A stretch of DNA of 56,177 nucleotides, the filler included, from Sluysia triapertura (lineage: Eukaryota), in assembly GCA_046118255.1 (NCBI GenBank). It is 4 parts of 4 records of this genome, joined end to end, with 100 filler letters (N's around TTAATTAATTAA, not from the genome) between each part and the next. Parts side by side here need not be neighbours in the genome. Positions count along the whole stretch, not along the records: positions 45,394 to 56,177 come from JBJNIA010193516.1; 3 more parts are not named here. The stretch is one strand, 5' to 3'. How positions within the stretch are numbered: position 1 is the first letter of the stretch; the number at the start of each line of letters is the position of its first letter. A program made the translations under genes and the position numbers. This document shows positions 1-56,177 of this stretch, piece by piece. The notes beneath the pieces were generated by a model, which did not search any database, was not told where the DNA came from, and saw only the letters and a program-made list of their open reading frames with translations.

Positions 1-665
1 TATATGCAAGATTCTTTGTGTGAAGTGATGCTGTCAGAAATGTATTTCATGTGAGTCCCTTACAATCTTAGTCTTTACACACTAAGGGCTACGTTGTAAG
101 TGGCAAACAAAAGAATAAATATTTGAGGTTAGTAATTATTTTAAGTAATTAGTTATCTATGGATTATAACTATTTTTGTAGGGTAATGTCAATGTAATAA
201 TGTTTTGCCTTATGAAGTTATAAAAATAATTAATCGAAATTTAATAGGTAATAATTTAAGTTGTATTTTTCTACCGTATAATAAAAACGGTAACTTAAAT
301 CCAGTTTTTTAAAGTAAATTTGTGTGGGTTTTGTGTCAGTGTAAAAACACAGTGTACCTTACGTTGAAAATATCAAGTAAAATATAAAAATTCTGTAATG
401 AAAAAATGTATTCAAGACAATTACAAATGAAAACTGCATAAAAGATAAGTAACAATCAATACTTATATTAGCAAATTAATATTTATATCTTTGTGGATAT
501 ATTTTTTGAAATCAGTTTTACGTCACCCAAATTAAAAGGGGCGATAAAATAAAATTTAGTGTGGTTTTACAACCTGTTAAAATAGGCCATCCTATTATAA
601 AAACCTAACGAATAAATTAAACAACTAGAAACCTTTAAGAAGCAATCCTAGTAAACTGTTGGATA
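1..665 (+). repeat. Dispersed 'alpha' family element, long copy
   Basis: Colinear with 55511-56177 through ordered anchors: GAAGTGATGCT 22-32, ATGTGAGTCC 49-58, AGGGCTACGTTG 85-96, AATTTAAxTxGTATTTTTC ~253-271, TCAATACTT ~456, CTAACGA ~605, CAATCC ~644. Confidence 0.8.
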
Positions 666-1059
666 GTGATCCGAACAATTGATAAATTAATAGATATAAT
701 CCTTTAAAGAGAAATCCAAGTGAGACCGTTGAAATCCTTTTAGCGGAAATCCAAAATAACATTTAACAGTATGTATAGTATAATGTGTAAAGTGTGAATA
801 ACGTAGCTTTATAAATACTTATTTGAATGACCTTGAACCATAAGAATTGTTTAATTTATAATTTTATTTCGTATAATAATGGTATTATTAATAATATGCA
901 AGCATTTTATTTTATTTATTTTTTAAAATTAAAAGCATAAAATATCTAAAATTTATTTAAAAGTACAAAATATTAAATTTCTAAAATTACTATTGATTAT
1001 ATTTATTTTTAGAATACGTATTAATAATTACATTTTAATTGAAATGCGAATAGAATTAC

Positions 1060-1500
1060 ATTTTAACTAATTATACATACCGACATATCGACATATATAT
1101 AACAACATTTTATTAGATTATTTAATGTTATCAAATGATTGAAATGATAATTAAAATTGAAAATGGACTTAAGGTCCTTACGGTTATTAGGTTGGAAAGT
1201 ATTTACGGGAAAAAACTTTATTACGATATCATAAAAATCTGTTACAATCAAATTACGAAACTTTATTAAAATTTTAACAAGAATCTTCATTAATAAATAA
1301 ATAAGATAACTAGATTTCGCAAATACTGATAAAACATGTGTTGGATATAAAAGATCATAAAAGGTCTTACATTTTGAAAATTGGGTGAAACTCGAAATTC
1401 GATCAGTGAAAAAAACTTCCGATGCATGAGAATTTTGAATTTTCAGTCTATATCTGTAGGGATTGCGCATATATGTGAACTCGAGCATAAAGCATTTGAA
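1060..1500 (+). repeat. Alpha family copy with GGAC-TTAAG-GTCC hairpin; 141-aa ORF on the opposite strand
   Basis: Hairpin at 1165-1177. The antisense ORF 1063-1488 aligns with the ORFs at 15647, 26219 and 51277 (YLL..VTDF..DLKS..LIKCC vs YLL..STNL..GLKP..LINCC). Confidence 0.7.
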
Positions 1501-1559
1501 TATAAACTTCTAGAATGAATTTCTCTTTAACATCACCATAGTGCGTTGGGGCAACATTA

Positions 1560-2077
1560 AGTAAGTTGCTGTTCAAGACGTTAATTCATCTGTTGAATCT
1601 ACGACCAAGTAATACGCAATCGAGTTTTTGAATTCAATTAAATCATCTAATAGTTTCCCAACAATTAGAGCATGCATCCATGAAATAACTAAGTTACACC
1701 ACTTCCAAACTTCATCTTTGCCATGTTTTTGAATGGAACTCGGAATATACCATGATCTACCTAATCTATTCAATAAGTGACATTTTCCTATGACGATAAT
1801 CATCACAGAAAAAACACATTTTGTATTTACGTATTGAAATTCATCACAATTCAACTTCGAGTCCAAGTTTACAGCCATGTTTAGACTTCTGATTCTAAGT
1901 GTCATGACTTGAATAAAAATTTTTTTCATTTGTCTACAATACATTTCTTGTTTTCTTTAGTTTGATCGCCACATATGACCACATAGTAATAATTGGTTTC
2001 ATATTTACATTCATGGTAAAAGTGCATCATTTGTATATAGATTTTTCTTTTAAAAGTGATGTCTTTATTCCATATTA
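1560..2077 (-). repeat. Two tandem shortened alpha copies (about 2077-1730 and 1726-1560)
   Basis: Minus strand shows AATATGG..AAATGATGCA..TATGTGGTC, then AACATGGC..GAAGTGGTGT..TATTTCATGG..GTCGTAGATTCAAC (compare AGTCGTAGATGACAAC at 33934). Confidence 0.5.
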
Positions 2078-2855
2078 AATTATTATTTAAATTATTTTTT
2101 GTTAACATATTAAACAATTTTTCTTTTTAAAAAATTTTTAATCACTTAATATTTAAACATTGCTCATTCTTTATCTTTCTATTTCTATGAACAAGAAAAA
2201 AATAAAACGGAACATTCAACAAACAAAGAATTACATACATAAATAAAAAAGAATAAAGTGAGAAAGTTACGTAAATGTTCTAGGAAGTGATGGTGAGGAA
2301 GAATAGAAAAGGCGTTTGTAGGGAATTCACATCCAAAACACAAGCATACTTCATCACATAAAACATCTCTCACATATACAGAACATTAAACAAACTACTT
2401 GACTCATTCAAAAAACAAACCTAGTCATTGTACATAATTATCATGAACTATAATTATTGTTATCATAAATCCAATCGCATTAAAATATATAATAATTATT
2501 ACCATTATTCTCATATAATATGGTTACCATGATCATCATATAATAACATTTTAAAACATAATTACGTTATTGTGATCGTTATTATTTCTTTTATCTTTAA
2601 CTTCAACCTTTCTTCTTGTATTCTTTTGTTTGTCTGAATTTATACGATTGTGTGAATCTGTTCAATTTATTTGACATTCTTCTGGTGCATTTTTATCAAA
2701 TTATCAAAGAATAAGAGTTGAACTTGTTCGTAGAAGATTAAAATTAACATAAAAATTATCTGGTCAAATTAAGATCCATAGTAAATCTAGTGAAGCAATT
2801 TTTTATATAAACACGAAGGTGAATATAAAAAATTTAAAATTGAAAAACAAAAAAA

Positions 2856-3310
2856 ATGAAAGAATTACTTAATAATTTCGAAGATATTCAATATAATGTT
2901 GTGAAAATCAGTAATGAAAAACGAAAGTATAAAGAAATATTCTATGAAACAAAAAAACGAGTGGAAGAAAACCAGTATTTTGTGCTGAATTCCGAAGCCA
3001 GAATTCAGACATAATTTGTCTCAACGATAATGTTCACTGAAACAAGACAATGAAACTTACAAAAAATTATTTGTGAAACTAATAATAAAAACTTGAATGA
3101 TGTACTATACAAAGTAAAACTTGTATCTAACTAACAAATTGAAAATTTGACTCGAGAGATACACCATTATCAAAATGAAAATGGGGATTAGCACAAAAAT
3201 CATTTGAAAAAAGCAGAAGAAATTATTTTATCTAAAATCAAATTGATAACTAGTTTAGAGATGAAATTGGCAAGTTATGATCAAGAATTTTCAAGACTTA
3301 ATAAATGAAA
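2856..3310 (+). pseudogene. Disrupted coiled-coil protein-like remnant
   Basis: E/K/N-rich heptad-like peptides (MKELLNNFEDIQYNVVKISNEKRKYKE.., LKKAEEIILSKIKLITSLEMKLASYDQEFSRL) broken by stops and frameshifts; family not identified. Confidence 0.3.
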
Positions 3311-4181
3311 TAATGACGAATAAGCTTCATTATGACTTATTTGTAAACGATTCTTTTACCTGAAAATGTAAAGATAAAAAAATAAAAATTAACAAAAATA
3401 AAATATTATAGATCAATAATCCTGTATATAATTGATATTATTAAATAAAAAATATCAATAAATGAAAAATAAGAAAACGTCAAATAGAAATGATTTCAGT
3501 ATATTGATAATTTCTATAATGAAATTACATCTAAATACAATGTCAATAATTTAAAGTTAACTCTTAAATTTATAATCCTGGCCAGTTTTGCAGTATTATT
3601 GACAAATGGGAAATGTGTAGCAGACGATAACTTTGACTTAACTCTAAGATTTATATTTTATTTTTCAATTATAGTTATACTTTCTCACTCCATTTATCTA
3701 AAATACAAAAAGCCCTACCCAAAAGGTCAGTTAGTTAAGGCGTTTAATTAAGGAATTTATGTCAGCAAAATATTGTGCCATTATAGGATTTAATGTTGAT
3801 CGATTCGAGACCACATTCTGTCGGTACTAAACATCAAGTTTATTTAAGACCCTTAGAAGCATGTGTTGATAAAATGAATAATTTTACAATGCCTTTAAAG
3901 CCAGTGAAACTACATGCTCCTGCTCAACGTTATGTAGAAGAATTAAAGAACACATTGACATGTGCTAAATTAGAAAGATTAAGACCTTGCTTTATGTAAT
4001 TTGTTACCATCAAAAGTTATTCCGATGTCAAATATTATTGTTAATAGCATGGAAGTAATTATCGATTTCATTACACTTTCGACTCGTTCAAAAATAAAAA
4101 ATGAATAATGAAATAAATCGATAAATAAAAAATAACATCAGTTTTTTTAATAATATTTTTTCGATTGTAATTTTAAATAAT

Positions 4182-4349
4182 TATTTAATATGTAATAATA
4201 AAGATGTAATAATTCACGATGGTAAGATTTATCATAAAAATTGCTTTCACTGTACAAAACGAAAAACATTTTTATCAGTAACTACCTTTAATCTTTATAA
4301 TGACAGTCCTTTTTGTAAAATACATTTAATGGTGATTATATTGAAGTGA
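4182..4349 (+). pseudogene. Degenerate LIM zinc-finger domain
   Basis: Translates YLICNNKDVIIHDGKIYHKNCFHCTKRKTFLSVTTFNLYNDSPFCKIH. This is the LIM pattern with the first Cys changed to Tyr and CxxC changed to CxxR. Confidence 0.7.
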
Positions 4350-5374
4350 ATGTTGAAACCAAGTATGGTAAATGTCTTATATCACCTGTGGCTTACCAAT
4401 CACTTATTGCACTGATTTATTTGCACTATAATGAGCGTATTATTCAGAGAACAATAATAGGACTTGACTGGAACCCAGAATCTTCTCGATAAGCACCCAG
4501 TTGGTCTATCGCTTAGTTATCATTAGGTTGATAACGTACTCTTATTGAGCTTTTTATTTTACAAAAGCTTGCAACTACAGAGAAATAGTTGTAGTTAGTA
4601 TATGTAGAATATCAATAAGATTTCAGTGATATTGGAGAGGATCCGACTCAACTATCTCTTTTGAAATAAAGTCCTGTTAACACGTTCCAGATGGGCTCGA
4701 TTCTTATTTTTAGGACTTTTATTGCTATTTCTTAAACCATTGCTGAATGGTTCTAATATTTGTTTTTCCCTGTAAATGCTTTATTAATGTTTCTCGTATT
4801 TTCTGATGCATTGCTAATGATAATTTGATGAACTTGTTAAAAAATTGATGAAAATAATTAATTTTAATTATAATTTAAAATTTAAATAATAAAATTTTAA
4901 ACTGTTTTATTACTTTTATTCACTTTAAGTATTAAATATTTTAAATATTAAAAATAGGTTTCATTCTAATATTTATTTTTATTTGGTTGTAAAAATTCTT
5001 TATTTTAAATTATTATTAAGTTATAACTTTATTAGAATTCCGGGAACATTTAATTTTCATAAATTATAAATTGGAACGTTTTATGATTACTCTCTATATC
5101 AAGGAGGTTGGTGTAGAATTCGACTGCGATAGAGATGGAAGTGCAAAATGAATTTAAAAAGCTCTATTTCTATACTCAAAAATAAATTAAACTCTTAACA
5201 CGCTAAGATTTATTTAATAAACATACAACAATTTGGATATATAAGTAGGTTGTAAACAAACATGTAATTATTATTATTTTATTTAAAGATTTGGCTAATT
5301 TAATTAATTTAAATTTAGTTTAGGTATATTATTTGCTGAAAATTTTCAAATGTTAGTTTTTAAACTATTAAATA

Positions 5375-5700
5375 TTAGGCCTACCAGAAAGTTCTGTCCG
5401 ATATCAACATATATGAGCATATTAATCTGAGACATATAGTTATCTGTCTTTTTCACTACATGTATGCGCACCTGAACTTGTAAATTAACTATAACGTAGA
5501 TGGCTTATGTTAGTATTAAGTGTGACTCATTTGTGTAAACATGGGTACTGATAAACAAAATCTAATCCTTCATGGACCGGATGATAACTGGGAATGAGAA
5601 GTGGATTACCAATAAAAACATAGTAAAAAAGGAGTGTACTGTGAACCCGGATAACCTGGCCCCTCCAACCCTAAACCGAGCTAGAATCTGCACAAGAGAA
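5375..5700 (+). mobile_element. Mariner (Tc1/mariner) 5' relic with internal deletion
   Basis: TA followed by TIR-like TTAGGCCTACCAGAAAGTTCTGTCCGA; ATG at 5541; FMDRMITGNEKWIT from 5569 matches the mariner ITGDEKW motif with the catalytic D changed to N. No right TIR found. Confidence 0.8.
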
Positions 5701-6694
5701 TATCATAATAATCTTGCTTATTACTTTTATTTTTAGTTACTTTATTAATTTAAGTATCATTATTAATGGTACTGTAATGCATTTTTATTCGTTTTTTTAA
5801 ATTTTTTGGAATATGTTTGTTATATTTTATAATTCAAATTATTGCAAACATTAACTCGAAAAATATATTAAATTTGAATTAGAATGTAATTAGCCTCTGA
5901 TATTGCAAGATTTATTCAAAATTATTCAAAGTCTTAATTATCTGAAGACCTAAAAGTAACTGAACACTCGAACACCAAGGAATAACCAAAATTTAGATTA
6001 AGGATACATTTATCCTTTTACAAACTTTTAGTTTAAAAGAAAAAAATCACTCTATTTACAAACCAAGTTGTAATCAAGATATGTTCAAATTTTTCTATAG
6101 ATATCCAAACTTTGAACCAGTACTCTCCTTAGAACGCATTATTTTTGTACATATTTTTAGTATATTACATCACAAGCTACAAATTCTTACGATTTAATCC
6201 GTTCCATTTACTTACACAGACCTTTGTAATTTTATTTATTAAATTACATTTCTTTTCCTTTATTCAAATAAACATAATTTACTATTATCATTCTTCTCCA
6301 CTTATCCAAATAAATTTACTCTTTATCAAAATTTATCAAAATCTACTTCTTAGCAATTCATAAAGTAAAATTAAAAAAAATAAATTATAAAAATATTGAT
6401 TTTTTAAATCAAATTGATGTGATAAAGTTTGGTCTACTACGGGAAATGTTGGCTCTGTTGTAAAAAAAATTTCAATTAATGAATCAACAACAAATATACC
6501 TTTAAATTATCAAACAGAAATAATTGTAGTGTCACACCTGCACACATCATTTTATTGTTAAATCCACAAATACAATTCACTTCAAATTTTTTCATGAACA
6601 TTTCATTCACCCTGTAACATCATCATATCTCGCACAACTTATAAATTCATTCGACAAGATTATTAACACACAAGTTTTATTATTTATAGATTAA

Positions 6695-6932
6695 CCCTTT
6701 CAGCCCCGAATTTTTTTTCCTTAAGATATATGGTGATTTATTGTCTTTATAGATGATTTTTGCACAAATATGGCGGCGCTCTGATGCTACGTAATTACGT
6801 TCAAGGTAATCTTTATATCTGGAGGAAGCTAAAATTATGCTCTTCGTATTACTTTAGTAGGATCTTGTATAGCAGTTGTGTAAGAGAAAAAATCGCCATT
6901 GACACCATATGGCGGTCCCGGGGCTGAAAGGG
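6695..6932. mobile_element. piggyBac-type MITE
   Basis: Perfect 14-bp TIRs CCCTTTCAGCCCCG / CGGGGCTGAAAGGG flanked by TTAA on both sides (6691-6694, 6933-6936). Confidence 0.92.
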
Positions 6933-8485
6933 TTAAAGAGATTTAAATCAGTTTCTTAGCACATAAATTCGCTTGGTTACGATTTGGTGTTAAGTGACGA
7001 ATTAAAATTGTATAATAGTGAGAAAGAAAGATGGAGAAGATCTAGATAAGTTAAATTCACTTAACAAAGAAATGATCGAAAATAGATCTATGTACGATAT
7101 ATACTTACGTATGAACAAAATTCTACCTGGTGAAACTAAAATTTTCATACTAAGAATATTTTCACGAATACATTACTTTTTACTTAATGGTTCACAATGA
7201 TGTTAGTATCCTTACGAAAGTTTAAAGTGACAAATGAGACTTTCAAATTCAATACAATCCACTCGTTAAATTTTATGACGTCAACATCAATGTACTTTTC
7301 TAATGCATCGAATACAATTGTAAAACATTCAATAACATACAAATATATCCCATTATAAAAATGGTACTGTTGAGTAGATGTAAGGGTTATAACTTATGGT
7401 AAACGAGTAAAGTAAGTATTATTGAGACAATAAAATAAAAATTATGGTGAGTTATGTTCATTAACTCATGTACAAAATATTTGAATTAAAATAAAAGGAA
7501 AATTTATGAAGAAAGAACTCTCTATAAGACCTTAATCGTTAAAATATAAAAGTGCATTTTAATTAATTTAGTTAAAATTGTTTAACGTAATAATTTCGCG
7601 AAAAATGTCCGCATGCTAAAGTAACATTAGAATTTCAACAGTATTTCTACTGCTGAAATGTTACGAAGCACGTCGACGTAGATAACGTAAAAATTATTTA
7701 CTTTAATTAATTTTTATAATTTAAAATCAAATTCATATACGCAATACTTAAGTATAATCAAAGTATATATTAAATTTATGCTCACTAAGATACCAATTCA
7801 GTTACTGAATATTGAGGTCGAGGTGTTACGTACGGTTAACGTATAGTATAAAAACTTTTATAGAAAAGAAATTTGGCATTTAATTAATTTTGTTATTTTA
7901 AGTTGATTTATTATTTGAAGCGTAAATATACGTGTTATAATAATAGTGAATTTTGATTTTGTTACGTTAATAGAATAAGAGAATTGTTCGTCATTATCTT
8001 TGGGTAATTAAGGGAGATAATAAATTTGAATTCGACGGAAATTATCGTCGAAGTTTAATTATTAAAATTGGTCGGATTGTAATCGACTCAAAAGAATGAA
8101 TAATTTTACGAAATTATTATTTCAATTTTCCAATTTTAATCTCCATAGCAATTACCAAACGATTTTCCTTAAAATTAAAACAAATAAGATATCTAGACAA
8201 GTCAGAAGAAAAAGAATAAAACTTCACTTCAAATAAGAGAGCTACTTCAACACATTTGTGATAGCATTGTGCTTGAAGATAAATCTTTAGCAATTGACAG
8301 CCTTATAAACAGTATTACTATCATTGCGGTTAGTGATTCACGTTCTTGTTATTTTATTTTGTTTAATACGGATCTCAACTTTAGTGTTGAAATGTTAGAT
8401 GTAATATGATATTTTCTAAGAAATACGTTATTTATAATTATAAAAGATTCGTTTACGATTGTTGTCAGTAATAAAACATCTTTAA

Positions 8486-8778
8486 CCCCTTCCCTGTTTA
8501 TTCCTTATATTTGTGGGGTAACTAAAACTGACCAGAGCATAAAATCCCGTATACATACAGACCAAAGTGTAATCTTCATAATATTTATAAAACGACGTCG
8601 GAAATATCTTTATACACTACTTTTATTATTATTTAATATTACTTTGTACGTTTTATTACCATGTTTGTCTAGTTTTATTTGTTTTTCTATTCGGAAAAAG
8701 TATTTTGCCTTCGCATTTTCACTAAAAAATAGCCAGTTTTCGACTATTCACTTGAAAAATAAATAAACAAGGTGGGGG
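8486..8778. mobile_element. piggyBac-type MITE (second, older family)
   Basis: TTAA on both sides; imperfect TIRs CCCCTTCCCTGTTTATT vs reverse complement CCCCCACCTTGTTTATT (14/17). Confidence 0.8.
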
Positions 8779-11014
8779 TTAATGCACTAACATTGGTTAA
8801 ATAAAATTTAATTAAATTATCGGTATTGTAAACGAAATGTGGTGGTTCGACACTACTGTTCAAAATATTGTTATAACACAAAAATTAATTCCCATTCAAT
8901 AATATAAACACCTAACTGTTCTCATAAAACAATAAAATAAACTTAAAAATAAATAAAAGAAATTATAACAATAAAATTTCTATTGTAACATTCTATCTTA
9001 ATTGTCTTCCTAATGCACTCTTTCACTTATTGTTCGACAATATATAGATAATTCTGCATTTCTTTATCCATGTCAACGTAGTTAGTGTGTGAGCCTACGC
9101 TTTACAACCACAGTCACAACTAAGTCATGTTTTTCAAAAAAGTCAACAAAATTGTAGTCTGTGGTTTTTCTAACACTTAACCTACGGCAAAATAATTTTT
9201 AGCAGGGTTCGGTTACAGTAAGCGTCTTACAACGTATCGTTGGCACACCTGTAACTAATAAGTTAAAGATCACTTAAAAATAATGTCGCTATTAAATAAA
9301 TTAACTTAGGATGGTCTTCAACTACTAAATAAACTCAATAATTTACTAATTAATTAACACAAAAATCAAATTATTTTATTAGAAAAATATAAACTTAAAG
9401 ATAATAGGTTATAAAGATAAAACTAAATAAATATTATTAAAGATTAAAGTTCCGAGAGCGTTTAATCTAATTCTAATAAAAATTTAAGTTGAGTTTACTC
9501 CTCAATATATCGGGGACTCAAAAAACTTTATAAATTAATAGATAATTCGCGTGTATTTTAAGATTTTAACTTCGAAAGTTGAAATCCAACCTAACAAATA
9601 CATAAGTTACCAGATTCCTAATTCGATTTCCAAATTCCAAAATTGTCACGATTAATTCGAAGACATTAAAATCCAATAAAGTATTGTAAATGGCGACTGA
9701 TAAATATGATAACTAACAAATATGGCGACTATTAACTATAGCGATTTTCATTGTATGATGCCAATTTATATACTAGTCATCATCCAATGAAAATCGATGG
9801 AATGTTCTATAATATTCTAGAACATTCTAGAAGCTTCTAATCTATTTTTAGAAGCTTATTTTCTATTTGCGAAATTTTATTTTCTTTTTTGGAAAATAAA
9901 CGTTTTTTGATTAATTTTAATTGATTTTATAATAATTTTAAATGATTGTTTCGTGATTTTAATTAATTTTAAGGTGCTATTATGTTTTAGAGCTATTTTG
10001 TAGGGTTGTGATGGGAACCTAACATATGAAATACGTTAGAATATAATTAATAATAATAATAACAATAATGGTAATGGAACTACTTCGTCATTCTTGCAGG
10101 TATGAAAGAAATTATTCGAAAAAACTATTCTCAGTAATCTTCTTTAATTTATTTTAGTTTCTGTATTAATCTCATTGATAACTCTATCGCAATTCCATAA
10201 TGAACTTCAAATTGTTCATCGAAATCATTGGGTAGTAATAATGGATTTCTTTCACAGTTTATATATTAATTTGAAATTTAGTATGGCATGGCAGTCAATG
10301 ATATGAGTGCCCATTTCATCTACTGATCTTGATCAAAAATTATTTTACAAATATTTTAAGTAAATATTTTATAATTTGAAATGAACAACCAATTGTTATC
10401 AATAATTAAATTTCCAATAAATTATAAAATTCAAATAAATCTTACCGTGTTAAGTGTTTTGTGTATAGAGAATTATAAAATTTAATAAATTTTGCATTTG
10501 TACCTTCAGAAACTTTCATAATATTATGGATAGTGTTTTATTCGAAATAAAGATACTTAACACATAATAAAATATAAAACATTCGCATAATTTAAAATAA
10601 TATTTTTATTTTTATTTTACATAGTATTATATGAAATTCATTGTAAATCTGTGGGATCATCAGCAATTTGTTTTTAAAAATATTAATTATTCATTTAACA
10701 TATTTCTTTCAGAGAATAAATGTTGTATATTTTGTGATTCTCAAACTATGTAAAGTAAAATATTTAAATGTGAATAAAATTTACAATCTTTGTAACTAAC
10801 CAATGAGCTGTCAGTCCACTCTGACAATTTATTTTTAGTAAATTATTGACATTTTTTGGCTTTAAAAATATTTTAGTACTATAAATATTATCCTAATTAG
10901 TCAAAATTTATACATTTCTTTCTGTTTTATAATTAAGTTTGATGTATTTTATTTAAGACGGTTAAAATAAATTAATTAAAATAATATTAATTTTAAAATT
11001 AAAGTATATAATTC

Positions 11015-12080
11015 ATTGTGGGCAAGCAACTTTACCTAATTTTTATTATAAAATATTGATCCAAATAAAATATTGATTTTAATCGGGTTCACCTATAGTT
11101 GATTATTTATAACCTTACTGGTGGATATTAAACATAATATAACAACTAAATTTTCGCGATTGTGAGTGTCTCTGACCACATTAAGATCTATAACTTTAAA
11201 AGAAAGTAATGTTAAATAATTAATTTAGACCATTGCAACAAAAAATTAATGCAAGTTTATATCACTAATAACAAAAAAATTCAAGTACTCGAATGTATAT
11301 TTTTGATGCAATAACCGCACATAGTAAAAGAATTAACAACTATGATTTGTATAAATGTGCTAATAATAATGATAGAATTGTAAATATTAAAACTTAAAAG
11401 TTTTAGACAACAATTAAACAACATTAATGAAATTGGAAAAATAAATTTTAATTATTTTTAATTAATTTTGGTTGATTGTAAATTAATTAAAAAGTACAAA
11501 ACTCTAAACTTTTTCAATTAATAAAATAGATTAAATTAAAGAGATAAAAAGAATCTAAAACTTTAAACTTTTCAATTAATAAAACAAATTATTCTAAATT
11601 AAAAAGATAAAAAGAGTCTAAAACTTTAAACTAAACAGATAAAAAATCTAAAAATTTAATTTTTAATAAAGATAAAATTAANNNNNNNNNNNNNNNNNNN
11701 NNNNNNNNNNNNNNNNNNNNNNNNNTTAATTAATTAANNNNNNNNNNNNNNNNNNNNNNNNNNNNNNNNNNNNNNNNNNNNATCAACCATCATTTAATCT
11801 TAAATAATTTACTTAAATTACTTCTCACATTAAAATAAGTATTGCTGGATTTTTATTAACATCTGAGCGAACCTAACTTATCCATCAAATTATTTTAAAT
11901 TCTAGGTTCACCTATAGTAAAAGACTTAAAACTTAGAGAAGGCTTTCCTACAGGATTTTATTAAACAAATATATTAATGATTTTTTTATATTAAATTAGT
12001 TAATTGAAAGTATTTATTTATTTTTGCTACAAAGTTTATTCTTTAAAGTTATTATTTTGTCACGATAATGTGAAACGTTA
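11015..12080 (+). repeat. Pair of diverged direct copies (about 11015-11200 and 11860-12080), probably alpha-related
   Basis: Shared 14-mer GGTTCACCTATAGT at 11086-11099 and 11905-11918 with colinear flanks (ACCTAA..ATCCA.. upstream, TATTAAACA..AATAT downstream). Confidence 0.65.
11682..11781. other. Scaffolding gap with artificial TTAATTAATTAA linker
   Basis: N44-TTAATTAATTAA-N44 (100 nt); identical construct at 26587-26686 and 45294-45393. Confidence 0.97.
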
Positions 12081-13709
12081 AAGTTATCAAATCTTAATGT
12101 ACACTTGAGATTTACTAAAAGAATCTTTTACTAATTCAAATGATAATTTGCTTTTTCTTTACTGTTATTTTATATATAATATTTACGAAGTTCAAATAAC
12201 CAAAATGAAAATACTAAATATCCTAATTAATATTTTTACAACAAAATGGGGGTAATATATAAAAATATGGCCAAAACAAAATTATATAATAATCAAACAA
12301 GTTTAAATAAATATTAAAAATATTTATAAAGTATAGTTTAATCGTGATTATGAAAGTATCTTTATGTCAGGCTAAAGTTTATAAAAGTTTATAATTACAC
12401 ACAATTAGATATAAAACAATTAGATGTAATTTGATTAATTTGTATTCTAAAAATATAATTTTAAACATTATGTTTAAATAAATCAATGTCATAAAGGGCA
12501 GCTAGCGAAAAATCTCTAATTTGGGACAAATCTTTAGCATCTTTTAAGTGATCCTCTATCCAAATATTATCGTTACAAGTTGAGGTTTGTTCTCAAACTA
12601 ATTCGCTTCCTATTATATGAATTTTTATTTTAAAATTATATCTTCTCATTTACAATTTTTAAAAATCGCTAAACTTCACTATTTCCTTGTTTTTTTAGTG
12701 ACAATGCAACAATATACTAATAATAATGATTTATTTGTAACTTTCAAATATTAAAATTACTAGTTTTGAATTGATTATATTATAAATTGTATTTTTACTT
12801 TTTTAAATTATATATTTTTCAAATATTATTAATTTAGAATTAAATATTTTACAAATTATGCACATTAAAAATTTTTAATAGTAAACTAACAAATAAATTG
12901 TTGCTTTTAGATCTATTAATCTGCAATTTTACACTTTACTGTTTTAATGCATATAAAATCATGAATCCGACCTTAGTTTTTTAGAATTTAGGCTATTTAG
13001 CCTACTTTATTATGGAAAACGTTAAAGGCCTTTATTCTCAAAGAAAAAATTTCATAAGCATTTAATATTCATTTCCAAATTCTCTTTCATGACAATCATC
13101 TCATTTTATTATTCTAAGTATGAAAAATTTAGGATTTAATATTTTGAGAATTAATTTAAATTTGATGGCTCAAAATAAGGTTTTCTTTATGTTAGATTTG
13201 TGTGTTTTAATATAAGTGTAAGTTTAAATTTTATGACTATTGTTTACTAACACTTATTACGATAAATTGGAGATGGAAGTTTAAACTTATTTGATTACTG
13301 TTAAAAAATTCGCGTCTTTTTCTTTTAACTAAAGTAAATGAAGCAAACTGAATTAACCAATAAATACTTTATTTATAAAATGTTATTAGCAAATACAAAG
13401 TTCGAATAATGAAATAATTACTTTGATTTTATAAAATTCTTTATGTAAAATTTTATCACATTTAATGTTATTCTGATTCAAAGTAAGAATATTTTTCAAA
13501 ATGAATCGTTTTATATTAACTTAATATATGAATATATATTGAACTTGAATAAACTGTGATTATATCTAATTCAGCCATCTATCTATACTCACGTTTTTCA
13601 TAGTGGTGATGATTTTTAGTTTTTTAATACAATGAAATTGCTTTTTTAATATTATTTTATTCATGTTATAGGTTGTTATTATTTAAAAGTATTTTCAAAA
13701 TTAAGTTAC

Positions 13710-13788
13710 ATTATATTTCCATAACAAAGTATTATATTTCCATAACAAAGTATTATATTTCCATAACAAAGTATTATATTTCCATAAC
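13710..13788. repeat. 21-bp tandem repeat, about 3.8 copies
   Basis: Unit ATTATATTTCCATAACAAAGT, exact copies. Confidence 0.95.
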
Positions 13789-14763
13789 GATGCATAAATA
13801 AATTAAATTTGAATTTTATTGTTTAATTCTATTCATTATTTTTCAGTTATTAAAATAATTGTATATAATGAATAATTTCTTTTGTTGTAATAATTTCATT
13901 AAACATTCTTTTGTATTAATTAAAATAAATCTGTTACTGCATTAATGGATTTATTTACATTTGAATTAATGATTTTACTATTTGTTTTCATTTAAATTTT
14001 AATTAAAACAATTATATTTACATAATTCTATTAAAATAATTTTTACATTTACACTTTTAAATTCTTATTAATTTAGTTACACTTAGTGGAACCACATCTT
14101 TATTGAAAGATCTTACTGAAACAAACTCATAGGCAGTCACAACTTTATCATAGTATTCTTCATTCAATCATTATGTATAAGATTTTAAATAATCTATTTT
14201 AGACTTAGTCCTACTTTGTGATTAAGAGTTTAATTAAGGTTCTAAATTTGGTTGGAGCTTCAAAAGATATTCAGAAGATTCTAGATGTTTTCACCTCATC
14301 ACAATCACTCCCTTTTCTACCTACCTATTCTAATTATTAATGTCTCAAATTTGTTTTTGCTATTAGTAGTAATTTTAAATGTTTTTTTCAATATTTTTCA
14401 AAACATTTTAAATGTATTCTTAAGTGCCCAAATGATGTTTTCATCTTCATTAATCTGTCTTTAATAATGTTTTATTGTGTATCTGTCCATTTCCGTGTCT
14501 ACTCTACCTATTCCAATATTAGGAGTACATGGATATGAGAGTAACTTTCATAAATAAAATTAATAAATTTTTTACAATTACAATAATTAAATTTGAAAGT
14601 TATCTTTATAAAATTTGTGAGTGTTTCATTTTTATTAAATTTTTACTTTTGAAATTTAAAACCAAGTATTACATTTATATTCGACTATTTAAATTAGAAT
14701 CTTAATTCTTAAGGAAGCAAATATGTAATTCAATGTTACACATGATTTTATTTTATAATTTAG

Positions 14764-15102
14764 CTTGTAAACGATTTGGTTCTTAACAACGATCTTGAAC
14801 ACTTATTATGTAAAGCTGAAAGTCTTTATCTTCAGTTGGAACAAATTTGGCCTCAAGTTCCGCAAGATATGAAATTAATTTTAGACTTCAGAAACTGTTC
14901 AAATAGTAAAAGTAATAAATATTGCCCAGTTTCTCCCACTGTTATATCTTCATCACCTGATAATGCAACATTACCAATAGAAAACATTACCAAAACGAAT
15001 CAGAGTTACACAGAATCTTCACACACTTCTTCTGTCAAACAATCTTTAAATGAATATGGTTCCATGGGTTTTGTGGTCCCTGATAATTTTTCATCAAATT
15101 GA
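14764..15102 (+). CDS. TBC1D15: Terminal exon of a TBC1D15/TBC1D17-like Rab GAP
   Basis: TTTAG acceptor, phase 0. LVNDLVLNNDLEHLLCKAESLYLQL matches HINELSMKIDVEDILCKAEAISLQM; Ser-rich tail, TGA stop, AATAAA just downstream. Upstream exons not found. Confidence 0.8.
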   Translation, partial: LVNDLVLNNDLEHLLCKAESLYLQLEQIWPQVPQDMKLILDFRNCSNSKSNKYCPVSPTVISSSPDNATLPIENITKTNQSYTESSHTSSVKQSLNEYGSMGFVVPDNFSSN

Positions 15103-15749
15103 ATGGAAAGAAAAATGATAAATAATAAATAATCGACACCTCAACTTCTTCACTTATTTATTGTTTAAACAGTATGAAATTGAATCAATTTCATTTATAA
15201 ATTTACATGTTTTAAATTTACAGTTATTTCATTATTTTATTAAATTATTTTATTATTACTTATACGTAGATTTCTTTGAAATATCTTTTATTTTTCTTTA
15301 ATAATATTAGAACCACTTAGCAAATCGAACTAATTTATTTCAAGATTTATGTAATTTATAAACATGAACTCAAATAAAATTTAGAATTGCAATGTGGTGA
15401 TAGTAACTTCAGTGTACTAAGTCTGAATTACCTTTTTTAGATTGATTGTATTTTAATTATAACTAAATTTTGATATTTGATTATGACAGTGTACAATTTA
15501 ATTGAGCGTTGATTTTACTACTAAAAAATTTTATTGATTTGAAATTAAAATAAAGCTTTAAAAGTTTTAATCTTTGGATTTTAAAATAATTGATCTTACC
15601 AATAAAGTTTTGTTGAAACCAACGATTTGTTTAATGTTTAATACATTTGAAATCAAATAATACTGATCATTCACTTAATACATTTAATGAAGCAATGGAA
15701 TTATTAAATAGAAATTGTTCGATTGAAATTTATCAAAAACTCATTTTAG

Positions 15750-16110
15750 CTGAGTACTATTTCCAATTAGTTCATCTTTATTCAAATACTTCTTTGAAGG
15801 AAAACAGTGTAAAGTATTTCGAAATTGGACTTACAGTTTGTACTCATACTACACATTTGTTATATTATCGTGTTATGTTTTACAGCAAAATAACAAATTT
15901 TGTTAATTCATTAAATTTAGTAACTTTGTTAATTTTTTTAATTGTTGCAGGCCTTAAGCCCATTTTGTTAAATATAGTACAAACACGTTTAAGTCGTTTT
16001 CGTTTAGTTGAAGTTTATTTAGTTAAAATAATGTATGATAAAAATCCAGAAACAATAAAAATAGCCTTAATTTTTATAAATTAAAATATTTTTTGCCATC
16101 CACACACATT
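15750..16110 (-). repeat. Alpha family copy overlapping the 145-aa plus-strand ORF 15647-16084
   Basis: 15860-16110 aligns with 51950-52190 (TTTTTAATTGTTxCxGGCCTTAAGCCC; GCCATCCACAC vs GCCCTCCACAC). The ORF N-terminus looks TPR/helical-repeat-like. Confidence 0.8.
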
Positions 16111-18096
16111 ATAAAATACATAATAAGATAAGTGATAGGTTATGTACCGTTTATGTTTCAAAAAAATACGTTTCAGAAATATTTAAGATAAATTTCTTTC
16201 TAATTAGAAATATCATATTAATATAAAATAGATATAAATATTAATAATAATAATAATTATTATTATTATAAATGAATAAATAAATATAAAATAACAACTT
16301 AAACATAACTTTTTTCAAAAAAAAAATTTTATAACATCATGTTGATACTATTCTTATCATTATTTATAATTTAAAATGACACGATAATATTTCTTATTAA
16401 ATTTTAATAACATTCAAAATTATAGCTGTAAGGCATTTAAGTAGTTTATAACTGTTTCAGGAAATTAAAATTGAAAAACAATCAAAGATTTTTACACCAA
16501 ATAAATGAAGTAATATATACACTATGTACTATGCACATTTTTATATAAACAAATGCTTTACATTTTATTCTGCTTTTATAATTGTTATAGTTATAATTAT
16601 TTACCATATTATTATGAATATTAATATATAACTCACAATTTATTAAGCATTATTTATTCATTCTTAAATTTTGATAGCTTCATTAATTATTTTCATAATC
16701 AACTGGGAATTATTATTTTAACTTAATATCGAAAATTGCTGTGCATTTTTTTTTGTTTTATTGTATTTATCTTAAAAACAAATCATATTTCATTAGTTTC
16801 ATGAATTAAAAGTGGTAAAATTATTTTACAAGTTGTCCCAAATCTAAAGATAACATATTTTACATTTTTCTCGGTCACTATAGCTTTCAAATAACAGTTC
16901 ATAATGTCAATATGTGATGTTGTCATTTTGAATACGATAAATCAAATTTCGGCTTAATTTTAGTGGTCGTTATGATAAACATTGCCTGAAAGTGGTTCCA
17001 AAACCTTTCATCCACCCACACAATGTTTTCCTACTTTGTATTTACATCATATTAATTATTATATACTCAAATTACAAATTTTATATTTACGCAAAATAAT
17101 ATTAATTTTTACACTTATTATAAAGTTGTTTATTTTCTTTGTTATTTATTTTTACTGTTTTATTTTCTTGACTTTTATTAATTTGATGAATTATACATGA
17201 ATATTGCGCTATTTCTTTCATAACTTTGCTCTTTTGACTAACTAAATTAGCAATATATCGTGTAAATTTGACAATTTCTTACATTTTGGTGTTATATGGG
17301 TGTTATGAATTTTGTTTGTGATGAATGATGTTTTGAAGGAAATTTTGATATTGAATTTTGAAATTTAATATTTATCTTTAGAGTAGAAGTTGGATTTGAG
17401 GACGTATTATTAATTTTATTACGAATGATAATACTAAGTGATATCTTAAGAATTATGAATGTATATGACGAATTTATCGGATAACTCTTTAAACTAAAGC
17501 TTAGTATTTGATCGCTGGATATATTTGGAAAGTATAAAATACACTTAAAATACACTGGTATAAAATACACTATAAAGTATAAAGTACTTAGTACACATCA
17601 TATTCTAAAGATCAAATCAATAAACATCTTAAAATTAATCATTTATAAATAGTTAAATATTTTATTAATTCTCTAATATTATATTTTATTAATTCATTTT
17701 AATAGTCAAATATTTTAATCGGAAAATTATAATTTTTGTTTCGGAAAATTTAATAAAAATTTCAATCATCTTCCAGGTTAGAATTTTATTATTACTAAAT
17801 AAACAGATGGTCACATGCAGAAACTCAATGATGATTTAAGATGGTATCTGTTACAAAAATCAAATAACAAAACTGTCATTAAATAAAATAATAAATTAAG
17901 ATAAAATTTAATTTTTTACTAAGAGTGTAAGTATGTACCAAGCAATAAAATTAAAATTAAAACCACTTATGGTTTTTAATTTGATAAAAACAAAGTTTAG
18001 AACTGAAAATGAGTGTATGAATTAAAGTATATTTTTAGTATATTAATTTTCAAAAAATTAATACCATCTTAACAAAAATGACCTACAAGTGACATG

Positions 18097-18285
18097 TGTG
18101 GTGGTCAACCCAACACTTTAAGAATATTATTCCATTAAGACACAATAAAATCATCCTTCAGAATGTTCACAATTGTTATTATCATCAAACATTTTAAACG
18201 TAAAATTTCACAACAGCAAAATCTTATACATCGGAAATCATCAATCATATACTTAAAAATCAAATTAAAACATTTTAAAATTAAT
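18097..18285 (+). repeat. Dispersed C/A-rich repeat starting TGTGGTGGYCAACC (short copy)
   Basis: Aligns with 46080-46275 (CATCAAACATTTTAAAC, TTCACAACAG, TCAAATTAAAACATTTTAAAA). Confidence 0.8.
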
Positions 18286-18644
18286 CCCCTGGGATCTATA
18301 TTTTATTGAATTATTTTGAGATTGATTTATAGTGAATTATAATTAATTGTTATAAACCATGATTTATATTGTTACATACTCTGTGATGCAGTCGGAATAT
18401 ATTGAGATTCAGACTCATTTAATTGTGTTGCGTAATTGTCGTTAACTTAAAAATTTAAACTCACAACACTCAACATAAAATAGATCCTAATAAGTAACCA
18501 TCTCTTAACTTTCACAATAACTGAATCGAATTTCCTGTTTTCTTAGCAATTATCTAAGCACCATATAAAGAACCACATTTTACTGTCATTTAACACAAAT
18601 CACAAATAATGTAATAAATAATAAACTGTTGCAATGCCTTTAAA

Positions 18645-18775
18645 TAATGATAGTGTAATTGACTATAATAAAACAAAATTGTTAGACGGGGCTGATAATA
18701 CAGTGGATAGAGCATTGAACTGTTCAACGAGGTGCCGGGTTCGATTCCGTTTAGTCCATTTTATGAAGTCTAACA
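18645..18775 (+). repeat. tRNA-derived repeat / pseudo-tRNA (Asn-like) within an inverted-repeat-flanked module
   Basis: 18689-18758: acceptor-like GGGCTGA/TTAGTCC, A-box-like CAGTGGATAGAGC, B-box GGTTCGATTCC, CTGTT loop; D and anticodon stems are broken. Related copies at 18909-18995, 23373-23485, 24020-24077 and possibly 4460-4520 (-). Confidence 0.7.
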
Positions 18776-19812
18776 TTTGGTGAGCTCACATATCGAATAC
18801 CCTTATGATGTGGAATTAGATGATTTACAAGATGGTTGAGGTCAAACCTAATTGAATTTTGTGGAGATTTGTTGGGATAAAGGCCTAAAGTGCCATTTAG
18901 AATAATACTAGTGTAATTGACTATAATAAAACAAAATTGTTCAGTGATCAGAGCATCCAACTGAGCAGCGACAGGGCCCGATTAGTCCATTTTATATTTC
19001 ATTTCATATTTAAATATTCGTATTATTAATAAAGATGCAATTATGGCAAATGTGCACCATAATAGCAGAAAATTGATATCAATGTGTAATCCTGACACTT
19101 GACATTACACCGTCATTTATTCAGATTGATGCCGCATTTCCTTCACGGTCGGCAGGTTGGCTTCTTCTGTCAATAATCGGAAAATGGAGGAACTTCATAT
19201 TTGACTCCTAAATTAGCGAGACTGGCATCATCTCGAATAAAAATGGAATTTATAACTCACATTAATTATTTAGCATTGCTGAAATAATGCTATCCTTGTT
19301 TCTTTCTACTTTAACAGAAAATACATCTATCTGAATAGAGATTGGTTGATTTCCCATTTTCGAAAAACCAATGTTTGATTAAAATCACAAAACATTGAGT
19401 TGACAAAAGATTTATTTTTACAATAAATGTGTCAAACTTGCAATATTGAATTGTTTAATATTTCCAAAAAAAGTTTATTCACGTGACATTCTAAAAATAG
19501 AAATAAATTTTTTTCGGTCATAAATGATTTTGTTTTGCTGATTCTGGAACAATTACAAATAACAAATAGAATATTTTAAATGTCGTCTAATAAACCATCT
19601 ATTTTAATATTTTAAGTCAAGATTTTACGTTATTGATACTAATACTTTAAAGGGTCAAATTTAGTATAAATTTAAACTACTTTCTAATATCAGTAGCAAA
19701 AATTTATTTAAATATATAATACGTTATTACAGACATTTTAAAATTACTAAAATAGAGATTTTTTTGGAAATATTAAGCATTTAATATTATGTTACATGTT
19801 TGTCTGTTATTT

Positions 19813-19878
19813 TTATAAATCACCGAGTTGAACTAATTTATGAAAATCTGACGCCAACTCAGCATCCCAAAATATGGC
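19813..19878 (-). CDS. LRP2BP: LRP2-binding protein, terminal exon
   Basis: TTCAG acceptor; AIFWDAELASDFHKLVQLGDL* corresponds to [21 protein letters not shown]; phase 0 matches the previous donor. Confidence 0.8.
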   Translation of the reverse strand, partial: AIFWDAELASDFHKLVQLGDL

Positions 19879-19954
19879 CTGAATTGTAAAATTAAATCAA
19901 TAATAATAATGATAATAATAATTCTAGTAATGTTATAAAAGCAGATCAACTAAC

Positions 19955-20126
19955 TCGTTTGAAAAATATAATACTGATTTTCTGATTACATTTAACTCCA
20001 AGACCACGTTGGAGACAGAGACCATAGATAAAGCAAGCTATTGCAATGCCTTTGTAGACGTATTCTTTGATAACAGTGGTACTTCGTGGCATAGCACTTA
20101 AATCTTTTTCTTCTATAATACCAACT
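19955..20126 (-). CDS. LRP2BP: LRP2-binding protein exon (SEL1-like repeats)
   Basis: [28 protein letters not shown] matches [20 protein letters not shown]; 172 nt, phase consistent. Confidence 0.9.
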
Positions 20127-20649
20127 CTGACAATGATAATTTGAACAATTTTAAAAATTACATTTTACTGATTATTGTAAATAGTAAATTACATTTATTG
20201 AATAAAAGAAGAAATATCAGCGATGCAGTAATGATTGTATTTATCACATTAGCAACAACTTCTATTATTATTACAGTACACTGACTAGCAATACAGCAAC
20301 AACAACAACAACAACAACTAGTTGCCAACTTGCCAAATTAACAATTATCTACTGATAAATTTTAATAATATTATTTGTTATTTCACATTCAGCTTTTACA
20401 TTTCAAGTTAAACCTTTTCAAATCGAATATTTCCGTCGAATATTAGTTACTCTCCAGAAACAACTGCTGTGTAATAGTGGTGTATCCTTACTTTAAAATG
20501 ATCCCAATGACATTTTTCTCGCAAAATACAATAAATAACTCGTAAAAATAACAATCATTCACAATTCAATCCTCATACCTCTGGAACATGTTCAATGTGT
20601 CAACTTGCAGAGCAATAACTGATAATCAACTATCAAATAACAATTAAAC

Positions 20650-20902
20650 TCATCATCATCATCATTAACATCATCATCATTATCATCATCATCATTAACA
20701 TCATCATCATTAACATCATCATTACCATCATTATTATTATCATCATTATCATTATTATTATCATCATTATTATTATTATTATTATTATCATTATTATCAT
20801 CATCATCATCATTACCAGTATTATCATTAACATTATCAACAATATCATTATTATCATCATTATTACTATCATCATCATCATTATTATTATTATCACATTT
20901 AT
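20650..20902. repeat. (ATC/ATT)n microsatellite abutting gap 20903-21111
   Basis: Direct inspection; the poly-D/N and poly-M/I ORFs here are repeat artefacts. Confidence 0.9.
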
Positions 20903-22147
20903 NNNNNNNNNNNNNNNNNNNNNNNNNNNNNNNNNNNNNNNNNNNNNNNNNNNNNNNNNNNNNNNNNNNNNNNNNNNNNNNNNNNNNNNNNNNNNNNNNN
21001 NNNNNNNNNNNNNNNNNNNNNNNNNNNNNNNNNNNNNNNNNNNNNNNNNNNNNNNNNNNNNNNNNNNNNNNNNNNNNNNNNNNNNNNNNNNNNNNNNNNN
21101 NNNNNNNNNNNTTACCATTTTCGATCATAGTATAATAATAATAATAATATTAATATAATAACAACAACAATATCAACAATATTAACAATAATAATGATTG
21201 TAACATCAATAAGAACGCCTACAGTAAAACAGCCCCTCAAAATTCAATTACCCACAATTAAAGTTCATTAGACTACTTCACACTCTCAGCACCACTTCAT
21301 GTTTCACTGCGAGTTGTGATAAACTGAGCTGTCAAATTACACAGTTTTAATAATTTATAACTATAATTATATTTATTGCAAATATTATAATTACAATAAT
21401 TATTATTATTATTAATTTATTATTATTATCGCTATCGCTATTATTATTATCACTATTAATATTAATATTATTATTATTGTAAAAAATTAATTTATTATGG
21501 ATATGTGGTTATAAAATGTGTGTGTGATGAAATGAACTCTTAATCTCTGATAATAATCTGAACTTCTTTAATAATATTTTCACTTTAATATATATTTATG
21601 AAACTTTTTAGTTGTAAACATTCGAATACGCTCAAACGAACTATATATATATATATATAAGGTAATAGCTCTATCTTTATATACTTCAAATCAAGATTCA
21701 AATGCTAAATTTTTATTGACAAACTTTTCTAATTAGACACCACATCAATATATTGATTCTAATTTATCTGAAGATATGATTAATATTAAAGTAAACTTCT
21801 ATTAATTTCTTTTATAAATTATTTATATACTTTATCTTATCTGGACGTGTGAATTCAAATACTCGTCCCAACTATTCGGGATAGAAGTGTTAAATAATCG
21901 ATTCAATTAAACTATCGTTACTGTCGGATAGGCCTCTATAATCATTACTATCATTATTATCACCATTATTATTATCATCATTATCACGATTATTATTATC
22001 ACGATTGTTATTATCATTATCATTATTACTATGATCACTATTATTAACAATACTTGCATATTATCATAATTAACACTATTATTATCATTATTATTATCAT
22101 TATCATTATTAATATTATTACTATTATTGATATCGTTATTAACACTA

Positions 22148-22482
22148 TAATAAACTCTGTATTATCATTATTATTATTATTACTATGACGAGTCCATAAA
22201 ATACCTCGTCTAATAAACTCTGTATTATCATTATTATTATTATTACTATGACGAGTCCATAAAATACCTCGTCTAATAAACTCTATATTATCATTATTAT
22301 TATTATTATTAATATGATGAGTCCATAAAATATCTCGTCTAATAAACTCTATATTATCATTATTATTATTATTATTAATATGACGAGTCCATAAAATACC
22401 TCGTCTAATAAACTCTGTATTATCATTATTATTATTATTATTACTATGATGAGTCCATAAAATATCTCGTCTAATAAACTCT
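22148..22482. repeat. Minisatellite, 5 units of 63/63/66/66/66 nt
   Basis: Unit TAATAAACTCTRTATTATC(ATT)n..ATGAYGAGTCCATAAAATAYCTCGTC; sits just inside an LRP2BP intron. Confidence 0.95.
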
Positions 22483-22493
22483 AAATCACTAAC

Positions 22494-22665
22494 TGAGCTC
22501 CAAGATCGGCTGCCTTGGTGAACAGTTTTCTTTTGTAAAATAGATATGTCAAATTTCCTTGTGCAAATATACTACCTCTATTGGCTGCTTCGTGCAAACA
22601 AATCAGAGCAGCTTCCCAGTTGACAGGTACTCCTATACCATGGAGGTACATAACACCGATAGCAG
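22494..22665 (-). CDS. LRP2BP: LRP2-binding protein exon (SEL1-like repeats)
   Basis: AIGVMYLHGIGVPVNWEAALICLHEAANRGSIFAQGNL matches [46 protein letters not shown]. Confidence 0.92.
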
Positions 22666-22799
22666 CTTAAATTAAAATGAAATAACATAGTGGAAATTTA
22701 ATGGAGTATTTTAATTAGCCGCACTATTATCATTATTATTATTATCATTATTATTATTATTTGTTTTAATTATCAATTTTAATAACACTTATCGTTTGG

Positions 22800-23010
22800 A
22801 TTGGTTGGAATATGCACATTGGCTTTGTTGTGTACAATAATATGATAGGTTGAAATGATTTTATCAGTTTTGAGGTTTTACGTGTTGTGATTGGTTATGC
22901 GGGATTACATCATAATTCTTGGGTTTATATTATTAGGTTTGTGCACAATTCCAGGAACAATAAGATTATTAAATGTATACTGATCTGGTGACTACACACT
23001 AAAGGGATGC
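22800..23010 (-). mobile_element. Degenerate non-LTR retrotransposon RT N-terminal fragment
   Basis: Frameshifted peptides TFNNLIVPGIV and KSFQPIILL resemble LFNxxLxxGxxP and YRPISLL. Confidence 0.4.
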
Positions 23011-24520
23011 ATGCCATCCTAATAATTAATAATCGAATTCATCCAATAAATACGAAATTGATGAACAAAATGAAGACGTCCATCTGGTACATTAAATTTA
23101 TTCAAAATATTACTCAGAAATGTCATATCTTATTTGCCGATATCAGATAAAGCAGCTCTAAATGGTTCACTTATAAATGAAGTTGTTTTTTTTATAGTTT
23201 ATGACTCAGATTTATCATTTGTGCTTTCATTGTTTAAACTCTACTCGATGAATGTCATCTAAAACGTATCCTTTGTAGTTTATATTTGCTAACATAATAA
23301 TGGCTAAATAAATAAATACATACGAGTAACTTTTCTACTCACGTGTGATATCAAAATGTCTGGGTACAGGCTAATGATAGTGTAAATGACTATAATAAAA
23401 TAAAATTGTTAGACATGGTCAAAGCATCGAACTGCACAGCTCTGAAGCGAAATGTGCGGTCGGTCCCTTTGAGAAGTCTAACAATGGTCTTTATATATAA
23501 ATTCATGAAATCGCAAATGATAAATATCAATGATCATATATTCACTCTATTCCGTGCAATATCCCACTTAACTATTAATTCTCGTACCTTAGGGTTTCCT
23601 CTTCTTTTTTGTGGTGAACAATATTATGTTTCGTTCTTTTCCCCCTTTAATACATTAATAAAGTCCTTTGAATTTTCCAATACAACAGCAACCATGAATA
23701 TCTCTTCTTCTTTATGAATGTTTGTAAATCTTCCAATTTTTCCCTTTATGTAATGAATTGTTAAATTATTCAAATATTTCTCTCCTTTTTTCTATGAATG
23801 CTTGTGTATCTTTTGTTGAATATAACTGCGTGTGCTAATATACCTATAATAAAATAATACTTATAATACAATAGAATATGTACCTATTTCCATGAATGTA
23901 CCTCTTATATATTTTTCCTTTCCTATATAATTTAACTATGTTGCTCTTTATGAATGTATATAAATAATCTTGAACGCACTTCAGTCCTGGACCAAACATC
24001 CTTATTTACGTTCATCGAATTAAACAGCTGTTAAGCGAGAGGTGCCAGGTTCGATTCCCGGGATTGAAGCCTAACAAAAACACCATTTTCAAAACATCAA
24101 TCAAAAGATATTGATGCTCTTTTCAGTTCAATTTGTGATGATGAAGACAAAATGAAAATGTAACACACACCAAATGCCTAATTTATCAATGCTATTTTAA
24201 ATAAATTCAATATTTCAAATGTAATGAAACTAATATTATAGATGTCTCAAAGAATATCTGGACAGGAATTTTATAATTCGAGCCGAAATACCTGAACTTA
24301 CCATCTTGAGCGACTCGACGAATATTTACAATACATCATAATACATCATCCATACAAAAATATTTAAATATAACTGGACACTAAATTAGACATCTATTTC
24401 GATCATGCAGCGCACATTTTCTTAGTGATGCACAGAATGATAATTAAATGTTTATTTTATAATGATAATGATGATGATTGATCACCAACTTGTGTGTCCT
24501 CAGAAAAGTAAACCTAACTA

Positions 24521-24739
<219 letters not shown>

Positions 24740-26218
24740 TCAACCAATGAAATCAAGGAAAAATTGTTCATAATTGATGTGTTTTTGTGTAAAAATGCTT
24801 AATCTACAATCACAAATGAGCAAATTCTCAGATTTAGAAAAGGTTTGAAAGTCAATAATTGTACTTACTTGTTAGAAATTATTATTTATAATTGATTTTG
24901 AATCCTTTATTAGAACAGGTTTGAAAAATATTGATTTTATAAACCTTTTTAAATTACCCAACCCTAAATTTTATAACCTTAATTAAATAAGGATTGAAAT
25001 CGGACGCTGATAATTTATGTTATAATAATAATAATAATAATAATTATAATAATAATAATAATAATAATAGTAATAATAATAAAGCCTTAGTTTTTAAATA
25101 TATTGAGTAAATAAATATAAATAAATACACAATTTGATAAAAATAATAATCAATAAAAATTTTATTGAATTAATTACGTCAACTAATTCAAAACCAATAA
25201 TATTTTAATTGGGATTTTATTGGTGAATTTAAAATAGCTTTGAAAATGATTTAAAGATTTTTGCGCACTTCTTAAAATTTGCATACACTTATGTAATATA
25301 AACTAACTGACATAATTTGATCGCAATTTGGTAGGAGCACGTTTCAAGAGTATAATTGGTAGTTATATTGATATTTAATTCCTTGAATAAAAATTGTAAT
25401 AATCCTCTAGATGTTTAAAAAGTTAAAATTATTCGCGTATTTTTATGCATATTAGCACTATTTCATCAATGACCTTACAAGTAAAAAGTACTTTATATAT
25501 TTAATTGCTGAGTATAATCTTATGCAAATAGCTAAAACTGGGTCCACTTACGTTCCTCGATTTAAACTTAAGCGACGTGTAGTTAAGATTTAATATCCGT
25601 ATGTCTCAAGAGTCTACTTAATAATTCAATTATCCTACTGACTTACAAGGGACCTTATTAACCTATTCGTATTATCTTAGCTTTATGAATGGAGTCTGCA
25701 GTTCTTCTTGATTATCAAATTCTTAATTGAGTTCTAATTATCTCGAGTACTATCTGAATTCTCGATATCACTAATTCCTTTAGATTCTTAAAAATTCTTA
25801 TATCTCTAATTCAGATTAAAGCTTAAGTATATAAGGTAAACAAGTAGCGATTAACGTTTCAATTGATTATCAAAGACAAACTTAATGTTGCGAACTAAAT
25901 GGAGAATATGTTATTGTCGAGTCACTCGATGCTCCACTTGAAGATGATCATGCATGTTACAAGAATGAATTTACATTTTAGACACGGTATATGATGAAAA
26001 TGAAGTCCTACTAGCACTAGTTCAAAAGTTAAGAGAGCTAGTTTCGTGTTTAGGAGGAAGTGATGACGTTACATCAGGATGCAGAAGCAAAGCTTTTGTA
26101 GAAATGTTTTTTACAAATATTTTGATTAACTCACGGCAAAACCACATCGCCGAGTATAAAAGCTCTCTTATTTAAAATTCTGAGAGATAATAAACATTTA
26201 AATTTACGTTTTGATATT

Positions 26219-26526
26219 ATGAACACATCTAGTTTTACAATTTTTGAAAATCCTACAAGTAACATGTTAATTGAATATCTGTCTATCGAACCTCAAATGG
26301 AGTCGTGTATTTGTATTTCTATTTCTATTTTCATAAGTCTTTTAATGATAAATAATCTTTTAATGTTTGATAACTTTTCGATACTTAATTTCGTACGGGA
26401 CCTTAAATCCCCAATATTTGGTGGCAAATTAATTCAAAGTAATAAGAATAATCAACTTTTAGAAGTAATTTCAGTATTTGTAAATTTTCTTAAATATGTT
26501 AATAAACTAAAATCAAAATTCCAAAA

Positions 26527-26530
<4 letters not shown>
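26219..26530 (-). repeat. Alpha family copy (plus-strand ORF with DLKSPIFGGKL)
   Basis: GGGACCTTAAATCCC at 26397-26411; SSFT, DLKS and NKLKSK align with the 1063 and 51277 ORFs. Confidence 0.65.
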
Positions 26531-26584
<54 letters not shown>

Positions 26585-26686
26585 TTNNNNNNNNNNNNNN
26601 NNNNNNNNNNNNNNNNNNNNNNNNNNNNNNTTAATTAATTAANNNNNNNNNNNNNNNNNNNNNNNNNNNNNNNNNNNNNNNNNNNN

Positions 26687-26759
26687 TTAATTTTCATTTT
26701 TGTGTAGCATCCTGGCACCTTTAGATAATTCTCTAAAAATCATGTTGGCACTCAAAGGG
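26687..26759. mobile_element. Right end of a piggyBac-type element truncated by the gap
   Basis: GTTGGCACTCAAAGGG followed by TTAA. Confidence 0.5.
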
Positions 26760-26899
26760 TTAAATTTTATGAGTGAAAATTTTGTTATTTTATGCAATTA
26801 AATTTTATTTATCGAAAACGGTTGAATTTTAAAAAACATTATAACTTCATGTTTAATAAAGTCACATCATAGAACTTATTTTCATGTCTTAGTGATGAT

Positions 26900-28740
26900 A
26901 ACATTTTTAATACCATCAATATAGGGTATTCTAATTCTACTGTCGGCGGTTCCAATATTATAACTCATTACGATCCGACGTTATCAAACTCAACAATAGA
27001 CGTTATTTTAGTAGATATTGCAAGAGGTCAAGTTATGTTGCTTACGCTTTCAATTATGTTAAATGATGAACGACAATCTGTCGATTTTAGTTTTCGGATT
27101 AACTTCATACAAGAATCGACAACATTCCAGAATGCTTTATTTCCTACATTTATTTATTTACTAAATGCGAATTATTTTCATTACAAAGATATGTACTTTG
27201 GTCATCCGTATTTATTATTTGCATTATGCAAATCGATCCAATGTCTCAATCTAGTAATTCATCATACGTATAATACCCATCTATCAAGTATCGTTCTTTG
27301 AACGACGTCGGAATTCGAAAAAGTCAAAGAGCGAATAAATTGTATCAACAAACATCAACCGTCATACGATGATCCTGTTTTTCTACAATCTGTCGTTGAC
27401 CATTATATGAATTTATCTTTAGAGAACATGTTAGGTTTAGAATTGATTTATATGTCACGTTTTCAAGTCACATATTTCGTTAAAGTTGAAAATGATATCC
27501 TTCCCAAATGTCAACGTCGTATCGATATAAGTAACGACAATTTATTCAAGACACAAAATATTCAATTTATAATTAGTAATTTAAAAGTTAATGTAGTTGG
27601 AAATAGAAATGTTGAATCAAAACGATGCCTTTCCTATAATATTAGTATTGAATCAGTATTGGAGAATAATGCATTATTCTATTCAAGATGTTTCAAGCAT
27701 GAATTTGACCAGAGTCAAGTACTTGGTTTGTATAATAGTTATGCCAGAAGATACTGGAATCAATACGAAATGAAACAGTATCCTTATTTTGGTAAATTTA
27801 TATTGAGAATCTTAGTTAAGAATGAACCGACTAACAAAGGGTTCCTAGTGTTAGTTAACAAAATCTCTTTAAGATCGAGTTTAATAACGTAAGCTTTAAT
27901 TTCGTATATATGATAACTTTTTTTAATTTCATATGTTTAGTGACCGGATCGGTAAATTCCAGCGGTGTTGCTCGCATAAAAAGGGGTCTACAAAAGAAAT
28001 AAAGGGAGAAGACAAATTCTATAACAACAATATGATTTTTTATATCTCAAAACTCGTAACGTTAAACATGTTATTAATAAATTTTAGTATTATTAATTCA
28101 AAAGTTTCTTTATTCTTTCTAAATGATAAATCAATTTTTTTATGTTTAATACAAATAAGTGAACATAAATCTTTTAATAATTATAAACATCGATTCATGG
28201 AATTAATACCTAAAGATATAAAAGGTTGTAAGCTATGGAAAAACCATAAAATTCAGTCTTTAAATAACGAAAGAGTAACATTCATGAATTCCAATGTAGT
28301 TTTATATATGATTTTTTTTAAAATATAGTAGTAGAATGAGCTTTAACACGTTAGACTTCTTCCACGAACCGATTCAAAACGAGGTTTTGGTGCGAATATT
28401 GTTTCATCTGAACGACAATGTATTAAACCGTTATCAACGTATAAAACTAAAAATATCTATAAAAGCCCTAAAGACTTTTACACTTAAACACATATCTCCA
28501 TAAAATGTTATCAGGAGATCATCCCCATATCTCATTATTTGATAAGTCTGCTGTGGTTGTCAATACAATCAAAGCGAGTATTTTCTAAATTAAAAATGGG
28601 GCACTTACAAGTGTCCAGAAATAATTTCTTTGCGATTTTCTTTCATTTCACATGCAAACGCAAAGTTTTCCTGAGTTCCGTGACAAAGTTTTATTTTCAA
28701 CCCACCTTAACATCCGTCAAACAAAATCTGTAAAGTAAAA
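26900..28740. repeat. Cluster of about five alpha copies in mixed orientation
   Basis: TTTTCGGATT and ACAACATT shared with 52225-52260; TATTCAAGACA, AATCAATAC and ATCCTTAT shared with the 1 and 55511 copies; AGCCCTAAAGACT and CACTTACAA..TCACATG match the reverse complement of 1-110. Contains four ORFs of 64-161 aa. Confidence 0.55.
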
Positions 28741-29711
28741 GAAATAAGCACAATAATGAATAAAAAATGGTAGTCAATAATATTTAAACAAAACACAATT
28801 ATCCGTTCTACTAAAATTATATTAAAAATAGAAGTATGATTCCAATTTCAGGATGTCCAGTTTGATAATGTTTCAGTTTTGGGAGTATTAGTGTACATAA
28901 TTCAACAAATAAAATAAACGTATTTAATATAAAGTTAATTGTAACAAAATATTCTATGAAAGTTCAAAATAATTTTCAAAGGGTATAACTTCACAATCAA
29001 AGAAGAATGTAAATTCATCACTAAATATAGTATTCAAAATTGTTTTGTTAACATTATATTCAATGATAAGTTTAATAATTATAATAATTAAATGGAAACA
29101 ATGGCAAAAAAAATAAAATTTCAAAATTGCTAATTATAATTTATCGTAATACTCAGTACGATCCCTTGAAGTTACCAAACTATTTAAATGAAACTTTATC
29201 AGTGAATTCAAATGGAAATGAAATTTGTGACAATTCTACAATATATGATTCATTGAATTGCAATTAAGACACAGTGTATTTATAAAATTGATGAAATGAA
29301 GGACGACGAACATCTGGAGCCAACAAATCATCATTTTGAATATTTCATATCATTTTTTGTAGTATTTAATAATTAAAAAGACATTTTAATTTAATAAATT
29401 CATTAAAAATTATACAATTAATCAAAACATAATTTCAAAAAAATCAATTTTGTATTAAAATGGCGGAAACTGAAACTACTTTAAATATTACTTAGTAATT
29501 TATAATTCTTTACATTTCTTATGACATTTCCTAAAATGTCAACAACAATTAGTTCATTAAATCAAAATGAAGACGTGTTATAAATAATCAAGTCTGTCAC
29601 TGGAACGCAAGTCACGAAAAAATACGTATTTAGCATTGTATGGGCAGCATTTGTGTTTCTAGGTAATGCGTTGCACTATTTTTCCCAGAGGTTTTTGTTT
29701 AGTTGCTGATT

Positions 29712-29784
29712 TTACTGAATGACCAAACTCCCGAGAGATTCACCAGAAAAGGTTGCTGCACGCGTAAGTCCATAGTGAAGTATA
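29712..29784 (-). CDS. Candidate terminal exon, product unknown
   Basis: Good acceptor TTTTTAATATCTACAG and a GC-rich patch; reads ILHYGLTRAATFSGESLGSLVIQ* or YFTMDLRVQQPFL.. depending on phase. Confidence 0.3.
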
Positions 29785-29800
29785 CTGTAGATATTAAAAA

Positions 29801-29904
29801 GTAAACATTTGTAATAAATATAAACATTTGTAATTTGTAAATAAAATTGAAAGTAAACGTTTGTAATAAATATAAACATTTGTAATTTGTAAATAAAATT
29901 GAAA
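29801..29904. repeat. 52-bp tandem duplication
   Basis: Two copies differing by one base. Confidence 0.9.
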
Positions 29905-32900
29905 TAATTAATTAATCAGATATTTTCGTAAAATAATTAATTAGTACAAATATTATCTACCAATAAGTTAGATAAAATCTTTACTGCAAATTTAGATAAT
30001 AAAACTATTTTACTAATAATTTAGATAATAAAACTTTTTAAACTATTTTACTAAAAATTTAAATAACGAAACTTTTTAATCTACATAATTATTTTAAATC
30101 TTTGTCTACATTTATAAAAATAATTATTTGTATTTTTTTGATTTAATTATATCTTATCGTGTTAAACCCTACACATATAAATAGCTCACAGTTTTAGTTT
30201 AGAAAATAATAAGAAAATTTTAAATCTTAAAAAATCTTTTGTGGAAGAGTTTAATACTCGCAATACATACTTCGTTAGATTCGAATCCTTTTCAAGAATA
30301 AATTTATTAATCTATTTGGTGTTGAAGACTTTATCTGGGATTGTCGTAAGGATTTCAAATTGAGTTTATATTATAAATTGGAAACAATCTTGTGAAGTTT
30401 GAATCGGATCATCAATAGAAGAATTGGAACTAACAGAATAATTTATTAACCTTAAGCTATTTATATTAGGTTTTAATACAGTAATATCTGTTTCAAAATA
30501 CACTTAAAATCATTTTCGTATTTCACACACCCAAGTATTCACCTGGATTAAAATCATTTTTAACTTGTATTCTAATTTGAATTAGGAGAAATCCTAAGAT
30601 TAATAAATTAAATTTAATTATTATTATTGTGAATATTCTTTTATTGTTGTGAATATTTTTTTGTTTATACTGATCATCTTTTGTAATTATAACCTTAATT
30701 ATAAATTGTGTTTAATAAAAGTTCATAGGATACATCACGTATCAAACACTTTGTTTTGCTTTCAGAATTATTTGGACTGACGAAAAGTATAAAATTAAGG
30801 TAGAATCCTAAATTAGTTAAAGATACTAAAGTCAGAATTTACTATAAAGTAACATAGATAAAGACCCTCCATTTTTAGATAATAATGAATTCTTTCGTAG
30901 TTTTGACATATTATAATCCTATAACTAAGTCTTCCGCGAGATATAGGCGGACCCATTTTAACGTAATTTCATAATTGTTTTAAGATAAAATCTGAACACA
31001 CGTTAATGCTACGGACTGGGTGTGATGCACAAGTTTAGGATCGCAGTAGCACTCGCATATACGACATAAGTACACATTACTCACAATTCAGAATTTCTTT
31101 TTATCAGTATTACGCCTGGACCTTACAATTTCTCATGTCTACCGAAACACCTGAAGTGAACTCATCAGAAGACATTATTCCAATTTCAATCATTTTTAGA
31201 ATTTATTTTATTTTTAAAGTTGTATCAATGTTTTAACGGTTCTGAGCACTTTGTTATCGATAACACCAATTTTATTTCGCAAGTATTTTAAAGATTTTAA
31301 ATATTTTACAAGCTTATTCAAGATTCGTAATTAAATTTTCGAAGATTCTTAAGTGATCTTTAAGTAACCAAATTCATATATACCTATTAACAGAGAGCAA
31401 ATGGATACTTTTCTGGTATTTACAAGTTAAAAAACTTCATTCATATTGTTTTCGTCAAGGATCAGAAAAAAGGTCGCTTAGTTACTCATCTATTTTTGAA
31501 TTTAATGACATTGTTCCCATCTACATATTACTATGTGAAATAAGAAAACACAAGTATTTCTAATTTCTATTTATTTCTGAACTTCAATATTTGGAAGACT
31601 ACTACATCAACTACTATTATTAATAATATTATTATTAATATTATTATTATTATTTTACAGACGAAATAAATAATTAAAATTAGAGTGTTCTTTACTACTT
31701 ACTAGAGTCAATAATTAATATGTCGATAATAATTGCTACAAAATAATATTAAAAATAATAAAACTAACATAATTTAGGCAGAACTACATTTTTACAATGC
31801 AAAAAGTTCATGTAAAAATCTTTAAAAAAGGAACTACAAAAATCAAATAAAAACAAAAAATCAAAACCAACCGAAATTAAACATAAAAAATCTACGGAAA
31901 ATCAATTCTAAAATAAGTATAATCGATTGCCTACTTCTACTGTCTAACATTTTAACAATTTGTAGCAAATAGTTCGTTAAAAGAAAGGTAATTTACAATT
32001 TTTTAATTGCTTTCCGAAACACTGGATTTCAACCAATAGCAAACATTGACTGAATGATCCAATGAATCGTTATCAAATCGTTATCAAACGAACTATTCGC
32101 GAATGAAAAGAAATCATATCTACCAATAAAATAATATGTATAAATTGTCATAGAAAATGTGGATTGAATAAAAAAATATTAATAATAAACTACGTTGCTA
32201 ATAGTTACACAGTGTTCATTGCATAATATTTAACAAGTGGAATCCAATATCAGTTGCTATAGATACATGACTGAGAGAATAATTAAAGTACAAAATGTGT
32301 AATCTACTAAAAAAATAACAATAATAAGAATAATAATTATTATTATAATTATAATAATAGAATAAAATAAACTGAGCGAATTAGAAACGAGTTTGTGTGT
32401 GCAACATGATTTTCTTGAAAACTATTCGTCCACGAATAACAGATGGTCCAATCAAATAGTGTCCATGTAAAATCTACGAATCTACGAATTGTCAATTAAA
32501 AATCTAATACACAATATGCAATAAAGAAACAATTCTTGTGATGGATGCGTTTGATAGGACCGAGTTGTTATTCGTTGTTGTCGAGTAGAAAGAGAGAAAT
32601 CAGTTGCACGCAACTCGTAAACTACTGCGATACAAAAAATAATAACTACTGAAAAAATAACGCTAATACAAGAAACAAGATTCTAAAAAGTATAATATCT
32701 AAGGCAATATTGAGAAACATGGGCTGCACATGCGGACCCGGGAGTTGAAAGCTACTTGATTAATAATAATAATAACAATAATAATAATAAATAACATAAG
32801 TGAGCTTAAGAAATTCGGATATGCGGTACATCGTTCAATGCATAGATAATGAAAATAATTCAATATTTCGATTTTGAAATTAAAAACGGTACTTTTTAAT

Positions 32901-33419
32901 CACTGTTGCAATTCGATATATTCTGAAGAATTATATAACTGACGCAGTTGTAATAGAGAAGTGGCGGTCTGGATTGAGCATTTGTATTGGAATTATTAAA
33001 CAATATTCGATATAATTATTACTATTTCTAAGCTCAAAACTTCTTGTAATAATAATAATAATAATAATAGTAATAATAAATAATGAAAATAATAATAATA
33101 AATAATGATAATGATATAAAATTAAATACATTTAGCTACGTCTAAAAAGACTACGAACTACGACTCAGTAATTATTCTACTTTGCTCATTCGTTATTGGA
33201 ATATTAATTTAACTCGCAACAAATCACTGCTTCATAGCAGAAATTAACAATATTCGAATAACTAATGAAGTAGCGAGTGAGTGATCCAACTGAGGGCTGC
33301 GGAAGGAAATTGTGTGTGTGTGTGTGTGTGTGCTACAATATTCACGGACTGGACTGTAGATAAATAAAAACAGAATTTACTGTTACAGAAACAGAAATTG
33401 TTATTACTTTTAATAAATA

Positions 33420-33965
33420 TTTGTACCTTTCGCTACACAAATTCAATAAGTGCTGACGAATGTGATTTTATTGCAAAAATAAATTTAAAATTTAGTGGAA
33501 GATTAAGTTTCTGTGGTAACAGAAATTTCAATTGATAAATGTTTAGAGGTACTGAAGTTGGCATAGCTACAAGAAAGCAACTAAAACAAAAAATTAATTT
33601 ATCAATGAAAAGTTTACGTTTATTATACAAACAGCGCATTAATGAAATCCTCGACTCCGCCAGCAGAAGGTGGCATAATAATAATATTCAATAAAACCGC
33701 ACATTGGTTAAAGTTTTTTAAAAAAAGGAAGGATTCAATCAACTAAATTTGAGTAGAACAAAGTAATATGCAAAATGAGTAGTGATGTATGATGATGCCT
33801 TCAAATTATGATTCAAGGTCACGGATGAACCTATTGTAGCATTTATTTATGAAACAAACAATTGAAGTTTCTGCTGTTTTCAAAAAATAGCAATAGCATG
33901 AAGTACTTTTCAAGTAACATTCAAACAAGGGCCAGTCGTAGATGACAACTAAAAGAAGCAAATAT
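33420..33965 (+). repeat. Tail of one alpha copy followed by the head of another
   Basis: Exact AGGGCCAGTCGT at 33928-33939 (also 55610-55621); AATATGCAA start near 33765; AATCCTCGACT..GAAG resembles the window-end AATCCGTGATT..GAAG. Confidence 0.65.
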
Positions 33966-34114
33966 AACAAAGCATCATAAAGACGTTGTATCTGCTTCTT
34001 TGTATTGCTTGTTGAAAGAAAATGCCTTTTCGTAGCAAAAAAGGCACACTTGTACGAGGTGCGTATTTGTGTGTATCACAGATTATGCATGAGTCATGTG
34101 TTTAATAGAAGTTA

Positions 34115-34647
34115 TCATAAATTAACATCACCACTGCTGATTGCGTTCTGTGGTAACATTAGGAGGATGTTTGAAGATGTCGTGGATGACAGTGATGATG
34201 TCGTTGATCCAGAGGATGAAGATGACGATGGTTGAGTGACGGTAGCCAATGATGACGAAGAAGAAAGTGATGTTGTGCTTACGGTATTTGTTGTCATAGA
34301 TACATTGACACATCCTGGCAAATCGGCAATGATTAAATTAGGATTTTCGTCATTGTCCATATTTTCTTTATTATTATTATTATTGCAAGTACTACTATTA
34401 CTACTACTAGTGCTGTTATTATTATTACTATTACTTGATATAGCAGCACATATTAATGGCGGTGGAGAATTGTTATTCAGTTCAATACCGTTACTATTGG
34501 TGACAGTACGTGTAGATATTTGCTGATCAGAAATAGGTCCCCGAGTACGTTGATTTTTGTTAACTCGTCGTGCTTGTACACACACATCTGTCATGCACAA
34601 ATTTATGGATCCATTCTTCAATTTTGGATGACGACGTTTGATATATA
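34115..34647 (-). CDS. Exon encoding the C-terminal end of a BEN domain (NACC-like) plus a low-complexity tail
   Basis: TTTTATTCAG acceptor; YIKRRHPKLKNGSINLCMTDVCVQARRV resembles NACC BEN [28 protein letters not shown]; Asn/Ser/Thr-rich tail. Confidence 0.7.
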
Positions 34648-35983
34648 CTGAATAAAATTTTAAAAAAGTTATCTACTTATTTACGTCAGTAGATAATACT
34701 TATTAAAAAATGATTTACTACCTTTGCTTAAATAAGAACTTATAAGAATTAAATCGAAGTAATTATATTAACTATTCGAATAGTTAAATGTGTAGCTCCA
34801 AAATTCTGTAAGAAATGAAACATTTTTAAATATTGCTATTTATGCATGTACAATTTGATAAACGTCATGCATCATTAAGTATCAAATAATTACAAATAAA
34901 CGAATTTGAAATTCGAATCATAATAATAATCATAATCCTCGATAACGGATAGATTCAACGAAACTAAAACAATCGGACACTGTCAAATCGCATTGTTCTA
35001 CTGATTTCAGTGTTTATTTTAATAAATCTATCTCATGTTCCAGGATTATTGTTTTATCTTTAAACAAGGGCCATTTTAATAAATGCGTACATTCGATTTC
35101 GTTACGTTGTACAAGCACAAATGAGTGCGGGCATGCTTACTGATACAAGTCGACTATTCGAATGGCACACGCAACTCACTGATTGTGTGTATTTGATTTT
35201 GAATAATACACTATTTTTATTTTGAAATTTAGTTTTATATGTNNNNNNNNNNNNNNNNNNNNNNNNNNNNNNNNNNNNNNNNNNNNNNNNNNNNNNNNNN
35301 NNNNNNNNNNNNNNNNNNNNNNNNNNNNNNNNNNNNNNNNNNNNNNNNNNNNNNNNNNNNNNNNNNNNNNNATCTAAAAATAAATAGAAACATGTTTATA
35401 TGCAAAAATAAATGTTGGTAAAATCGTAGCTATCTAATAATTAATATGTACCTATTTAAAAATAGATTAAATAAGAAAAATAAATTGTGATTTTTATATT
35501 TTAGAAATATGTTTATAAGCAAAATTAAAAAAGTTATACATGTTATGTAAATTAAAATTCACAATGCTATAATGTATTAGTATTATATGCGAATTGTAAA
35601 TTAAAAATTGGCTGAATAATATGGATTTAATGTAGAAAGGAATTAACATTAATAAAATTTACTATAAGTTAAAAAATATACTACAAAACAGTGATTTTAA
35701 TTGGAGAGACCAAAGAACATAAGATATTTGAATATATTTGACGTGACAATAAATTTTTTGGATACGAAGGCGATTACTACTATGTACAAAAGAACTACGA
35801 AATTTATTAAATTTGCTGCATTTGGATCTTCGAGTACTGTACTAATAAATTTGTTAGATCGAATCTTAAATTGCTATATTAATAAATTGAAATCATCCAT
35901 CGTCTCTAACTTCTCTGATCAATTTTATTAATTGGATAACAAGTCATGGTTTTTTATCATTAGTGTTTTAAAGCTAACACTAA

Positions 35984-36022
35984 TGACCGATTATTTTGAC
36001 CGATTATTTTGACCGATTATTT
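35984..36022. repeat. 13-bp tandem repeat x3
   Basis: TGACCGATTATTT x3. Confidence 0.9.
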
Positions 36023-37356
36023 AAAGTTACTTTCGAAAATATAATTATTTTTATTGATCCCTTTAATATGGATCAAAAATAAAATCTTCTAATTTATATA
36101 ATTTTAATTTCATACTAAAATCCTTGTTATTATAGTGGTGTTTTCCAAAAATTATCTTTCAACATAGGTTCTACTTACGCAGAACCTTAATAAAATCAAT
36201 TTAATACTTACCCTCGCAAATACGCGGAAACTGAATATTTAATAAGATTCAAAATTTTGTTAATCTCGACGAAGAGGCGAACAGAGAATCAGATAAAGAG
36301 CATATTAATCCTAAATAAAACGCAAGCTTCGCAAGTTAAGCCAAAAAATTTAGATTTAGTATCCTTTCAGAGATAATTGACCACCACTACATTTACGGTT
36401 TACTTTCTTCTAAATTATATGAACTAACCTTATCGTGTAAGACTAGGATCGTAGGCGAATTCATAAGGTTGTATTTATTTGTGAGTTAGATTAATTCATC
36501 TTTAAAAAAACAACCAATATTATTATTAAAAATATATTATAAAAATTTATCAATATTATTATTATGCATATATGATTTATAGATTATTAATAAAATGAAT
36601 GTTATATGCATATGTATATTTGATATGTCCTTGTAGGTCATTATTATAAAGTAATTATTATTACCAGTCGGGTCAAATGGACTCGAGTGTAAATTTCACT
36701 AGTTATTTTCTAGTAACATGTTACATTAAAACTGTTCTGACTTTTTATGTAGTTGGTTTAAACTTTGTTATTTATGGGTCCAAAAGACGCGTATGATATC
36801 CAATATGCATACTCTTTTTACTAGATGGAAAGTTAATGGCATGTGTCTAAATAATAAATGCTGATTTATTTTAACTTGCTACGGTCTCAAATCAATAAAA
36901 TTTAATTCCTAAAATAATTCAAAGGAATATGTACGAATAAAAAGTTTCTTTAAAATATTAAATCATGTAAATTTGAAAAACAATAATAATCACCCTGCTC
37001 ATTGAGAAATGCAGATATTGTTTAGACTAACACTTCATTATTCAATACAATATTATTCAGGAATGAAACCTGAAAAAACTAATCACCTGTATGTTCGATT
37101 AGTCGAAGTATCCTAAATGAAAAAACTTGGATATGGATTAAAATTGTTCAAAAAACAAAAATTAAAAGATGGTGTTACTTGTCCAAAAAATAAAAAAAGT
37201 AATCTCGACAACAATATCGCATCAAGTTTGATTTTTAACTTATTTTAACTTTTTTTGAGAAATATTATTAATAAAATATGGAATTAATAATTTTTAATTT
37301 TCTTCATTTTATCTTGTTCGAATATTATAAGAAACGATGTTAGAACATTAATTAAC

Positions 37357-37642
37357 CTTATGTACAGGATCGTACGCCCCAAACTTGGCAAATTCAGGAT
37401 GATTAGGAGTAATTAAAGGAAATGATTGGTCATCTGTAATATGCCAGTGAAATACGTTTAATTTGTGCATAGACATTGCATCTAAATTTTTTAATAAAAT
37501 TGATTTTGGAATGAAATGACGAGAAGTGTCCAACATAAGACCACGATGACGAAACCGAGGATAATCTGATATTGCAGATTCGTTAATAAATATTCTACCA
37601 GACCGAGTTCGCCAAGCTAATTGGGCCAATGTTTCCAAACCT
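37357..37642 (-). CDS. HEXB: Internal exon of a GH20 beta-hexosaminidase (HEXA/HEXB-like)
   Basis: GLETLAQL..ISDYPRFRHRGLMLDTSRHF..LDAMSMHKLNVFHWHITDDQSFP is the canonical GH20 motif; CAG acceptor (or GAG 2 nt later), GTTAAT donor. Confidence 0.93.
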
Positions 37643-39005
37643 CTGTCATAAAAATAAATAAAAAATAAAACTCCTTAAATGAAATAAATGTATATCAATA
37701 ATTATATAAGGTGTTCCTAAATGTTAAATAAATATAAAACGAAAGATATATAATTAACGTTATAATTCAATAAACATTTTTGATTATCGTTTCAAAACGG
37801 ACACAAACAACGAATTTGATAAGATAAAAATGAGAAATTCCTATAACTTCTAACAGAAATCAATATCTGCTATTAAACTCAAAATCTATTCAATATAAAC
37901 CACTCATAAACATCCGGTGCAAATACCGTATAATCAAGAAAATCCAATTACATCTATGCAACTACTAATTAATAAAATTTACATTGCAAAAGTAACTTTT
38001 TTACATAATAAGTAAAACAGTCAATAAAATTTTCACTATTTATTTTTAAATCAAATAAAAATTAGTGCCACTTATTTGTAAATAAACATCCTGTTGAATT
38101 TAATACGCTGTATATAATTTTATTAAAACGATCTTCTTAATGTAGTAGTTTTATTTGAATTAACTATCTAAAGTGAATATTTAACAGCACGTTTTCATTA
38201 AATATTAAGACATCGTGATGAGTAATCTTCATTTTTAATTAATTCTTTCAAATTACATTAATCACCTTGTTGCATTATCCGTCAACACCACTATTTAATT
38301 CATTGTTCCTAAAATTAATAATAAGCTTAAAAATTATATCTCTTAATTATATAAAAATACGATTGATTTTTTCAAGATCAAAACATCTTAATCATAAATA
38401 CGGTTGTAGTAAAACATCATCAAAAACTAACACATTCTTTTCAATTAAAATCTTAAACAAACTTCAACACATCTTAACACAAAACATCAAATCAACAAAC
38501 ACAAATAAAACAGAAACTAAAATTTTATTGACGTATTTTTGTCGTCAAATTATTATTATTATTATGTATGAATTTGTAATGTAAAACTATTATTTCTGGC
38601 CACATATTTTATTTCAAGGAACAATAATTTTCCAAGATCAGAGTTAAAATGATATTTTCATTGAAATTGTTAAAGTTGAATGTACCAATGATTTTCATCG
38701 GTAAACCTGCTGGTTTAATCGGGAATGAATTGTATTTGTCCACTGACAAGTTAAGATACATTGCAACCATGACTTTGAAATAGTACGTCATTTCGTAATT
38801 ACAGAACTGCATCGTTATTGTCTTTTAGAGATTTTAATATAAATCCACACAGTTCAAGTACTACTATATATTTCTTTAGTGAGACGTTATTTAACATGTT
38901 ACCTTAATAGTCAAAAAACGTAAATTTTCAAAAATTTATAAAATGATATTGGCTCAAACAAAATTTTGATTTAAACCGGATTACAATTTACTTTTAAATT
39001 CTCAA

Positions 39006-39082
<77 letters not shown>

Positions 39083-39525
39083 TTATTACTATTATTATTT
39101 AATAACTGTGGTTGCATTCAATTGGTTGACAATATCTAAATGCGAATTTCATTCAATAAAGATATTTCAAAAACTTTATGAAATTGATGAAAAAGAAAAG
39201 AAAATTGGAATGAACATTTCTCATTTAAGTAAAAAATTATGTATATAATATTAAATAATACATAATTTAGTATTATGCATATAATATTATTGAGCTAAAA
39301 TAACAATGTTATTCGTAAATTTCGAAGAATTCAGGGTTATGTAAAGTTTACATTCCAAACATAACAGAATTTTTATTCTCTTTTCGAATTAAGTAATGAA
39401 CTTCAAATACTAAAAATTGATAAAATGTAATCATTGGACACAATCTGATTATAAATTAATTCCATGTGTAAAGTATAAATAATAATTATAAAATGTAATT
39501 TAATTCAAAAAAGTTTATGTATAAT

Positions 39526-40019
39526 TAGAGTGACCAGACTTTCTCGATCCCAATCCGGGACGGACGTCAAACATATTTAAAAATTAAACATTACATTTTT
39601 TAACGTCAATATATGTAAATGTGCTAAATATAAATAGATAAAGGAAAATAATAACATTTAGGTTCAAAATATAATTTCTAATGATTTTGTTATATTTTTT
39701 ATTTATAACATAATATAAAAAAAATTTTAAATATTTTAAATACGAATATACAAAAATATAATTAACATTTATACAATAAAGATTTTTCAAATTAATATTC
39801 TGTAGCATGTACTTTTCTTAAAAATTCATCGATAATTCTTAATACTGTTTGTAAATTCTTCACAAGATTTTGAAATATTGCACTTTACAATAACCATTGC
39901 GTTCAATGTGTCCAGTTTTAAAGTGGATTTTTCAGCTGGCTACATATTATTATTATTATTATTAATTGCAACATTCTAAAAAATATATAACGGACTAATC
40001 CGGACGTCTGGTTACCTTA
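39526..40019 (-). mobile_element. Non-autonomous hAT deletion derivative
   Basis: TIRs TAGAGTGACCAGAC / GTCTGGTTACCTTA; perfect 8-bp TSD TGTATAAT (39518-39525, 40020-40027); minus-strand remnant AEKSTLKLDTLNAMVIVKCNISKSCEEF of the hAT dimerisation region. Confidence 0.93.
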
Positions 40020-40409
40020 TGTATAATCAATATATTCTTAAATTAAAATTTAACAAAATAAAAAATTACTTAGAAACACAAGAATTTACTGTTAATAAAT
40101 GTATTTAAAAAAATTAATGTTTCTATCGAATTATATTTAGTAATTATAAATTAATTTATTGAAATTTTATAGATTTTCAAAATTAATTTGAAATTGATTA
40201 AAGTGTATTTTTGTAGAAAATTTTATATTTTCAATTTTTTTTAGAAATAAAATACACACAATTTACTAAATCTAAAATGAAAGAAAATAAATACAAAAAA
40301 GAACTATAAAAGTAGGCAAATTTTTATTTCTCAATTAATTTCAGTTTCTCAATCAATTGAAAGTTTGGTTTAAAAGTGTGAAATTAGTTTAAAGATATTT
40401 TTATAAGTA

Positions 40410-40800
40410 CTAATGATAATTTGCGGTACCCAGAAAAAATTCTGACCTGATTTATCGTTATTGTACAACTTATTTCCCTATAAATTATTACACATATGTT
40501 AAGTGAAAAACTACTGTAAGAAGCACTTCATAAATACAAAATACATATTTCATGTTAATCCTAACCGAACAAAAGTTAACGTTACACAACCTTCGGATGC
40601 AATTTTTCAAGACCTCTTTTCCAAAAAGTTTTTTTTATTAGGAAATTAAGATGTGATATGAATTCTAAAATGAAAATATAAAATATTAATTGTACTGACA
40701 AAAAGCGTAAACAACAATTGACAAGAATATCAAATATTAGAAAATTTATTAATAAAGATAAAGCACAACTAATTATCATTCGTTGATAACCAATATTATA
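40410..40800 (+). repeat. Alpha family copy
   Basis: CAGAAAAAATTCTGAC at 40431 vs CAGAATTAAATTCTGAC at 55792; antisense ORF has LVNCCL like LINCCL (51277 ORF) and LIKCC (1063 ORF). Confidence 0.55.
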
Positions 40801-41325
40801 AATTACAATTATTTATTATACTGAATTTTTTAATTATATATAAAGCATTATCTTAAAGAATTACAGAACTTCCATCTCTTATATCAGTGATGGATAGAGA
40901 CTTTAATCTTCAGATTAATTGTGACAATTTTGAAGAATAAAATTTGAACAATTTTATATATTCGTTAGTAAATAATAAAGCAAAAGTTAGATCTAAACCT
41001 AAATTAAAATTAGATTGCAAAGATTTTATTACAGTTGTAATATAACATTAAAATAATACAATATTAATAGTCTTATAATTTTATAATAATGGAAAATGAA
41101 TAATTTTATTCAGAATAATAAAAATAGATTTAAAATCGAAACATCAAACAATTTATTACCGAATTAATAAATCATCACTTATATTTTATACTTCAAGTAT
41201 TGTATATTAACACAATTATAGTATATTTCTACAAAGTACAAAGATAATGAAGTTAATCAAGATAGTCACAAGCAGTTATAAAGCACTACAAAATATTCTG
41301 TCCGAGTATACATTTTTATTAATAG

Positions 41326-41417
41326 CTTGCCTTCAGTCAGAGATCGAATACAATTGGCCAAGTGAACATGAACTCCGTTCGAGATTTCAGCATTATATTG
41401 ATCAAGCAACATTCAAG
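41326..41417 (+). CDS. Isolated internal exon, product unknown
   Basis: TTTTTATTAATAG acceptor, AAG|GTATGT donor, open frame CLQSEIEYNWPSEHELRSRFQHYIDQATFK, raised GC. Confidence 0.65.
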
Positions 41418-43959
41418 GTATGTAAGATGCATAATACAACTTTGGTATTAAATTCCCACAACAATATTTTAATATTTCACTTCCTTATTGCTTATTCTAT
41501 TGTCTTCCTGAATTAATGTTAGTATGACCTCAACACTCAATTCCTCTTTCAGTATTATTTTGATTTTTTCTTCATTATTTTCATGATATTCTTATTTGCC
41601 TGTCAGTAGGTAGTGATTTTGACCATTTTCTAGAATCGAATACAAACAGTTTGCATATTCAATATTAATTCTATCACGTCTACCACCAATGCGAGCATTT
41701 TATATTTTATCAAATGTGTGCAACTACATTTGACCTACAAATATCATTGGATGATGATACAATGTGATTCTAAATGAGAAATGAAATTTCTATTGAGTTA
41801 TATTTAAGCATAATTTAATGTATCGTGATAACCTATTAAGCTAATATATTTAAATAAATCTTATTTAATATATAAATAGAAATACATATTTAAAATAAAA
41901 AATAAATTAATAACAATAAAAATTAATATAGAAACTTATTAGAAATTTTATATAAACAATAGTTTAAAAAGGTCAACATATAATAAATATTTAATATTAT
42001 GACGTAACATTTTTAAAATGAAATTTAATACTTGTTACTAAAAATAGCAATATACACAAATGATGATTGATAGATACATTTTATAAACTTGGTAATATTT
42101 TTTTCCTTCAAATACTGTTACCATCATTAATAGTAATCACTTGTGAATCACATGCGTAAATGTACGTGTGTACTTATTTAATTTCTGCAGAAATACACAA
42201 TTACCTGAACATTAATTTTATAAACACAATATGAATAATTCCAATATAGTGTGAATATTACATCATTTTAATTTAACACAAATGTCACATAAGAAAATAA
42301 ATTTATATAATATGAATATTTTGTAAATAATTTATTGTTCGGATTAGATTTTAATATTAATTACTTTAAAATATAATAATAATAATAATAATAATAAAAA
42401 GATTTCAATGAAGTACCAAAACATTATTTTTTTCATAATTGAAATTTTTTGCACTGTTTTCTATATATTCTTGTAACTATTTTTGATAAAAAAGAATTTT
42501 TATATTTGTTTAAATTACTTTGATTCTTATATAATAATATATAAAATATTTATTTTTTTAACGTGCACAAGATATTGAATAATATCTCGATTTTTAGAAT
42601 AACTGTAATTGAAGTTTGTTCATTATTAAATTCGCAAATTCATTTTAAAATCCAGATGCCTCTTAAATTGTCACTTAACATTGTTCAAACTTCTTTAATT
42701 ATGCTTACATCCGCATTTCTAACAAACTAATTGAAAACATCAATAAAAATCATTCATATTTCATACAAATACCTGTGAATAACAATTCTTTATATTTATG
42801 TGAGTTCAATGTTGAAACAATAATCATCCAGACACTCATATTTCCATCGCCAGATACTCATATTACTCGTACATTTCCGTTATTTTTGGCATTGGTCTAT
42901 CCAGAGGAAATACTGTTAGTTAATACACATATAATCATTACCTCGTTTTATATTTATAACATTCTCGTTTGTAACAATTTGCATTCTCTATTTGGATTTT
43001 AACAGAATTCATTATTTAATGTATTTTTAATTCTTATATTTAATAGATTTGACATTTAGTATCATCAAATTTTCAGTTGAAACAGCAAAATACATTAATA
43101 AAAGATGCGATTTCATCACATTTTCATTCATCTTCAAACTTTCTTTCCAAATTTCATAATTTTACATTTTAATAATGTTCATAATATTATTAAGTAAACA
43201 TATTATTAAGTAAACAAAATAGTGTAATAAAAAATAATGATATTATTTAAACAACTAATTGTATTTAAAGTAAATATAACAATAAATTGTTTTTACTTTT
43301 TGTTACCTAAATGAATTCAGCTGACAATTAAAACTGACATGCATTTTGAAAATGTTTTGTCATTATATTTGTCTATATTCATTATTTAGAATACACCGAT
43401 TTATTCGTGATATTCAATATCAATTTTATATTAAATTTTAGCTTTTAAAATTTAAAAATTTTTTATTTAACTCATTTGAGGATTTAGGAATTTTACGTAC
43501 ACCAATTAGCGTAAAGAATGTTTGACAGTTTAATGTCATTTTATACATATCAATCAATACAGAATATATAGCATGCGGTACTTTTTTTAACAATTCGCCA
43601 CTCTAAACATTTCGATATTTAAGAGCTAAATTTGATTATGATCTAACCACAATTTCATTTTGATTGGAGAATTGACAATTATCTTACTGATTGCAGACAT
43701 CATTTCGAGAAAAATATTTTTATACTCATTAACATGTAATTTACTATAAATAATACATAAATTGCTACTTTCATCAGTTTTGATGCTCCTATTGCTCTTT
43801 ATTAATGTGCATACGAAGTGAAAATGATTTTCCGAAATATAAAAAAGGCATAAGTTATTTCTACAAAATAACTTCTTAATTCTATATTTATATTTGTTAT
43901 TGGTATGGTTGTTTCTATTTTTATAATTTAAACATACATATTATAGTTAGTAATAGCAT

Positions 43960-44400
43960 TTAAAGGTTTTGAAGCAGTAACCATCTGTTGCGAATGATAT
44001 TCGAGATAATTTGATATCAATTATTTATAATCAAAAATTTTGATGAATGAAATACAAAGATTTACTAATGGATTATCAGTTATGAGTACTAAACGAGCAA
44101 TCGAAAGTTTTTCAATTCGAGAAAACATTCAAAAGATGATTTGATATATGAAATTTTAAAATATAAAACAATTTAAGTAAAATTAATTTAAATTACTTAA
44201 CCGACTGACAAATACAATGATGATGCAATTGCCACCAAAGTCCAATACAATCGATATTGTAATGTGGGAGACTGGATATGATGGATAACTTAAGGTGCTA
44301 AGGAAATATATGCAGCCACATGTTTTATTCATGGGATTATAGGTATCAAATTTAAATTTAAATTAGAAGAAATCGCTCCTCTTAATGGAAAGCACAATTA
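43960..44400 (+). pseudogene. Probable ribose-phosphate pyrophosphokinase (PRPS-like) remnant
   Basis: PSVANDIRDNL resembles EPAVLKWIRENI and GAKEIYAATCFIHGI resembles GATRVYAILTHGI, in the right order, with stops and frameshifts. Confidence 0.4.
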
Positions 44401-45187
44401 GTTATAGTGTAAAGGAAAATAAGTAGTCATGAAATAACTAAACAGGTGACATTTTTCCACTTTAATTGATCCCTTATTTGATTGTAAATTATTTTGTCTC
44501 TCCATATCAGTCAGATGCACGAGATGTGCGAAGTTTAAATACAACACTTTTTTTTAGAAAAAATAGTATTACACAGATGATATTTAAAAACAAATCAGAT
44601 CGTTACAAACATACAAGAAATAAACAACAATCTCGAACGTATCATTCATATTAAATATATTTTTTGAAAAAGAAAACAGTTCATAAATTCAAGACACCAA
44701 AAAAATAAGTAAACAAGATGTATCCCTAGACGAAAAATTAAACAAGTTTAACATACCAAATATAATTCCAGAACATCCTTTGAATGTATTTCTTTGAAAA
44801 TATTCGATGTGCCACAATATTATTCTATTAATGTATAAATTACTTGCACGATGTAAAAGACAACGTTCGGTATTTATTCGACGGTTGAGATTGCTAATTT
44901 TTATATTAGTATTTTTCGTTATTAATATAATTGTTTTTTTTCAAAAATTATATTTTGCTTATGATTGTACTAGTCAAAATTATAATAAATTTATAAAATA
45001 GTATCGTCCCTCAGTTGTATCATTTCTAATTTACTAACACCAAACTTAAGATGATACGCAAAAACTAATATACCACAATCAATCAGTCAGATGGTTCCAG
45101 CTTGTGTCCGACTAAACTTGCTTTCTATAATTAATGTTATTTGTTTCTATGATAAACCGCCATAAGTTGGAACTAAATAACTACTAA

Positions 45188-45255
<68 letters not shown>

Positions 45256-45611
45256 CTCCGCTCATGGACCCCATATCTTTCTGCATACGATTTNNNNNNN
45301 NNNNNNNNNNNNNNNNNNNNNNNNNNNNNNNNNNNNNTTAATTAATTAANNNNNNNNNNNNNNNNNNNNNNNNNNNNNNNNNNNNNNNNNNNNAGGTTGT
45401 GATTGTTTGACAATGACCTTGTAGTGCTAAGAAACCAATTTTATTAATTGGCAGTATTTCTGATGTCCTATTTATAACAATTTGACATTTTTGGATTTTA
45501 TAAGAATTAAATATTCGATGGAAAACGATTTTCGTCAAAAATCTTAGCAATTCCTAGACCTTTTACTACATTTTCCCTTTTTATAATAGAGTTGAAAATA
45601 TTTAATTCGAA

Positions 45612-45836
45612 ATGAATAACGTAGAAAATAAGAGAAAATGGTTTGGAAATAAATACTTGAAAATCAATGAAGAAACGTCAGCATTTATAATCATCGGTAA
45701 TAAAAATAGCGACAATACAAAAACAAGTGAAACAAAGTTAATTGTATGTGATAAGATACCAGATACGAAACTAAATATAGGATGTTATATGGATTCAAAA
45801 ATAAACATGGAAGAAAATATTAATTGTGTAAAATAA
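45612..45836 (+). mobile_element. LINE (CR1/L2-like) reverse transcriptase C-terminal fragment
   Basis: KWFGNKYLKINEETSAFIIIG..NIGCYMDSKINMEENIN matches WxxxNxLKLNxxKTExIxxG..NLGVxxDxxLxxxxHI. Confidence 0.75.
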
Positions 45837-46079
45837 AATACATAATATTCATTTATCATTTTTGCTCATTTTTTCATTTTAAATAATAATTTAAATAGTA
45901 ATTTATCAATTTTAATTCTTCATTATTAACTAGTCTTAAAATAATTTATCATTGTTAATAAAATAAACTCATTTTAATAAAACATTGTTTAAGAATAATT
46001 AAGATTATAATGCTATTACATATAGTTAATATAAATTCAAAATTAAGCAGCAGATAATAATTAAATTTAAAGAGAAAAT

Positions 46080-46680
46080 TGTGGTGGCCAACCTATTACT
46101 TTAGCAAATTTTATTTTATCAATACATAACAAAATCACTCTTCATAATATTTCACAACTCTTAATACCATCAAACATTTTAAACATAAAAATTCACAACA
46201 GTAAAATCATATTCGATATCGAAAATAATCAATCATGCACTTAACAAAATCAAATTAAAACATTTTAAAAATAATTCAACATATTACACTTTTTATAACA
46301 TTTAACTGTTCTTTTCATCAAAATCTTATTCTAACATTTTCAAAACATTTCTATTTTGTAACCTAATAACATTGAAAATCACATTTTCACTTTCAGATCA
46401 ATAACAGACATTTAATAATTCATTAAAAACATTTTATTCATAGTTCCATAACAGTAAAATCATAATCTGTTAACATCTTACAACTACCTTTAGAATCTAT
46501 CGAAATCGTTGCTATATTTTATTTCTTTCAGATCCACGAAAATCATTTTTCACATCCCAAAACATTTTATGCATTATCTAATAATATTAAAATCACAATT
46601 ACACCGTAAAACTTTGAACACACGTCTTAAAATCAATCCAAAACATTACAAGCTTACAATCTTTTAAAACTCAGTCACTG
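46080..46680 (+). repeat. Dispersed C/A-rich repeat starting TGTGGTGGCCAACC (long copy, LTR-like start)
   Basis: Same 5' end as 18097 (+) and 55131 (-); strong strand asymmetry with almost no G. Confidence 0.8.
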
Positions 46681-46827
46681 AAAAAAACTTAATTTAAAGA
46701 TATTAAGTTAATAGAATTGTATTTTTAATCATTTTTAAGGAATTTAAATATGTTTAGAAACAGAATAAGTAAAAGGAAGATATTGTTTTGAGTATATTAA
46801 AAAGGATTTATGCTTTAACTTTATTTC

Positions 46828-46891
<64 letters not shown>

Positions 46892-47083
46892 TAATGTTAT
46901 TATTTTATTGTTATCAGGATTATTATTAATACCTCAACATTGGTACATTGATTTTGAATTCTATTCTTGATTTTATTGGAAACTAATGTAATTCTTTAAG
47001 ATAAGGTGTACATGAGATCTTCTTCCAACTTGGAGAATTAGTGTCGATGCTTGATTAATTATTAATTGTAATTATTTATTTAG

Positions 47084-47174
47084 AGACAAAATGAAAAATA
47101 CGAATTCGATAAAGCTTACGACAAGTTATTGAGTATAGAGAAACAATATTATCAAGGTACAACAGATCTTAAGA
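47084..47174 (+). CDS. Exon of a long coiled-coil protein (laminin alpha domain I-like)
   Basis: TTTAG..GTAAGT; RQNEKYEFDKAYDKLLSIEKQYYQGTTDLK; ends phase 1, matching the next exon. Confidence 0.75.
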
Positions 47175-47872
47175 GTAAGTGAAATTATAAATTTTTTTAT
47201 AAATCATGTTTGTTCGACATTCTTTTTTGTATGAATTGACTAAGACATTTTTATGGAATTTCATCGAACTATTAATGGAAACATTTTCAAAGAGTTTGTC
47301 ATGGTTTATATTTTCTGAAAAGAAATTCTTACATCTCATTCTAATAATTAAAAATTCTTTTTGTTTACAAATATTGAATTAAGTAAATGAAGTTTATTAT
47401 TTTCTGACTTATTGTTTAATATTATAGTATCATTTCTCCTAATTTTACAATCTGTTTTTATTGTATATTGGCACTTTTATTCTATGTAGTGACCCAATAA
47501 TTATACCATCGTTTTAAAAGTACACAGTCATACGATGGTAATGTCTTTCAATTAGTTTTAATATTTAATGCATCGTTCAAGTGAAAAGAATAAAGCCAAT
47601 AAAACACACGTGAAATGAATGTCTAGAAAATCTTTATATATTCGATATTTATTGTTTTATCTTAACATAAATTATATATGTGTAATAATGCAAACCTGTT
47701 AGCTTTTTTTCTGTCTTCAAATTTGACACATTACCAGAAACATTAGGTTATTATTAAGGTATTGTAATCTATATTTCAATAAGTGGTATAACATTATTCA
47801 ATTATTAAATTTATCCCTTAATCTATAAAAAAATTATAAAATTTACAAAAAATGAATTTAATTTTTATTCAG

Positions 47873-48026
47873 AAGCTTCAGTTGAAGCTAAAAGTGCAAT
47901 GTCTTCATCACATTCGCAGATAAAAGACATGAACAATGCTATTCGAGATGCTCAACAAAATTTAACAATAATTCAAATGATTACTAAAGATGTTCTGAAT
48001 GATAATCGAGCTGACAATTTAACTAG
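47873..48026 (+). CDS. Exon of the same coiled-coil protein
   Basis: TTCAG..GTAAAG; ASVEAKSAMSSSHSQIKDMNNAIRDAQQNL..; phases 1 to 2 consistent. Confidence 0.8.
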
Positions 48027-48942
48027 GTAAAGTTGAATTTTAAAGCTTGAAGATGATGCTATTTTTGATCAATTTCGATTTAATATTGTATTGAAACAAT
48101 AAAATCTTGTTATAATAGTTTCGGTTTATCGAGAATTAAACTCATCCAGTGCAGGTCTCATGATAAGATGCAAAATGAAAATTTAGATTTTCAATCAATT
48201 TTCTTATGAAAATATCCATATTCCTTTTATAAATATGAATAATTCAATCAGAATTGATTTAATAAATTATTTTTTCATTTTGAAAGCAGAAAACTACAAA
48301 AAATGTTACTTAGTGACGGGGTGGATTGTCACATTAGTGAAAGTTTTAGTAATATTGAATATTGTTTCATGATAAACTTGACAAACTACATCAACTTTAT
48401 ATTACTTATTAATTTTATTTATTACATAAAGTATACATATTTTATAATTTTCATTTAAATCTGATTGCAATATGAATAGAAAAACTAAATTTTTTTTACA
48501 TAATTACCAACTTTATAGCTTAATATTGCTAATGTCAACAATTTACATATCTTACATCTCTCATCGTCCGGATGCTATATTTGTTTTAATATCTTTAATA
48601 ATTCTTCATATACTTTCAATATTGTAAATAGCCATCATTGACAGTTCATTGATGTTCATGTCTTCATTCGTCATTTTCGTCACAACTGCGGACAAATATA
48701 AATCTTTCAGATTTGTTTTTTAACACTAATGCATTTATGACTACATTTATACATAATTCAGTAATGGCACGAAAAACGCCGTACTTGTGCTATATTTAGT
48801 AATCGTAATCTTTTACAAATGTTAATTTAAAGAAAATATAATTTTGTCTGTACATTGACAGAGTTTTAAATCAGTCATTATTTTCCATTGCAATTAATAA
48901 ATAATCTTTTTATTGTACATTTTAGTAATTATAAATTTTTAG

Positions 48943-49132
48943 CACTGTTAATGAACACATCAAAACTTGGAATGAATATAAACGAAGAGTGGATTCTTCA
49001 ATCAACACTTCTATCACCAATCAATTAAATCATGCTATTAAACAATTAGAATTGGCCAATAAAATTAAACAAGATGATTCAAAAATTTATAGAAATTTGA
49101 ATAATTATATTCAAACAAAAGAAATCGAACTT
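48943..49132 (+). CDS. Exon of the same coiled-coil protein
   Basis: TTTTTAG acceptor, phase 2; TVNEHIKTWNEYKRRVD..LNHAIKQLELANKIK; probable GTTGGT donor, phase 0. Confidence 0.75.
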
Positions 49133-50330
49133 GTTGGTTTTATTTATTTATTGCTTTTTGAAATTTATAAAAGTTTAACCTTTTATTGTACATTGTTAAT
49201 TTTTAACTTTATACGATTTATATATTTGTGTGTTATTTTATTTTTGAGGCTCTTGACGAGACCCGTTCTTGGAGGAAAGATAAAAGTGAAATTTAAAACG
49301 TATAAGAAATATTTCTTGACAAAAAGCTTCTCAAATCGTTAGATAAATGATACGAAATAGGTGAGATTATTGATAAACATACCAAAGCTACAATGTACAG
49401 TTTAATTTTAAAACGATATTTTAAAATTTTTATCAAGTAACGAGAATAGATTGAAGCAATATTTCGATTAGTTAATGTTATTGTAATTAAATTCGTTAAA
49501 TTTATTTGATGGAAGTTTTTTAAATAAATTTTATCAAAATCTTTTAGATCATTGTAAAATGAATGTAATTTATATTTATTAATTACAATTATACGATCTT
49601 TAAAATATAAGTTGTAAGATTTGAAATCAAAATAATTCTTATTTAATATCAAACAATAAGGATAATATATAAGGCATTTATTAATATGTAATTTAAGGCC
49701 GAGAATAAATAAAAGGTTTAAAACATAAATAAAATTCAACTAAAAACGAATAGTAAATAAAATCAAAATTTCGTATTTGACATAAACTCAATGAATCTTC
49801 ATTTACAGTCATAAATAGCGATCATCAATGAATTCGATCGAATCCAGTCGAGGAATGAACACCCGATTGAAATGGTTCTAACAATTTGAAACAACGAATT
49901 TATGTGTATGAATTGATAAAAGATATTGAATATCGTGCATGTGTTTTGTTAACTTGTAGTGTTATTATAAAGAAATGATGCTTTAAAAGTTGTTGAGAAT
50001 TCAGAGATATGATCGTATTATAAATTGCAATAATTCTTGAGACGTATGTGAATTATGGATAAATAAATTTTTATGTTAACAACATTATTTAAGGTTGAAT
50101 TACAAAGTTTCAAATTAAGTATAATATTAATTAAGGAAATATTCTTATTAAAACGTTTACTAACATTAATCTGTCTTAATATTGAACGCATAAAAATTAA
50201 ATGATAAAATTTCCTTATTGTGTATTATTGATTACAGAAATAATTTTATTAATAAAATTCTTGGTACTTATAATAACAAGTTTTCATCTTTACGATAGAA
50301 AGACTTTTATTTCCTATCATTGTACAACAG
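49133..50330. repeat. Intronic cluster of alpha copies (about 49133-49340 minus, 49340-49900 plus, 49960-50330 plus)
   Basis: PVLGGKI vs PIFGGKL (26219 ORF); TTTAAGGCC at 49692; GAATCTTCATT and AATTCGATC shared with the 1060 copy; AAATGATGCT near 49973. Confidence 0.55.
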
Positions 50331-50634
50331 TATTATTATCAATCAATAACTCAGTCACTGTCATTATATTGTTTGGTATCCTAAAAACTTTATTGGATCT
50401 TAATGTGGATGAATAAAATTTCTAAAACATCATTTACATTTTAAAAATCGCTTTATAATTCCAAAAATTAAATTAATATAACTAAACAATAATGAAATAT
50501 TTTCGAATAATCTAATATATATTAAAACAAAAATTCAAAGAAGTCTATTTTTGAATATATACACAAATTTTGTAGAGTGCTCTAACTTTGTAACCACTAT
50601 TATCAATAATTACTGTAATTATTACTTAATTCAG

Positions 50635-51104
50635 CTGATAATAAATAGAACTATGGAAATCAATGCTGATATATTGCTGAAGTTTCACAAAGCTGATGTA
50701 GCATTAGGCGAGGAAAATAAAAAGAACAAAAACGACATTACAACGTTACTTAGACTTCAATCAGAGTTGAACGAAAAAGTGAATAATTTACAATCTTCAT
50801 TGGATTTAGTAAAACTTAAAATTGTTACTAAATACCAAATGATGTCGAATTTAATACGATTATGAAAATTAAAACCATTGAAAATAGTATTAGGTTATTG
50901 AAAAACGACACTGATTTTTTAAACCGTGCAAGTGATGCTAAAGAAGTCTACGCAACAATAGAACAAAATATAAAAGAGGTGGAAGAAATAATTAAAGACT
51001 TGGAACAAAAACTTTCACTTATAAAGCCTAAAGTAAATGAAGTTGAACAATATGATAAAGAAATTAGACGACAGATCTTCGGATCCTCCTTCACCAGCTC
51101 CTGA
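50635..51104 (+). CDS. Exon of the same laminin-alpha-like protein with an apparent 1-nt frameshift near 50830
   Basis: TTCAG acceptor, phase 0; heptad-rich; DFLNRASDAKEVYATIEQNIKEVE recalls the laminin alpha domain I/II boundary. One extra A in TAAATACC joins the two ORFs. Confidence 0.6.
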
Positions 51105-51276
51105 CATTCCTGAAATTATAAAATATACAAAAATTTATTAATTAAATAATATGTAAATGATTAAAAATAAAAATAATCAATTTTGTTATAGCAGTAATGA
51201 TTAGATGCTATTATTGATATGAAGGTCGTATATTACTAAATTCTCTATTAGTATAATATTCATTGTAGTATTTAAC

Positions 51277-52269
51277 ATGTTATTTGAGTTAGTACATTCA
51301 AAAATGATGGATTTGGTCATTATGTGGTCTATATTAATATTACTCACAAATTTCCATGAACGCCTTTTTGCTAATACAAAATGTAGAATGGACAATTTAC
51401 ACGAAATTGACTTTAGTATGAATACGTTTGAATTAACAATGTATTGTTATTTATTTTCAAATCCGTGCTATAGTGCAGTTCGTTTTCATGTTGCTGATAA
51501 TGGTATAAAATGTGGAAGCAATTATAGCAAAACAATTTATCCTGGATTAATGTTAACGTCTGGATTAGTACATTACGTTCTCGACATGTTATCAATATCA
51601 GTTCATATCAAAGAAGTCTACATGTTTATGAGACCCATTTTTAGTTCTTTTACTGTTTTGATGACAATTTTATTAACTAAAGAAATGTGGAATGATAATG
51701 CTGGTTATGTTGCTGCCTATCTCATAGCAATTGCTCCTGGTTATTTAAGTCGAAGTACATCTGGAAGTGATGACAATGAAAATGTAGCTATCTTTGCTCT
51801 GCTATTAACATTTTATTTATGGACTAAGACTTTTAAATCTGATCATGTATTTTGGGCAGTTTTGTGTTCATTGGGTTATGTTTACGTGGTATCTGCATGG
51901 TGTGATTATGTTTTATTTGAAATGGTTATTTCATTTCTATTTTTATTCTTATATTTATTATATTATTATGCGTATGTTTTGTTCTTTGTATCAACAAATC
52001 TTGTCAAATTAAAGTTATTCAATACTTGTTTGTTTTTAATTGTTTCGGGCCTTAAGCCCTTGTTTGTTAATTTAAAAATGAGGTTAATAAATTGTTGTTT
52101 GTTAAAAATAACTTTTAGTAAATTAAAAAATAAAATAAAAACGAAGTTTTTTAAGTTAAAAAATGTTTGGCCCTCCACACTTCAATCTAAAAGAATCGTT
52201 AGTAGAACTTCTCGACTTCGTTGTATTTTCGGATTCGGTAAAGTTGATAAGCACAACATTGCTCACTGA
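51277..52269 (+). pseudogene. STT3: Intronless, truncated, degenerate STT3 oligosaccharyltransferase copy
   Basis: TIYPGLMLTS..IAIAPGYLSRSTSGSDDNENVAIFALLLTFYLW..VSAWCDYV (about 51532-51912) is clearly STT3. GSYDNEG has become GSDDNEN and WGGY has become WCDY; the C-terminal WWDYG domain is absent. Confidence 0.85.
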
Positions 52270-52300
52270 TGGCACTTTAAAAAATGACGAATCACCATGT
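51915..52300 (-). repeat. Alpha family copy forming the 3' part of the STT3 ORF
   Basis: TGGCCCT, CGTTAGTAGAAC, AGCACAAC and CACCATGTT match the reverse complement of 55511-55625 in order; GGGC-CTTAA-GCCC at 52047-52059. Confidence 0.75.
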
Positions 52301-52728
52301 TTATCGGTCTTGCTTGATGTTCCATGTGGTGTTATGTAATGTTATGTATTAATTAAAAGTTTTAATTTTATTATATTACTGTGAAAATATGCTTTTACGA
52401 ATTGTAATAACAATAAATCTTTAATATATTTATTATTATTTATTAGAAGTTTGGTAACATTATAAAACACAAAATTAGATACATAAGTTTTATTAGGATT
52501 ACTTAAAAGATAAACATTTAGTTTTAATGTTCTTATTTTGATTATGCCATCCCGAACTTGTTTTCGATTAACTTCGCAGAAGATTCTAATGAAAATAAAA
52601 TAATGTAAATAGATTTTAATGTCACTAATAAAGTTAATAATCAAGTTAAAGTTAACAATTACTTTTAAGTCATGATCATTGTTACTACCGAATGGCCTTG
52701 TGTCAATGATGATATCAATTGCTTTATT

Positions 52729-53880
52729 CTATTGATATGATCCACTAAGTTCGAAGTCCAAGAGATGTCGTTTGAGAATTCGGTTGCATTGTGTACATAC
52801 CGACAGTCGTGATTTATTATCTAAGTCTGATCGAATTAATGGCATCATGTTAGTATCAAGTTGAATGCTATTCTCTCTTAGAAAATATTTTTGCTTAATC
52901 TCTGGTGCTCCTAATAATTTCAATGGTTCGTGTCGACACGTTTGTAACTGACTATGTAGAATTACTTTTTAACAAAATGAAGTCAACTTGTAGAAATTTC
53001 AATGTCATATTCATCTTATTTTTATTGAACAAGTAACACATAATAAATAAGTTGTTATTATTGAACTTTAAGCGTTTGTAACTACTTTCTAACTCTTTTT
53101 CATTATAAATAATTAGTCTTAAAAGTGTAGTTCTTAGAGCATCATTTTTCTGCAAATCTAAATAAAAGACACAAAATCGTTTTTTCTCAGTTTCAAAGTT
53201 ATTTCCTGCAAAACAAATACAAAGACCTAAATTTACTTCAAACATTTATGTTTTTCATTAATAACTTTACTTATTTCTGCCAAAATACATTTATCATTAA
53301 TATTTTTACTAAATAAATATAAAGACTTAAATTTATTTCAAACTTTCGCTTAAATGTATCACTTTCATGATTATCATTAATGTTTATTACCCCATCTACT
53401 TTTTGTTTAATATCAGATAAGATTCCTTCAACGTGGGAATCGCATTGTTCCAAAATTCTTCTAAAAAATTTGAAATATCGTAAAATTCTTAAATAATTTT
53501 CTTGAATTCGATCAGCGCTGATTCCAACAAAACACATACTATTATTTTCTAAATCTTTAAAACCGCCCAAGCAATCGTATATAAAATCATCTTGATCTGA
53601 AATTAAAGAGTTAATAGTTTAATCACGTCTTTCGGCATTTATTTTCCAATCTTTTGTAAAAAGAACTTGTGCTTTGTCAACATCAGAATAGTTATTCCAA
53701 CATTTTCTTTATCTTTAATTTCGGCATTTGTTAATTCTGAAAGAGCTTCTAATCTAAGTAAATTAAATTCGTTGAATATTTTGTAATCTTATGAAACATC
53801 ACATCTTTAAAATCGGTTGTCTTATTGTGTTTTTTTACTATTAGACTATCCATTTAATAAATCTCGATTGTTGCTAACAA
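52729..53880 (-). pseudogene. TRNT1: Intronless CCA tRNA nucleotidyltransferase pseudogene
   Basis: RDLLNG; FTKDWKINAERRD*TINS with a stop at 53619-53621; GFKDLEN..FVG..RIQENYLRILRYF (EDxxR motif D to N). Weaker similarity continues through TLL..RLK and ..SGSYQ. Confidence 0.88.
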
Positions 53881-54559
53881 GCTAATATAAGACGAATATA
53901 CGATATCAATGAGTGAATAATACAAAACAGAATGATGTAATTTTTATGAAACACCACAAATGATTAAGCCAATAAATGATTATAAACTATTAAATTGTGG
54001 CAATTAATTGTAAAAAATTTCTAATTACTATAAAACACAGAATAACTGTAATAATAGACTGTTGCATTGTATAGTAAACTGTTAACTGCATTAATAAATT
54101 TGATGATAATTCTTTTTACTACTATGAGTGGCCGCCCAATCAAAACACGAAAAGCAAATAATATTGATAATTTCAATTGTGCAGTCACCAAAATAATCAG
54201 ATATATTGATAGATCATAAATGTAATGAGCTGTCATAAGTCGACAGTTAGTAAAGCAAAATTAATTGATTAAAATTACCTGTCGATTGATGGCAAGTTAA
54301 CTAATAAACAACTTTTTGTGTGTTGAATAAATAACCACTATCAGTAGTGACATTAAACTATAATTGTGAATTAATGATGTCACCACTGGTAGTGGTAGTT
54401 ACACAGTTGATAAATAAATAAAATAATTATTTAAAATAATGAAAAATAAAAATGATAATAGTAATAATAATATAAAATTTATTAAAATGAAAAATTAAAA
54501 TGGTAAAGTATTAATTAAAAAACAAATCTTTTATTAATTCTTTTATTTCTTGACATATT

Positions 54560-55131
54560 TGAAATTCTTGAACTTAATGTCTCTAAATGTCTAAAAGGTT
54601 AAATGTTAGGATATTATGTTAGGATAATTATGTTACCAATTAATGCCACGCATTTTCAATGAAATTTAACTGTGTAGTTGTGATTCTAATGTTATAAGAT
54701 GTGTAAAAGGTTTTAAACGAATTTTTAAATGCTATTTAATGGTTTTAACTGAAGATAAGTTTGGGTGTTGAAAACTTGTGACTTAAGTGTTTTGAGATAA
54801 AATATAAATGTTTTATGTGAAGTTTTAAATATATATTGATGTTTTGAATGAAAGTAATGTTTGGATGTTAGAAAATTGTGATTTTAAAATGTATTGTAAA
54901 GAGAATGGTTTAGTGGATGTGAAGAAGGTAAATTATAGCTTAGGTTTTGGTACATTCTAAAAAGGTAATTGTGTGATGTTGAAAAATATGATTAAGATTA
55001 TGTTGACATGAGATTATATGTAGAAATGTTTTTAATGAATCTTTAAAATGTATATTGTAGATTTTGAATGTGAGTGTGGTTTTATGTGGTGGCATGATAA
55101 AATTTATAACAGTAATAGGTTGGCCACCACA
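54560..55131 (-). repeat. Dispersed C/A-rich repeat starting TGTGGTGGCCAACC (minus copy)
   Basis: TGTGGTGGCCAACCTATTACT identical to 46080-46100. Confidence 0.75.
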
Positions 55132-55510
55132 TTCCAGGTGAAGAGAGAGGTGTTGATAATGTATCATAAGGAATAGAATCATAAATATTGTGAAGAATGA
55201 TGATATCATCGGTGGCATTGACATTGTAAAACAAAGACATAAATCACATTGTTTTATTATTTGAATTAACATAATTTATATTATTTAACATTTATTTTAT
55301 TATTTGAATTAAATTACATATATTCATTTTAGTATATTATTTATAGACTGTGTTTTATTAAATTATTTATTTTTATTAAATCGAAGAAATAAAACTAAAA
55401 TTAATTTAATTAGATAAAATAAAATAAATTTAAACTAAAATTAAACATTTAAATTTTTATTAAATTAAAATTAAATATTTACTTTGTTTAAATGAATTGT
55501 TTGCTTAAAT

Positions 55511-56177
55511 GAATATGGCGACCGTGAATTTTGTATCTGAGAGAAGTGATGCTAATAGAATAAAAGAAGTTAAGTATGTGAGTCCACCAACGTAATGGAT
55601 TTACCTGCTAGGGCCAGTCGTTGGATTTCTATAAGATTTAAAAAGGTTAACGAAATAACTTAATGCAAGCCTAAAGGCTTAATAAATTGAACTCTGGAGG
55701 TATTCTGAAAAACAAATTTAAATGAGTAATTTAAATAGTATTTTTCGTAAAATCCTATAAAAGGATTCGTAATAAATGTATTTTTCGTGGTCAGAATTAA
55801 ATTCTGACGAAATCTTTGATGTACGTGTAGATTTTTGATTTTAAAGCTATAAAAATTAATATAAAATAACAAAATATTTTTGTTTTGCAAGTTATATTAT
55901 TCAAAATTTATACAAAAATTCTTTAAAGAATATAATACAAATAAAATAATTATGTTGATCAATAATAAAATAATAAAGTCAATACTTTATCTTATGCAAA
56001 AATTTTTAGAAAACGTATTTTTCGTTGGAATCGTTAAAAGATTTCACAATATTATTAAAATAGTTTAAGTTATATTTTTCTAAGATACACGAGGGTATCG
56101 ATCCTTATACAAAATAAACTAACGATAAGTTATTCTAAAATAGTTTAAAATCAATCCGTGATTGTCTCGCGAAGAGG
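55511..56177 (+). repeat. Dispersed 'alpha' family element, long copy
   Basis: GAAGTGATGCT 55543-55553, ATGTGAGTCC 55576-55585, AGGGCCAGTCGT 55610-55621; colinear with 1-665; several perfect hairpins. Confidence 0.8.

Follow-up and report, generated by a model that had tools for sequence, protein, structure and literature searches.

A recurrent CTTAA hairpin core in candidate LTR-like repeats of Sluysia triapertura

Related elements

The repeats described here most closely resemble the solo LTRs of animal retrotransposons (Metaviridae, Bel/Pao), for which the accessible part of PMC3601003 gives a start motif TGTTRNR and an end motif YNYAACA. Judged against the same part of that source, the likeness lies in TG..CA ends, flanking repeats, a T-rich first half, AATAAA near the 3' end and, in one unit designated A1, a TGTTRNR start (PMC3601003). 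Unlike solo LTRs, the units have in common a GC-rich central hairpin while being otherwise unrelated, each is crossed by a stop-free frame that is in frame with a flank, and no parent element was seen.

A second point of comparison is provided by the minimal hammerhead ribozymes of Penelope-like elements (PLEs). As these are described in the available parts of PMC4209133 and PMC11167929, the motif shares with them, on its opposite strand, a 4-bp helix II and a 5-nt loop, and GAAAC follows one copy while a U3-A8 core precedes another (PMC4209133). Unlike these ribozymes, the motif has an incomplete core and a long open frame antisense to it, and no PLE protein was found. According to the portions consulted, PLEs are able to carry host genes (PMC3846280), and a PLE ORF can start at stem II on the ribozyme strand (PMC11167929).

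Finally, according to the accessible text of PMC5131818, 14 of 17 young LTR-mediated retrocopies have ORFs that are in frame, whereas older ones mostly carry stops. By comparison with that text, one of our loci is alike in joining an intronless partial host gene (STT3) to an LTR-like unit, apparently amplified, but differs in that neither a second LTR nor a primer site nor a purine tract was found, and, unlike older retrocopies, its STT3 piece is strongly diverged yet open (PMC5131818).

The window and its open frames

The window, by which we mean the whole 56,177-nt stretch that was analyzed, consists of four contigs joined by spacers, has a GC content of 25%, and derives from an intron-containing eukaryote; all statistics below rest on these 56 kb, and ORF denotes throughout a stop-free frame read from the sequence. 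A well-conserved beta-hexosaminidase (GH20) exon at 37351-37644 (minus strand), which matches two unnamed proteins at 73-75% and named animals, including schistosomes, at about 60%, points by its sequence to an animal as the source; that this animal is a flatworm would be no more than a guess. Stop-free frames of at least 100 codons number 26, versus 2-3 in Markov simulations, and many of them show neither a family match nor coding-type composition; an exact look-up of 10 window ORFs returned 0 of 10. Reading the window with alternative genetic codes gave 13-16 frames of 150+ codons, versus 9, under tables 4, 10, 15 and 25, and table 6 opened everything. An altered code was nevertheless dropped, because the GH20 exon has a normal reading and runs into an intron at its end.

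The hairpin core

The original prediction described five copies, one of them broken, of a CTTAA loop enclosed by a covarying GC-rich stem, and all five strings were confirmed at their positions and on their strands (Table 1). What it held about their structure stands in part. The stem is perfect and GC-rich at three sites, but at 26397 a C-A mismatch adjoins the loop (a U-G wobble on the minus strand), and 49692 (minus strand) is a half motif with no stem. One compensatory A-T versus G-C change is real. Recurrence exceeds chance in the window, with 15950 and 52047 being copies of one repeat.

TABLE 1. Positions of motif copies, open frames and candidate units along the window.
Feature	Position	Strand	Basis
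Hairpin core, 4-bp stem with A-T pair	1165..1177	-	string and stem check
Hairpin core, 3-bp stem, nt 92 of unit A1	15950..15960	+	string and stem check
Hairpin core with C-A mismatch	26397..26411	+	string check, pairing table
Half motif, stemless	49692..49700	-	string check
Hairpin core, 4-bp stem, nt 92 of unit A2; minus strand continues with GAAAC	52047..52059	+	string and stem check
148-codon open frame, no family match	1066..1509	-	frame scan, family search
Open frame of 149 codons, of which 74 TPR-like codons continue in frame into A1	15635..16081	+	
153-codon open frame, into microsatellite and contig end	26126..26584	+	frame scan
148-codon open frame, no family match	49296..49739	-	frame scan, family search
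Open frame of 348 codons, diverged N-terminal piece of STT3 lacking introns, in frame through A2	51223..52266	+	
Candidate unit, 250 bp, TG..CA, exact 5-bp direct repeat	1040..1289	-	
Unit A1, 247 bp, TGTTA start, ACA end, putatively solo-LTR-like	15858..16104	+	
Left copy of exact 6-bp direct repeat flanking A1	15852..15857	+	
Right copy of 6-bp direct repeat flanking A1	16105..16110	+	
Unit of 162 bp with 5-bp direct repeat, weak candidate	26312..26473	+	
TG..CA unit of 227 bp, exact 5-bp direct repeat (or else 49510-49883, with a repeat of 6 bp)	49564..49790	-	
Unit A2, 224 bp, homologue of A1, TA start, ACA end, no direct repeat	51956..52179	+	

CTTAA alone is not enriched in the window (218 seen versus 231 expected), and a Watson-Crick stem with at least 3 G-C pairs surrounds it at 3 of the 218 sites, namely 1165, 15950 and 52047. 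The pattern GGNCCTTAARNCC occurs three times exactly (0.00 expected) and four times when at most one mismatch is allowed (0.16 expected), counts that are flattered because the patterns were taken from the sites themselves. In a check not drawn from the sites, this loop was common to 3 of 9 GC-rich pentaloop hairpins; among 60 Markov simulations, the most frequent loop of a run was seen once (55 runs) or twice (5 runs). Because two of the three same-loop hairpins are homologous, these amount to two independent events plus 26397. A copy of GACCTTAAT at 7528, omitted from the original prediction, lies outside any ORF.

Folding at the motif sites was no better than in shuffles (z-scores -1.1 to +1.4), Rfam and ARAGORN gave no relevant RNA or tRNA match, and the motif's DNA patterns had 0 matches in viral and prokaryote collections. 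A literature search, with most subscription papers outside its scope, returned no account of the motif or of an amplified STT3 piece.

Reading phase and codon choice

The motif had been said to lie always in the same phase of a 100+ codon ORF, and this held: among 30 CCTTAA sites, the five motif copies have in-phase open runs of 148-348 codons, and the other 25 reach at most 57. GRCCTTAAR occurs five times versus 0.95 expected, with 5 of 5 copies in one phase of the 148-348-codon frames, and five of the nine longest open frames in the 56 kb carry the motif in that phase. GRCCTTAA, with 5 of 6 copies, ranked top of 79,593 motif-by-phase tests, the runner-up having 3. By comparison, only 11 of 43 GC-rich hairpins in general fall in such long frames. 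Codon choice follows the same direction, since GRC CTT AAR encodes 5 of the 7 [GD]LK tripeptides that occur among the 26 frames with 100+ codons, versus at most 3 in 20,000 synonymous redraws. The compensatory stem change alters amino acids (G/D, P/S), and thus the constraint would act on nucleotides.

The further proposal that the motif is a dual-coded signal is partly borne out, as a description, by the non-random phase and synonymous codon choice, but the frames around the motif are without coding-type composition and folding stays at shuffle level. GC content by codon position is flat in 4 of the 5 motif-bearing segments, and the frames look unconstrained in amino acids. Chance also retains a place in these figures, because the loop contains TAA and so bars one of three phases, the window is rich in long frames, and the motif was picked from a very large scan.

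Candidate LTR-like units around the core

Tracing the ends of homology between the sequences around 15950 and 52047 led to the unit A1, which has a TG start, a CA end and an exact 6-bp repeat on either side; its homology to A2 stops at the same points as the unit itself. The 15950 and 52047 segments are 78% identical over 83 bases (E 5e-9; z 12), and in both units the motif lies at nt 92 and 51 nt separate AATAAA from the end. With two ends fixed, chance alone gave a 6-bp repeat no more than 6 nt away in 0.13% of 1,500 trials. The start of A1 matches TGTTRNR, as this motif is given in the accessible part of PMC3601003, and its 3' end deviates from YNYAACA at 2 of 7 places. One frame of A1 stays open up to 20 nt before the unit's end. 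A2 has no TGG after the unit and no purine tract before it, and a profile search built from the two copies found no third.

The same anatomy, TG..CA plus an exact 5-6-bp direct repeat, positioned 85-120 nt before the loop and 125-160 nt after it, is present at 3 of 5 motif sites (A1, 1040-1289 and 49564-49790), with A2 having no repeat and the unit at 26397 being weak. In this narrow range it was found at 6 of 209 other CTTAA sites, 86 of 5,000 random places and 34 of 1,916 GC-matched controls; in a wider range the figures were again 3 of 5 motif sites, versus 19 of 209 other CTTAA sites, 347 of 5,000 random places and 159 of 1,916 GC-matched controls, a background of 2-8% overall. Since A1 and A2 were used to define the distance range, tests are confined to 1165 and 49692, which makes 2 of 3 non-family sites. 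The kind of unit seen at 26312..26473 occurs at about a third of random places. AATAAA, which is common in AT-rich DNA, lies 75 and 17 nt from the end in 1040-1289 and 49564-49790, respectively.

Depth of coverage was taken from X1, a run that contains window sequence, may be the source sample and is hence not independent. Both motif sites covered in X1, 49692 and 52047, fall in deep, repeat-like zones: depth is 638-1,219 over 49507-49827, and it drops from 4,008 to 263 in the bin after the A2 end, so that a zone edge matches the end of the unit; these depths were counted at 80% likeness, at which unrelated T-rich contigs may be drawn in. At 49718, two X1 contigs have about 34 more bases, and the window copy therefore likely carries a deletion just upstream of the 49692 motif.

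From these observations we conclude that the recurrent feature is real and most likely belongs to undescribed LTR-like repeats. More specifically, and tentatively, we propose that the hairpin forms a conserved core in the interior of solo-LTR-like insertions that have one open frame apiece. Integrase-type insertion would have generated the 5-6-bp flanking repeats, recombination between paired LTRs would have reduced the elements to single units, and the GC-rich core may have been a cis element of the parent element, in a promoter or RNA-end region, overlapped by one of the parent's reading frames. Stops per frame in the five units are 16/6/1, 11/6/0, 15/10/1, 2/7/9 and 0/8/8, with 0-2 in one frame of each unit and 6-16 in the other two; one stop-free frame kept per unit, on the AATAAA strand, would explain the shared phase of the motif. 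Beyond the core, A1 and A2 are the only homologous pair (z 8.3, versus -1.7 to 1.5 for other unit pairs), which would make the units different families that share 9-13 bases. No parent element with paired LTRs, primer site, purine tract or gag-pol was seen beside the units, and no match to gag, RT or integrase was found in the frames scanned. If this proposal is true, the window would contain an undescribed LTR-like group with a shared core, which would help to annotate the genome and would be ordinary in kind.

Several observations weigh against solo LTRs. First, on one flank of every unit, 60-240 additional codons stay open in frame with it, a regularity that solo LTRs as known do not predict, and in-frame fusion at 5 of 5 sites by random insertion is unlikely. 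Second, the ESM Atlas calls for the frames, TPR-like for A1 and STT3-like for A2, suit host coding DNA better. The A1 frame part is called TPR-like at 0.91, and the frame at 15635..16081 matches TPR_8 at E 5.8e-5, under the curated cut-off; a single-sequence fold of it was uninformative (pLDDT 49.5). The empty-site test favors insertion in the case of A1, beyond which the TPR-like frame stays open over 38 codons in the phase predicted, compared with 6 and 0 in the other two phases; the same test failed at 1165 and 26397, with 4 open codons each, and was not significant for STT3.

Rickettsia palindromic elements, which are bacterial and contain a long palindrome, are short structured repeats that lie in frame inside unrelated ORFs. 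The units share this short structured repeat in frame inside unrelated ORFs, although in Rickettsia the host frame continues past the insert, which is true here for A2 only. It is conceivable, if improbable, that short mobile units of animals, as a eukaryotic counterpart to such palindromic inserts, preserve both a stop-free frame and a dual-coded hairpin and survive in frame within pieces of host genes, building chimeric frames (STT3, TPR) that are selected for openness and not for amino-acid sequence. Were the in-frame link to hold genome-wide, it would imply selection on frame openness in mobile units and a route to chimeric genes.

Alternative explanations

The alternative that survives best, which we nonetheless consider unlikely, derives the motif from codon usage and chance. 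The plus strand at 51277-52269 holds an intronless N-terminal piece of STT3, strongly diverged and with its conserved motifs changed, yet stop-free. GLKP in this piece would be a decayed form of the STT3 sequence GFQP, with Gly and Pro codons supplying the GG..CC arms and Leu-Lys the CTTAAG palindrome; 15950 would copy the segment, and the other sites would be coincidences from a very large scan. GFxP stands 94 residues after GSxDNE in 18 of 19 motif-bearing STT3 references and GLKP stands at 95, BLASTP aligns GLKP to GFQP with one gap, and the ESM Atlas leads to STT3 at 0.84. With the A2 unit kept, the STT3 alignment scores better for 26 of 26 references, a gain equalled by 12 of 200 shuffles; leaving the unit out was not significant, 42 of 200 shuffles being as good. 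The plentiful long frames, 26 of 100+ codons versus 2-3 simulated, and folding z-scores within the range of shuffles also fit such an origin. However, the tail alone is not STT3-like (E 0.38; 93 of 500 shuffles), the low share of GC-rich hairpins that fall in long frames speaks against it, and 1165, 26397, 49692, the GC-ending synonymous codons and the TG..CA units are left uncovered. Searches for homologues of the tail gave none (0 of 96 candidates), and the STT3 piece itself had no homologue at 1e-20 and none in viral contigs.

X1 depth over 51326-52181 is 3,597-21,623, versus 12-22 for single contigs nearby, which suggests that the STT3 piece is heavily amplified. Among its best-supported differences from other copies of the piece, 14 of 15 change an amino acid and none falls at a third position. 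In our analysis a retrocopy origin may cover the in-frame STT3 piece but not its strong divergence. A diverged piece of a CCA-adding enzyme at 52955-53618 (minus strand) adjoins the STT3 piece.

We regard it as quite unlikely that the motif, on its reverse strand, represents a decayed helix II with its UUAAG loop, derived from minimal hammerheads of PLE ends and no longer able to cleave. The stem, loop and GAAAC are all present in complete minimal hammerheads at 11 metagenome loci, and on the strand opposite to the motif both stem mismatches become G-U, such that 18 of 20 cells pair, with helix II closed by G-C at 4 of 5 sites when G-U is allowed. At 52047 the minus strand reads stem, loop and GAAAC and gives the best model match in the window (22.3 bits, E 0.034), a score that is circular because the model was built from loci picked for the same loop. 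An exact UUGANAA core accompanies 1165, corresponding to the U3-A8 variant in the part of PMC4209133 consulted, and that paper's supplement lists a planarian PLE hammerhead with a 5-nt loop; the accessible texts of PMC6431247, PMC8557442 and bioRxiv 10.64898/2026.07.22.740005 contain no further flatworm case. Against this origin, the two core halves (CUGANGA or UUGANAA for one, GAAA for the other) occur together at no site, helix III is missing at all of them, and Rfam gives no hammerhead at E up to 5 or 10. The matches at 1165 and 15950 are at background (E 3.6 and 6.5), and 26397 and 49692 are outside the model's 25 matches, so that 1 of 5 sites is above background. A scan of 12 frames lying upstream of 4 sites matched 0 Pfam families, and thus neither RT nor GIY-YIG, although decayed relics could escape it. 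Decayed hammerheads would also predict copies mostly outside ORFs and do not predict TG..CA ends. Positions 52160-52340 may resemble a GIY-YIG end, a likeness that no search confirmed. Separately, locus L007 (31-454) carries minimal hammerheads, tandem and inverted at 183-base spacing, in a retrozyme-like arrangement.

Very improbable, in our judgment, is a stand-alone dual-coded signal in unrelated host mRNAs, such as a recoding or protein-binding hairpin. The phase and codon statistics would suit it, as would a compensatory change that alters amino acids, but the flat codon-position GC, the weak folding and the location of sites in repeats do not. Moreover, a frameshift would yield no product of note, since downstream the other open phase closes within 6-16 codons and the remaining phase is itself a stop; the frameshift site was rejected on these grounds. 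The original prediction had also offered a recombination or nicking site with a TTAA core; despite the near-palindrome around TTAA, such a site, or a transposon end of this kind, is scarcely credible, as TTAA forms no boundary, the homology shared by 15950 and 52047 extends past it in both directions, X1 contigs cross TTAA at 49692 and 52047, the arms are 3-4 bp, the flanks are not mutual inverted repeats, and the element boundaries were found 90-150 bases off.

Other candidates and dispersed repeats

Other candidates were rejected as well. The end of a TTAA-targeting DNA transposon was dismissed for showing no element boundary or flank exchange at TTAA. A mimic of the tRNA-Leu anticodon arm (YUUAAGG loop, other strand) has no tRNA body, and the window's tRNA-like repeats are without the motif. 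Splice sites or branch points were set aside on inspection, phases and dinucleotides varying among the sites. The region 1066-1956 may resemble a hAT transposase, a likeness confirmed by no search.

The window also holds repeats of other kinds. Dispersed tRNA-like repeats with a B-box-like motif lie at 18685-18750, 18903-18985, 23372-23460 and about 24000-24070, and are probably a SINE family. At 22148-22483, a tandem array of 63-66-bp units (5.2 copies, minus strand open) adjoins a Sel1-repeat piece. A second dispersed family, starting TGTGGTGG, is found at 18097-18285, 46080-46275, 46375-46614 and 54662-55131, its copies being 70-89% identical.

What the first reader, a model, noticed from the sequence alone, without database searches (positions are those of the whole stretch)
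51200..52300. STT3 core bracketed by inward-facing alpha copies in one uninterrupted 330-aa ORF
Seen: a well-preserved STT3 segment (51532-51912) is flanked by a probable plus copy (51200-51530; GATGCTA, ATGTGGTC, AATCCGTG) and a clear minus copy (51915-52300). The flanks still carry faint STT3 signal at the right spacing (RLF..HEID..N vs RLF..HEFD..N; VSGLKP vs VGFQP; KLKNKI vs YLRSKL), so they look like both STT3 and alpha. Known: Pack-MULEs and Helitrons capture gene fragments but normally give sharp junctions. Inference: gene capture between long inverted arms, patchwork conversion by the family, or an artificial blend.
Basis: partly seen in the sequence, partly recalled or inferred. Interest (0 to 1): 0.75.

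Follow-up and report, generated by a model that had tools for sequence, protein, structure and literature searches.

The report
Amplified truncated STT3B-derived reading frame
A 330-codon open frame derived from the front third of the STT3B glycosylation-enzyme gene, lacking the catalytic half and present as hundreds of near-copies in its AT-rich host genome; it is a gene-derived repeat, not a gene trapped between inverted transposon arms.

Summary
The ORF (51277-52269, +) is real and exceptional: 348 stop-free codons where the other five frames carry 20-38 stops.

The "alpha arms" are not confirmed. The two flanks are not inverted copies of each other and match nothing else in the piece. They carry weak in-register STT3 signal (aa 19-50 and 214-240); beyond aa 240 nothing is demonstrable.

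No STT3 C-terminal half (EL5, WWDYG) exists in the ORF or the piece, and about 11 near-invariant residues are replaced. It cannot be an oligosaccharyltransferase.

New: in the only public run holding this DNA, summed contig depth over 51288-52175 is 2,000-18,800 against about 20 for single-copy flanks. That implies roughly 100-900 copy equivalents, not explained by low complexity. Some members carry canonical STT3 codons directly upstream of 51532, so that breakpoint is real. Variants between copies look neutral (8 non-synonymous, 2 synonymous), yet neutral decay from STT3B would leave the frame open with P about 1e-7.

Best reading: one copy of a mosaic, STT3B-derived repeat family whose source copy was kept open by selection. 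Organism, expression and element type remain unknown.

The parts
51277..52269 (+). 330-codon ORF (ATG to TGA); the frame is open from 51223
   Evidence: There are 0 stops in this frame against 20-38 in the other five. The next longest stop-free run in the piece is 148 codons.
51334..51426 (+). aa 20-50: weakly STT3-like (TM1, RLF, HE.D; the first acidic residue D45 at 51409 is kept)
   Evidence: HMMER alignments reach aa 19-20. DNA identity is 39.6% at the expected register, joint second of 338 offsets. AF2 pLDDT is 83-91 for aa 1-30.
51427..51531 (+). aa 51-85: occupies the place of STT3 external loop 1 but has no demonstrable similarity; near-invariant G63, D72, W76, P78, R81 and G84 are all replaced
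   Evidence: AF2 pLDDT is 46-71. Other family members break away here (loose end at 51532).
51532..51915 (+). aa 86-213: STT3B core (TM2 to about TM5, DNE motif at 51772-51780)
   Evidence: It is 58% identical to the best STT3B found and 66% at DNA level to L001. Codon-position bias is significant (p 2e-4). Near-invariant residues are changed at C115Y, A162S, G189D and G209C.
51916..51996 (+). aa 214-240: weaker continuation of STT3 in the same register; the DNA is TAT/TTA-rich simple sequence
   Evidence: DNA identity is 48.1% at the core's offset, joint best of 341 offsets. HMMER alignments run to aa 240. Hydropathy correlation has a local peak of r 0.57 at the core register.
51997..52269 (+). 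aa 241-330: open frame with no demonstrable STT3 or other protein similarity
   Evidence: AF2 pLDDT is 40-60.
52119..52165 (+). A-rich tract inside the ORF, near the right end of the high-copy zone
   Evidence: It is a possible poly(A) remnant, which is inference only.
51288..52175 (.). Zone of very high summed contig depth in run X1 (2,000-18,800 against about 20 for near-exact single-copy contigs); limits are good to about +/-55 bases
   Evidence: Depth is not explained by low complexity.

Best explanation
The ORF is one member of a high-copy repeat family of roughly 0.9 kb, with about 100-900 copy equivalents. The family descends from a contiguous, intron-free stretch of an STT3B coding sequence, roughly human STT3B residues 79-296 (TM1 to about TM6).

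It is not an oligosaccharyltransferase. External loop 5 and the whole C-terminal domain with WWDYG are missing, and external loop 1 is destroyed.

The sharp steps in STT3 identity at 51532 and 51915 are real. They are not junctions with inverted transposon arms. The flanks are a much more decayed, partly replaced continuation of the same frame. The left step is a mosaic breakpoint of the kind made by recombination or gene conversion between family members of different age.

What is shown: STT3B origin, truncation, loss of conserved residues, high copy number, absence of arms, and the breakpoint at 51532.

What is inferred:
- The copies themselves drift neutrally.
- The long open frame is inherited from a source copy that was kept open by selection, that is, translated.
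- Spread was by a mobile-element route (retroposition or transduplication) that I could not identify.
For: -
- No other STT3 segment exists in the 10.8-kb piece.
- Conserved residues are lost: 7 of 11 near-invariant columns in the left flank and 4 of 19 in the core.
- Copy number: 1,158 contigs of run X1 lie on 3.3 kb, and 618 of them are only 90-95% alike. Summed depth is 2,000-18,800 over 51288-52175, against 17-22 for near-exact flanking contigs. Only 3% of what was laid runs on into unlike sequence, so most members are collinear with this copy, flanks included. Depth is highest where sequence complexity is highest.
- Breakpoint: three contigs match from 51532 onward but carry codons for LGRIVRG just upstream, the canonical STT3 sequence.
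- No arms were found.
- The sequence is collinear with the coding sequence across places where other taxa appear to have introns: before VYPGLM and after SAWGG, inferred from intron read-through in fragmentary database proteins.
- Neutral drift between copies: 8 of the 10 listed majority variants are non-synonymous. The neutral expectation is 27% synonymous, and omega of 0.3 or less is rejected at p 0.02.
- Selected source copy: simulated neutral decay from an AT-rich STT3B coding sequence to the observed identities leaves no stop with P 0.018 (left), 0.013 (core) and 0.0007 (right). Composition shuffles give 3.5e-4, 5e-5 and below 5e-5.
Against: - Copy number rests on one run of unitigs from a coded, unknown organism. 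That run may be the very sample the window was assembled from.
- No other copy could be fetched. Family consensus, element ends, target-site duplications and the share of intact ORFs are therefore all unknown.
- The flanks show no codon-position bias (p 0.76 and 0.26).
- On their own the flanks have no significant STT3 similarity, so part of them may never have been STT3.
- The variant sample is 10 sites chosen by the tool.
- The scan covers very many windows, so a chance long ORF is unlikely but not excluded.
- No transposon protein, terminal repeat or convincing target-site duplication was found.
Confidence: 0.5

Rival explanations
1. A living, lineage-specific multi-copy gene family. It would encode a truncated, fast-evolving STT3B paralogue: a 6-7-helix ER membrane protein without catalytic capacity, perhaps a decoy or partner of the OST complex. 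It would be translated from this and many other copies.
For: - The frame is open far beyond neutral expectation.
- The register is kept in multiples of three across the decayed parts.
- D45 and the D166-N-E168 motif are kept.
- The AF2 model, guided by an STT3 alignment, gives the STT3 helix bundle with TM-score 0.58-0.68 to solved STT3 chains.
Against: - Variants between copies look neutral.
- The flanks show no codon-position bias.
- The last 30 or so codons lie outside the repeated unit, and part of the frame is simple TAT- or A-rich sequence.
- No related protein above 58% identity exists among 15 billion predicted proteins.
- There are no RNA data.
- The structure match is circular, because the alignment used was made of STT3 proteins.
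Confidence: 0.22
2. A DNA-level fragment of an STT3B gene copy. The core would be an exon (about 51528-51909) and the flanks would be pieces of its introns, duplicated or captured and then amplified. The flank ORF and the faint STT3 signal would be chance.
For: - Both core limits lie within 1-2 codons of intron positions inferred in other taxa: before VYPGLM in vertebrate-like fragments and after SAWGG(Y) in several fragments.
- An AG stands at 51526-51527 and a GT at 51910-51911.
- The flanks lack codon-position bias and the right flank starts with TAT-type simple sequence.
- The flanks alone show no STT3 similarity.
Against: - Aa 214-240 give their best DNA identity exactly at the core's register, so coding homology runs on past the supposed donor site.
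- Aa 19-50 are weakly STT3-like at the expected register.
- Other members of the family carry uninterrupted coding sequence across 51532.
- Both flanks staying open in the core's frame has P about 1e-4 to 1e-8 by chance.
Confidence: 0.12
3. One reading: a gene fragment captured between inverted copies of a repeat, as in Pack-MULE-like or foldback elements. This could be at 51200-52300, or on the larger scale of the true inverted pair 45880-46475 / 54766-55343 that encloses the ORF.
For: - A genuine inverted pair exists in the piece: about 70% identity over about 550 aligned bases, z 10.8, with mirrored GC skew.
- It encloses 8.3 kb holding three gene-like fragments: coiled-coil ORFs, the STT3 ORF and a TRNT1 pseudogene piece.
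- Those fragments are multi-copy in the run.
Against: - There is no inverted similarity at the ORF's own flanks.
- The high-copy unit is only about 0.9 kb and stops within the ORF region. It is not co-extensive with the 9.5-kb structure.
- The outer pair is old (70% identity), and no target-site duplication or transposase was found.
- Two independent insertions of one repeat would look the same.
Confidence: 0.1
4. Assembly chimera: a repeat-rich region in which reads from different family members were joined wrongly at 51532 and/or 51915.
For: The region is a high-copy family with many breakpoints: 192 loose ends were reported, three of them at 51532.
Against: - A contig with one difference spans 51887-52056, across the right junction. 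Another, exact, spans 51163-51308.
- Only 3% of laid sequence runs on unlike.
- 62% of sampled words of the stretch are present in the run.
- The run may be the assembly's own sample, so this is weak independent support.
Confidence: 0.04

Closest known systems
Eukaryotic STT3B, catalytic subunit of oligosaccharyltransferase (Pfam PF02516; human STT3B in PDB 6s7t)
   Same: Aa 20-240 align with human STT3B residues 79-296 (E 4e-46). This beats STT3A (1.5e-38) and yeast Stt3 (2.6e-28). The core is 55-58% identical to nematode, vertebrate and an unnamed AT-rich metagenomic STT3B. D45 and the DNE motif are kept.
   Different: Only the first third of the protein is present. EL5 (SVSEHQP), WWDYG and the rest of the C-terminal domain are missing. 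External loop 1 is unrecognisable. Eleven near-invariant residues are replaced. It is multi-copy rather than a single housekeeping gene.
Transduplicated host-gene fragments in DNA transposons (Pack-MULEs, CACTA, Helitrons such as the bat Helitron carrying NUBPL); own knowledge plus titles listed
   Same: A fragment of a housekeeping gene is amplified to high copy number. It sits next to fragments of other genes (the TRNT1 piece) that are also multi-copy.
   Different: No terminal inverted repeats, Helitron ends or target-site duplication were found. The fragment is collinear with coding sequence rather than carrying introns. An intact 330-codon frame is unusual for such passengers.
Processed retrocopies / retropseudogene swarms made by LINE machinery (own knowledge)
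   Same: The unit is intron-free and collinear with the coding sequence, dispersed, and of mRNA-like size. An A-rich tract lies at its right end.
   Different: It holds the 5' third of the coding sequence, not the 3' end expected of LINE-made copies. The A-rich tract lies inside the ORF. Candidate target-site duplications are at chance level.
Ampliconic chimeric gene families built from pieces of housekeeping genes, for example Stellate/Su(Ste) from CK2-beta and the Dox family (own knowledge; a Dox-family preprint is listed)
   Same: A truncated derivative of an essential gene with an open frame is kept in very many young copies.
   Different: There is no evidence here for tandem arrays, sex or B-chromosome linkage, small RNAs or meiotic drive. 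Only one copy lies in the 10.8-kb piece.

Membership tests
Functional STT3 (OST catalytic subunit) | N-terminal multi-pass STT3 domain (PF02516) | tested here: met
   E 4.6e-35, but only profile positions 72-245 of 405.
Functional STT3 (OST catalytic subunit) | External loop 1 with the first acidic motif and its conserved surround (HEFDPxFNYR ... WFD ... WYPLGR) | tested here: not met
   E43 and D45 are kept. P46, G63, D72, W76, P78, R81 and G84 are replaced. AF2 pLDDT is 46-71 there.
Functional STT3 (OST catalytic subunit) | Second acidic motif D-x-E (DNE) | tested here: met
   D166-N167-E168 at 51772-51780.
Functional STT3 (OST catalytic subunit) | External loop 5 (SVSEHQP) and C-terminal domain with WWDYG | tested here: not met
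   The ORF ends before them. tblastn with 30+ full-length STT3 proteins finds nothing outside 51286-51933 in the piece.
Pack-MULE-like or other TIR-bounded transduplicate | Terminal inverted repeats bracketing the captured fragment | tested here: not met
   Left flank against the reverse complement of the right flank gives z -0.6. No inverted pair lies within 51100-52400.
Pack-MULE-like or other TIR-bounded transduplicate | Target-site duplication at the element ends | tested here: inconclusive
   Only 10-11-base matches with one mismatch in AT-rich DNA, four of them, which is chance level. Element ends are known only to about +/-55 bases.
Helitron carrying a gene fragment | 5' TC, 3' hairpin plus CTRR, insertion between A and T | not tested
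   Element ends could not be defined without other copies. The only G+C-rich palindrome lies at 52045-52060, with a family breakpoint at 52059. There is no Helitron protein in the piece.
Processed (LINE-mediated) retrocopy | Collinear with mRNA, no introns | tested here: met
   The alignment to coding sequence is continuous from aa 19 to 240, across two places where other taxa appear to have introns. The parent gene's own structure is unknown.
Processed (LINE-mediated) retrocopy | Includes the 3' end of the parent mRNA followed by poly(A) | tested here: not met
   Only the 5' third of the coding sequence is present. The A-rich tract at 52119-52165 is inside the ORF.
   There is no significant match to any other part of the piece on either strand. 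The motifs do not co-occur elsewhere. Copies outside the piece are masked and could not be tested.

The most novel reading that the evidence does not exclude
An animal genome carries hundreds of young copies of a translated, catalytically dead STT3B front half. This would be a selfish or regulatory 'decoy' membrane protein family derived from the N-glycosylation enzyme. Its frame would be held open by selection while its sequence diversifies.
Probability: 0.2. Interest if true: 0.7.

Novelty: new member of a known kind. Interest (0 to 1): 0.42.

Why it matters
Amplified fragments of housekeeping genes are known, but an STT3-derived family has not turned up in my searches of proteins or papers. 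The 330-codon frame has survived heavy divergence, which is not what passive passengers of transposons usually look like.

If the frame is translated, it would be a new multi-copy membrane-protein family born from the core N-glycosylation enzyme. If it is not, it is a clean example of mosaic decay and conversion inside a gene-derived repeat.

For genome annotation, such copies will be mis-called as STT3 genes.

Tried and rejected
- **Inverted arms at the ORF.** Repeat finder, self-BLAST and Smith-Waterman with shuffles found none.
They do not co-occur elsewhere in the piece.
- **Three AT-rich palindromic stretches** (49399-49741, 55229-55539, 55706-55996) as candidate alpha. They are not significant against dinucleotide shuffles.
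- **Repeat-induced point mutation.** The indices do not fit (TpA/ApT 0.86, substrate index 1.2). CpG observed/expected is about 1, so there is no sign of methylation-driven decay either.
- **Ciliate genetic code.** It does not change the ORF, and an in-frame TAA sits at a hydrophobic position in the TRNT1 piece, which reads best as a pseudogene.
- **Transposon or other protein domains** in the flanks and neighbouring ORFs: none.
- **Fetching other copies or the organism:**
  - The exact protein is not on record.
  - The word search gave only 4 distant fragments.
  - The full protein search gave only ordinary STT3, with best identity 57-58%.
  - Two metagenome scans were empty.
  - The run's organism is coded.
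- **Taxon.** Cluster names point to nematode STT3 among the top hits and some nematode-like residues (LMLTSG, A/S-PGY), but identity is equally low to vertebrates, so no taxon is claimed.
- **Rfam:** nothing.
- **Literature:** no STT3-derived repeat found.
- **Target-site duplications:** chance level.
- **The coiled-coil ORFs upstream** could not be named.

Full report
**Setting.** The piece (45394-56177) is eukaryotic DNA of about 24% G+C with CpG at expectation. Its organism is unknown to me. The only public run that holds it is coded and kept as short contigs.

**The observation.** The reading frame is real. It runs from ATG 51277 to TGA 52269, 330 codons, and is open from 51223, 348 codons. 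The other five frames over the same span carry 20-38 stops. The next longest stop-free run in the whole piece is 148 codons.

The STT3 identity is solid:
- Pfam PF02516 gives E 4.6e-35.
- Human STT3B residues 79-296 give E 4e-46, ahead of STT3A (1.5e-38) and yeast Stt3 (2.6e-28).
- A search of 1.84 billion representative proteins finds 1,141 STT3 relatives and nothing else.

tblastn matches of more than 30 STT3 proteins start at 51532, 51526 or 51514 and end at 51912 or 51915.

'Well preserved' is relative. The core is only 55-58% identical to any STT3B found. Four near-invariant residues are changed: C115Y, A162S, G189D and G209C.

**The flanks are not inverted repeat copies.**
- The left flank against the reverse complement of the right flank scores below shuffles.
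- Neither flank matches any other part of the piece on either strand.
- The one exception is a TAT-microsatellite match of the right flank with 46828-46928.
- Neither flank hits any Pfam family on its own, on either strand.

Copies in the masked parts of the window could not be checked.

**What the flanks are.**
- Tested alone against an STT3 profile, the left flank is marginal (105/2000 shuffles) and the right is null.
- Free local DNA alignment to an AT-rich STT3B coding sequence (L001, 28% G+C) finds nothing in either flank, while the core scores z 72.
- Tests that ask only about the expected register are more sensitive. With the core fixed, the true left flank adds 4.8 bits (11/1000) and the right 4.4 bits (75/1000).
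- Ungapped DNA identity to L001 is 39.6% for aa 19-50 at the expected offset, joint second of 338 offsets.
- It is 48.1% for aa 214-240 at the core's own offset, joint best of 341. The background is 30-33%.
- Aa 51-85 and 241-330 show nothing.

So the STT3-derived stretch is continuous and in frame from about aa 19 to 240 (51331-51996), with far heavier decay outside the core. The last 90 codons are of unknown origin. They include TAT-rich and A-rich simple sequence. The flanks lack codon-position bias (p 0.76 and 0.26), whereas the core has it (p 2e-4).

**It cannot be the enzyme.**
- External loop 1 is unrecognisable: 7 of 11 near-invariant columns are replaced.
- The frame ends before external loop 5.
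- No C-terminal domain with WWDYG exists anywhere in the piece.
- D45 and D166-N-E168 survive.
- An AlphaFold model guided by an STT3 alignment gives the STT3 helix bundle (TM-score 0.58-0.68 to solved STT3 chains). Confidence is high in TM1 and the core and low in loop 1 and beyond aa 250. This is expected given the alignment and is not independent evidence.

**The new fact: it is a repeat family.** Laying the contigs of run X1 on 50400-53700 placed 1,158 contigs: 208 at 99% or more, 332 at 95-99% and 618 at 90-95%.
- Near-exact contigs in unique flanks have depth 17-22.
- The summed depth is 33-123 up to 51287, apart from one AT-rich bin (51066-51176) at about 1,040. It then rises to 2,000-18,800 from 51288 to 52175 and falls to 175-700 after it.
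- Depth is highest where sequence complexity is highest, so simple sequence does not explain it.
- Only 3% of what was laid runs on into unlike sequence, so most members share this copy's arrangement, flanks included.
- That implies very roughly 100-900 copy equivalents of a unit of about 0.9 kb.
- Differences between copies are mostly G>A and C>T.
- Three contigs match from 51532 rightward but read codons for LGRIVRG just before it, the canonical STT3 sequence. The left step in identity is therefore a true breakpoint between family variants, not a gradient.
- A contig with one difference bridges 51887-52056.

Caveats: this is one run, possibly the assembly's own sample, and contigs rather than reads.

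**Selection.** Of the ten majority variants the tool lists inside the ORF, eight change the amino acid. That fits neutrality (27% synonymous expected) and rejects omega of 0.3 or less at p 0.02. Copies therefore seem to drift.

A copy 5% away from its source would still be stop-free with P about 0.14, because 3.9% of random changes make stops. One open copy among hundreds is therefore unremarkable, provided the source was open.

The source is the puzzle. Simulated neutral decay from L001's coding sequence to the observed identities leaves no stop with P 0.018 (left), 0.013 (core) and 0.0007 (right). Composition shuffles give similar or smaller values. I therefore infer that the lineage leading to the family was kept open by selection for much of its divergence. 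Whether anything is translated today is untested, because no RNA run was found.

**How it spread.** The unit crosses, without interruption, two places where fragmentary database proteins from other taxa show intron read-through: before VYPGLM and after SAWGG. This suggests a coding-sequence (mRNA) origin.

An A-rich tract (52119-52165) lies at its right end. Against a classical LINE-made retrocopy:
- It is the 5' third of the gene.
- The tract is inside the ORF.
- Candidate target-site duplications are at chance level.

No terminal repeats, Helitron features or transposon proteins were found. The route is unresolved.

The coincidence of both core limits with intron positions keeps alive a rival in which the core is an exon and the flanks are intron pieces. 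The in-register signal past 51915 and the uninterrupted coding sequence in other members argue against it.

**Surroundings.**
- A true inverted pair of a roughly 1-kb repeat (45880-46475 against 55343-54766, 70% identity, z 10.8, mirrored GC skew) encloses 8.3 kb that contains the ORF.
- Downstream on the minus strand lies a TRNT1-like piece (E 1.5e-13 to human TRNT1). It has an in-frame TAA inside the conserved RRD-x-TIN block, and it is also at raised depth.
- Upstream are unnamed coiled-coil ORFs.
- The region thus looks like a patch of multi-copy gene fragments.

**Verdict.**
- Observation: partly confirmed. The ORF, the core and a partial faint flank signal are confirmed; the alpha arms are not.
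- Interpretation: partly supported. Family patchwork is plausible; capture between arms and artificial blend are not supported.
- Best reading (0.5): a catalytically dead, STT3B-derived, mosaic repeat unit whose open frame is inherited from a selected source.
- Main rival (0.22): a living multi-copy gene family.
- Interest is moderate. The class (amplified host-gene fragments) is known; an STT3-derived family with a preserved 330-codon frame is a new member, and its status is testable once the genome's other copies and RNA data are at hand.

Noticed in passing
window 45880-46475 (to about 46916) and 54766-55343 (from about 54408): A genuine inverted pair of a roughly 1-kb repeat: about 70% identity over about 550 aligned bases, z 10.8 against dinucleotide shuffles. 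The GC skew is strongly mirrored (-0.6 and +0.6). Each copy ends inward in TAT/ATA simple sequence. Both translate to a shared peptide (CGGQPIT.xNFI). The pair encloses 8.3 kb including the STT3 ORF.
   Followed up: partly
window 53274-53740, minus strand: A TRNT1 (CCA-adding enzyme)-like fragment matching human TRNT1 residues 113-194 (E 1.5e-13). It has an in-frame TAA at 53621 inside the conserved RRD-x-TINS block, so it is probably a pseudogene piece. Run depth there is 700-2,400, so it too is multi-copy.
   Followed up: partly
window 47809-48027, 48935-49120, 50640-51101, plus strand: A series of coiled-coil-like open frames ending about 170 bases before the STT3 ORF. There is no Pfam or PDB identity beyond generic coiled-coil noise. 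Depth is 33-111, that is 2-5 copies.
   Followed up: partly
window 46828-46928: A (TAT)33 microsatellite at the inner end of the left copy of the 1-kb repeat. Similar TAT-rich sequence opens the right flank of the STT3 ORF (51920-51975) and reads as Leu/Phe/Tyr codons.
   Followed up: yes
window 49296-49739, minus strand: A 148-codon stop-free run with no similarity to anything. It is longer than composition predicts for this piece (expected number about 0.003), like several other runs of 110-135 codons.
   Followed up: no
window 52378->51803 and 53503->50484 (joints in run X1): Contigs that jump backwards between these places with 20-27 foreign letters between. Other loci in the genome therefore carry the same modules in a different order.
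   Followed up: no
L001 (JGI metagenome 3300033543, contig of 1,386 bases): An unnamed, AT-rich (28% G+C) STT3B with at least 363 codons in one exon. It is the closest sequence to the core (58% protein, 66% DNA). Its organism is unknown.
   Followed up: partly
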